Assembly: GCA_903813345.2 (NCBI GenBank)
Contig: CAIIXF020000001.1
Coordinates: forward strand, 11,036,001 to 11,100,000
Reading direction: 5' to 3'
Length of the DNA: 64,000 nt
From: Owenia fusiformis
Lineage: Eukaryota
In this document: in pieces, positions 1 to 64,000 of the stretch
How the letters are laid out: every line of letters begins with the position of its first letter
Numbering within the stretch: the first letter of the stretch is position 1
The notes under the pieces: generated by a model
Database searches by the model: none
Seen by the model: only the letters and a program-made list of their open reading frames with translations
Told to the model about the DNA's origin: nothing
Translations under genes and position numbers: made by a program

Positions 1-459
1 TTATAGATAATTTTAGAAAACAATTGACTTTGAAAAACATTTCCGAGTTTGGCCCAATGATGTTTTCATTTTTTGAATATTTCCGTCAATGTTTAATTTT
101 GTTTTGAAGTAACCTTAACTAAGTGACATAGTCTTTTCTCCCTTGGGAACAATAAACCCATATTTTTGTAGAACATTTTTTATTTAAATTGTAGACATAA
201 GCCAAATGCCTCGGTACTTTATCCGTTATGAAACTAATTTGTGGCGGCGTTATATCCATAAAAATAATACCATCAAGGAAAAATATATTCAATGATCACG
301 ACTATATTTGGTTTTATTTCCGCGGACATTTAAATACAAAATACACGTATATGTACGTGTCAATTCTATACATGTAAGTTTCAGTTGCAAAGATAGGCGC
401 TAATTAGAGGAAGAACCACTAATTAGTACTTAGTACACATGGCTCTAGAATACCGTTAA

Positions 460-599
460 TGCCTGGGTCACATTTGCTCCGATCCATCGGCCGGCGCCCG
501 GCCGATTGAGTGTTTTGTTCAATATCGTATTCAATTTTGAACAAAATACTCAATCGCCCGGGCGCCGGAGTGAAAATCGGAGCAAATGTGACCAAGGCA
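460..599. mobile_element. 140-bp near-perfect palindromic MITE, PIF/Harbinger (Tourist)-like
   Basis: Ends TGCCTGGGTCACATTTGCTCCGA...TCGGAGCAAATGTGACCAAGGCA; the whole element folds back; TAA on both sides (457-459, 600-602). Confidence 0.75.
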
Positions 600-1436
600 T
601 AAGTATCCAAGTCAGTTTGTTCTTGTTTGATAAGATTACGACGTACCTGTTCTATTAGGTAATCAGATGAGAGGCACTTTAACTCTTGTCTCTGTTGAAA
701 TAATCAACAGCTCCTAGGCAAGAAAAAGTAACTTCTTTGATTTAGGTAAATATATCGAAATGTTTTAAAACATCAAACAATCCACTTGATAGAAGGAGTG
801 GGACTCTACTCTACTTGAAGAAATCAACCCAATGGTTCCTAATCACTCCGTACTGTGTACGTCCGCCGTGCATATGAAGTCATTGGTCTGCACGTATAAA
901 TCCTACCCTACATTCTGATACTCATAGCATCTTTGGTCATGGTTTTTGTCATGGTTTATCATGATGCCTACCCTACTACAATAATGATTTGTTTTGAAAA
1001 ACTATATCATTTCATATTTATTTGTATTTAGTTAAAAAATTAAATAACGCGAGTTTAAATGCAGAGTTTGTACTTGTCTCTGTGGGAGCCTGACTTGTAA
1101 AATACTGAAAAGTGCCCCCTTTTGCTCCGGTCTTTCCCCTCGTAATTATGTCATGATATTTAAATTAGAATTATGTACACTTTAAAATCGTAAATATTTT
1201 TGGGGCTCTTGGAACATAACCATCTTAATTAAAAATGTATATTTGTCTCGAAGAACGCACGTAACGTATCTAACTACGAATTAAACTCTTGGAAAATGTT
1301 GGATTTAGTGTTAGTGTTTTATGGACATATTAACCCATAATGTATCATCCCTCGACATTTTAAACAATTTAGTTAACTGCTAAAAGATAGTATGTCCTGG
1401 ATCACAACATTATAATAATGTTATTTTAAAGGTCAA

Positions 1437-1590
1437 CAGTCTAGCTACAAGCCCATGTGACCCCCTCCCACTATCAGACTACATACCTTCTCACACACTC
1501 ATTGGGTCCTAGTAATCAGTGGCTAGGCACAGGTGCTGCCCTCTGTAGGTAGGTATATAGTGGGGATGACAAGGGCCTGTAGCTAGACTA
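1437..1590. mobile_element. Short MITE-like element with terminal inverted repeats
   Basis: AGTCTAGCTACA...TGTAGCTAGACT, with inner CCCACTAT/ATAGTGGG; no clear TSD; the same end motif recurs near 21579. Confidence 0.5.
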
Positions 1591-2910
1591 AGAGGTAAAA
1601 TGCATGTTCATGGTATTTTAGATCATTTTGGATGGAAAACACAATCCCATCTCTAATATTTGTTTTTATAATTCTAAGATTGTACGTTGCACCATCCTAG
1701 GTTGAGCTAGGTTGCACTTGGAGATGATTAAATTCCAATCTCATCTGGTTTAAACATAGATACAAGTGGACTCATATGGCCTGCTGCGATGACAAGAAAC
1801 ATCGAGGCGATGAACCACTGGAAGCATGATAAAATGACTATAAGCTACCTGAAACACAAGTTGCAAAGCTGAAAGCTTACGTGGAAATCTTACTTCAACA
1901 TCTTATAAATAAGAAACATAAAATCTAGGTATCCATCTTTAGTATGTAGCCGGAATCGATGAACTGGGTGGTTTCTTCCTCCTAGCAGCGCATGAAATAG
2001 TGTTAAACTGTTTGAAGCAACGTATTTACTGTATGGAAGCCATATTGACGATTTAAGGTGTCGAAATGTCTACATTCATTTAGATTCGGGAAAGATGCGT
2101 CCACGGACCTTCTTGTAAATAGACATGACACAAAATGCTGTGCGATAGAACTATCATTAAAGAATTTTACAATAGTTTTCACAACTCATCTTTTCAAATT
2201 TGTTCCTTGAAATGGTATATTTCATATTCTTTGAAGAATGGTCTTCAATACGGTTGTTTTAGAATTTGAATTACCCATATTTGGCTTAATATCGACCTTT
2301 TTGTGTCAGTTTTGAAATCCATGATGCCTTGAAGTTGATGGAACCTCAGTATATTTTACTTTTATTTTATTATGCCTGTTTTACCCTCGAGAGGGGACAA
2401 GCCCGGTCACGCTGTCGCACCCACTCGTTCCATTATCGGTTGCTATGTATCAAGGGTGTTTTTAGCAATTGTTTCATTTCTTGTTACATCGAATGATATA
2501 TACGATTAATAAATGATAGTCGCTTCAGGCATATTTTCTGCTACTCAAGGGGGCCACTCATGATCAGTCACATCTGGGATGAAATGTTAATCCAAAGAAA
2601 CTTATATAGCCTAATATTGATTTCGATAAGATATTTTGCTCCTTCGATTTTTGCTTGGAATCTAAATCCGCTGAGATACCGTTGTCGATTCTTTAGCTGG
2701 ACTATGTATTCGCAATTTAGACCTATATTTGTTTCAGAATATGTACAAACAATTTTTTGACAAAACATGATTTAATCCACTCTCAGTGAAAATTGGGAAA
2801 ATTTGTCAACAAAACGAGTCTTGAACCCAAAAGAGACTTAGATCTCATGTTATACGATCGATAAATAACAACGATAAATCATCTGGAGCTGTAAATGTAT
2901 TTCGTTTTTA

Positions 2911-3599
2911 CAGGGTGTTCAAAAAAACGCAACCCAAAGAAATCGCTATATTTTGAAAAATACTGGTTCAATTATGTTCATATTCTCAGGAAATGAAGAA
3001 GAGACTGTGTATGTATAGCTCCTGTAAATGGTTAGTTGTAAAACATGATGCCTTGGACACCTGCTCAAAAGACAGTTGTACTATGAAAATACAACAACTG
3101 TCATTTGAGCATGTGTCCAAGGTATCATGTTTTACAACTTTCTGACAACAGGAGCTATACATACACAGTCTCTTCTTTCTTTTCCTGAAAAATGAACATA
3201 ATTGAATTACTATTTTCCAAGATATAGTGATTTTCCATTGCGTTTTTCGTATTTTGCTAGTACAACTGTCTTTTGAGCATGTGTCCAAGACATCATGTTT
3301 TACAACTAACTAACAACAGGGGCTATACATACACAGTCTCCTCTTTCTTTCCAGAAAATATGAACATAATTGGATTAGTATTTTCCAAGATATAGTGATT
3401 TTCCATTAAGCGTTTTTCGTATTTTGCTAGTACAACTGTCTTTTGAGCATGTGTCAAAGACATCATGTTTTACAACTAACTAACAACAGGGGCTATACAT
3501 ACACAGTCTCCTCTTTCTGTCCAGAAAATATGAACATAATTAGATCAGTATTTTCCAAGATATAGCGATTTCTTTGAGTTGCGTTTTTTTAACACCCTG
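2911..3599. mobile_element. Tc1/mariner-type MITE with internal ~170-bp tandem amplification
   Basis: TA|CAGGGTGTTCAAAAAAACGCAAC...GTTGCGTTTTTTTAACACCCTG|TA; right arm repeated about 3 times (CAACTGTC near 3095, 3263, 3433). Confidence 0.8.
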
Positions 3600-5077
3600 T
3601 ATCTCTACAAAAACGGTAATGATAAAACGTCTGAAAAAATATATTGCTGTGAATATTTGGTTGGTATTTGCCTCTCCTGCCTCGTGCGTGGCTACGCCCA
3701 TGCATACTCATGTTGTTACGCGAGGGTGGCCCCTTCGTGAAGAAAGCTTAACACCACACGTTGATTGTACAACAACAATAGTTTCCAAGGCTCAATATTT
3801 TTGGCTTAGAAAAATATCTCTCAGGTCGCTTGTAACATCTAAGATAAGATAGCCAGGGGGTCTGGTGAGACGACGTATATTGACAATCGAGCACTCGATA
3901 TACAGTAGGCTACTAATTTTCAGTTCAAGAATTTCTTTTTATTTTGGAGTTTACATTGACTTTTCTAGACATGGAAATTGATAGAAATTGAATCATGGAA
4001 ATAAAATAACAAAAAAACAACAACATCTGATCGATTTTCGATCTATTATGAATAGCGAAAGGCCAGGGCCACGCTAACAGCTACATTTAGCAAATGGTGT
4101 TTAATAATAAAGACTTATTAATATATTTCTAAAGAAACCTCCTCGTGGCTTGCTTTATTAATGACATGACTATTATTTGGTATGCAAGCTTTTGGGAACA
4201 TTTCCAATTTTTTATAATGTTTCTTAAAGGCAGAATCTAATCTATAGGGGGTGATAAAATTACAAGCAACATGTATAATTGACCTACCAATCTATTCCTT
4301 ACAATATCAAATACAATATCTCCCAAAATATTCACAATATTATAAATTGGTGAAGTTATTAAGGATTCAAAGTGCAAAAATGAGTGAAAAATGTTTAAAT
4401 TCTCCTAAATAATAAGAATGGTAACCATTCTTATAGAAAAATAATACATTATTGTAAAAATCTTTAGTTTTCCTGGAATAAAGTATGCACTTTTGTGATT
4501 TTTAGAAAATAGACATGACAAGGAATGCCATGAGCCAAAAATATTCTAAAATTGAAACAATTTTTTGTTTAGCCTGCTCGCTATATCTGATTCTCTCTTT
4601 AATTATATTTTGGGGGGCAATACATGTTGTTTTCTAAGGTTACAATTTATAAGAATCTAATAAATGAACAATATGTTTTAGGTCGATATAAAGATGGCAG
4701 CAGTAATTGTTGTTCTTATGTATATTCTCGTAGGTACTTTTAGTACATATTGATTGATTGCCCTGCAATCTTTATTTAAAAAATATTTAAAAACAGCTGT
4801 AATTCTTTTCATTATGACAATGCCTTTTCTTTTATGTTTTGCTGGGCCAGTTTTAAAGATCCCGAAGCACAGGATTCTTATATCAAAGTAACATTTTATA
4901 TGTCATTTGATGAAAAATTGCTATTTTTACTGTTTTTGAAAATTGTATGTTGGATGTACGTTTGGCCCTGTGCTAATAAAGTCCTATTGATTAATACAGT
5001 AATATTATGACAAAAGTTTGATTCAGAGCACTGGTGCAGAGGCAGGAACTAGCTAAGAGAATGCAATGTTATACATA

Positions 5078-6133
5078 CACGCCCGGTGATCGGAAGAAAT
5101 GAACGGAGGGGGAGTAACTATTTTTTTCGCTAGAAAATCAATAAATCTGGAAGATTTATTTTTTCAAGAGAAAGTTTACAATTGGATTGCTAAATGAATA
5201 GGCGCAGTTCACGGGGAAATGTGTTAGGTCTCCTTGGAATTTCTTTGAACTGATGGACTTCTTAGATAAAAGATCTATATTAAAGAAGGCGCAGCGTCAC
5301 CAACATGCAAATGTCAATGTTTTTGCTATAAATCAAGCAACACGTGTCTACACGACCTGTAATATCACGCCCGGTGATCGTACAAAATGGATGGAGGGGG
5401 GGATTAGGCGATTTCTGCAAGAAAACTCAACAAATATGGAAGATTTAATTTTTCAAGAGAAAATTTACAACTGAATTGCCAAATGAATAGGCGCAGTGCA
5501 TGGCAAAATATGTTAGGTCATCTAGTATTTTTTTGAACTGATAACCTTCAAAGATATGAGATCTATTAAAAAAGGCGCATCATCACCAACGTGCAAAAGT
5601 CAATGTTTTTGCTATAAATCGGGCAACAATGGTCTACACGACCTGTAATAAATAGATATAAAAAAGTTAGTTTCCATGCGTTATACTGAAAAATAATCGA
5701 AATAAATTTAGTAGTATTTTGACCCTATGAGAATATATAATATTAATTTATTTCGATTATATTTTGTATAACGCATGGAAACTAACTTTAAAAAGTGAGC
5801 AATGTCATTAGTATTGTGATAATAACGTCCCTTATACCTATTTATTACAGGTCGTGTAGATCATTGTTGCCCGATTTATAGCAAAAACATTGACTTTTGC
5901 ACGTTGGTGATGATGCGCCTTTTTTAATAGATCTCATACCTTAGAAGGGTATCAGTTAAAAAAATACTAGATGACCTGACATATTTTGCCATGCACTGCG
6001 CCTATTCATTTGGCAATTCAGTCGCAAATTTTTTCTTGAAAAAATAAATCTTCCAAATTTGTTGAGTTTTCTTGCAGAAATCGCCTAATCCCCCCCCCCC
6101 CCCTCCATCCATTTTGTACCATCACCGGGCGTG
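5078..6133. mobile_element. Foldback element: ~288-bp arm tandemly duplicated on the left and inverted on the right
   Basis: CACGCCCGGTGATC at 5078 and 5366; reverse complement ATCACCGGGCGTG ends at 6133; 5366-6133 is a long palindrome with a central hairpin at ~5660-5790. Confidence 0.7.
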
Positions 6134-6409
6134 AATATAAGCGACGTTTTTATCACAAAATTAATGTCATTGCCGTTTTTTAAAGATAAGTTTCCAAACA
6201 TTAGATAAAAATGATCGAAAATAATAAAAATTGAACGGAGGGGGGGGGGGGGGGTGAATGGAGGGGGAGTAATATGTCTTTAAGGTTGAAGAAATCTCCG
6301 CGAATTCGTGTATTTGAAAAATGAACTCAGTAACTCAGTAACAACTTGATGTTACGACTCTGAAAAGTGAAAAATTAGGACATATGGAGTTATTGGAAAT
6401 AAAGTCAAT

Positions 6410-7162
6410 ATTATAAAGTTTTCAGAAGTTCAAATCTGACTTTTTATTCAAGATTTGACCTTCAGTTTTCAAGGTCAAAAAATGTCTTTTTCAACTTACT
6501 TCAAAATCAAAATCATCTACAAGTTATCAGAAGTTCAAATCTGACTTAAGATTTGAAATATGACCTTCATTGACCTTCTCAGGGTCATAAAAAGGTCAAA
6601 AAGGTGCTCCAAATTGACCAATTTTTTTTCAATCAAATCGACCAAAGTCTTTTTTCAAAATCATCTAAAAGTTATCAGGAGTTCAAATCTGACTTAAGAT
6701 CTGAGCTTCATTGACCTTCTCAAGGTAAAAAGGTCTTTCAACTTGCTTCAAATTGACAATTTTTCATCTACAAGGTCTCAAAAGTTTAAATCTGACTTTA
6801 GAATTGAGATTTGACCTTCATTGACCTTCTCAAGGTCAAAAAGGTCTTTTTCAACTTGCTTCAAATTGATCAATTTTTTTTCAAAATCATCTAGAAGTTC
6901 AAATCTGACTATAGATTTGACCTTCAATTATATTCTCAAGGTCAAAAAGATATTTTTCAAACTTGCTACAAATTGACTATTTTTCAAAATCATCTACAAG
7001 CTCTCAGAAGTTCAAAGCCGACTTTAGATTTGAGATTCCACCGTCAATGAGTCAAAAAATGTATTTTTTCAACTTGCTTCAAATTGACCATTTTCCAAAA
7101 TTATCTACAATAATATTGTGAGCAAATAGGTGGTGACATTTTGTCATGTTAATGCCTTGTTT
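6410..7162 (+). mobile_element. 5'-truncated copy of the HINE-like repeat found at 29302-30082
   Basis: Same ~110-bp internal subrepeats (TCAAATCTGACTT...GACCTTCTCAAGGTCAAAA...AACTTGCTTCAAATTGACC) and same 3' end GGTGGTGACATTTTGTCATGTTAATGCCTT. Confidence 0.7.
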
Positions 7163-7998
7163 AACATTGAGATTCTCCAATTTCTCAAATACCAAAACCC
7201 ATCGTCATTTCTTCTAGGAGGGAAGGTAGGAAGGGTACGCATCGAACGAAACTGGCTCTGCTGTTGGATATATTTTATCAGGTTATTTGAAAATGTTCCA
7301 TATGGGTGGAAATCGAATCGAGCAGCTTTGAATATATATTTTTTATTCTAACTCAATTTGTACTGTTTTAATGTCATTTTAATTTAAAGTTTCTACATTT
7401 TTAAATGAAAGTGCAGTCTCTAGTTTTTGGTTTGATCGAACTACACTTAGAAATATTTGCATACAGCCGATCAGCGCAGCGGAAATTACTACTTTATAGG
7501 GTGACGGTCACACTTAACTGATATTATAGTTTTACACATAACACAAATGACGTGATAAGTGCGTGATAACTACATGATAAGTACATCTACATTGATTTTG
7601 AAGGGATGACATGTTTTGTACATATGCGTTTGTCTGTTAGTCAGAGTACAACATGAACAATAAATATAAGATACCTACAGTGCATCAATCTTAAAAAAGC
7701 TATCAAAGGAACACAATTTAATATTTTATGGAAAAATACATTCATGTCTTGAATATAAAACGTTTGTAAATTTTTTAAAATAACATGTCAGAAAAGCATT
7801 AAAATACAAGAGACACAACAAGCAATTTTTCATATCATATTTTAATTGCTTATTTTTGAGGTTTGATTGACACACACAAGCCAATATTGATTTTCGACAC
7901 TTGTTGCTAGATTTAGCGATGGTTGAGATGTGACCACCGTCATTTGGTAAAGTGATACAACATGCAGTTGGACGAGTGCTTGGTGTGAAGTTTAAAAC

Positions 7999-8847
7999 AT
8001 GTCACGAAGACTATTCAAAAGTGAGCAAACAGATTTTGAGAAAATTAGCCACTGCACCTTACAACGCGGCAGTCCATCTTGCAACTCTCAAGACAACATA
8101 AAATCAAACTCCGATATTCTTCCGGATTTGCAAAAGCAAAACTTGAAGTTAACTAGCCTGGACATGGCAAAGGATATGGCGAACTCGGTGAACACATTTC
8201 ATAACATTTTTTCAACACCGTTGCCACCAATAAAGACCTTGCCTAAAATACAGGCCAAAAGACCAACATCGTTAATTGGATTGGATACTAGTAACTTGAC
8301 AATGTCCAAGAGGCCGGGAAGTCTTCCACAGATAACTCAAAAACCTTTGTGTAAAGGTCGTTTGAATTTCGGACCAGCGTGCTCTAAATACACGTTGACT
8401 AAAATAGAGCACTTTGAAAAGCAAAATTCTCAATCGGAAGTGACCGCTACAACTCCATCTGATGTTATTACAACAATCGTCGACCCTTTGGCTGTTTCGG
8501 GCAATGTATTGGAAAATGATGAAGATGACCCATCCGGTAGACTAGAAAAGGTACTCCGCAAAATAGGGAATGTTAAAATACGCAAGAGGGATCATGACGA
8601 AAGATTAGCTTGTGCCAAATGTTTAAACGATTTGGACACAATCTCTAAAGAAGTAGGATTTGAAAGAATGTTTCAACGTGCTATAGATTCGCCAGGAGAT
8701 ATGTCCCCTACTTGTTTATCGCCTATAATCACAAAAAACAATACAACAGTAGTGCCATGGCCAGCCCCGTGTCTCGTGGAAGTGGAAAGACTATCAAATT
8801 CCACCATTGAAAGTCCAAAAGACGACGCAAAGAAAAAACAACTATAA
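7999..8847 (+). CDS. Uncharacterised intronless 282-aa protein, Ser/Thr/Pro/Lys-rich and probably largely disordered
   Basis: 849-bp ATG-to-TAA ORF in AT-rich DNA, start context AAACATGT, no recognisable domain, not repeat-derived. Confidence 0.6.
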   Translation: MSRRLFKSEQTDFEKISHCTLQRGSPSCNSQDNIKSNSDILPDLQKQNLKLTSLDMAKDMANSVNTFHNIFSTPLPPIKTLPKIQAKRPTSLIGLDTSNLTMSKRPGSLPQITQKPLCKGRLNFGPACSKYTLTKIEHFEKQNSQSEVTATTPSDVITTIVDPLAVSGNVLENDEDDPSGRLEKVLRKIGNVKIRKRDHDERLACAKCLNDLDTISKEVGFERMFQRAIDSPGDMSPTCLSPIITKNNTTVVPWPAPCLVEVERLSNSTIESPKDDAKKKQL

Positions 8848-9691
8848 GGACACTCATATGAAGTGCATGCCAAATTATAATAACATATGATATGATATGA
8901 TTTGATATAATTGCACAAGATGTCAGTTCTCCTGCAGATTCTGATGCACTGGAAATAACAAATCTTTGGCAAATACCTTTTGGCATAGCATATCATAGCA
9001 CAACTTTCTCTGCTTCAACAAAATCCAATAAATACAATACAATAATTTAGATGTTTATTATAATTTATCTGAGAAGAGGATCTACCTTTTCTATTTAACG
9101 ATTTTAAGAGTTTCTCCTGGACTATGACAATAATATCTGAAAGTCGAAACAGCATTGGAATGTGATAAAGATGAAAACAACATGTCTGATGTTATTTTTC
9201 CATAGTGGAAACATGCTATTCATTGTTTTGAGCTTCCCAAAAGGTCACAGTACTAGATGTGTTATCATATATTTCTCACATGCGTGTATGATTCAAAACC
9301 ACATGTTATTTAATAACATGTGCCGTAGCTCTAGTTCGGTCCATACTATCCCCTCCCCCACCATGCAAGTTCCATTATCTCAATCCAGGACTATAACACC
9401 AGGGGACATTTTACTCATACAGAAGCCATTGCATAAATCTAAAATAACATTCGAACGTCTAAAATGTCAACGTTAATGGTTGTAGGTTTACATGATGATT
9501 GATTTGTTCGTAGATAGTAGCAGGTCAAAGCTCAAACTATACATATACCGAGAGTTTCAGTTTATTGCTTTACCAATGTCTGAGGTCTATTAAAAGGAGC
9601 AATACATGGAGATATAAAAATGAGATTTGAGCGAACCTTTTCGAAATGGACCAAGTCGCCATCTTGACAAACAGCCAATTTGTCGTTGATC

Positions 9692-10997
9692 ATGAAATGG
9701 ACAATCGTCTATTTGAACTATTTGTGGAGAATATTGAAGTCACCTGAATTCTTGTTACTGAATGTGTTTTTGAATGTCTCAATTTTAGTCTATGTGACAA
9801 TACGTAGCGTGACAATATATGGACTGAGTGGCCCTCAGCTCGAAATGAATGACCTGCGGCAAAGGCAATCTGCACGTCATCAGATGGATGCTAGTAAAAT
9901 GACTCATGCAAAGGACGATAAGACGCCATACATCGATATGGATAAATTAATTGATTCAAGATCACTCAACAAGACAACAGATGCATTTATTGTTGGAGTA
10001 AAAGAATGCATTCCGAATGGATTCATGTCGATCCTCTCTCACCATCCACAATTGGTACTCGCCAATGGTCCCACATCATTCTTCAGACATGATAGTTATT
10101 ATTGGCTTGGAAAACAATACTACACCTCTATAATTCCTGACAAAAGAAATGGAACCATAACGCTTGATTCCTGCGTCGAATGTTTCGATAACCCTTTCGC
10201 TCCGAAAAGATTATTTGAAATGAACAGAGATCTGAAAGTGATAGTTATGCTCCGTAACCCAGTCGAAAGACTTCTTTTGGAGTACTCGAAATTAATTCAA
10301 ACTGAACAACGTCATATAAACCTAACATTGGACGGGTGGCTTTTTGGTAAGTGCAGTGTGATAGTAGAACTGGATGTGTGTAATCCGTGCACTTATATTA
10401 AAGGAATCTTGGGGCCCTAATATTGATGATTGCTTACCATAGTTAAAACTGGCTAGGATATATATCTCCAATCATTTCCTTTTTATCATTTGATGTTTTG
10501 TGAAATATTGCCTAATCATTTTCTTCCTCATTAGATTCTGATATAAAGACAATATCAATTCAAAGGGCCCGAAATATTGATGTCATATATTTACAGATCC
10601 TGACACGGGAGAGGTGCATACTAACAGGGATAGTATAAAACGCAGTGCATATATGGAGTTCTTGCCTAAATGGAGTGCAGCCTTTGGAAGGGACAACATC
10701 CATTTAATCAGTGTGAATGCATTTCTCAAAAATCCATGGATGGAGCTAGGCAATCTAGAGCGATTTCTTCACATCGATACCTTCTTTGAGCAGCAAAAAC
10801 ACGACCCTATAGTACGCACAAAAGGGTTTACTGCATTTTGCCATGTACCTGGTGTATGTGTCATGGACAGTACTGCTTATCTTCAATATGCCACGCATAA
10901 TACTACTAACTTGTTGAATGACTATTACAAGGACGACAATCGTAGATTGAATCAATATTTTAATATATGTTTTGATGAGGATAAATGTAAGATTTAA
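9692..10997 (+). CDS. Heparan sulfate glucosamine 3-O-sulfotransferase-like type II membrane protein (~351 aa) with degenerate active site
   Basis: Exons 9692-10346 (donor G|GTAAGT) and 10597-10997 (acceptor TTTACAG), in frame. N-terminal TM segment; motifs FIVGVK, HPQL, YWLGKQYY, LKVIVMLRNPVER, LERFL, KGF..C....C match HS3ST/NDST-type sulfotransferase domains. Confidence 0.8.
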
Positions 10998-11613
10998 GAT
11001 ATGTGTGTAGTCTTGTTACTCATTTTGTTCAAAGCTTGTTTGGTTGTTTGCTCCGCTCGCGAACGGAGTTCCCACATCGTGAACCACAAAACTGTGGCAA
11101 ACCACAAAACTGTAATTCGCGATGTGGGACTTCTCCGTTCCCGAGTGGAGAAATATGTTCGGGAGAGGGTTGGCGATTTAAGATTCGATATTCGCGTATT
11201 GATAACCGTGGTTCGTGCGGAAGGAACGGAGTTCGCAAGGTCGGAACTGATGATCGAGTAACTACACTCTACCCTACCACGTGACCATGTTTAAAAGGGG
11301 TACAGGCGACAGTGTAGATGAGTTTATTTCCATATTTCTGTAGTAATGCGATGGAAACCCTTCAGGTAGTGCTATCTACCGTAGCTCAAAAACAGATTTT
11401 TCAGAAATATATAGCTACATGTCCACACTCATCTGGGAATTAAAATCGGCCACTATACATTTCCCATTGCACATTTGTATATTTGTCTTGAATTGATCAA
11501 CTTTTCGGATTCAGTGACTTGTATAAGAAACAAAGCTGACCTTATATTTGAGGGTTTGCCTTTCGTTGACCTTAAGTGACCTTCGAAACGTCATTTAGAT
11601 TTTAGCATATTTA

Positions 11614-13243
11614 CGAGGGTTGTCCCAGAAGTAATGTACTATATGCTCCAATATGTACTATATTAATATTCTTCAATTCTGCTGAAATTTTGAAGTTTTG
11701 AAAAATTGAAAATTCATCTATTATATCCTGAACTTTTAACATCAAAAATTAATATTAAAGTGTCTTTCTAAGACTTAGAAGGAGAAATTTGAGATTTCGA
11801 GCCATATATCTCAAGAAAATGCTCTTACCTTTCTAGTAGGATGAGTTCAGGTGCCAAAAACAGCTGATCAAAGGATATATATCATTTTCTAATTGAAATT
11901 TTTTGTTGAGCCCTGCATTTTTAACACTGTTTTGACAGGAAGTCATACCCAAAATGAAAACTGAATAAAACAACATTTATCCTAAATGTACATCAAAATA
12001 CTTACTCAGACATGCAAAATGTTATTATTAGTAGTAATGCTGATCATTTTTAAGAAATTTAAGCATGTAAATAAGACTTTTTTCGTCCATAATTATATAC
12101 ATAAAGAATTTCTTCTTTCAGAAAGCTCTGGTACTGTGGTGTAGTGGTTAGAGCTTTGGGCTTATCCAGACTTCTATTCCAAGAGATCTGAGTTCAAATC
12201 CCAAGGGTGGAATATGTTTTTATTCTTTATTTTTTTTTTTTTCATTTTGATCCACAATATTTCTAAAATAAATTTTTATATATGGCACTTAAACCATATT
12301 TAGTATTTCCAAGGGTTTTAATTTTTAGATGAAATGATAAAAAGTTACTTTAAGTCTTAATATGGTTGCTATAGCAACATGGGGGTAGGAGTGGGCAGGG
12401 CTGGTACCAATTTATCTAATTATGAAAATATCCAAATAAAAGTGGTATTTTATAAATATTTCTTTCTTTTAAATGATCAAAATGTTTGGGAAATTGTTTT
12501 TATTCAGCATGATGTTAAACAAGTACAAATAATGACATTTAGCACTGTGATGTCATAATATCACAGTTCAATAGTTACAAATTCAAATACAGTCACAGTC
12601 AAGAAATTGCAGAATTGGCTGCCACCTGATAACAGAAGGCCTTGCATTTGGTGGCCTAATTACACACTTCACTTGGACTCAAAGCCACGCAAAACTTCCA
12701 TGAAGAATGTGTAAGGAGTATATACCAGATAGAACTGCAATTATGAGGTGGCAGAAAAGATTTAAAAGAGATGACTTGACCCTGAATGACAACTCCAAAT
12801 ATGGGAGGCATAAACTCCACAAGTCACAGTGGAAGAAATTGCCAAGAGTGTTTGACCTGACAGGCATCAAAAGTACATAACACGCGAATGGCAATATTTT
12901 GATAAAATGTGGAATGGGACACTGTGCAATATACATCCATTAAATCTAGGATGTGCTCATTGTAATTTAGTATCTTAAAATGTATTTTTGAGCATACTTC
13001 TTATAGCTACACAAAATGGTATTTGTTGATTAATTATTTCATATTTTCAATTTTTATTCCTTTTGACGTGACTGTATAACCTGCCCCACCCTACCCAAAC
13101 TCACCTACTTAATTTTATTATAACATCAATTTAGTTTTATCAGTCAACATGAAAATTTGTAGAATAATCAAAATTTTCATGGAAAAATATCAATTGTTGA
13201 TAAAGTTAGAGCATATAGTGCATTTGTTTTGGGACAACCCTCG
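11614..13243 (+). mobile_element. Defective mariner element with a transposase N-terminal remnant
   Basis: TA|CGAGGGTTGTCCCAGAAG...GTTTTGGGACAACCCTCG|TA; ~12722-12810 translates PDRTAIMRWQKRFKRDDLTLNDNSKYGR, matching the mariner HTH pattern W..RF..G...L.D..R.GRP. Confidence 0.8.
12130..12240 (+). other. tRNA-derived Pol III-like sequence (SINE head or pseudo-tRNA) nested in the mariner element
   Basis: A-box-like TGGTGTAGTGG (12137-12147), B-box GAGTTCAAATCC (12190-12201), then a T-rich tract; no convincing cloverleaf. Confidence 0.5.
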
Positions 13244-13922
13244 TATTTTAGTCAAGAACAGCTACAAAATCACATGTTTAAGATTAAAAACATCAAAATA
13301 GATGAATACGTGCAATGTTGTAAAGTCAATAATGCCAGTTATTCAAAAGTAATACCATTTAAAGGATTCCGTCTGTAAATTAAGTCTAATTTAATTAGGT
13401 TTATAAATTTAGCTTACCGACTGACCGACTGGTCAGTCAGCTTTAATTCTGACTTAAGGTAGCGGTTAAGTTAATCAAAAGTACAAAAAATGGCAGCCAT
13501 AATTTTTGATAAAGTCACAAGATTTTGTATTTGTTTTTCCTTATATGTGAATACATTTCCTGACTAAAGAGATATGTCAAAGGAAACTTCACATTTAAAC
13601 GCATTTTTCATAACTATTAATTGGAGGTGCACGAAGACCGTAAAATGAGGCTAATTTTTGAAAGTTTCAAGGAGTAGCCTTGCAACAGTTACACATTTGC
13701 AAGAATCCAAAATTTCCACAAATCATCCTACCTTACCAAGGAACATCGAAGGAGCATGAAAATGTGTATTTCTTGCATAGTTAGAGTATTGTAAACATTT
13801 GCAGAATATGTTACTCGAGCATGCGAGGCACCTTGCCATTAATTAATTCTGTATTCGCCACTAATGATCACGTGCTTTAGTAACATGATCATCATTAGTA
13901 ACATTAGAAAGGTATGGCTAGC

Positions 13923-14589
13923 GATTTTAGACGGTCATATCGTTCACCATGAGTACTTTCTTGGCATAAATACACTTGGTTTTTATTAAAACAATATGTT
14001 TTCTTTCAAGTGAAGTCCCCATGATAGTAAAATATCAATCCAACACACTGAAATTTTGGGGATTATGACCCCACCCTGTCACTTTTTAAAAATGTCAGGC
14101 TTATTTTCTAAAAAGAAGATTTTGTTTTTCTCAATTTAAACATATCAAAAGTTTCTTCTACACTATATTAGTAACTTCTGAAAAGGGGATGTGTATTGAA
14201 ATGTGATAAAGTTGAAAACCACATATCCCATGTTATTTTCCCATCTCATGCTATCCATTGTTTTCAGCAAAAGTTTGGTCATTGAAATTTGATATCTTCA
14301 AAACTAAACTTTCAATACCATTCTACTTTTGAAGAAGTTTTAGACCCCTTGTTTAATAATCTTTTCATGCAATAAAAGTCAGAAAAAGAAGATCATATTT
14401 TGAATAAATAGGTTCAACAGTTTGAAAAAATTGTTGACATGGGGTCTCTATTCATAATTTGTCGATTGTTCGATTGATATTTTTATCATCATGGGGACTT
14501 CACTTGAAAGAAAACATATTGTTTTTATAAAAACCACTGTATTTATGCCCAGAAAGTACTCATGGTGAAAGATATGACTGTCTAAAATC
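13923..14589. mobile_element. MITE/foldback element with ~120-bp TIRs
   Basis: GATTTTAGACGGTCATATCGTTCACCATGAGTACTTTC...GAAAGTACTCATGGTGAAAGATATGACTGTCTAAAATC. Confidence 0.7.
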
Positions 14590-14643
14590 AGTTACACTGC
14601 ACATAGACCTTTGCATCATTAATATCTATATACGAATAATATA

Positions 14644-14867
14644 CAAGGTGGGCCATAAGAATGGGACACTTTGCATTATACTTAGAATTATTCAACGTCA
14701 TTAGAAATCTGGATTTCTTTGCTAAAATGGGTCTATAGTTCTCATGAAGATATGTATTTACTACAGTATAGCATGTTAAACATTTAAACTTCATGACATT
14801 GGATTTAGGTCGTATATTCATTTAATAAGAATCTTTGCGAATGTCCCATTTTTATTGGCTCATCCTG
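14644..14867. mobile_element. Tc1/mariner-type MITE
   Basis: TA|CAAGGTGGGCCATAAGAATGGGACA...TGTCCCATTTTTATTGGCTCATCCTG|TA. Confidence 0.65.
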
Positions 14868-15215
14868 TATATACATAATTAGCATCTTATTACACATCTT
14901 AGTTATCTTATGACGTGTCTCTTTACATCTCCCGGTCTAGAAAAGTCTAGAAGTAAAAATTGATTTTCAGGTGACTATTGGTTGTTATTTGCTCATTAGA
15001 ATTCATCTTAACGTCTCTGAAGTTATACATATGAATGGTATCGTAAGTTGTGGATTTGATATTATTTTACTGAAATCTAAGCCAATCGAAAAAAAGTATA
15101 GCTAGTTAAACACAATCGTGATTGGCCACTTCGGTTCATTAGTAATTACAGTACCTACTATTAGTTATGACATAAATAACTATATCAAATAGAAATTGAC
15201 AATAATATATTAAGA

Positions 15216-16166
15216 ATGGCTGCCAACATCCAAGAAGAGAGTATCAATGCAACAACAATCGGACCGGAGCCTATAATACCAACGTATGACTTAATAGCGC
15301 GTGCAGCGTTTGAATCCATAGTTGCACTTCTTATAATTGGAGGAAATAGTATCGTACTGGCCACTCTATTGGCATTTAGGAACTTGCGCACAATTAACAA
15401 TATTTTTCTTATGAGTTTAGCTTTAGCGGATCTCTTGATGGGTGGCATTGTATGCCCCCTAACTATCCACAGACGGTACTTGGTACCACTTTTGTATGGT
15501 GAACACACGCAGGATAGGTGGCTATGCGCATTGGGGCTGTATTTAAAGAGTGTTTCCCTTGGCGCATCTTTGTTTAGTATGGCCGGAATTGCTTTAGATC
15601 GATATATCGCAATCATGCATCCTTTGCGTTACAGAACTTTGGTAACCCGTCGAAGGGTTCGGGCATACATCATATGTGTATGGATATACATGCTATCTTT
15701 GTGTATGTTGTACTTCTTTAATAGATCTGGGTTTGAGGACACTTGCCGTATAAAACAAGTTACTTCAAAAGGTATGTTCGCCATAATTAAAGTCCATATC
15801 TTTATCGTGATGCTTTTGACTGTCATTTCACATACGGTAGTATCAATCCTTGCTCACAAGCATAGGACAAGGATCAATGCAGAGTTGGCGAGCTTCAGTA
15901 ATAACATGGCCGTGGCGCACCGTAATGAAAACAAAATTGCCAAAACAATGGCATTAATGGTTGGTGTTTTCTTACTGTGTTGGCTACCCTGGACAATAAC
16001 CTCGTTTATTCGATTGAAGGAAGAACCTGTTTGGTACAAATCATTCTGTTATTACACGACTACATTGGTAGTGTCGAATAGCGCAATGAATCCCTGGATT
16101 TATGCCACAAGACTTAAAGAATTTCGTAAGGCGATGGGGAAAGTTTTAAGGTGCAAATATAGATAG
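15216..16166 (+). CDS. Intronless rhodopsin-family (class A) GPCR, 316 aa, adenosine/aminergic-like orphan
   Basis: Seven hydrophobic segments; GNxxV, LALADL, C3.25, DRY, CWLP, NPWIY, and helix 8 (KEFRKAM). Confidence 0.93.
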   Translation: MAANIQEESINATTIGPEPIIPTYDLIARAAFESIVALLIIGGNSIVLATLLAFRNLRTINNIFLMSLALADLLMGGIVCPLTIHRRYLVPLLYGEHTQDRWLCALGLYLKSVSLGASLFSMAGIALDRYIAIMHPLRYRTLVTRRRVRAYIICVWIYMLSLCMLYFFNRSGFEDTCRIKQVTSKGMFAIIKVHIFIVMLLTVISHTVVSILAHKHRTRINAELASFSNNMAVAHRNENKIAKTMALMVGVFLLCWLPWTITSFIRLKEEPVWYKSFCYYTTTLVVSNSAMNPWIYATRLKEFRKAMGKVLRCKYR

Positions 16167-16229
16167 TACGCATCAATTCTGTTTGTCCAAATGAACGTTG
16201 ACATTGAATATATACATGAAGCCCGTCAT

Positions 16230-17495
16230 CACGGTGTTATAGCATGACGGTTACGACAAGGCGATTTGCAAAATTTTGCGGTAACGATAACAAAAAATGG
16301 CGGATGGAAAAGACAGCATGTCCTCTTTCTCGCCTGTAGGCAAGATTCACAGATAATATTTCCTTTTTAACTAGTTCCATTCGGTGACCTATATATGGAT
16401 GGTTATAAAGACTGGGTCAAATCTGCCAGGTGGTTTACTAGAAGCGGAATATAAGCTGTAAACTTACCGACTGAGATGTCCAAGTTCATATTTTTTAGTC
16501 CATTCTCATGATTTCTCAGTATATGTGCCTCAGAGCCACTCAAACTATTAACAGTAAGAAAACTGTGTATAAACAAGCCATAAAATGACAAATCCAGAGC
16601 AGGAACGTGGTCATATTGTAAATAATAAGGTTTCAAACGCAATGTTGTTAGACGACTACGTATGAATTCTATGGACGGTAACGCATTGTATTAGTCGTAC
16701 ATTAGATGTTAAGCGGACGGTTACGTGCATGTACATCTTTCAATTAAGTTAAGTTTGCTAGTTCTGATAGCCTATTTCCATGTAATTGTTATAATGGGTA
16801 AGAAATGGAATATTGAAATGCTTATATTTGTTTTCAGGACTCGCAAGAGACGCTTTTGTTTGAGCCTCTATAGGGCAAGGAAAAAATTATGTCTTGCTTT
16901 ATTAATGAAACCAATTTAAGTCAAAAAGATAGCAATGGAGAGGCAAGAGAAGAATTAGCATCAAGTACTGATGAATATGACAAAATTAATAACAATAAAT
17001 CTGGTATACATATTTGAACGAGGTTCGCGTAACCGTCAATCAATTTTTGGCGTAACCGCAAATTAAAAATACAATATTATGGCTTAAGTAGAACATATTA
17101 GGTGGTTTCCAATGCTCAATTGGCTTTTTATGATCGTATGTAGGTTACATCTATATACCCCGAGGTCGTTAGGCAATGTAGACCATCCCTAACGACAAAA
17201 ATAAACTAATTACTAAATTTTGTGTAGTTTTGAATTTCAAACTCAACAGTTTTTCGCTTATTTCATGTTATCCCCGGGCATCAATTTGTAAAGAATACGT
17301 TCAAAACATGCATTACTAAATGCATCACCGAATGCGATGTCTACAAAAATCCTCTCATTGATACACAGTGGAAGAAAATACTGCACCAACCTTAGTTTTC
17401 TGTTCCATCGCGGCCATTTTATTGGATAAATCAGTGATCGTAGTCGTCTAATCTCGTTTTCAGAGGTGTCGTAACCGTCATGCTATAACACCGTG
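16230..17495. mobile_element. Non-autonomous Transib-like DNA transposon (1266 bp)
   Basis: Perfect 29-bp TIR CACGGTGTTATAGCATGACGGTTACGACA; exact 5-bp TSD GTCAT (16225-16229, 17496-17500); internal GACGGTTAC/GTAACCG repeats. Confidence 0.75.
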
Positions 17496-17500
17496 GTCAT

Positions 17501-17970
17501 CGATTCTGTTAGTCTAAACAAACATTAACATTGAATGTATATAGCTCGTCGTCGATTCTGTTAGTACAAATGAACATTGACATTGAATGTATATAGCCCG
17601 TCATCTATTCTGTTAGTACAAATGAACATTGACATTGAATGTATATAGCCCGTCATCTATTCTGTTAGTACAAATGAACATTGACATTGAATGTATATAG
17701 CCCGTCATCTATTCTGTTAGTACAAATGAACATTGACATTGAATGTATATAGCCCGTCATCTATTCTGTAAGTACAGAATAGATGATGGGTGAACATACA
17801 AATGAACATTTACATTGAATGTATATAGCCCGTCATCTATTCTGTAAGTACAAATGAACATTGACATTGAATGTATATCGCCCGTCATCTATTCTGTAAG
17901 TTCAAATGAACATTGACATTGATGGTACATAGCCCGCCATTGATTATGTAAGTCCAAGTGAACATTCACA
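17501..17970. repeat. 52-bp minisatellite (~9 copies); first unit at 16170-16229 split off by the transposon
   Basis: Unit GCCCGTCATCTATTCTGTTAGTACAAATGAACATTGACATTGAATGTATATA. Confidence 0.9.
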
Positions 17971-20900
17971 TTTAGCTAATTGTACAGGGTGGTTCAAAAA
18001 TTCGCGTGATCACAGGGTACGTACCAAATTAAGCATGACAGTTGAACGCGCAGGGTACCGTGCAACACTTAATACAACACTTTTCAGCATGTGATACAGG
18101 AAATATTCCACAAAAGGTAACACTGTATCATCCACGAAAGCGGAAACCCCAACCATGCGATAAAACGTAAGCTTGTATTGTAATGCGCCTAACTAAGACG
18201 TAGATATGGTCCTGGCACTGGGGTAGGCGCGGTCCCGGGGCGTGGTAGGCCTACTCGATAACAAGTATTCGTCATCCTAAGGTGTACTACTTATTCCCAG
18301 TAGCTTAGCTACATGTACGCACAGGCGTACTCTCACATTTTTAAGAAAATGAAGTTTCCTAGATCATTACAATTGAGATGAAAAATAAATGTCACAAAAA
18401 CATAGAAATGTAAATTTAAAAGTCTCGTAAATCACAATGTTTGATTTCTTTTCGAGTAAGTTGCATTATAGTTGAATTCTACAACAGCAGAAAGATAAAG
18501 GATCCGTCACTATAAGTATATAAAAGTGTCCCCAGAGCTTTCATAACCATTATGACATGTAATATTGTATTTAGTAAGGAGTTAATTATGGCATAGTGTT
18601 CAGCAGGTACATCCTAAGTGTTATTGAGGTAACCGTGACCTTGTAAAGGTCAAGTCAGTGCATATCTGCAAATCAAACATTCTTGTGTGCAAAATAATCA
18701 TTTATGAAATCTAAAATGCGAATATGATTATGATAAAGAATGTTGTTAAGAACAATTTTGACCTTAGCCTTTGAACTTTCGAAAGTAGGTCAAACTTTCA
18801 AATTTCACAATTTTTGTTTTTATTTTTTTATTCGGGTCCATTGATTTAACTGTTTAACAGGGGGATATCATCATATATCAATATGATGATATCCTTGTGT
18901 TTAGCCAATTATTCAAAATTTCAAATAAGCTTGTGGTAATGCTCCTTCTAACCCTGGGGACACCCATATTTTGACATCTAGGCAGGTTACCAATTGCCCT
19001 TTAGTCATTATTCAATAGTATAGGTAAATTCATAATCCACAGCACTAGTATAGTCAACATCCAAAATCATGTGGTATATTTTTGGTTCAACTTCACTTTT
19101 ACAGCCAGTTGGTCGTGTTACTTTGTCCTTGCATATACTAGTATATGTATGCCCTGTGCTTACAGTGCTGTAATCACGAATGAAAATCATCTTACAAGCT
19201 GCATGTACATGTAGGTAGGTACAAAACTAACACTGAAAAGCAAAAATAATTTAAGTAATTTTGCATCTTGTCTTTCGATGCTATAGGGAGTCTAAGGATT
19301 AATATAAGTATATATAAGTGAATAATTTACCATGACTACTCAACACTCTGTTCTTTAAATATGAATACAAAATAGAACTGGAAATAATCTCCTGGTATAT
19401 ATCTCTAATTTGAATGTGCTCTCCTCAAATAACGAACGTAATCTGAGATCTATTACATAGAATTAATTAATGATCTAATTAAGGAAATGATTTTTGGACC
19501 ACTCTGTAGTTGATATCAAAAGCATTAGGCCTAACAATCATCGTTTTGATGTGACCATATTTACTTTGAATCGGATAAATAGCAATGATTGGTGAGTGCA
19601 GAGATCCCAGAGATAGACGTCTTTGGTGAATGTGTATGGCTGGCCAAGTGGTACATAGTTTCGTCGTTATGTTTACGACCGTAAGGTCGTAAATGTACGA
19701 CCGCAAGAACGTAAATATACGACCATAAGGTCGTTTATTTAAAAATCTAGTTTTCATGAATACTATTGTTTTTGCTTTTTAAAATAAAAATGATAGAACA
19801 AGACACACAGCAATGAATTGCTCTCAGGGTACATAGCACCAAGTAATTTACATACCAAGTCATATCCTTCAGAATTATATTAAAGCTTCATGTACATTAA
19901 AACTGACTGAATCCCACGAACGAAATTTATTTCGATGTCAAGACAACAAGGCATTGGTTTCCCAGGTTTCAAACTCAATATTTTCCGCCAAAAAGTCCAA
20001 ACAATTTGTCTAAACTGCAAGGAGAGGGGCTAATATTCTAGCAATATTGACATCAACATTGAAAATGTTGTTATCTGACATTATAACTGCCTATAAATTC
20101 AGAAACTCACCGTTGTTAGGCTATTCCGGTGTGCCGACATTGTCGGGCAAAAGTTTTGTCGGTCTTTAAGAATAATACGTAATTATGGTTTGATTTTTCA
20201 GTTGTTACAAAATGGGTAAAAAACGTTGCCTACGATTGACATGTATTCAAAATCAAATTATATAAATAATTTAAAGCTACATATATGGTCGGTCGGTATT
20301 TTCGGCAAACCATTATGATAATTGAATAATTTAATTAAATGACTGTAGCCTAGGTCATCGTGTTTGAATTCCCGGATCTAATTTCAGATGTGCAATGCGT
20401 TTTCATTACAATCCATTACTTACTTCGGTCCAAAGCCTTCTCTATATTCGACTCGAGTAATCCATTACCAATCTACCTGTATATTGATTTCCAGTTAAAA
20501 TTTTGACCCCCATACCGGCATGCCCCCGTCTAGATCCGGTTTTGAGTGAATCAGAAAAAACAAACACATCCAAATAGCAATCACAAGGGTCTGAAGTAGC
20601 CTACCATCGGATTTCATTCAATCAGGGCAGAGATTGATGTGCGTCAAGATTGACAGTGTTATTGACTACTTTAGCATACATTGTGTATTTTCTCATTTTT
20701 ATCCTTGAATAATAGCTATTACATATATTGTATAAAATGTATTAGATATTTGTGTTTGTTATCACTGCAAATTGGTATGTCATCCCTTTTTATGCCCATA
20801 AAATGTAAGTATACATTTTCCAGCAAACAAGTTGTTTTTTTGAGTTTGTGTTTGTTTTCCTTGTTCCCTTGCATGATTTGGATTATGCCAGGATGCAAAA

Positions 20901-21038
20901 CAAAAGATCTACTTCTTATGGCCTAACCCCGATATCATGCGGACCATGACTTTCAAGTGCCGCGGGCCTTGGATTTTCTAAAACGAATAATGACGTTTAG
21001 TTGCTCTCTGTCTCGCGTAAGCGAAAATGAAACTCAAA

Positions 21039-21048
21039 TCTCGCGAGA
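21039..21048. promoter_or_regulatory. TCTCGCGAGA palindrome (CGCG/BANP-type promoter element)
   Basis: Exact 10-bp palindrome ~80 bp upstream of the ATG at 21130; half-site TCTCGCG at 21011. Confidence 0.5.
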
Positions 21049-21129
21049 TGTCATCAATGAAAATGGAAATGTCAAATGAGTCAAATAGTTTCTTTAATTG
21101 CAGTTTAGGAGTGATTTTAAAGTTATAAA

Positions 21130-24100
21130 ATGGAAACTACACCGACAAAGGAAGTAGTAGCTCGGGTAGAAGTGCATGCGCCTGACAAAGGACCAGTATC
21201 TTCATCAAAAAGTAGCAAAAGTTCACAGAAACCGTCTGAAAATTTTGACAACAGTGATGTCCAAGATCCACTTCCTAGTTATCCAAGTATCAACAACTCT
21301 GAAACTGAGGGTCAGTTTCTCAATACAGTTCCACCATCACCTACGAGATTGACGAGAGACTTTAGAACGAGGTCTGCATACAGTGCTTGATAATTCACTG
21401 AGGTTTCAATATTACTCAAGCATAATAAAAACTTGGGGGGTGGGGCTTTTCAACTGTGATAAATGTCACACTACTTCAAAGCAAAGCAACCAGTTGAACC
21501 TAAAAATAAGAAATCTAACAATTATTGTGCAATAATATATGGAAAACATATTCGTACTGCACAGAAATGACATTTGTTAGTCTAGCTACAATCAGAGTCA
21601 GGGTTTATGACTGAGGTTGACACCGTCCTATTTAATGTATTGGCATTTAATCAAATTGCCTATATCATCATTGAAGCATGATGATATTCTGCGTTTGTCA
21701 CTTATTAACAACAATAATATTGTTTCAGGCAGATACAGCAGCGAGGCTCACGAGGGAGACTTGATCGTGACTCCATCTCCAACAATTACTATGGAGATTC
21801 TGTTGAAGTGGGCCACAGGCCCCCAATGTTCCAGCAGGATTACATCAGCCCTGAAAAACAAATGCACACAATCCGACAGTCGCGTCGCATTCCTCGTTGG
21901 ATATGGATTCCTTTGGCTAAGTCACTGGGCATTAAACTGCAAGAATTGGACAAGCCATGGCTGGGATTAATCATGTTTGTTCTAACATTAACATTTGGTT
22001 TTGGATATGGGATCACACTCATTTGGTATACCTTTTATGATATTAAGAGCGAGTATACAAAATCGACAGTTTTGACTGGCACTGTGTCCATCATCATTGG
22101 AATGATATGGTGTTCATTGGGGATCTATGCTAACCACTTGTCTTACGTCTTGTTCAGCAATTCAAAGTTTCTAGACAGTGTTAGAATGCACAGTAAAACG
22201 ATATTCAAGTTGAGCTCCGCTATGCTGATGATGATTTTAAGCACAACTTTCATCATAATGAACAATGCAAAAAATGTGAACATTCTGGATGAAAGCTTCT
22301 GTGGGAAAGTCAGCCTGAACCCTATTGTTTGCTACTTCTTGTACGGGTTCAGAGTTGGTTTTTCAATATTTGCACTACTTTGGAACATTATGGTAGCAAC
22401 AGTGTTACTCAGCGTATGTCGTACCCATACAATAGGTAATAACTCCACTCATCAAATTGTTGTTAACTACACATTAATGTTTGCTTGTTAAAGGGAGTTG
22501 TTAGCTGGTCATTAGCACTTTGTTTTTTAGAATACAAATTAGTTTGTTTTGACAGTACAAAGAAATGTAGATATTAATTATTATTATGGATCATCTTTCC
22601 TCAAAATATTAGAAGAATTAAAGGAAGAACTGCAGAAGGGATAGTGAGTCACTGTTAAATGTTGGAATGAGCTTGATCAAAACGCATGCCAATGTTTTCC
22701 TTCCCTTATAACTCAAATTTTATTTTCTTTAAAAATGCTTAAGATATCTGATTGAGTGCTGTTTGATAATCAATTTCTATCACCCTTTAGCCTCCGTACT
22801 TAATTTGATATTATATGATATCTGTGCTATTTAACACAGACTGTATTGTACAATATTAATAACATTTTTAGGAATTCGGCGATTTATCAAAGAGCTAGAG
22901 GAGGATGGAAAACTTATTGAGACTCTCCGCAAACAACGTTCAATGAACTACATGGACCAGGGAGACAGCACTGATGATGGTATGGAAGGTTATATCTCCT
23001 GCAGAAGTGATGACATATATGTCTTCGATATGTCTTCAGCTTTTTTGTGGGTGTTATTTTGTGGTTGGTGTTTGGCATTCAGCGTCTGTAATGTTGGTGA
23101 CATTTTGCATGTTAATGCCTTGTTAATATTTTCCACAATACAAAGTATACTGTATAGTATGTGTTGGCTAACAAAAACTAATCAGAAATATGAGGTGTCG
23201 TTGTGAAATTTTTGGGATAATTTGGATTCCAAATTTTATTGCATTTTGCATCTTATATAAAAGTAAAAAGGCATTTCTATTGTAAAAGAGGTAATCATGA
23301 GAAAGGATCAGGACAACTTTTTTGATCTGATAATGTATGCATGTAATGTGTTTTTAGAATGGTTGTGGGATGATGATCTACTGACCAGTGTACCCACCAG
23401 TGATTTTGCCACCAGTGGAAGGCATAACCCTATTGCCAGCTCTCTGCCAGCCACAGTGCCCTTGCAACGGCAGGTTTCTCAGACCAGTAATCCACATGCA
23501 CAGGTACATTATTTTTTCATGACTGTATTTCCAAACTGACTAATTAATCGTTGACAATAGTAAATAATTGTCAATGAACCCAAAAACAATGAATGTCTGT
23601 TTACAAATTGCAATTTTAATTTATGTTCATTACAATTGTATGTTTGTCATGTTTGTTTATAAAGGTAATGTTACATTTATTTTTATTTTGACTTCTTACT
23701 ATAGTAAAACCTATGTACATGTACAGTGAACATGGAACTACAAAAATGTGTTCACTATAGGCAGGTGTTCACTACAGAGAGGCAATTGTATACAGAAATC
23801 GGTGGATTATATGCTGAGAAGAGGTGTTCACTAGTCACATGTGTTCACTAGAGAGAGGTGTTCACTAAGACAGATTTTACTGTATATGTACATTCAAATA
23901 TTTTTTTATGTCTGCAGAGAGCTCACAGCTCAGGAGGTGTTACAATACAAGCTTCAAGTAGACCTGGGGCACAGTCTTTATCCTCAATGAACAACTTGTA
24001 CATTGACCCAAATTCACCTCAAGGTCAGAGGTCAAGGCTGAGTGAATCTTTGAGTAATGAGCCAAGGTCATCTCCTGGAGCTCAATCAACTCAAGTTGAA

Positions 24101-26881
24101 TTCAGTAGTCCAAATAGAGTAAGCATTTTCTTAAGAGTAAGCATGTTCTTTTATAATTGTTTATGTTCTTTGTGCCACCCAGCCTTCTATGTTGACTGTT
24201 GTTTTATGTATTGTGTTGTCTTTTGTTTGGTCTTTTAAATCCCTTCTTTCTATCATTGACAAAATAGTTTTGAATTTTATTGAAAAATGCATTGTATCTA
24301 TGAAAGGCTGAAATAAAATACATGTACATGACAATTCAATCTTCTATAAACTACTTGTGTAGATTGTGTGTATTGTATTTGCAGTATTGCATGTAAATAA
24401 AAATGAGAATAAATGTCCTCAGATGTTTCTTCATGTTTTTTTGTAGATTCCTAGTACTGCTACTGCTGACTCTCAGTCCATTGACACAGAATCAAGCCCT
24501 GGACCACAGATCCTGAATAATGAAGACATTCTGATTAGATACTGGAAAATAAATGTAAGAGCTTTTCGTATATTTAAAATCTGCAGACATGTATATATAT
24601 ATATATATACATATATGAGCCAGGCCACAGGAAAATGGGTCTTAGCACGGATTTTTTCAATGTTTTGAAATACCTTAGATGTATTGCAGGTGATCCACTT
24701 ACAAAGGTTTTACTGTTACAGAATAAAGGTAAACAATGAAGAAAGTAATGCTTATCTATTAATCTTGTTTCGTCATTATTTTCATTTTTACAATTCCAGA
24801 GTAGGTTGCGGGCCACATCATTAAGTCTTCAAAGATGGTTATCCAGCTGGGTAATGTTCATTATGATCTGGTCCATTAATTACATTATATTCTGGATCAG
24901 CCATGAGGCCACACTACTAGGCATCATTGAGTTTATCATTCCACTATTTCTCTTGCCATTAATTGCTTCAGCATTTGCTGAGGTCAACATGGAAGGGTCA
25001 AGAATGCTTAGGGTAAGTGAAAATTGTTAATTACATATATACTTAAATAATATACAATCATATGTATGTTTCTGCATTTAAACAAGAGTATGAGGAGATT
25101 GACAATAAATCTTACTTGTGTTCGGTAATGCATGGGAGTTCAAACTATATTTTATGCCATTGAACAAAGTGTTGAGAAGTAAAGTTAGGAATCGTGTGCA
25201 TCGGCTTCAATTAAGATTTAAATGTTCTCATACATGTATATTTGTATACACAACATCTCTTATAAAATTTGAAAGCAATTTACATTTCTTGGAAAACCAC
25301 CCTCCAAATGCAAGTCTCCACTCTCCAGGCACCATCCACTTAATTCCCAGAAGATGATGTCTTAAAACCTGCACTATACATAGATGTTATAAAAAATAAA
25401 CTTGATCGAAGAGAATGGAAAAAACAGAAATGTGAATATGACCCCAAGAAAATCTTTGTGACGATTCAAATGCTCTGACACTTCCTTTACCTGTTATTGC
25501 AGTGTATTTGTCCAACAGATGAGAGGATGGACTTGCTCTTTTATCTACTACAGCAACCTCTTGCAATAACTGTGAGTATGATCCTATGAACATTGGCCAG
25601 CTTTTGCCACAGGGGGATCACTTTTCAAAAATGTTAAGGTGACAATTGTGGCCCAAAATCACTTGATTGTATGATTTTGAAAGAATTTTTGGCCAAGGGG
25701 CAAGGGTTGTTTGAGCCCCTGGCCCTGGACCTGACCCCCCCCCCTCCCCTCTGACTATGGGCCTGAGTCCTGGATACACTCCTGGGATTGTTTTTAGAAT
25801 GTTAATGGTTTTTATCATACATAAATAGGTATCATATTGTCATCAGCCTTGTAGGCTTTCGGATATCAATTTTCTTGTCTGCTCATTTACAGACAAATCG
25901 CTTGACAAATTGATTTGAAAAAAAAGGGTACAATATTGTTCACTCTGTGTCTTGTTTTGGATTGTACGCAGGACAGGACCAAATCTATACACAGCTAGAC
26001 AATAAAGTATTATGGATTTTGGTGGTACTTCTGTATTAGCCCTTCTCGAAGGAATCTTGGGTTACTGAAAATTTAAGTCACAATTTACTTTTGATTAGCT
26101 CTATTAGCTAGTATCATAGTATGACTCATATAAAATCAAAATAATAATAATATTGTGCTATTGTGTGTTGTAAAAATTGTAATTATAACATCTAGTCAAT
26201 AATTATTATTCCCCATGCCAAGACAATTTGCTCATAATTAGTGCAAAATTATGAAGAACATGTCCAACTTGAAGTATCATTAAAGGGGCAACAACAACAA
26301 TTTTCTACCTGTAAATTTTACAGTTCTGTTATTACATGTAATTAAAGTGGCAGCAAAATTACTATCATCTAGTTTATCAAATTTTCTTACTTTATTTACA
26401 TGAAAAAACATGTGAAGATGAATGCAGTACGTTGGTGTGAATTATCGCTTATTAAAAGATATGTGTGACCTTTAAAATCTAGTTCTCAATAAATTCATGG
26501 TTTTTCATACGAAAAGTCCTTCAAAAAACCTTTTAAATGAAAATGTTTCACAGATCACATTTTGATAACGTTGGGTAAAGTTGGGTATTATAGTTATAAT
26601 GCATTAACATATAGGGCAAAGTCATTTGAACTTTACATGGGGCCTTTAATGCATAGAATGCCGCGAGGAAAACATTGTGAGGCTCAAATTTACAACAGAG
26701 CTCTAATGCTTTATGGCCTCCTATACCAACATAAGATAATATTTGCATTAACATAAATGATTACATATTTTTCCAGATCTTTGGCTACCCTTTAACCTAC
26801 TCATCCATTGTTACTGTTATCAGTGCCTTAGTTCTTGCTTTTACCTCAAGACTGATTCTGGATGAGTTTGCCAAGATTTAG
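21130..26881 (+). CDS. 7-TM membrane protein, gustatory receptor-like (GRL)/7TMIC superfamily candidate, ~632 aa, 9 exons
   Basis: Exons 21130-21371, 21729-22435, 22872-22979, 23358-23503, 23918-24118, 24447-24554, 24800-25012, 25503-25571, 26777-26881; all GT-AG and in frame to TAG. Layout is 4 TM, a long polar loop, then 3 TM; C-terminus QQPLAITIFGYPLTYSSIVTVISALVLAF. Confidence 0.8.
23701..23884. mobile_element. pogo/Tigger-like MITE in an intron
   Basis: AGTAAAACC...GATTTTACTG|TA ends with repeated internal GTGTTCACTA motifs. Confidence 0.55.
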
Positions 26882-27073
26882 TCAAGTACTGTTTGGAGAA
26901 ACTCATCATATTAAGCCACACATTTACAATCTGTGTCCCTTTGGATGATGCAACATAGAGGAATGCCATGAACATCAAAATGGGAGAAACAAGTTTGCCT
27001 GCTAGGTGCTTGGGGAAATTGGAACTGTAGGCTGTACTATGGGAGTCCTTTGCTAGAAAATAGTAGACATATA

Positions 27074-28115
27074 CGAGGGGTGATCAGGAATTTCTGGACC
27101 GTTGGCTCTATTTTTGTCATTTTTATTCTTTCTTAGTGATTTTTTCACACGATATAACTCAAATATATAGGATCACACCATGAAGATTTCATTCTTCTGT
27201 GAAATCATTATCTTTTTATTCTTGTTACCATGGTAACTGATGAAGCGACAAGGTGAAGCTCAGAAAAATACCAAATTTGAAAAATCAACAGTAGTTTTAT
27301 ATGCCACTTTTTGACACTGTTTTCATTGCTGAATATGTTACAAACATACTGAAATAGGTTGTATTATATCATTAAGTATATCCATTAATGTTGTAACTGT
27401 CATTATTCTTCCATCAATTCTAATCGTCCAAAGTAGTTACCAGCATTTTGTAAGCATTTGTTATCCCTTTTCACCCATTCCTGAAAGACGTGATACAGAC
27501 CATCTTTGCCGACAAAATGTAATTGTTTCCACCGTTTGTGGCCGTGTACCACCACGTATTCCACAGACTTAGCTCGTTATGATTTCTATCTTTTCCCAAC
27601 AGTGAAGACCAAATTATGAGGTATCCACTTTGAGGACAGTAATGAGATCATTCAGGAATTCACACACCAATGTTACAAAGTAGGCAAAGACGGTCTGTAT
27701 CTTTCAGGACTGGGTGAAAATGTATAACAAATGCTTACAAAGTACTGGTAACTACTTTGAAGGATTAGAATTGATAGAAGAATAATGACAGTTCCTAATA
27801 GACGAACATTAATGAATATACTTAATGAAATAACACAACCTATTCAGTATGTCACATATTCAGCAATGAATACAGTGTCCAAACATCATATAAAATTACT
27901 GTTGTTTTTCATTTGGTATTTTTTCTGAGCTCCACCTTGTCGCGCCACCAGTTACCATGGTAACAAAAATAATAGGATAATGATGTCATAGAACGATGAA
28001 ATCTTCATGATGTGATTCTATATATTTGGTTTATATTATGTGAAAAGATCAGTAAGAAAGGATAAAAAATGGCCAAAATAGAGTTAACGGTCCAAAAATT
28101 CCTGATCACCCCTCG
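27074..28115 (+). mobile_element. Mariner-derived foldback element with a transposase C-terminal remnant
   Basis: TA|CGAGGGGTGATCAGGAATTT...AAATTCCTGATCACCCCTCG|TA with inverted arms of several hundred bp; ~27555-27650 translates YSTDLARYDFYLFPTVKTKL*GIHF (YSPDLAP.D motif). Confidence 0.85.
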
Positions 28116-29301
28116 TATGTCATCAATACAGGTATTTTTCTGCAAATGGGTGCAAAATTCTAATTGTCACAATTGGTTAAATTGTTTTTTATTTGAAGTG
28201 GGTACAAACCTATATTCAAAATCCAATATAACTATAGTATTAGAGTGACATATTCACTTACTTCAATGTTAGAGATAACATCTTGTTGAACATGTATTTG
28301 AATAGTGCTAAACATGTTCTTCATACATTTAGTATGAAATTACAGTTATTATTAGTGTTGGTATTTTAGTACATATATTTTATTGTTATGTAGCGTTTTA
28401 GTTCAGCTTAAATAGAGTAGATAAAGGATCCACAAAGATACGTAACATACTCGCATATAATTTAATGAAGGTTGTGAATTGAAGAAGAATGTTTTTGTAT
28501 GTTTTGAATGTTCAGAATTGAACTATGTATTCTTCAGATATTTATTTTTAAATTAGCGGATTTATAATTTATACAGCTGTATGTATTAATACAGGGGATG
28601 AAATATTTGTATTTTAGTATACTTATTACATGTACTAGTATATATATATACACATACATGTATGATTTTATGTACGTTGTACGTACATGTACGTTTAGTC
28701 ATAACTGTGCAGTAAAAAGACCACAACTGAATGAGAGAGACACTACAAGGTATTCGACTAGCTAGCCTTGATCAAAAATAATTTGTTGGAGATTTCATTG
28801 TTTAATTTTTGACAATAAATTTTAAAATTGAAAATGGTCTCTCAGGTAGATTAAGCTTAAAGAATGTGTAATTAGCATTGCTTTAGATTGATATTATATT
28901 TGAAAGTATACTTCCAATAATATTGCTGGTTTTTATCCCTTATAAAGAAAATGGACTTTGTTAGAATTGAGATTATATTTGAATATGTAATTAAGCTCTT
29001 TTTTATTATCATTTTTATTGTAATACACACAAAAAATACCTAGAGTACAGTACTTGACATCCTCCTAAAAGAAAGAAGTATTCTGGATTTTGAAGCCCTT
29101 TGATCGGAGGGTGAGTACTTGAAAAAGCATTGCTTTAATGCTGGTTTTTAACATTTATAGAAAATGGACTTTGTCATGTCAGGTAGATTGAGATTATATT
29201 TATATGTACACTTAAAATGGCATTGTCAGCTTTATGATTTTCAATAAAATCGATATTACATGAAATACCAGTTTTACTTGTTCTTAAAACATTCTTTGCA
29301 A

Positions 29302-30082
29302 TTTTATGTCACCACCGACCCATAAAGTGGTGGCATATTGTTATGGTCTCCTTTTTTGTGGCGGTGGTTGGCAATTGGTGGGTGGCGGTTGGCGTCTGTA
29401 ACAGATATTCAATTTTTTTTCCGAATCATCTACAAGTTTTCAGAAGTTCAAATCTGACTTTGTATTTAAGATTTGACCTTTTCAAGGTCAAAGAGGTCTT
29501 TTTTCAACAATGTCATTGACCAATTTCTTTTTCAAAATCATCTACAAGTTCTCAAAAGTTCAAATCTGAAGACTGTAGATTTGACCTTCAATTTCAATGA
29601 CCTTGAGGTCAAAAAGGATTTGACCTTCTCAAGGTCAAAAAGGTCTTTTTTCAACTTGCTTCAAATTGACCAATTTTTTTTTCAAAATCATCTTCAAGTT
29701 CAAATCTGACTTTAGATTTAAGATTTGACCTTCAGTAAACTTCTCAATGTCAAAGAAAGGTCAAAAAGGTCTTTTTTCAACTTGCTTCAAATTGACCAAT
29801 TGACAAAATCATCTTCAAGTTCTCAAATGACCTTCTTGAGGTCAAAAAGGTCTTTTTTCAACTTGCTTCAAATTGACCAATTTTTTTCAAATCATCTAAG
29901 TTCAAATCTGACTTTAAACTTCACCTTCAATGACCTCCTCAGGGTCAAAAACTTGCTTCAAATTGACCAATTTATTTTCAAAATCACCTCGAGTTCTCAG
30001 AAATTCAAATCTGACTTGAGATTGAACTAATTACATTGTGAGCAACTTGGTGGTGACATTTTGTCATGTTAATGCCTTCTTT
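29302..30082 (+). mobile_element. Helentron-associated non-autonomous element (HINE-like) with internal tandem subrepeats
   Basis: 5' TTTT-ATGTCACCACC with a nearby partial inverted copy, a GGCGGT-like microrepeat, ~110-bp subrepeats, and a 3' subTIR GGTGGTGACAT (30049-30059); second copy at 6410-7162. Confidence 0.65.
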
Positions 30083-31216
30083 ATTTTGGAGTGGTTGCGA
30101 ATAAATGCAATTTTCTTTTAAATGCATTTCATTTGAGTAAAATGAAGTCATACTCAAGAGATCGCAGTTAACAAAAATTCCTGTTTCCTTGACCCTGTAC
30201 AGTTTACACATCGCCTGAATCTTGAGTAGCTTTAAAAAATATAGCAAAACTTTTGGATATTGTATTGGGGACAGAAAATAGAAGGAATAGATTGGTAGGT
30301 CAGTTGTACAGAACATGTGGCAATGTTACTTGTCATTTTGTCATCCCCTATAGATCTGATTCTGCCTTATAACATTTTCCCACCATAATCAAGCGTAATA
30401 TCAATATCAAACTTCATTTATTGGGATATTGGAATCCGACTTCAAAGATAATCAAATGCATTTTAGGACAAATCTCAACCATTCATTTGGCATGACATGG
30501 AGTGTGCAACTGGCAAAACTGAACAGCTACAATAAGTATGAAATGAAACCATTTTTCAGAATTCTTTCAGAGTACACCAACAATACACAATAGTAACAGA
30601 GATAACAACAGGATTTTTTCTCAAGTACACGTACGTGCAAAATTCTCATTCTCATAATTTAGGTCAAAATATGCCCAGGTTTCATGATTTTTTTATTTTC
30701 AAGTGGGTACAAATGGATTTTCAGGTGGGTGCAAGCCTATTTTCAAAATCTGAGGTGGGTGCTGCACCCACTTCCTTTAATGCTGGGGAGATCACTGAGT
30801 AATATCTGGGTCATGTTGATACCGGCCCAAAGAATGCAACATTGAGATGGAAATTAGAATTTATTGAAAGGACACAGACATTTATCACACAATCTCTAAT
30901 GCCATCAATTGGAAGAAAATAATCACTTCTTTTTTATCCTTCCTAATATAAGGGAGGTTAAGCTTGCAAAAAACACAAAAAATAAAAATGTGTAATATAT
31001 AGAGTGTGTTCCAGTTCTGAACTCGAAACACTGAAGCTAAGCATTCATTTACTGACTTCAGATACAAGCTTACTTCTTTCCATTCACATTGTGAAAAACA
31101 GTGCAAGCTTAACCTCTCTATTATAGAAAACTCCGTCCACTTTTTAGCAATTAACTAACATGTTGATATCCTCTTCATATAATCTTTATTGTGCAGGAGT
31201 GTCTATACAATATAAC

Positions 31217-34200
31217 TTAGATCATACGCCTAAGAAGGGCATTAATTTTGTCCTCTCTGCATCCAAAGTCACCACCAGCATTGAAGTGGTTGTTCTTCTT
31301 CCTCCAGCCACCAGTTGGGGTGTTTAGCTTAAAGTGCCATAGGAAGTTGGCAGCCTGCTTGAAGTTGGGTCCAACAGTGAAAACCTCATGGATCAAATCC
31401 TCAATACAGATGATTCCAAAGCGGCCTGGAAGGAGACATAAAGACATGAACTTGTTTTTAACTAAAAGGTTTCATTATTAGGGGTAGCCAGATACCTATA
31501 AATGACTGAGGATTAAGCTTGACAAAACAAATGTTATCTCTATATCAATTTAGAAACTGTAATTCCTCTGCGCTGTCAATCTCATGGCATCTTAACTGAT
31601 TCAATTTTGATTCAGTCACTGACACTAAGGATCAATAAATATTCAATGCTTATTTGACATTTACTCCTGAAGAAAGCTGCCAAAGATAAAATTGAGGGTA
31701 CTTCTACTAGACTTCTGGTAGCTATTTAGTATTACATTGTGTCTTAGTCCAGGTTATACGAGGGGTGACCATAAAGTTCTCATAATATCTCTCTAATTTC
31801 TTTATTTTTCAACACATTCTAACGAAATTTTCACAGAATGTGCAGCATAGAATGTTTAATTATTCCAGCAAAAAATATCAAGTATGACAAAAATATTAGA
31901 TAAGTAATGGCTGCCATAGTAAATGGAAACAAGGCACCCGGGGCATCAAAACATTTACAAAACATACCTAATTTTTTCTCAATGACTGCATTGTCTGTGA
32001 GTGCTACACGCCTGCCTTCAATCTTTCCATATCCTCTCTTGTAGATCAATTCTTTGATGCTCTTGAGATTGGGGTACCTTGTAATCAAAAAGTAGTGGGC
32101 TTAAGTTCAAAATCTCTAAAATGAAAGCTGGATATGGTATATGCGTATGACTACCAAATATTTATACATTCATTCTGATTTCCCCCTGCAACGTTTTTTA
32201 ATTTTATTCAAATTAACAGTGAATAAATTGATTGAAATAATGAAGTCAAACATTTGTTTTGAATCGAAAATGCTTTTAATTAATTCATGTTCCTTGTGGA
32301 CAGGTAAATTTCAATTTTCTATTTTGCATTCAAACACTACTGCTTCTTCCCAAGGACAGATGTTACTTAGAGGGACAATCTTGAAATTTTCAAACTCTTC
32401 CTGAGAAGTCGTTTTTATTATTTCACATATGCCTGGCACTGTAATCATTACAAAGACATCAAAAAACAACAAAAAACTTTAGTTTGAGAAAAAAAAGTGC
32501 CGTTTTAAGAATTTCAGAAGATTTTTTTCTAGGAGTAGCCCATGAAAAACCGCTGATTCAAAATATCTGAACATTTCAGAAAATATACTTCAAACATATA
32601 TCAAAAACGAAGGAGCAAAGGAAATTTGAAAAATTACCCGATAAAAAAATTGGGATCAAAATAAGGAAAAAAGTACACTTCTCAAATTGTTTTTTTCTAT
32701 TTTTTTTAATTTGTATGAGAGATTTCAAAATTCTAAAGCTCCTTCCATTTTGGGCTATATTAAAGGGATGTTTCAGAGAAATTAGAAAAAAATGTTCAGG
32801 GACCTTTGCCGTGCTACTCTTTTTGTCAATTTTTCTGTCACATTTTCAGAGGACTCAAATTCCCATTCCAAAATGTTTGCTGCTTCTATTTGCATTACCA
32901 CAGTGAGCCTGGTTATATAAATGATAAGTGGAACTAAAAAATTGAGAGAAAATCCAACCAAAAGACAGTTAATTTTGATGGTCAGATTATACTCAAATGC
33001 CATGTGCTTCCTGGTTTGGGCCATCTTTGATTTTTTGATTAAGTTATAAGTTACCTTAACATTTAAATCAATGGAAAAAGAAAAGAATTTTTTTTCAGAA
33101 AGGTGTTGGCTCAGACAAGTTTAAAGGAAATACAATTATATGACATGCGGTCTCCATGAATTGAAATATGCTATTGTGGAGATTAAAAACTTACCCCCAT
33201 GTAATGTAAGGTTCTGCCAAACGGAGCATGTTAATGGTTGCCTTGTTCAGCTTGATGAATACACCATTGTTGATTTGACGCAGACGGAACAATTGCATCA
33301 CTTTACGGGGCTTGGGGTGAATACCATTCACACTGAAAATTAATGGAATAAAAATTCAAATGATTGATTGAACATTTTAAAATTTACAATACATTAGGTT
33401 AGAGCTGGCATCGAATTGGATTTTAATGTCGACATGTCGGAGCTCTCGATTGACGACGATATTGACATTGTCGGGTCCAATGATATTCGAAAAATGAAAA
33501 AAATTTTGAAGAAAATCTGTCTGAATTTTAGATTTTCTAGGCTTGTAATTAGCAATACGATGCACAATAGTCATCCTCAGTTGTATGTTTTATATTTAAC
33601 TTACAGGTAAACCATGTTCAAGTATCAGACTTTGACGAAAAAGCAATAAATAGACATAAAACTACGATTTCTGTTGTTATTTCCAGGCAGCCATTGAAAA
33701 TAAATCTCGAGGATATCTCGAGAGGCCCCGAGACCTAATTCGAGAGCAGGAAGTCGATCAAAACAAAAAAGAAAATTTGAAAATATAGGCGGTAAAACTT
33801 CACTAAAATACACCATACAGCGGATAGTAACAGAGATTTTAATTCATAGGGAAATAGCTTATTATGTTGTGAGTTCTGACTGTCGATCAAGAGGCGTTGT
33901 GTCGACATGGGTGTCGCAGAGAGCATTCGACTGACAATCGACCATTCCGACATTTGATGCCAGCTCTACATTAGGTTCATAACAAAAAAAATCTCTAAAT
34001 CTCTAGTAGTAAGCTGTTTCTTGTATTAGTCGTAACAATACTGATAATATAATGTTTAAAGGTAATGTTGGTTTAATATATTACAAGATGTAATTTTTCA
34101 TCAAATACAAATCAAATATCACAGATATTTATGAAACATACCCTCGAGTCCTGATGACAAAAGCAAGTTTTGGCTCATCTGGGACATAGAAGTTGTTGTG

Positions 34201-37200
34201 TTTACGGGCTTCACGTGCCAGTCTGATCTCATCACGCTCCTTGATTCTGTATTCCTTGACATATTTCTCAGCACGCTTGAAGATCTCGCCCCTCTTTGCA
34301 CGTGCAGTCTTGAAAAACCAATATAGTCATTACAAAGACAAATTCCAAACTTTGCCTTACTCATAAATATATTATCAATAAAATTCCAACAGTTTTTATT
34401 TATACAGATGTTTACTGTATTAAAATGTTTGTATGTTCTTCGATGCTGTTCTTCGATGTTCCTTGTTCTTATTTTGATATTTATTTTTTATCATTTTCTT
34501 GGCATATACGGTCGTAGATATGATATGGAAAAAATTGTGGGAAACGCTTTCCTGGCCTGTCTGGGTATCCATGCCAACCAAAGTCACACAAATTATCAAT
34601 TTATTATTTTGCTCCAACATCAAAGTGTTAAATCTTACCTTATACATGTAAAACGCTTGATAATTGACGAAATATAATCAATTGAAGTATATTTTCATTA
34701 TCGCCCACCATGTTGCTAAATGTTCAGTCTGGGAAATAAGTATTTTTTGTGCCTGGACAGTCACTTTGAAACACTCCGGACAAATTTTTTTTTGACTGGT
34801 CAAAATTTTGAAATTTTGATAACACACTGGACATTTTTTTGTACTTGGTTAATGTAAACTAAAAATACATGGAAACAGGGGGGGGGGGGGGTATAAAATG
34901 ATTCTTAACCATTGAATTTTATATTTTGCATTGCTTCATTTGTCTACAACTTCTTCCTCAGAAGAATTCCAATTTATATTCTTTCATTTGATGTGTAAAA
35001 CAAAATTCATTGTCTCATGTCTCAGCAAAATCTATTTAGACAATTTTGTCCACACAGTTTGAAACAGTCTGGACAAATTTCTTTTCAGACTCGACATTTG
35101 TCTGTTGTCCGGTGCTTATTTCCCACACTGATGTTGTGTGCGGTAGTCTAAATGTAAACATGCATCGAAACGGAATCATAATTATTTATTACACAGAGAT
35201 TCAAAAGCCGTTCTTTCATACTACTCACTTTTCTCATTTCTAAAACAATAACTTTTCCCTGTTACTTCCATTCTTAATGACACTGCGTTTCTTCCATCTG
35301 AATCTTCGTGTAACAAATACTAAGATTTCGTTATGATATAGTTTTACATCTAGACGTTCAGATTAACCTGGAAAAGACCTTGGTATGAAAAATGAGAAAA
35401 TTTTAAAATTCAAGCAGCATGCTTATATTTCTTCAATTACCAAGGCCTTTTATGTGCCTAATGTAAGATTAAATTAATTTATCATTTGTGTGAATTTGGT
35501 TGGGTTGACAGGCCAGGTAAGCATTTCCCGCAATATAGAACCACCTAGTGTGTTTGACCATCGTATGAAAGAAAAAAGAAGAAAGAAATATCCAAATAAG
35601 AAAAATAACAATAAATAACAGCATACAACGGTTGGATTTATTTGACTATGGATTATGCAGAATTACCCAAATGCGAGTAGGTAGGTACCAGTTTCACCAC
35701 CAGGTGGCTGATTCAGGTCAATTAACATGGCAGGTATATGAGAAAGTTCCCTTAAACTTGAATATTATCAATTTAAGCCGCTCAATTTTCATATAACCCT
35801 TATGCGTCTGATACTTATACTAAAAAAAATATGTCCAGTAAAGCAAAATATTATCTGTTCACTAAAAGAAAAGATATTTCATTTTTTGTGATTTTATAGC
35901 ATGGGGTCTATGGGGAATCTCCTCGAGCTAGAAGTCACATTTTCAAAGAAAATTAATTTTTAAAAGTTGATAAACACTTTTTAAAACCACATTTCTAGAT
36001 GTAATTTTACATGTAGATTTCAAATATGATATTAGTTTGACTGAATTTTGAATTTTTAATGACGTAAATCAAGATTAATTTTAAAAGTTGATAAACACTT
36101 TTTAAAACCACATTTCTAGATGTAATTTTACATGTAGATTTCAAATATGATATTAGTTTGACTGAATTTTGAATTTTTAATGACGTAAATCAAGATTATT
36201 TCTACTCGCATCTGGGTTATTGTAATCACTGCCTGTTATCTTAACCTTCGAATCGACCCTTTAATTATACATTGTGACTATGCAGCAATGATACAGAAAC
36301 TGGATACATTGAATGTGTATTGCAATCATTCTGTAAAGCTGAAAAACTATTCTGTTTCAAAAGGGAAGTGCTCTTGTTCTACCAAAAAACAAGGACAATT
36401 GGGTTTTGAAATCTGCAAAACAAGTCTTTTAGCTTGAGGAAATTATTGAGATTCAACACTTTCGTCAGAGTATCACTATTCCAGTGTTCTCCCTAATTTT
36501 TCAAAAGTGAGTGGTGAAAAAGTTTGAATAAAAATTGATGGGTGGTGGCAAAATTATTAGGGTGGTGATAAGTTTACAAAAACGTGCTTAAAAAAATCGG
36601 TGCCACTTTGCGGCTTTACTTAATCACAATCATTTGAATCAACAGCCAATTGTTATAAATATGCTAAACATTTGTTTTGATCAAAACAAATGAAATTTAG
36701 CACTGTACAATCATCTACTTTAATGACAATAGGCCATGTTGCAATATAAATGCTCAGAGGTTTGTTTTAATTCAATGTTCAATTTAATATTTATTTCCAT
36801 AATATAATATAAAGTTCAATATACAAAATAATTTTCAGTATGTGGCCACATATTTCTTCAATATAATTCAACTATAACTAGACATGTAAATTGAACAAGT
36901 TCAATTTAAGACTCCAGATTTAAAACTTTTTTTAAGCTGAGTCATCCAAAATACTGTTAGCTGAGCCATTCAGAATAAACTGAGTCATCTAGAATACAGA
37001 CATTTAGACAACTCTTAAGTAGCTTATCTTCGTCTACATTGGCTTAACATGGGGATATCATAATATCGACTTTTCGAGACTTCAAACAGCTATAACTATC
37101 TAACCAGAATTTGGGTCGAAATTTGGTTTGCATATTCGAATTTCTGAGAAAATTCTTCGTTTGTGTCATAACTCATACATTAAATTTTGAAAACTTTTTG

Positions 37201-40047
37201 TGTTGACCTACTTTCCGGACGCCATTCCTCAAAATCGGTAAGAGTAATCAAAAAAGACAGTTACAATAATGAAAGGACTGTCTTTAAGCTACATGATGAA
37301 AAAAAGATAAAGGAATAACGACGAATAGTGACAAAGATAATTGACATAACATGGGATATCAAAATACCAATTTTTTAATTTTTCAAAACGCCATTACTTC
37401 CAAACCGGGTGTCGGATTGAAATTTGATTTGCAGATTCGGATTTCTGAGAAAATTCTACCCTTAATTCATAACTCATACGTTAAATTTGGAGAAACTTTC
37501 ATGTTGACCTACTTTTCGGACACTATATCTCAAAAGTGGGTCAAAATACTTTCTGACGGCAAAAGGCTAACACTATTAGCACACTCTTTGCTACCTGTAT
37601 ACAAAATTTTGAAGCAAACAATTAAAGTGTAGTGTCAGAATCGCAAAAATAAGTTAAAACTATAAATTTGACCTAGATTTTGACCTAGGCATTTTGGTGA
37701 CCAAATTGTGAAGCTAGCTAGCTTTTGAGGTCCCTTTCTTTTATAGGCTTTCATTATGTGAAGCTGTTTTCAGTCTTTATCTCGTATTTTACACTTCAAA
37801 AAAATCTTTTTTCCCATTGCCATAACATGGGGCACCAAATTTAGCGATTTTTGAGCTTTCAAAACGACATAAATTCCAAACCAAAAGTCGGATTGAAATT
37901 TGGATTGCAGATTTGGATTCCTGAGAAAATTCTACCCTTAATTCATAACTCATACGTTAAATTTGGAGAACTTTTTAGTTTGACCTACTTTTCGGACACC
38001 ATATCTCAAAAGTGGGTCAAAATACTTTCTGACGGCAAAAGGCTTACACTATTAGCACACTCTTGGCTACATGTATACAAATTTTCGAAGAATATAATTA
38101 ATCTGTAGTGTCAGAATCGCAAAAATAAGGAAAAACTTTGAATTTGACCTAGATTTTGACCTAGGCATTTTGGTGTCCAAATTTTTATGAAAAGAAGGTC
38201 TTGTGGTCCCTTTCTTTTATGGGCTTCCATTATGTTTAGTTGTGCTTAGTCCATATCTCGTATTTTACACTTCAAAAAAATATTTTTTCCTATTGAATTA
38301 ACATGGGGCACCAAATTTAACGATTTTTGAATTTTCAAAACGCCATAACTTCTGAACCGGAAGTCACATCGAAATTTGGTTTTCAGATTCGGAATCCTGA
38401 GAAAATTTCCCATAAGACTAATATCCTGGACATTGGATTCGGTGAAATTTTTTTTGGACCTCGTTTTCGGACACTGATATCTCGAAATCGGTTTGAGATA
38501 CCAAAAAACTAAATCGACCCTAGGTTTTCTACTTTTTTATGAGGAACACAATGAAAAAAACCAGGATCAAAAATATTGAAGGACGACCGAGATAATGGGA
38601 AAAAGTGACAAAGTACTGGATTTGACCTAGTTCTTGACCTTTGACCTAGATAAAAATTTGACCTAATTTCCCAGAAAGCCGGATACAGTCTTAAGTTAAC
38701 CATGTAAGTTGGATTAAGTAAGCTGTTATAGTTGACGAGAAATCTGGTAAGGAGGAAGAAAAAAGAATAATAATAATAAGAAAACAGGCAAAAACAATAG
38801 ACTCCAGATTTTCAATCTGGAGTCTAATTATTGAGTCCGAAATTCCCGGGAAAATGTGCACACATGTTCTTTTTCGTTCAGTGTACTCTTCAAAATCGGG
38901 GGTGAGTCCTGACCTAGAAAAAACATGTTTCATTTCTGTGCAAATCAAACATCTACATAGAGCATTTTGTATCGTTTTCAAGCAAAACGGGCTGAGATTT
39001 TGATGTGATTAAAACTTTGATTTTTTTCAATTTCAATTTTCACTTTGGGAAATTTTTCTGTCAAAGTCTAATGCGTGGCGCTGTTAATAAATGTGTGGCG
39101 CGCAATAAATCAGCGTGGCGCAGCCACAATGTGCGTGGCGCGAGCGCCACGCATTTTTCAGTCAGGGAGAACACAGTATTCATTTATAATAGTTTACAAT
39201 GGGTCAGGAAATGACCATTGTGTCATCAATGATTATATGGCTCTGTACCTTTCCTTGATAACAGTTCTTTTCTGAAAAGAGACACCTCAACATTCCCAAA
39301 TAAGATCAACTGATGCTGGTGATGTATGGAAAAGTTACTTTTAGTATTTCCTGTTTCTGGGTCACAACTGTAAGTGAAACAACATAGCATGATTCATGGC
39401 TAAGTTCAAGACCAGCTTGTCAACAAGGTAACCAACAAATAACTAGTTCAAAGAAAGCGTTCTAAACCGTACCTTCTTAGCTACAACAGCAGCCTTGGCT
39501 CTCTTTGCCCGTGATTCGGCATTCTGCTTACGCTTCTTGAGCAGAGACTCTGGCACCTGCGGCAATTTTTTTGCACTGGAATACAAAAACATAAAGACAT
39601 GAAGTATGAGAAAACATGAATCTATTTGATGACATCATGATGTGATGTTGAACAGCCAAGCATATAAAAACAGAACTCGAAAAACAATAAAATGTAGGAG
39701 ACCTACTTCTAATACAAACAATATGAGTGAAATGAATATGCAGCATAGTGCTGCGTATCCATGCTTAATGACTTATAAACAAAACTTGAAACCTACATAG
39801 CATATGATGTCAAACTGATGGTTGAAAAGGGGAAAAATAAAAATATTTAAATTTTTGACTAAGGGTTGAAACGATAATGGGTGTGTTGTGACTTGGTAGA
39901 AGTATACTGAGGGAAAATAATATGTGATCCTTGTCAATAAATGATTGAAGAAAACAATGAATGGTCAATTTTTAACCAACGACATCAGACAAGATGCAGA
40001 TTGGATGGATATTGCCAGAATAATTCGGTAAAGTACCTGTCTGCCAT
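31217..40047 (-). CDS. RPL7: 60S ribosomal protein L7 (uL30), 245 aa, 6 exons
   Basis: Exons 40047-40037, 39575-39473, 34308-34142, 33332-33195, 32077-31968, 31425-31217 splice in frame: [20 protein letters not shown]...RAEKYVKEY...[14 protein letters not shown]...[17 protein letters not shown]...[18 protein letters not shown]...ICIEDLIHE...[15 protein letters not shown] at 31190-31185. Confidence 0.97.
33400..33968. mobile_element. hAT-type MITE in RPL7 intron 3
   Basis: TIR TAGAGCTGGCATC...GATGCCAGCTCTA; exact 8-bp TSD CATTAGGT (33392-33399, 33969-33976); subterminal TGTCG/CGACA repeats. Confidence 0.85.
34725..35130. mobile_element. CAGT-ended MITE with 5-bp TSD (hAT5-like)
   Basis: CAGTCTGGGAAATAAG...CTTATTTCCCACACTG; TSD ATGTT on both sides. 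Confidence 0.7.
35665..36218. mobile_element. TIR element containing a ~122-bp tandem duplication
   Basis: ACCCAAATGCGAGTAG...CTACTCGCATCTGGGT; 35952-36197 is a near-identical tandem pair. Confidence 0.55.
36270..36412 (-). ncRNA. Candidate box H/ACA snoRNA in RPL7 intron 2
   Basis: On the RPL7 sense strand: hairpin (TTTCAAAA...TTTTGAAA), H box AGAATA (36353-36348), second hairpin (CAGC..TACAGAA...TTCTGTA..GCTG), ACA (36275-36273) plus 3 nt; ~143 nt. Confidence 0.5.
36482..39176. mobile_element. 2.7-kb CAGTG-ended element with 5-bp TSD (hAT5-like)
   Basis: CAGTGTTCTCCCT...AGGGAGAACACAG; TSD TATTC (36477-36481, 39177-39181); subterminal GTGGTG/GTGGCG repeats. Confidence 0.7.
36886..38830 (-). 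mobile_element. Nested HINE-like element with ~480-bp internal repeats
   Basis: Hairpin TAGACTCCAGAT..ATCTGGAGTCTA at ~38798-38826, matching subTIR AGACTCCAGAT at ~36910, terminal palindrome AAATTGAACAAGTTCAATTT; AACATGGG units near 37046, 37348, 37823, 38300. Confidence 0.65.
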
Positions 40048-40385
40048 ATTGCCTGATTAGAAAAGGTCGTGCATCCGGGTATTTGTAAAAACTCAAACTT
40101 AGATAAGAACGAAACAAATAATTTCCAGCATTTTGAACATATTTGTTGATGAAAATAAATCAAAATATTAATTTTACAGTAAACTTTGATAATACCTTAT
40201 AGTAAATAAAATTAAAACGAGATAAACGTGTCAATTTTCAATCATAATTTGTCATATTCGTTTCACCAAATGCCGTCTTCTGAAAGGTCAAGGATGCTGA
40301 AATTTTTTTAAATGTGAACTTTGTTTTCGCTCTTTTACATATTGTTTCTACTCTATAAGTTTAGCGTACACCAACAAGAAGCAAG
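40048..40385. promoter_or_regulatory. Bidirectional promoter region shared by RPL7 and the SDR gene, with a TCT/5'TOP-like pyrimidine tract for RPL7
   Basis: Divergent ATGs at 40047 (-) and 40386 (+); CCTTTTCT (40066-40059, minus strand) just upstream of the RPL7 ATG. Confidence 0.7.
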
Positions 40386-43300
40386 ATGAATATATTGCTA
40401 GAACTGTTGATGACACTTTTTAAAGTGTTTTCAGCATTATTTTGGGCAAGTGTACACTTCTTCATCCCACCACCTCAAAAGTCAGTGAAGGGAGAGATTA
40501 TTTTGATAACAGGTTAGCAGAACTCGGCTAAGCAAGGAGGATTGGCTCCCAGGATCAAAACTATATTTTCCGACAATGAAAACGTCAAAGTGTCATTATT
40601 TTCTGAAGTTGTAAACTCAAAATAAACAGTTAAAAAGATTAGAACCTCGATCATTTCTTGTGAGTCTTGGAGTTTTTTGTGTGTAATAAGACCAAAATTC
40701 ACTATTCAGATATTAAAGTAAACAAAATAAATGGCGGCTGTGTTCAAGTTTTGTTATCATGACATGCCCATGGCAAAAATATCGATGTTGCATTCTGGGG
40801 GCCAATCCTCCTTGGCCAATAGCTTATTCTAAATGCCAATATGATTTTTTAGAATTTTAAAGACGATCCTGGCACCCAGCACTAGGTTATGAAGGTGAAA
40901 TCAGTACTGTCAAGTGTCAACCCCTAAAGATTTTCTCGCGGGACAGATTTTTTAGACCCAGTGCCCAAAATTCGCGGGATTTTGCGGGACATCTACTAAA
41001 TTTGCGGGACATTTAAGGGATTTGCGTGATTGCGCTAATAGGAGATCCTTTTTTTATCAAATTCGCGGGATTTCGCGGAACCATTTGAGGGACAAACACC
41101 CTAATTGCGGGACAGTTAACAGGTGTACCACCAAAAACTTCATAGAGGGACAGATTTTTTAGACAAAGTGCCCTAAATTTGCGGGATTTCGTGGGACATC
41201 CACCTAAATTTGCAGGATGTCCCGGGACATTCAAGGGATTTGCGTGATTGGGACTAATGTAAAAGCGTGTAGAAGTACTTAAATCAAACTTTCAGATACT
41301 GATTAATCAAATATAATGCACCGTTACATTGTAACTTAAATAAACGTCAACACAATTTCACAAAATACGCATAGGAATAATAAACTTTATTGTAATTTAT
41401 CAAAAACAAAAACCATGCTTCAGGTGTGATTACCGTAATCTAACACGAAATTCAAAAATTCGGAACAATACTTTGCACTTCTGGCGTCGTGACCAACTAT
41501 GAAACGCTTACCCCCATAATGTTATATATTAAAATGTACCTATTCATATACTGTAGGCATGGGCTTTCAATTGAAAGCCCATGATATAGGGGTTCGATTA
41601 ATCTACATCAAATTATAGGGAATGAGGTTAATTTTCTAGATAGGGTTTGTATAAAAAACCAGGTACCGGGTAGTAAATCCTCCATGCTGGGTTCAAACTT
41701 GGTACCCGGTCGAAAAAAAACCAAAAAACGAAATATATGAATACACAATATAATTAGATCATTAGAAAACGTGTAAGATTTGTTTTGAATTTACAAAAAT
41801 GTATGTAACTTCCTTCAAAATTGAGCTAGAAGCTTCAAATAAAAAGCATTTTAAGGCTCTTCTTCCATTGGTAATGAAGGGGGGGGGGTGCGATCGCACC
41901 CCCTCCTGGCTACGCCAATGACATTGTAAGACGATTTGAAAAACAAGACAAATCAATCTTACTCTATTTTCAATAGTTCGTATGTTGGTACGTGAATTGT
42001 TTTGATTATGATTTAAATCTGTAAATAGCTATCGTTGCTTTAGCAGAGAGGTGACGTGATTTAATTTGCATGATGCAACGTGTAAGATTTTGATTATTAA
42101 TCATAATTTAAGTTATCCCAATTTATGACAAAATGTCCACTGAATTGTAAATTGTTATGTCTTACAAAGGAGAGGGTGCGATGGTGCGATCGCACCCCCC
42201 CCATAACCAATGAAAATATGGCCATAACGATAGAGGAAGAAAAGTGCCTTAAAATATGCTTTTTATTTGAAGCTTCTAGCTCAATTTTGAATCATGTTAC
42301 ATACATTTTTGCAAATTCAAAACAAATCTTACACGTTTTCTCATAATCTAATTATGTTATATATTCGTATTTTTCGTTTTTTGGGTACCCGTTTTTTTGA
42401 CCGGGTACCGGGTACCAAGTTTGAACCCAGCATGGAGGATTTACTACCCGGTACCCGGTTTTTTATACAAACCCTTTCTAGATATCAGCGTACATTTATT
42501 GTAACTCGCGTTTGCTAACATTTGCTCAGTTCTGAGATGAAGGCCACACGGGTAGTAAAAAGGCCAATGTTGGAACTATTTGTGACCTACATCCCTATTT
42601 TCGTAATTGAAATGAAAGTTGAACCCTTCCCCTTTATTTTGATACCAAACAACAGCATGCTAGGTACTTAAAATTAGGTAAACTTTACTCCTCAAAAGTG
42701 CAAAAACTTAGCTTCTTATATAAGATAATCAAAATATAGGTGATTGCAACAATTTCGGAAATTCGCGAAGGTCAAAGCCACATTTTGCGGGACTTCGCGG
42801 GACAATGCGGGACACGCGAATTAGCCTAATTTTGATCAAATTCGCGGGATAATCCCGCCAATCGCGGGACACTTGACAGCTCTGTGAAATTCCCCTATCA
42901 TATTTTCTTGCGCATGTGTCTCATGATTCGATTGGTCCATTCATGGAATAAGGTTCTCCACTTCTATTTTATGAATTTTGCAATCATCTTATACATATTC
43001 AGTATTATCTGGCCAGAATAGCAAGATTGAGGTTTGAATTATTAATCCCTATATCATTTAGGATGTTTTCTCACATGACTAGTCTGCGACTCGATAAAGA
43101 AGAATTATCAAAGCTCATCAAGAATGGACGATCTTGCACAGGTACTCATATAAGAACCTTCATATCTCAGGTGTGTATGACTGCTAAAACTTTCGTGACC
43201 TCTTGATACAAATCAATGTAAAGCATCATGTTCACTGTTCACAGGAATTTGTCAAGAGTAAAATACTATAGAAGTCAATGAACAAACATCAACTAGAAAG

Positions 43301-46300
43301 CACTTATAGACGACAAGGGATCATTTACTTTAGTCTAACATGTATGACTTTTACTTTCTTGTGATTTTTATAGAAAGATTATAGTCATTTTCTGTGGTAG
43401 TGTTATTTTGAGGCCATGCTTCAAAAATAAAGGCAGAGATTATCGATTCAAGATATACGAGGTTACACTGTAATGTTGTTGTAACCTTGCCTGATTTCAT
43501 TGGTCAGAATCTCCCCTCATGATGTCTGTCATCTACCCCTTGTTTAACAAACTCTTGATACATGTCTCAAGTACACATGTAACCTGTACATGGGCTACAT
43601 GTAGTATAGGCTCTAGCGTATAGGTGCAAGAATTTTGATATCTAGAGAAGCATCACAAATGATATTTGTTCCAGGTGGGGGCAGTGGTATAGGGCGCCTT
43701 CTAGCACAGCGACTTGCGAAACTTGGTGCTACAATTGTGATATGGGACATCAACAAAGAAGGCAATGAGGAAACTGCAAGGCTTATTACAGAGAATGGAG
43801 GAAAGGCACATGCATATATTTGTGATATAAGGTACAAACAAGTTCATCATTCCAAGATGAGATGTGATCATAATTACTATGTTGGTATAGTCAGACCATC
43901 CATAACAAGTCAACATCAACAAATTATTTTTTCTGTGTTGTACTTGTATTTCCTCGTAAGACACACTGATGGTGATACCAGTCCTATATCGATTGATGAT
44001 ATATATTGATATAATCCTTGAGAACATTTTGTACAGGTTGAAACTTTATTCATGCTGGATAATTTTATCAAAGTTTTGAACAGTGTACCAGTATATACAT
44101 TTGAGGATAGATCTGTGGGGGACTAAGGTCAAAAATGTATATTTATTATTTTTTCCCCTCATTTTCAAAAGGAGAAAATGAACTTTGCAAGGATGAAGGT
44201 TTCAAATTTTTCATTTTCAGATCTGCCTCCTGTATAATAGAAACTATTCCGAGACAACATTTACAGGTATATGGCGGCGGTCTGAAAAAGGATTTTATTC
44301 CAGTAGTTTCACAAATATTTCCATTTCAGTAATAATTCAGAAATCTCAGTATGCAGTGAGACAGTGAAGAGAGAGGTGGGTTGTGTCAGTATGCTCATAA
44401 ACAATGCTGGCATCGTGAGTGGGAAGAAGTTCATAGACACAACTGAAAAGGACATTGTAAAGACATTTGAGGTGAACACATTTGCGCATGTTTGGGTAAG
44501 TGATTGCTGGCTGGTTCTATTTGCATGTTCATATTCTATAGTTCATGAAAACATAAAGAATGAAATCCTGTACAGCATTGAATCTAAAACGATTTGTTTA
44601 TATAAAGGTCATTCAATAGTATGCCATTTGAGTTTCAGATAGATTCAACCAACATTTTTTCATTAATCATTAAATCAAGTGTTTATTGGAAGTTTATGAT
44701 ATGGACGGTCGAGGGCTATTGGCAGCCTGATCCAAGCAAAATGAAGAATGGCAAGGGTGACATCTATTCTGTCAGCTTTTATTCAGCTATATAGAAACTA
44801 TACTTTTAAGACCTAAAATGTTTGTGTTTCAGGCAGCCAAGGCATTTCTGCCAGACATGATTAAGAACCAACATGGTCATATAGTGAACATTGTCAGCTC
44901 TGCAGGATATATTGGTATATATTTTATTTTTATGGATGATTGAAAATTAAATGAAAATTTTGAAAAAATGAAACGTTCATTGTAATCATACCGACTCATA
45001 AAATAAGCTATGATGGTAGCATATCTACATTTTGACAGAAAAACTGACTTATGCTGGCACCCATATAAACAGAACAGTACTAGAATTTATTTTATTTCGT
45101 TACAATTATATTTTTATGTCACCACCATGGCATCTTCAACTTTTTTATGGATGATGTTCAGCATCTGGTTGGTGTTTGGACTTCGGCATCATGTTAATAC
45201 CTTGTTATACTGATGTAGCAATATTAGTTTGCATATGTATAATGCATTTATTCAATTTATCTTATTCAGGGGCTTTGTAACGCACATTTGATCAAAATTT
45301 TCAATTGCCATCTTGATTTTCTTCTCTTGCACTCAGCCTTTAGAGTTAAATAATGATCTACATCTAGGCCATCAGCTTCACCCCAAAATTTAGCTTATCG
45401 GTACCAAGTTAGGGGAATAATGCTCATCATGATTTTTGGCAAGGTAAATACCTCCAGAGTAAGAAAATATGTGATAGCATTGCAGGAGTGGTAGCTTATG
45501 GGTGTTATCGCCCATTTTTCAAAGTGGCTGCTATTGCGCTTTTTACCAAAAAAAAAGAAATCATATCTTAGTATAATGAGAGGCAAAAACAGTGATTCTG
45601 AAGTCTATTTCTGGGTTTTAGGGGTCAAGGATTTCATTTATGTCAAAATCTAAGTCATCAAAAAATTGCTTTACATGGAAATCCAAGATGGCCACCAAAA
45701 TGGGTCTCAAAACAAATTTGTTACTATTGATATAAGCTAAAAAAGCTCAAAGAACGGTTAAAAAGTGACTTTGGAGACCATGAATAGGTTTTAGAGGCTG
45801 AGGATTTTATTTGAGTCTAAATTTAAGTAATAATAGAAATCCTCCATATGAAATGCCAAGATGGCCACCAAAATGAGTGCCAAAATGAATATGTAAACTA
45901 TTTATATAAACTCAAAGAACAGTTAAAAAGTGCTTTTGCAGACCATGATAGGGTTTTAGAGGTTAATACAGATTCCATCCATGGATAAATCTAAGTGATT
46001 ACAGAATACCTTTATATAGAAATTTGAAATGGCTGCCAAAATGGCCAAACATATGGCTGCTAAAATGAATTTATACGCACATAGAAAAGTTAGAAAAGTA
46101 ATGTACGTAATAGATATCTGAAACTAGGTTTCAGGGGAAAATAGTTTCAATTTAGCCTTACTTTAACAAAGTCATCTTGACCTTTCCTCATACTTAAATC
46201 CAAAATGATCACCAAAATGGCTGCCAAAATGAATATTAACATGTACATACATGTATATCTATAAGCATTAACAGAGGATGTTGGCAAGTGATTGTGGTAT

Positions 46301-49300
46301 CTTTGACTAGTTAACTAGGATCTAGGGATTGAGGATTTCAGTTACCACTGAAATTTTTTCTTTTTACTTTAAAGCGGCTCTAAGGTCTGTGGAGAGAAAA
46401 ATGGAGAAATTTTACCTTTTCTGAGCTATCGGGGTGAAGTTTGGTCCAACATCTTCTTCCTTATTCCTATTTTATAAAAATGTATGCATATGGCAATATT
46501 CATCAACCAGTAGAACTGGCAAATCGTTTAGAATCTACAATTCCATACAAGGAGTCCCACTCATAGATAATTCTTTCCAAGTCGACGTCGAAACACCTAG
46601 CGGGTGAAATTGAAACTAATTTTTCTGGCTGCTCGAATCGATAAAATCTCTGATAGTGTGAGTCTTTTTATGAAATCTTTCTGATAGAAAACACTTAATT
46701 AATATTAGAAAGCATTAAATGTTGAATCCGAAGCGTAATCTGAAATAAAAGTGAAAAAACATTGCGCGGACGTCAGAGAAAAACTTCCGGTTTAATAAAA
46801 AATGGCGGACGTCGAAGGAGAAATTATGACGAAGAATTAGAGGATTTTCCTTTGCCATTATCGATCGTTATAAGGTATGTGCACAAATTCTAGTAGCATA
46901 CATGGAAAATAGATACATTTTTAAAGGCAACAACATATTCAAAGCTTTCATTTTACGATAGGCCCAGGATCATTGGATACGACTCGGCAATCGATACTCC
47001 CACTTTAATTGTTAAATTGTTGTCTTGATGAAAATCAAAGATGGCTGCCAAAATCGCTGCCAAATTGGCTGTTGGTTAAGTTTTTTCCTATTTTCTAGCT
47101 TATTTCTCTCTTTATCTGTTATAGCCTCTATATTTTTCAGTGTTCTTTGTTGTTTTCATTTTTGTCTTTGTTTTTGTTTTCTTTCTTCTGTTTTCTTTGC
47201 TGCCTTTCAATTTTCTTGTTTTATTTGTGTTTTCTCATTTGTATTGTCTTTGTTTTTTTTCATTTTCTTTGTTTTTCTCTTTTTCTTTTTTCTTGGAATT
47301 AGAGTCAATTAGAGCTTTCGGGATACACCAAAATTTAACTTGGTCCATTGTCACACAATACTAAAATACTTAATAACCATTTTTGGGTGTGTGTTTGTTT
47401 GAGATTATTGGAACCAAAGTTGCCTATCTACTCACAGGTAACCTTTGCAAGTTACCCCTTCTTACTCTGTTGATGTTGCTCTTTCTCCTCAGCCTCTGTT
47501 GTTGTAATGGAAGTTACATAGTTGGAAAAGTCATAGAACAACACCAAACTGAAAGCATGAGACTTTGAACCAACTCCCTACATGGCTAAGGTCAATAGCT
47601 TTCATTCATTTTTCTAGTTCCCACAGATGCTGTTGATATTTTTAAGAAACTCATCAAAATATTTCCCTAGATACTCAATTCTCTCATCATGGATAGTATG
47701 AATAATTGTACATTAGCTGCCTTTGTATACCATTCAGCTGAAAAGATTACCTGGATTGCACTAAATACATGCCCAATTGGCCATCATCTCGAGGCCGCTT
47801 AGAATCCGTTGTGCTCCAGGGAATGACTAGATCATAACAGTGATGATGTCCATAAAGGCTTGGCAAGAAGGATGTTTTGTGTCATCATTCACTTTGAGAC
47901 CTCTTTACTTGGACTCTTCTGCTTTCACAATCCAGTTCATTGCTGTTTGCGATGAAAAGGGTACAATTGAGATGGTACATCCCATCACGGCCATCTTGGA
48001 TATTCAAATAAATGTATTCCAAAATTACTTATTCTTTTGGCAGCCATTTTGGTTGCCATCCTGAATATCCAAATAAAATAATTATTTGATGACTAAGTTT
48101 TAGACATAATTAAAGTTCTCGACCATTGAAACCTAGACATGGTCTCCAAAATCACTTTGAACATATATTAATAGTAACATATTCATTTTGGCAGCCATCT
48201 TCGATTTCCACATCAAGTTATTCTTTGATGACTAAGACATAAAATCATTGATCCCCTAACACTTTCATGGTCTACATTTTCATTTTGGTGGCCATCTTGG
48301 ATTTCCATATAAAGCAATTATTTGCTGACTTAGACTTAAATGAGGCATAAATGAAATCCTTGACCCCTAAACCCTTTCATTGTCTACAAAATTGCTTTTC
48401 ATCTGTTCCTTGAGCTTGCATATATATCAATACTGTAATAACATATTCTTTTTGGCACCTATTTTGCGGCCATCTTGGATTTCAATATAAGGTAATCCTT
48501 TGATGACATAGCTTAAGACATTTATAAAATCTTTATACTCTAAAACCTCTTCTAAAACTCTTCAAAATCATGTTGAAACGTTTTTGAGCTTGTATCATTA
48601 GTACATATTTGTTTTTGAACCAAATTTGGCGGCCATCTTGGATTTCCATATGAATTAATGTTTCGATGACTTGGATTTAGGCAAAACTCAAATCATTGAC
48701 CCCTAAAACCCCAAATTAGACCCTAAAATCACTGATTTTGCCTCTCAGTATGCTTAAATATAACTTCTTTTATTGGGTAGCAAGTGCACCAGCGGCCATT
48801 TTGAAAAATGGGTGATACCACCTATTAAGCTACCACTTCTGCAATGCTATCACATATTTTCTTACTCTAGGGGTCTAGACCTTCCCAAAAATCACCATGG
48901 CCATTATTCCCCTGATTTGGTACCGACCAACCCCCCAGGCTGATCGCCTAATCTCTGAAACATTCATATTAGTTACGCTACACACTATAATATTTTTCTC
49001 CAGGTGTCAATGGTTTATCAGACTACTGTGCCTCTAAGTTTGCTAGTGTTGGCCTCACTGAGTGCCTTGACCTTGAACTCCACTTTGCTGGCCATGACTA
49101 CATCAACACCACCCTTGTATGCCCCTACTATATAGACACTGGCATGTTTGCAGGATGTCAAACAAGGTAAATAATGGTATAATTAAGAAATATAGACTGA
49201 AGAGCAGGGGTAATATTGTTGAATACAACCCCCCTCGCTAGGCACAAATGTTTCTGTACCCTGAAGTGAGGGGTTCGAAAGCTTTTGTGCCTAGCTCTAA

Positions 49301-52300
49301 GGGGTGTATTGAACGATATTACACCTGCTCTGGGGTCTATATTACAATCGAACATGAAAATTCACCAAAATGTTTCGAATATTTATTATGGTCCACCATT
49401 ACTACAACCTGCAGTTATGACTTCACACATTACTTGTATTATCAGGTGTACTGTTCGCGAATATACCCCGGATGAAATGTTGACTTTGTTTAAAATTTAT
49501 AGAAGGCGTGAATACAGTCATGCTCAAATATACAAATATTTCATACTATTGAGGTGAATACCTGATCATCTTTCAATGATTCTAGCAAGATGTATTACCC
49601 AAAGCCCAAAGACAATCCTGACTAAGAATTTTTGTTCACTGTGTTTTTATTGGCATTCATTTTATCTGTATCAAACTGTTACACTTTCGTAACCATTTGC
49701 AATAAAGAGCATATTTCTCTTAAAAACTGACTTACTTATATTCTTTTCTAGATTTCCATGGCTCTTACCCATTCTGGACTCTGACTATGCAGCAGATAGA
49801 ATCATGCTGGCTATATTGACCAATCAGAAGCAATTATGCATTCCACGTATAATATACTTTCTTGTAATGTTGAAAACGTGAGTATTTTTGTCGACATTAC
49901 TAAAGAGCGAATCCTACATGCCACAGGTTGATCAATGATACCATCTGTGTGTGATGTTTGCGTGTGTTACTGTATGTGACTGTTACTACCATATTGTGTG
50001 ATGTTTGCGTGTGTTACTGTATGTGACTGTTACTACCATATTGTGTGATGTTTGTGTGTGTTACTGTATGTGACTGTTACTACCATATTGTGTGATGTTT
50101 GTGTGTATTACTGTATGTGACTGTTACTACCATATTGTGTGATGTTTGTGTGTATTACTGTATGTGACTGTTACTACCATCTGTGTGTGATGATTGCATG
50201 TATTACTGTATGTGACTGTTACTACCATATTGTGTGATGTTTGTGTGTGTTACTGTATGTGACTGTTACTACCATATTGTGTGATGTTTGCGTGTGTTAC
50301 TGTATGTGACTGTTACTACCATCTGTGTGTGATGTTTGTGTGTGTTACTGTATGTGACTGTTACTACCATATTGTGTGATGTTTGTGTGTATTACTGTAT
50401 GTGACTGTTACTACCATATTGTGTGATGTTTGTGTGTATTACTGTATGTGACTGTTACTACCATCTGTGTGTGATGATTGCATGTATTACTGTATGTGAC
50501 TGTTACTACCATATTGTGTGATGTTTGTGTGTGTTACTGTATGTGACTGTTACTACCATATTGTGTGATGTTTGCGTGTATTACTGTATGTGACCGTTGC
50601 TACCGTATTGTGTAATGTTTGCGTGTATTACTGTTTATGACTGTTGCTACCATATGTGTGTGATGTTTTTATGTATTACTGTATATGACCATTACTTACT
50701 ACCATATTGTGTGATGTTTGTGTGTATTACTCTATGGGACCGTTGCTACCATATGTGTGTGATGTTTGCGTGTGTGTTACTGTATGTGACTGTTGCTGAT
50801 CCATATGTGTGTGATGTTTGCATGTATTACTGTATGTGACCGTTACTACCATTTGTGTGTGATGTTTGTGTGTGTTACTGTATGTGACTGTTACTACCAT
50901 ATTGTGTGATGTTTGCATGTATTACTGTATGTGACCGTTACTACCATTTGTGTGTGATGTTTGTGTGTGTTACTGTATGTGACTGTTACTACCATATTGT
51001 GTGATGTTTGCGTGTATTACTATATGTGACCGTTGCTACCATATATGTGTGATGTTTGCGTGTATTACTGTATGTTCCCATTGCTACCATATTGTGTGGT
51101 GTTTGTGTGTATAACTGTATGTTACCATTGCTACCATATTGTGTGATGTTTGCGTGTATTACTGTATGTCACTGTTGCTACCATATTGTGTGATGTTTGC
51201 ATGTGTTACTGTTACTGGATGTGACCGTTGCTACCATATTGTGTGATGTTTGAGTGTGTTACTGTATGTGACTGTTACTACCATATTGTGTGATGTTTGC
51301 GTGTGTTACTGTATGTGACTGTTACTACCATCTGTGTGTGATGTTTGTGTGTGTTACTGTATGTGACTGTTACTACCATATTGTGTGATGTTTGAGTGTG
51401 TTACTGTATGTGACTGTTACTACCATATGTGTGTGATGTTTGAGTGTGTTACTGTATGTGACTGTTACTACCATATTGTGTGATGTTTGAGTGTGTTACT
51501 GTATGTGACTGTTACTACCATATTGTGTGATGTTTGAGTGTGTTACTGTATGTGACGGTTGCTACCATCTGTGTGTGATGTTTGTGTGTGTTACTGTATG
51601 TGACTGTTACTACCATATTGTGTGATGTTTGAGTGTGTTACTGTATGTGACTGTTACTACCATATTGTGTGATGTTTGCGTGTATTACTGTATGTGACTG
51701 TTACTACCATATTGTGTGATGTTTGCGTGTGTTACTGTATGTGACTGTTACTACCATATGTGTGTGATGTTTGAGTGTGTTACTGTATGTGACTGTTGCT
51801 ACCATATGTGTGTGATGTTTGCGTGTATTACTGTATATGACCATTGCTACCATATGTGTGTGATGTTTGCGTGTATTACTGTATGTGACTGTTACTACCA
51901 TATTGTGTGATGTTTGCGTGTGTTACTGTATGTGACTGTTACTACCATATTGTGTGATGTTTGCGTGTGTTACTGTATGTGACTGTTACTACCATATTGT
52001 GTGATGTTTGTGTGTATTACTGTATGTGACTGTTACTACCATATTGTGTGACATTTGCGTGTGTTACTGTATGTGACCGTTGCTACCATATGTGTGTGAT
52101 GTTTGCGTGTAATACTGTATGTGGCCATTGCTACCATATTGTATGATGTTTGTGTGGGTTTTATGAATATTGAGTGACGTTTGCTTGCATAATGACCACT
52201 GCTGTCACATGTTGTGATGTTTGCTTGCGTTATATGACCATTGCCAGTTTACAACCATGACCATTGCTACCATATTGTGTGATGTTTGTTTGCATTATAT

Positions 52301-55300
52301 GACCATTGCTACCATATTGTGTGATGTTTGTTTGCATTATATGACCATTGCTGTCATATTGAGTGATGTTTGTTTGCATTATATGACCATTGCTACCATA
52401 TTGAGTGATGTTTGCTTGCATTATGACCATTGCTACCATATTGTGTGATGTTTGCTTGCATAATGACCTTTGCTACCATATTGTGTGATGTTTGCTTGCG
52501 TTATATGACCATTGCTTCCATATTGAGTGATGTTTGCTTGCATAATGACCATTGCTACCATATTGTGTGATGTTTGCTTGCGTTATATGACCATTGCTTC
52601 CATATTGAGTGATGTTTGCTTGCATAATGACCATTGCTACCACATTGTGTGATGTTTGTCTGCATTATATGACCATTGCTTCCATATTGAGTGATGTTTG
52701 CTTGCATAATGACCTTTGCTACCATATTGTGTGATGTTTGCTTGCGTTATATGACCATTGCTTCCATATTGAGTGATGTTTGCTTGCATAATGATCATTG
52801 CTACCATATTGTGTGATGTTTGTCTGCATTATATGACCATTGCTGTCATATTGAGTGATGTTTGCTTGCATAATGACCATTGCTACCATATTGTGTGATG
52901 TTTGTTTGCATTATATGACCATTGCTTCCATATTGAGTGATGTTTGCTTGCATAATGATCATTGCTACCATATTGTGTGATGTTTGTTTGCATTATATGA
53001 CCATTGCTGTCATATTGAGTGATGTTTGCTTGCATAATGACCATTGCTACCATATTGTGTGATGTTTGTTTGCATTATATGACCATTGCTTCCATATTGA
53101 GTGATGTTTGCTTGCATAATGATCATTGCTACCATATTGTGTGATGTTTGTTTGCATTATATGACCATTGCTGTCATATTGAGTGATGTTTGCTTTCATA
53201 GTGACCATTTATCATATTGTGTCATGTTTGCTTGTGCTGTAGAGAAAATTGTTTCCATAAAGTCTAACTGTGTGTGTTTTTGTTAGTTTTAAGTCATTAC
53301 TAAAAACATTTTGATTTTCTATGTTTATAAGTCCTTTTATTTTTGAATGCTTTAATTATTTCACTCATTTCTGAGTAGAATTAAATAAACACCCTAACTC
53401 AAATTATGCTAGCATTATAAGACACTTGAGAATTTATTTTTGGGTAATTTTTAAGCACTTCCATATTTCATTTGTGATAAATATTAATCTCATTTTGCCT
53501 GAATTGCACCAAACACTTTATTACAGGGTGACCCCAAAAATTGCAACCCTCCATTTCTTCTATATTTTTCTTAAATGGAGTTAAATTACTCTGAGATTTG
53601 GCACACAAGGACTTCATTCAATGTGGGATACTCTGGCACAGTTTTGATAATCATAGTCTTATATTGATAAAGTTATGGTTGTTTCAAAATATGCTCCAGA
53701 TGTTTTTTTGGGTCACCCTGTATTTACTCTAAAGCCCAATTATTTAACACATAGCTGGTATACATTTTGAAGTAGCAGTTGTGTCATCTGTTTCAGAGTT
53801 TTGCCTTTTGTGTATTAACTATTTGTTGATTATTTCAGGCTCACTCCTATTTCAGTGCTAAAACCTGTTTACAGGTTTTTAGGTGTTCATACCTTTATGG
53901 ATAATTATAAGCCAAGAGTGGTATAAATAATGATTTTGTTACTTATGCACATTAGGCCTATATGAGTTAATTGTCTGTTTAGCAGTACCTGGTGTGTCAT
54001 CCAGAAAGCTTCCTTGGGATCCTTTTTATGGCACCTTTTTGAAGTGCTATATTGTCATTGTCTTGGGCCGTTGGGCCTGCGGGTTGGTGGATGCCACATA
54101 AATTCTGTCAGCAAAATTCTGGCAAAAGCAGTTCCCTATTCAATAATCTGATTAGGTTTTGGGCATGCTGGGTAAATTATGTGGTTGTCATTTTGAATCT
54201 TCCGAATAAAAGTGTGAAAATGTAAAAAAAATTATATAGCCTAGTCACTAAGCCATTCTCTCCAAAAACTGCTAATCAGACAACTATACCTTGAGGGGCC
54301 TCACTTGTATTGTTACACCATGTATTGTATACTGTATGCAGATTGGAGGTTGAATGTTTTGTATACTGTATACAGATTTGTGGTTGAATGTCGCACCATG
54401 CATGGTACAGGCTACTAATAGGAATGTAGGGTATAAATGAATGCAAAAGTGTTCTTGTGCATGCTACTGAAACCTTAATTGGACCAATCACTGGAATATA
54501 AATAAATGTTTATTTGAGATGTCACAGAGAAAACTTTAAAGTTTTATTTGAGCATTTTAGATCAATATCAAAGTCATTTGATGAGCTTGTCTAGATAATG
54601 AAGTGACCAGTGTGATGGATAATCCAGAAAGGTTTTTTATATATGCACGGGCAGTACATAGTGAGCCAAAATTTCTTGATGCATAATAAATTTCTTATTC
54701 ATGTATTGTATAGAAATACACATTTTTGTTGCAAAATGTCACATGTCATTTCTAGACCTACATGTATGTAGTAACTAATGTACAGTAAAATGTGGTCATT
54801 TGTGATAGAGATACTGTATGTATGCTGGTATGTGAATGTACATGTACTATAATATTAATATTTACAATAAAATTCATCAAATATGATAATGCATCAATTT
54901 TCATCATTCACATTACTTGATACATTAACCAATAGTAAATAACTTTACCAGAAGCTGACACCTAAAGATAACAGACTGACAGAAGTAATTCTAAAACTAA
55001 AAAATTCATGAAATTAGTGAATGTTCAAGTCAAAATATTCTTCCATGGTTGTGGTATATTGAGACTGAAAGTTTAATCTAGGACATGTAGGAAGGGAAAT
55101 TTGACTCATAGTAAACTGGTTCAATGGGCAAAAAATATGAATGTGATAAAAAAGATCCTCTGACATTTCTGACAAAAAATCAAGCCTGATATAAATGAAC
55201 AGGGTGTGCCAGAACTAAGGAGAAATGTTTGAGGGAGATTTAGGCACTGTTGATTTTTATTAAAATTTGGTGCACTCATGAAACATACATTAAGGAATAT

Positions 55301-55731
55301 TTCTGAATTTATTGACATTTGAATTCTCTGTACCCTGTACTGTTATCTAGTTTTGTAATTGTTTCAATGAGAAATTACCTAATATTGATTCAACTTGGTA
55401 TTAAATCCAGGTACAAAATAATAGAATGATACTTATCATTGTGACAAATAGATGACATCAATGATGTCATAATAACTTGGTACAGGCATTGGTTTATTAT
55501 TTTGTTTTGTTCTTATTATTTTGTTTCTATGATTGATAATTTCTTATTTTTTGTTTCTATATTATCTTCAGTTTCATTCATAAAGTAACTTAAAATGCAA
55601 TTTTATAAATTCATGTTATGTGTTTCAGGATCGTGCCTGCTAGTGCATCACCGTATGTGCATCGATTCATGGGTGGTGATAAACTGATGGCAAACTTTGT
55701 TGGACGACAAGGGAACAAAAAGACCAACTAA
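40386..55731 (+). CDS. Short-chain dehydrogenase/reductase of the SDR16C family (RDH10/epidermal retinol dehydrogenase 2-like), ~307 aa with last exon B
   Basis: Exons 40386-40512, 43675-43831, 44330-44495, 44833-44914, 49004-49166, 49752-49877, 55629-55731. N-terminal [55 protein letters not shown]. Confidence 0.93.
40902..42884. mobile_element. CAG-ended element with 6-bp TSD (hAT6-like) in SDR intron 1
   Basis: CAGTACTGTCAAGTGTC...GACACTTGACAGCTCTG; TSD TGAAAT (40896-40901, 42885-42890); many subterminal GCGGGA repeats. Confidence 0.75.
41642..42475. mobile_element. Nested foldback MITE, hAT/Charlie-like
   Basis: AGGGTTTGTATAAAAAACC...GGTTTTTTATACAAACCCT with ~250-bp inverted arms; 8-bp TSD TTCTAGAT (NTCTAGAN type). 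Confidence 0.75.
45365..48950. mobile_element. 3.6-kb foldback element with long inverted arms built from CAAGATGGC subrepeats (SDR intron 4)
   Basis: TAGGCCATCAGC...GCTGATCGCCTA; the 45398-~46250 arm is the reverse complement of ~48000-48925 (e.g. AGAGTAAGAAAATATGTGATAGCATTGCAG / CTGCAATGCTATCACATATTTTCTTACTCT). Confidence 0.75.
49935..53235. repeat. 3.3-kb intronic minisatellite: 47/48-bp units switching to 40/42-bp units
   Basis: Unit ACCATATTGTGTGATGTTTGCGTGTGTTACTGTATGTGACTGTTACT up to ~52150, then ACCATATTGTGTGATGTTTGTTTGCATTATATGACCATTGCT and variants. Confidence 0.95.
53524..53720. mobile_element. Tc1/mariner MITE
   Basis: TA|CAGGGTGACCCCAAAAA...TTTTTGGGTCACCCTG|TA. Confidence 0.75.
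53839..53926 (+). CDS. Alternative terminal exon A of the SDR gene (302-aa isoform)
   Basis: TTTCAG acceptor, phase 2 like exon B; encodes [29 protein letters not shown], homologous to exon B (P.S.....RF.G....M.N). Confidence 0.7.
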
Positions 55732-55979
55732 AGAAATTAATGTGGAATGAATATTTAGCACTTCCTCTTCGGGACTATTAATTCAACTTACGATTCAAGA
55801 AAATGCAATCACCTTATAGCATCATGTCAATGTAATTTATGACTACAGATGATAGTTTACTAATTAAAGATGTCTTCATGAACATTTTAGTTTCACCAAA
55901 ATCTCAAAAGAGGGAGTGTCTCAAAGCACATAGCAATGCAACATGTTTTGAAACTGCTTATCAAACCAAAGATGAACTT

Positions 55980-56110
55980 GTATTAGGACTGCAGTATTAG
56001 TTAGTCATATAGTATTAGGACTGCAGTATTAGTTAGTCATATAGTATTAGGACTGCAGTATTAGTTAGTCATATAGTATTAGGACTGCAGTATTAGTTAG
56101 CCATATAGTA
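55980..56110. repeat. 32-bp tandem repeat, 4 copies, in the SDR 3' region
   Basis: Unit TATTAGGACTGCAGTATTAGTTAGTCATATAG. Confidence 0.9.
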
Positions 56111-56973
56111 TAAAGGTGCTTGGTTGGTTACTTAAAGTTAACCATATACCAATTTTATATTGCAACTGGAAATTGGCTTATGGAGAGTGTTTTGTTTATT
56201 TTTGTGTACTTTCGGTATGTACATGTTATTAGTTCCTTATTGTCTAAATGCCATATTACATGTACTTAATATATAAATGTAAATTGCTTTAATTTGATGA
56301 CAGTTTGATAACTTTATGATTAAAAGTTGTCATGTGTCTTGTTTGTGATTGTGTTAATTATTCCACTGAATGTTTGAGTAGAGATGCAGAGAAAAATCCA
56401 TATGCCTGTTGGATTGATTACTTAAGTATTGGTTGATAGATTTGGTTTAAATTTTATAGACTATTGCCTCATAAGGTATAAGCATAAAACCCCATTTTTC
56501 ATGTTTTTATACTTCCAATATGAAAAATAATTTTTGATAACTTACTTACTGATGCCCCATCAGTACATAAAAGGTGAGGTTGATGTTGATTTTTCTAGTC
56601 GTATTGTTTATCTATAATGAGCATTGGAACAGTACAAACACAATGACAGAGTACACTGTGTTAAATCTTTTCTTCTTTATCCATATTTGGAAGGATTTTA
56701 AAATTTTATGTAAGTTCAAAAACTAATTTTTGTAATGTGGACGTTATTTATTTTAAAATGTATTTGTTATCTGTAATATGCCAGTACAATGAATATGATA
56801 TTGTGCATAACAATCTGGGTATCAACCCAGTGTTAAACATACATATTATATGTAAATGTAATAAATAATTTTAAAATTGACATTCAATATAATTTGTTCC
56901 CTTCATTTGTTCATAGTAGAGTAAATACTCCTCTTTATTGCATACATAAAGGCAGGCAAAGGAGTGGTAAATA

Positions 56974-57141
56974 CAGTGAAACCTGTCAAGTGGAACGCCC
57001 CTAGAAATGGAACACCTCTGTCAGTGGAACACTTCAGAATCCTAAGACCAACTCTTAAATGAACCTCAATAAGTAGAACACCTTCAAAGTGGAACATATT
57101 TTAAAGGTACCAAAGGTGTTCCACTTTGACAGGTTTTACTG
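56974..57141. mobile_element. pogo/Tigger-like MITE in the probable LDAH 3'UTR
   Basis: TA|CAGTGAAACCTGTCAAGTGGAAC...GTTCCACTTTGACAGGTTTTACTG|TA. Confidence 0.75.
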
Positions 57142-57188
57142 TATGCCAAATTTAAATTAAGAAGGGAGTAAAAATCCTCTAAATTTCC

Positions 57189-59166
57189 TTATTCTAGATC
57201 ACATTTCAACCATTCTATGGTCAACTCGGCCATACCAACACTTGACTCTAAAACAAAGGCATGTTCATACCCTTTCTCACATAGTATTATATTACCCTGA
57301 GGAAAAATCTTTTTCATGTCATGGTAGTATTCTACTGGACACCAGTGGTCAGTGAGTCCATAATAAAACAGAATTTTGTCCAAGTTTTCTCTGATACCCT
57401 GTAGATCTGGCTCTCTAACAAGTTGCATCTCATCATTAGCCATGTACATTGAGTTCTGTTGGCATGCTGCATCAAATAAGCACAGAGCACCTTTAATGGT
57501 ACACTCAGGAACATTTCGTTGACTCATGTACTTCCTTATGATTCCCTCCTGAAGACTTTTAGGTAAATATGATGCTGCTAGGGTGAGCGGATAGGCTAGC
57601 CAGCGGGCATACCTCAAGAGAGGGGTGGCATACTGGCCCTGAGGGGACACCGCCATTCTCTCTATGGTTGGAAATAATAAATAAGACTTGATTATGTTCC
57701 ATTTTGGCAATCTCTTCATAATTTCTATGATGATTTGGCAACCTATGGAATGTCCTATAAGAACCAAGTTTAAGTTCTTGGGGATATGTTCTTGTATGAA
57801 TGCCACTTTATGCTGTGTTTGCCCCTCTAGAGTGAAAGGATTCCCAACTGGGTCTGAAGATAAACAAATAATTCTGCATTTTATATTTCATGAAGATATT
57901 TCTTATCTTATTATTTTAATTCTGCATTTTTAGATAAATAAGGATGCCTTGAATATATCATATAATTAATTCTTCAAAAAGTTTACAAATTGGTCAATTT
58001 CACAAATCTGTTAAATGATGAATTTCTAGTTTTTATGATAACCCGAGTGACAAATCAATCACTGAAAATCAAATTAATCATTTTAATAGTTTTTTGAAAA
58101 TGGCCAACATACGTTTCACAAATATCATTCAGAATATTCTAACTACCAAATATCAATCAAATCATAACCAGGCCAGGTTTTGATTAATTGTGAAACAAAT
58201 TCAATAATTCAAATCAAAATATATAACTATCATGCTTTAAACATGATTTGACAAACAATGGCACTCTGTAACTGTTTAAAGAAGTTTTGAAATATCATTC
58301 ACATTTATACAAGTAATATACTCGGAAAGTCTCCATTTATAGGTAGGCTGAGTAATAGGTGACAAACTGGTTATTAACTCTTCCCTTACATATAGGGTAC
58401 ATGTTACTGTCAAGCACAAACATTTTAGATGTACTGTATACACAGCCTTCTTTCATGACAACATAACAGAAAGGAAAGATAACGTGTATATTATTATACC
58501 ACTACCATATTGCCCCTTGTATTGTTTCGGAGCTGGGACATGACCCGCATGTGCAACAGCCCATACAGGAACCTTCTCTCCCAGGCCCTTGTAGATAATC
58601 TCCATGTATTCTGCATAGAAATCTGGTACACCTGGGTTACCTGTAAATGATGCAATAGAGCATGTTGAATCAATGATTACAATTCGGGTCAAAAGATGGC
58701 AGTGTTACATACTATCAATCAATAAAGACATAAAAATATAAAGACAATTTCAATTCTACATGTAGGACTAAAAAGATGGTTAAACTTCTGCAAGGTTAAA
58801 CTTGAAAACCAGTATGATGTGTTATTTGGTATCCCTTAGGGGACCTCATACTGACTTCAGTCTGCCACATGTGTGTGCTGAAGATACTGTAGGACTCAAT
58901 GAATTGCATATATGTAGGAAGCCATCACTGAACATGCTGGTACTGTATCACTGAAGAGTCTACAGGGATGCCTTAAAAGCATTGTGTTTACAAGATTATT
59001 TTATCTTACCTGGTATGATGAGAACTAGAGATTCCACTGAATCTCCAAGTGTCCCATATTGAAGAACATGAGTGGGAACACCAAGTACAGTGGGATACTC
59101 AGAAACATTCAATTGTTTTGTTTCTGGTTCTTTTGCGGGCGTATCGCTGAAGCTGCTTTGTGACAT
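57189..59166 (-). CDS. LDAH: Lipid droplet-associated hydrolase (C2orf43 family alpha/beta hydrolase), ~320 aa, 3 coding exons
   Basis: Exons 59166-59010, 58640-58500, 57853-57189; motifs IIPGNPG, HAGH, LIGHSIG, LLFPTIERM..SPQG, YYGLTDHWCP, HAF. Confidence 0.92.
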
Positions 59167-59728
59167 TCTTTTCCACCAGACACAAGACTCTTACCTCATG
59201 GACCTTCTAACGTGTGACCGTGTTGTCCCGACTCCCTACAGACAAAAAAGCAAGCAAAATGAATACATACTACAGCCCACTTCATTGTTTTATTTCGTCA
59301 GTAAAACCTAAAAAATAAGAAATCAAGATCATTGTGCAATAATATATGGAAAAATATATTCCTATTGTACATAAATGACATTTGTATATCTTGGATGGCT
59401 TCTAGTTTGGCTAATAAAGTATATGGCCTCTTATATTTTGATGCTTCTCTGCCATTTTCAAAAAGATTGAACATGGCTGAAATTACAGTTAAATTACACG
59501 TACATGAACATGAGGGCATGTGCATAGGCTTATTCAGAGACATATCATTTATATTTTAAATTTATATATCTCTGGCTTATTGCACAAAAAACTAAATAAT
59601 CTGAAATATACAAATGTCATTCATGTACAATATGAACATATATTATTGTAAATGGTCTCCTGATTTCTTATTTTTGGGGTTCTACTGACGAACTAAAACA
59701 GTGTTATGGGCTGTACAAGCATTAGCCA

Positions 59729-60895
59729 TGTTGAAGGCTTTAGCATTTGCTGATTTTTAAAATTTCGATATTTGTTTCGAAATTAAAAATCAGCAAATGC
59801 TAAAGCGAGACCGTATCTGTTGCAAGACTAACGCCTGGCGTAACCGTCACCTTGTTATTCAGTGTTTTTTAAGTAGCGCAAGGATCCTGCCATGACCGTG
59901 GTAATGTTATCGTGAAAGCCTGGTATAACCGCGACGATGCTGTATTATATTGCAATGCCTGCCATGACTGTGATAATGTAATATAGTTCTACAAGGCTCG
60001 GTATGACCGTGACAATGTAATATAGTACTGCAAGGCGCTGGCATGACCGTGACAATGTAATATAGTATTGCAAGTTCAGGTATGAGAGTGGTAATGTAGA
60101 AATTTACGATTAGGACTGCTATAACCGTGACAATGTGTATTGCAAAGCCTGGCATGACCGTGGCAATGTAATATAGTACTGCAAGGCCTGACGTGGCCGT
60201 GACAATGTAATATAGTATTGCAAGGCTTGGTATGACCGCCGTGGCAATGTGATATAATATTCCAAGTTCGGGTATGAGAGTGGTAATATAGAAATTTATG
60301 ATTTGCTATAAGTAACCATGACAATGTGTTTTTGAAAACCTGGCATGACCGTGGCAATGTATTATGGGATCGCAAAGCCTGGTATGACCGTGACAATGTA
60401 ATATAGTATTGCAAGGCCAGGTATGAGGGTGGTAATGTAGAAATTTAGGCTTAGTCCTACTATGACCGTTATAATGTATTGCAATGACTAGTAAATATGT
60501 ATGACATAATGCCAGGAATATCCTTAACAATTTTATGTGATCCGCATTTCAACTAAACAGTTTAATACTATGATCATGGTGTTTAACTACCTTAATCATG
60601 TCAAAATAAAAATTACTACTATTCATTAATATTCACATTCGCTTATAAACCACAATAAGGGCTACGGTCGCGCCAGGCTTCCACGATAACACTTCCAGGG
60701 TCATGACAGGCCTTGCAATATAATACAGCATTGTCACGGTTATACCAGCCTGTCACGGTTATACCAGGCTTACACAATAACACTACCACGGTCATGGCAG
60801 GATCCTTGCGCTACTTAAAAACACTTATTAACATGGTGACGGTTGTGGCAGGCGTAAGTCTTGCAATAGATAGCATGTGGCTAAAGCCTTCAACA
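59729..60895. mobile_element. Foldback element with TG...CA ends and an internal ~40-bp satellite
   Basis: TGTTGAAGGCTTTAGC...GCTAAAGCCTTCAACA; ~130-bp inner inverted arms; tandem ATGACCGTGACAATGTAATATAGTATTGCAAGG units at ~59890-60480. Confidence 0.7.
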
Positions 60896-63764
60896 AGGCA
60901 AGGCTATACAAAATTACAAACATTAGAATTACCCGGAAGTATTGTAAATTTGTATATGCTGAAGTATTATGGCATTGCATGCTTTAATTTTGTGAAATTA
61001 ATACCCAGTATCATAAGTTGTAACCATATAGTTATATATGTAAGCATTATTTGATACTATGATGCCTAAATGAGTACCTAAATGACAAGAAAAGTCGAAG
61101 CTTTGGATCGAGCTGATCTCTGGACGTTCTACCGGATTACGCATAACACTAGACGAAATCTAACTTGATTCCCGGGTAAAAAGTAATGGTCTAATATATT
61201 TATCAGTGATGTACCCGGGAACTAACAAGGGAGGCACCTCACCTCACAGTATATTGGAAGTGAAATGCCACTATATTCATAATACATAATATATGAATAT
61301 GATATTCTATTGGGTTTCCAGCAGACCGTCCACTGCCGGTGTGAAGTTTTTCATAAATTAAAGTTTTAAGATATTACATGGAATCAATGGATCATGATTT
61401 TTTCTTTTTCAGATGTTTGGAAATTCACGATGAAATTCTGGCGACGGGCCGTACATTCGTACAACTGTGACAATTTTCATGACAGCATATTTTTACTCAG
61501 GGTTTGTTTCGCAACAACACTGGAAAAATGGGTGATAGTAGCAACTAAAACTTTTCTCTAAAATTAGAAAAAATTACTTAGTGAAACGTTCAGATCTTTA
61601 TGATTATTTTAGTTTCTGTCAGGTGACTTTTCGAGAATACATGCATTAACTCACAGAGTTATTCCACGCTTGTCTCGGTAGAAATTTTGGGTCACCCTGT
61701 ATTTCCTTTGTTGTTATCATGAGTAAAACCTGTCCTCATGCCAACTGTGTAAAATTGGTTCACTGTGAGTACAGTGGGCCAAAAATGATACAGACAAACA
61801 ATAGGATGCGCCTTCTAAACACATACATTTACAATCATGATCAATGTTGTACACGTGTCATTGATATCATTCTCAGTTGATAAGTGCGAAACAATAAAAG
61901 AAAATGACATTGGGAGTAATTTCTATTCAATTCTACATGAAAACACGAGTTAAATAATGATAAGCGGTCGATTTATGACCATTTTCTACATACTCCACCT
62001 CAAAACAACGTGTTAAAGGAGCAATCTACCCTAAGAATAAATACAAGACTTGTACACGATAAAATGTCACCACTTGGTTACACACAGTGTTAGAGTGTGA
62101 AAACCTATCTCAATGTTAGTCCTTGAATTCGTTACCATGGTAATACATATGGACATTTTATCCTACCCAAGGTAATCGCTACATACGACTTTTAAGTCAA
62201 TCTGAACATGGGTTTTCTAGATATCACTTTGTAACAAAAGTTAGAAGTGTCCAATAATAGTCCATAATACGTTACCACGGTAACATGTGTTGCCCAAAAC
62301 TCGGACCAAAACTGTACACTCTTGTAACATCTTTATAGATACTCGTCATTGTATGAATGCCAAATCAAACTATCAGTTTCAGCTCGTTACAAATATTCTT
62401 TTTACACTTTAATTCGATGCCATGGTAACATGCATTGTCAAATATTCTCTATAACTTATGATGACATGCCAACTATGCGTTCGTTTTCAAATTTCTTAGC
62501 CGATTCGGACTGTAAAACATTCAAAAATTAAAAAGGAACGAAACAACCGATAACAAAGGGTACAATATTTTTACTATTCGTTTGTAAGATCACAAACTTT
62601 CCAACTCAACGAAAACACATCTGGAAATTGGGCACAATCATTAAAAATGTCAAGAACTCAAGATTCCCTCTTGCCTCTAGGCGTTGTCACTTTAACACGG
62701 GCAATACGAATGCGTTTGACGGGTAAAATTATCATCTCAAAGTATATAAAACTAGTTAATAGAGAGTACTATATTATTTAGGCGGTTAACCACAGATAGA
62801 GTAATCGCTTGTAAAGATATCTGCAACATGGTTTCGCCTCTGAGACAAAAGCTCTAATGACAGTTATAATCATAATTGCTTGTATTTAATGCAACTTTAA
62901 TGAATATGATATCAACACCGAATTTTCAAAGTTCTGTTGGGGTTTTTATCCAACCACAGTTATCGCACAAGATTGAAAAATAGAAGCTCCAATAAAAAAG
63001 AATGGTACAGACTAACTTAGAGACCAACTAAATACTTTCCAGTTTTCGTTTTTAGTATTTTACAATTTTAGTTTCGTTGCCAGTTGCTTATTAGTTGTCT
63101 GTAAATCAAGGCTTTGGTTGCTTTCAGAAGGTCAAGGTCATCTGTTTTCATATTGAGGTCATATGAGGCAAACGTAAAATTATCAAACTTATAAGTTAAC
63201 AACAATCTAGCATGCTAAATGAAATGATGGGATGATGGAAAATAGTTAAGTCTACTTTCATTTTCAGTATCTAAATTGGTTGAAATAATCCTTTGGTTGT
63301 TACAGTCTAGATGATAGTAATGCTGAAAGCGTACGTTCTCCCAATGTGTCGTATTTGGAAACACATACCGTATATTAATTACGTCATTTTGGCGTATTTG
63401 TTTTACCCATCCCATTTAGAATTTAACCTGAAACTAAGGACAAGAACATTGGTGTTTGGATGTTGTCATTCTGTCAACACAGTGGTACAATAAGTACTGT
63501 ACTTATACCATGTAATGTGGCTGATTGGCTTAGAAAATGTCGGCATTGGGATGAGTAATTATATTATACACTATCACACCTAGTTCGAGATTATTTACTT
63601 TTCCTGTCTGGCTTGGACACTGTTTTTTTGATTTGTTTCCGGTAAGAAACATTGTTTAACCATTCGGTATACAGTTAAGAGCATAGGATGTCGACATGGC
63701 AGTAAATATTGAAAATATTGTCCGAAATTTTCGAAATTCCCTCTTACCCGAAACAAATCCATTT

Positions 63765-63845
63765 TACACGGAAGTGACGTAACGAAAAACCAAGTTCGTG
63801 CTATTACGGAAGAGTTCGGGAAATTCCGTTATAACCGCCATCTTA
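63765..63845. promoter_or_regulatory. Possible housekeeping promoter motifs: ETS-CRE composite and YY1 site
   Basis: CGGAAGTGACGT (63769-63780) and CCGCCATCTT (63835-63844) in a CpG-richer patch; the associated gene was not identified. Confidence 0.35.
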
Positions 63846-64000
63846 ATCGAACTTCGACCAAAAGAGCCATAAGAAACAAAAAGACCTCGTTCTGCCAACT
63901 AACCCAGACAATCGGCGGTTCCAATATATTAGAAGTTACATTTTGAGTTGTAGAATGCATTGAGGTAGGTTTCTTAAGTGGAAGGGGCGTAGATAATTCT

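What the first reader, a model, noticed from the sequence alone, without database searches (positions are those of the whole stretch)
21130..26881. Divergent gustatory-receptor-like (GRL/7TMIC) ion-channel candidate with a very long TM4-TM5 loop
Seen: a 9-exon ORF (~632 aa) with a long hydrophilic N-terminus, four TM segments, a ~200-aa Ser/Pro/Gln-rich loop, TM5 (WLSSWVMFIMIWSINYIIFWI), TM6 (LLGIIEFIIPLFLLPLIASAFAEV) and a C-terminal segment QQPLAITIFGYPLT-YSSIVTVISALVLAF; the last introns are all phase 0. Known: insect GR/OR, animal GRL and plant DUF3537 proteins share this 4+3 topology, a P..(T/S)..G.F-type motif before TM7, and conserved C-terminal phase-0 introns in GR/GRLs. Inference: this is a 7TMIC member. 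It lacks the TY...ILLQF ending, so it may belong to a poorly described branch.
Basis: partly seen in the sequence, partly recalled or inferred. Interest (0 to 1): 0.72.

Follow-up and report, generated by a model that had tools for sequence, protein, structure and literature searches.

The report
Unnamed insect-chemoreceptor-fold membrane protein family
This is a real, transcribed gene of the annelid Owenia fusiformis whose protein is predicted to fold like insect smell and taste receptor ion channels, and it belongs to a conserved, unnamed family found across bilaterian animals.

Summary
There is a 9-exon, 632-aa gene on the + strand at 21130-26881, and every intron is GT-AG. The last five introns are phase 0. 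The translation is identical to an "unnamed protein product" of Owenia fusiformis. Spliced RNA-seq reads support 5 of the 8 introns.

The family is nearly single-copy, and its tree follows animal taxonomy: spiralians, a priapulid, chelicerates, crustaceans, cockroach and cricket lineages, echinoderms and amphioxus. No fly, vertebrate or non-bilaterian member was seen. It therefore looks distinct from GR/GRL, GrlHz and PHTF, although GrlHz could not be compared directly.

Channel function is inferred, not shown.

The parts
21130..21371 (+). Exon 1 (aa 1-80 plus 2 nt of codon 81). Start codon at 21130. Hydrophilic N-terminus, not folded in the model.
   Evidence: pLDDT <50 for residues 1-128. 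Joint 21371|21729 seen in 8 spliced reads.
21729..22435 (+). Exon 2 (aa 81-316 plus 1 nt). Encodes the candidate re-entrant helix TM0 (aa 137-147, about 21895-21927), TM1 (158-187), TM2 (195-235), TM3 (242-267), the outer loop with two conserved Cys (C272, C282), and the membrane part of TM4 (from aa 279).
   Evidence: Joint 22435|22872 seen in 5 spliced reads.
22872..22979 (+). Exon 3 (aa 317-352). Cytoplasmic extension of TM4, containing part of the most conserved motif of the family, SVCRTHTIGIRRFIxELExD. The unfolded loop begins here.
   Evidence: Helix 279-346. Invariant or nearly invariant S309, C311, R312, T313, H314, T315, R319, F321. Joint 22979|23358 seen in 12 reads.
23358..23503 (+). 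Exon 4 (aa 353-401). Part of the disordered TM4-TM5 loop.
   Evidence: pLDDT <50 for 351-484. Splice borders from sequence only.
23918..24118 (+). Exon 5 (aa 402-468). Part of the disordered Ser/Pro/Gln-rich loop.
   Evidence: Joint 24118|24447 seen in 8 reads.
24447..24554 (+). Exon 6 (aa 469-504). End of the loop and start of the long TM5 helix (from aa 493).
24800..25012 (+). Exon 7 (aa 505-575). Cytoplasmic part and membrane part of TM5 (to aa 538), a 4-5 residue outer loop, and TM6 with its cytoplasmic extension (543-576, motif SAYAEVNxEGxR).
   Evidence: Helices 493-538 and 543-576. Invariant R516, W517, W536, P552, E565, N567, E569.
25503..25571 (+). Exon 8 (aa 576-598). CxCPTxER motif and the short cytoplasmic helix TM7a (aa 584-592, about 25527-25553).
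   Evidence: Joint 25571|26777 seen in 5 reads.
26777..26881 (+). Exon 9 (aa 599-632 plus stop at 26879-26881). Encodes TM7b (aa 606-631, about 26798-26875), the presumed pore helix. It carries the conserved [TSN]Y (605-606), AFxS[RK] (619-623), a hydrophobic residue at 626, and D627-E628 at the outer end.
   Evidence: Helix 606-631. Column counts. Range ends of the structural alignments.

Best explanation
The locus is a real, transcribed gene for a membrane protein with the seven-transmembrane ion channel (7TMIC) fold of insect odorant and gustatory receptors.

Predicted architecture: a cytoplasmic N-terminus; a short N-terminal helix where TM0 sits; seven helices, of which TM4, TM5 and TM6 run far into the cytoplasm (the 'anchor domain'); a split TM7 (cytoplasmic TM7a plus membrane TM7b); and an extracellular C-terminus.

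It belongs to a nearly single-copy family conserved across Bilateria. By sequence the family matches none of the named 7TMIC families (GR/OR/GRL, DUF3537, PHTF) and is most likely not GrlHz.

By analogy with solved relatives, the most likely mechanism is as follows. Four subunits assemble through the conserved cytoplasmic anchor domain. TM7b lines a central cation pore, closed at its outer end by the hydrophobic residue at position 626, with D627/E628 forming an acidic ring at the mouth. The variable, acidic, Ser/Pro-rich TM4-TM5 loop acts as a cytoplasmic regulatory or docking region.

Because the family is single-copy, slowly evolving and most conserved on its cytoplasmic face, its stimulus is more likely a conserved internal signal than diverse environmental chemicals.

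Shown here: the gene model, transcription, the predicted fold, the predicted topology, and the family's spread. Inferred: homology with GR/OR, tetramer formation, ion conduction, gating, and the role of the loop. My odds are about 0.9 for the fold and about 0.45 for a channel.
For: Gene model and RNA: and identity to P0002.

Independent look. The ESM Atlas's own model and language-model features list 7tm_7, 7tm_6 and DUF3537 clusters among the nearest.

Topology. Mean K+R over 37 members is 5.1 / 5.4 / 6.4 / 4.4 / 3.5 in the predicted inner segments, against 1.2 / 1.5 / 0.2 / 0.6 in the outer ones. Two conserved Cys sit in the outer TM3-TM4 loop.

Helix lengths. TM4 279-346, TM5 493-538, TM6 543-576, TM7a 584-592, TM7b 606-631.

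Conservation. It is highest in IL1 (0.64), the TM5 cytoplasmic extension (0.63) and TM6 (0.60), and lowest in the loop (0.23) and the outer TM3-TM4 loop (0.36). This is the pattern reported for 7TMICs (bioRxiv 10.1101/2023.08.30.555482, passages read).

Gate position. In both models the range ends against BmGr9, Orco, MhOr5 and DmGr43a place residue 626 (L in 21 of 35 filled rows, otherwise I/V/M/F) opposite the published gate residues F444, L473 and V468 (PMC10769236, passages read).

Family. 394 cluster representatives at E<=0.001. The tree of 45 named members follows taxonomy, with one lineage-specific duplication.
Against: There is no sequence-level link to any known 7TMIC family. Pfam 7tm_7, 7tm_6, DUF3537 and all others are absent even at E<=10 for 7 members. 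The PDB sequence profile gives only three chance-level rows, E 5.5-7.2, none a GR/OR. Foldseek E-values are weak (best 0.035 and 0.0027; none <=0.001).

The fold evidence rests on predicted models, so shared fold could be convergence.

The GR signature TYhhhhhQF is not present at the structurally equivalent positions: 618-626 reads [VL]-A-F-x-[ST]-[RK]-h-h-h. In particular the gating Gln is a hydrophobic residue here.

No experiment or model supports a tetramer or ion conduction for this family. A direct comparison with GrlHz was not possible.

RNA depth is low, and tissue and stage are unknown.
Confidence: 0.7

Rival explanations
1. It is simply an ortholog or paralog of GrlHz (Drosophila CG3831), the holozoan 7TMIC lineage already described by Benton and Himmel (2023), so nothing about the family is new.
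Against: GrlHz homologs were found by BLAST from the fly protein across Holozoa (PMC9998090). Here, a search from the insect member P0048 returned 63 hits, and the only insects were Anabrus, Periplaneta and Blattella. There was no fly or other holometabolan, and no cnidarian, placozoan or unicellular hit. None appears among the named hits either. The B. belcheri member here is A0A6P4YGK8, whereas the paper's B. belcheri GrlHz is A0A6P5ACQ6 (bioRxiv 10.1101/2023.08.30.555482, methods passage). No second B. belcheri RefSeq protein appeared. These searches use a word filter, so very distant relatives could be missed.
Confidence: 0.08
2. The protein has the 7TMIC-like fold but is not a channel. 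It might act as a scaffold, a receptor that signals through its long cytoplasmic loop, or a transporter. Alternatively, the fold arose by convergence.
For: There is no sequence homology to GR/OR. The GR gating motif QF is absent. The strongest conservation is on cytoplasmic surfaces, which would also suit a partner-binding role. Benton and Himmel themselves write that for PHTF and GrlHz a completely different activity cannot be excluded (PMC9998090, passage read).
Against: The whole set of channel-related architectural features is kept: split TM7, long TM4-6 anchor helices, and a hydrophobic residue at the gate position followed by an acidic pair. TM7b is as conserved as the other helices (0.51). 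Every solved protein with this fold is a tetrameric cation channel.
Confidence: 0.2
3. It is a G-protein-coupled receptor, as an automatic UniRef name for two Elysia members suggests ('G-protein coupled receptors family 1 profile domain-containing protein').
For: It has seven hydrophobic segments, and that automatic name appears on P0024 and P0027.
Confidence: 0.02

Closest known systems
Insect gustatory receptors, odorant receptors and Orco (solved: BmGr9 8vc1/8uvt, DmGr43a 8jm9, DmGr64a 8jme, MhOr5 7lic, Orco 6c70, AgOR28, AaOR10)
   Different: No detectable sequence similarity (7-12% identity in the structural alignments; no Pfam 7tm_6/7tm_7 hit). No TYhhhhhQF at the equivalent positions. 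Single-copy and slowly evolving rather than a large, fast-evolving gene family. A 130-aa disordered N-terminus. The loop is 47-218 aa in the family. Absent from the flies and moths in which GR/ORs were defined.
GrlHz (GrlHolozoa, Drosophila CG3831)
   Same: A conserved, low-copy 7TMIC-fold lineage, unrelated in sequence to GRs, present in amphioxus, with a comparable structural score to Orco (PMC9998090).
   Different: GrlHz is defined by a fly protein and reaches unicellular holozoans and Trichoplax. This family shows no fly or non-bilaterian member in my searches, and its B. belcheri member has a different accession. Not compared directly.
PHTF / Class-B eukaryotic 7TMICs
   Same: A 7TMIC core interrupted by one very long intracellular loop; conserved and low-copy; present in chordates.
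Plant/algal DUF3537 proteins
   Same: 7TMIC fold. A DUF3537 cluster is among the Atlas neighbours (feature score 0.93; structure TM 0.45/0.63). A green-alga member has an IL2 of about 200 residues (PMC7746228, passage read).
   Different: No PF12056 hit at E<=10. That family is plant and algal, not animal.

Membership tests
7TMIC superfamily (structural definition, features i-vi in Himmel et al. 2023 preprint) | (i) Seven TM helices with the characteristic packing of Orco/OR/GR | tested here: met
7TMIC superfamily (structural definition) | (ii) Intracellular N-terminus, extracellular C-terminus | tested here: met
   By prediction only: positive-inside counts over 37 members. No signal peptide was looked for, and there is no experimental topology.
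7TMIC superfamily (structural definition) | (iii) Extracellular loops shorter than intracellular loops | tested here: met
   Median lengths are 15 / 22 / 5 for the outer loops and 23 / about 190 / 42 for the inner ones.
7TMIC superfamily (structural definition) | (iv) Long TM4, TM5 and TM6 reaching into the cytoplasm (anchor domain) | tested here: met
   Helices 279-346, 493-538 and 543-576 in Owenia; 192-260, 346-391 and 396-429 in Priapulus.
7TMIC superfamily (structural definition) | (v) Split TM7: cytoplasmic TM7a plus membrane TM7b | tested here: met
   Helices 584-592 and 606-631; 434-445 and 459-484.
7TMIC superfamily (structural definition) | (vi) N-terminal re-entrant loop (TM0) | tested here: inconclusive
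   A short helix at 137-147 (50-60 in Priapulus) with conserved P136, W140 and G148 lies where TM0 is expected, and the alignments start at model residues 128-143. Whether it is re-entrant could not be checked without coordinates.
7TMIC superfamily | Homotetramer (or heterotetramer) with a central pore lined by TM7b | not testable with these tools
It needs a full-length multimer prediction or cryo-EM.
GR/GRL sequence family (Pfam 7tm_7 / Trehalose_recp) | Significant match to the family profile | tested here: not met
   No 7tm_7, Trehalose_recp or 7tm_6 hit at E<=10 for 7 family members or for the exon translations.
GR/GRL sequence family | TYhhhhhQF motif in TM7b | tested here: not met
   By the structural register (range ends) the motif positions are 618-626 = [VL]-A-F-x-[ST]-[RK]-h-h-h. 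Only the final hydrophobic residue fits. A conserved [TSN]Y exists 13 residues upstream (605-606). The register is inferred from range ends, not from residue-level alignments.
GR/GRL sequence family | Conserved phase-0 introns near the 3' end, the last one six codons before the TY of the motif (PMC2680840) | tested here: inconclusive
   The last five introns are phase 0. The last one lies exactly six codons before the family's own T605-Y606. By the structural register, however, that TY is not the GR TY, and the intron is then about 13 codons away from the GR position.
GrlHz | Sequence-detectable relationship to Drosophila CG3831 and its holozoan homologs | tested here: inconclusive
   Indirect only: there are no fly or non-bilaterian hits, and B. 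belcheri has a different accession. No GrlHz sequence was available for a direct comparison.
PHTF (Class-B 7TMIC) | Long intracellular loop 1 (TM2-TM3) and the PHTF sequence profile | tested here: not met
   IL1 is 23 residues in all 37 members, and the long loop is IL2. No PHTF Pfam hit at E<=10.
DUF3537 (PF12056) | Match to PF12056 | tested here: not met
   No hit at E<=10. It appears only as an Atlas neighbour by features and structure.
Rhodopsin-type GPCR | 7tm_1 profile, GPCR fold, extracellular N-terminus | tested here: not met

The most novel reading that the evidence does not exclude
This is a previously undescribed 7TMIC lineage that dates to the bilaterian ancestor and is kept as a nearly single-copy gene. 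It occurs in spiralians, priapulids, chelicerates, crustaceans, polyneopteran insects, echinoderms and cephalochordates, and was lost in vertebrates and holometabolous insects. That pattern would explain why structure screens of model-organism proteomes missed it. It would be a third 7TMIC lineage in chordates beside PHTF and GrlHz. It would most likely be a channel for a conserved internal signal, regulated through its long disordered TM4-TM5 loop, rather than a chemoreceptor for environmental chemicals.
Probability: 0.55. Interest if true: 0.65.

Novelty: new variant of a known kind. Interest (0 to 1): 0.55.

Why it matters
What is known of 7TMIC function comes almost entirely from insect odorant and gustatory receptors. 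The authors who defined the superfamily wrote that preliminary Foldseek screens showed no obvious new animal-specific 7TMICs (bioRxiv 10.1101/2023.08.30.555482, methods passage).

This family would add a slowly evolving, single-copy branch with clear one-to-one orthologs from annelids to amphioxus and sea stars. Such a branch offers strongly conserved residues to mutate and several tractable marine model animals in which to knock it out. It therefore gives a cleaner way to ask what the ancestral, non-chemosensory job of this channel fold was.

It would also refine the account of 7TMIC loss in the chordate lineage. The family is present in cephalochordates, and no vertebrate appeared among the hits I could name.

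The value is moderate. The superfamily and its fold are already known, and no function is shown here.

Tried and rejected
- Tetramer test. Complex prediction with four copies of residues 485-632 returned 'no answer' (score 0.02, mark 0.32; the alignment was not used). It counts neither for nor against assembly.
- Pfam on single exons and on 7 full-length members at E<=10. Only chance-level rows appeared (DUF6057 E 0.42, Cadherin 0.07, Orthopox_A36R 0.11, PGM_PMM_I 0.26, DUF3903 0.11, Vma12 3.3).
- PDB by sequence profile. Three rows at E 5.5-7.2, unrelated.
- Own-genome search. No genome is held for this window, so paralogs and other GRLs in Owenia could not be counted.
- The look-up of sequencing runs. 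No RNA holder was listed among the indexed runs. The evidence for transcription comes from laying raw RNA reads. Run X1 covers introns and exons evenly and behaves like DNA, so I did not use it.
- Literature searches for the family's accessions and locus names (0 papers) and for '7TMIC' from 2023 on (15 papers, none in the listing about a new animal lineage). The search for CG3831 gave nothing on its sequence.
- Earlier findings of this scan. Nothing on this genome or sequence. One unrelated Cryptosporidium note did not bear on this report.
- Considered and dropped: a Zn site formed by C311/H314 and C576/C578. C576 and C578 are Cys in only 20 and 23 of the filled rows, and I had no coordinates to measure distances.
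- Supplementary files and source data of PMC9998090 and the 2023 preprint could not be read. They hold the GrlHz and 'other animal GRL' sequence lists and could show that members of this family were already collected.


Full report
**1. The observation**

Reading the region and translating it in three frames shows nine open segments on the + strand that can be joined at canonical splice sites. With borders located and corrected, the exons are 21130-21371, 21729-22435, 22872-22979, 23358-23503, 23918-24118, 24447-24554, 24800-25012, 25503-25571 and 26777-26881.

All eight introns are GT..AG. The CDS is 1899 nt, giving 632 codons and a single terminal stop.

A hydropathy scan gives seven segments in a 4+3 arrangement, with 211 residues between the fourth and fifth. 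The unfolded part of that stretch (347-492) is 21% Ser, 10% Pro and 8% Gln.

The spliced translation is identical to a 632-aa database protein, 'unnamed protein product [Owenia fusiformis]' (P0002). The window is therefore from this annelid.

**2. Is the gene real?**

Raw reads of three RNA-seq runs with the same species label were laid on 20900-27100. They give spliced joints exactly at five of the eight predicted introns:
- 21371|21729: 8 reads
- 22435|22872: 5 reads
- 22979|23358: 12 reads
- 24118|24447: 8 reads
- 25571|26777: 5 reads

All have the first mate on the - strand, which in most stranded libraries means a + strand RNA. The other three joints are not among the rows listed (some rows were not shown). 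Depth over exons is low, about 1-4, with 6-12% of each run read.

Peaks of hundreds of reads at about 23095-23125, 23782-23885 and 25661-25867 come from short intronic repeats with loose ends. They say nothing about this gene.

**3. The family**

Exon 2 alone finds 29 longer proteins at E<=0.001. A profile of them finds 394 cluster representatives at E<=0.001, of which 112 are at E<=1e-30.

All named hits are 'uncharacterized' or 'hypothetical', apart from a few automatic labels that look misassigned (GPCR-profile names on two Elysia members, '60 kDa SS-A/Ro ribonucleoprotein' on a Plakobranchus member, 'Transmembrane protein' for Daphnia). None has a precomputed Pfam domain.

Organism names were obtained, and for 12 of 20 further representatives. 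They are:
- annelids (Owenia, Paralvinella, Lamellibrachia)
- nemerteans (Lineus, Tubulanus)
- a brachiopod (Lingula)
- a rotifer relative (Seison)
- many molluscs
- Priapulus
- chelicerates (Parasteatoda, Limulus, Amblyomma)
- crustaceans (decapods, Daphnia, an ostracod, a copepod)
- three polyneopteran insects (Anabrus, Periplaneta, Blattella)
- echinoderms (Anneissia, Patiria, Lytechinus)
- amphioxus (Branchiostoma lanceolatum, B. belcheri)

I saw no vertebrate, no fly or other holometabolan, and no cnidarian, placozoan, sponge or protist. That includes the search started from the insect member (63 hits). These searches use a word filter, and the representative search shows only its best 150 rows, so absence is suggestive rather than proven.

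I built a maximum-likelihood tree of 45 named, mostly full-length members. I chose these by name and left out unnamed rows and fragments. The tree follows taxonomy: deuterostomes, chelicerates, pancrustaceans with the insects inside, and molluscs with their classes. It shows one lineage-specific duplication, in Elysia. This is a nearly single-copy orthologous family as old as Bilateria.

**4. The fold**

Pfam gives nothing for the exon translations or for seven members at E<=10. A sequence profile against all PDB chains gives only three unrelated rows at E 5.5-7.2.

The AlphaFold2 model of the Owenia protein, made with the 29-sequence alignment, has a confident core. The ten-residue blocks are mostly 80-95 over residues 130-350 and 485-632. 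The N-terminus (1-128) and the loop (351-484) are unfolded.

- **Foldseek against the PDB:** it puts only insect GR, OR and Orco chains first (18 rows, TM by target 0.48-0.61, E 0.035-0.63). It then falls to TM 0.14. No E-value reaches 0.001.
- **ESM Atlas:** it uses its own model and language-model features, and lists 7tm_7, 7tm_6, DUF3537 and unnamed cnidarian and nematode clusters as nearest.

**5. Hallmarks of the 7TMIC fold**

The 2023 preprint lists six (10.1101/2023.08.30.555482, passage read).
- (i) Packing: met, as shown in section 4.
- (ii) N-in/C-out: met by prediction. Over 37 members the mean K+R is 5.1, 5.4, 6.4, 4.4 and 3.5 in the segments predicted inside, and 1.2, 1.5, 0.2 and 0.6 in those predicted outside. 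Two nearly invariant cysteines (C272, C282) lie in the outer TM3-TM4 loop.
- (iii) Short outer and long inner loops: met (medians 15/22/5 against 23/about 190/42).
- (iv) Long TM4-6: helices 279-346, 493-538 and 543-576.
- (v) Split TM7: helices 584-592 and 606-631, and likewise in Priapulus.
- (vi) TM0: a short conserved helix at 137-147 lies in the right place, but I could not check that it is re-entrant.

**6. Where the family is conserved**

Mean column identity is highest in IL1 (0.64, motif VRxHSKTxFK), the cytoplasmic start of TM5 (0.63, YWKIxxRLRxTSxxLQRW) and TM6 with its extension (0.60, SAYAEVNxEGxR). The cytoplasmic extension of TM4 carries SVCRTHTIGIRRFIxELExD. Identity is lowest in the loop (0.23) and the outer TM3-TM4 loop (0.36).

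The preprint reports the same pattern for 7TMICs: the anchor domain, TM7b and TM5-TM6 are the most conserved. The TM4-TM5 loop varies from 47 to 218 residues and is acidic (mean D+E 23.9 against K+R 11.0).

**7. The pore helix and the GR motif**

In both models, the last aligned residues against four different references imply one register:
- Owenia 626 and Priapulus 479 pair with BmGr9 444.
- 627/480 pair with MhOr5 469, and 627 with Orco 474.
- 630/483 pair with DmGr43a 426.

In that register L626 lies opposite the published outer hydrophobic gate residues F444 (BmGr9), L473 (Orco) and V468 (MhOr5) (PMC10769236, passages read). Position 626 is L in 21, I in 5, V in 4, M in 3 and F in 1 of 35 filled rows. 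The GR motif 436-TYLVILIQF-444 then corresponds to 618-626, which in the family reads [VL]-A-F-x-[ST]-[RK]-h-h-h, followed by D627-E628. So the TY and the gating Gln are not kept. This register is inferred from range ends, not from residue-level alignments.

Against it stands one coincidence that I cannot explain. The family has its own conserved [T/S/N]-Y at 605-606 (Y in 31 of 35 filled rows). The last phase-0 intron lies exactly six codons before it, which is the spacing described for the last GR intron relative to TYhhhhhQF (PMC2680840, passage read). T598 and I609 would then also match T429 and I440 of BmGr9. The two registers differ by 13 residues, and only a residue-level superposition can decide between them.

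**8. Which known lineage?**

- **GR/GRL by sequence:** not met (no Pfam hit, no motif).
- **PHTF:** its long loop is IL1, while here IL1 is fixed at 23 residues and the long loop is IL2. The structural score to Orco is also much higher than reported for PHTFs.
- **DUF3537:** no Pfam hit, and it is a plant family.
- **GrlHz:** this is the serious candidate, being conserved, low-copy and present in amphioxus. GrlHz is defined by a fly gene whose homologs were found by BLAST as far as Capsaspora. My searches from an insect member recover crustaceans, molluscs and amphioxus at 31-47% identity, but no fly and no non-bilaterian. The B. belcheri member here (A0A6P4YGK8) is also not the B. belcheri GrlHz used by the authors (A0A6P5ACQ6). 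I could not fetch a GrlHz sequence, and the papers' sequence lists are in files I could not open. The exclusion is therefore indirect, and I give the GrlHz reading about 8%.

Searches for the family's accessions and locus names found no paper. The listing for '7TMIC' since 2023 shows none on a new animal lineage.

**9. How it most likely works**

Shown: the gene model, transcription, a confidently predicted 7TMIC fold in two members, the predicted topology, and an old, single-copy family.

Inferred by analogy with every solved protein of this fold:
- Four subunits are held together by the conserved cytoplasmic anchor.
- TM7b lines a central cation path.
- A hydrophobic plug sits at 626, and an acidic pair lies just outside it.

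Inferred from evolution: the family is single-copy, follows the species tree and is conserved on its cytoplasmic face. It is therefore unlikely to be an expanding environmental chemoreceptor. It more likely responds to a conserved internal or physical signal, with the variable Ser/Pro-rich acidic loop as a regulatory or docking region.

The one attempt to test assembly gave no verdict.

**10. Verdict**

The family looks like an undescribed branch of a known superfamily. Interest is moderate (0.55): useful to specialists in chemoreceptor evolution, but without a demonstrated function.

Noticed in passing
window 26777 (last intron/exon border) and residues 598-613 of the protein: The last phase-0 intron lies exactly six codons before a conserved [T/S/N]-Y. 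This is the spacing reported for the last GR intron before TYhhhhhQF. Yet the structural register places the GR motif 13 residues further on. Unexplained.
   Followed up: partly
window 15180-16166 (+): An uninterrupted 328-aa open frame matches the rhodopsin-family GPCR profile (PF00001, E 2.1e-42). It is a separate, apparently intronless receptor gene about 5 kb upstream of the finding.
   Followed up: partly
window 57189-57887 (-): A 232-aa open segment matches lipid-droplet associated hydrolase (PF10230, E 4.3e-56). It is probably a large exon of an LDAH-like gene.
   Followed up: partly
window 43617-44009 and 44307-44642 (+): The first open segment matches short-chain dehydrogenase (adh_short, E 3.2e-10). 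Only the first segment was scanned. It is likely an exon of an SDR gene; the second segment lies close by on the same strand but was not tested.
   Followed up: partly
window 49939-52160 and 52257-53234: Two tandem arrays: a 47-bp unit x 46.6 copies, then an 82-bp unit x 11.9 copies. They coincide with the strong GC and AT skew at 50-54 kb.
   Followed up: partly
window 17496-17972: A 52-bp tandem repeat in two blocks (5.4 and 3.4 copies, 88-95% matches).
   Followed up: no
window ~23095-23125, ~23782-23885, ~25661-25867 (introns 3, 4 and 8): Short intronic stretches collect hundreds of partly matching RNA-seq reads with loose ends, and very high contig depth. They look like pieces of dispersed repeats that are transcribed elsewhere in the genome.
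   Followed up: no
window 7996-8847, 9668-10420, 10581-10997 (+): Three long open segments (283, 250 and 138 aa) upstream of the GPCR have no Pfam match at E<=0.001. They may be exons of an unassigned gene.
   Followed up: partly
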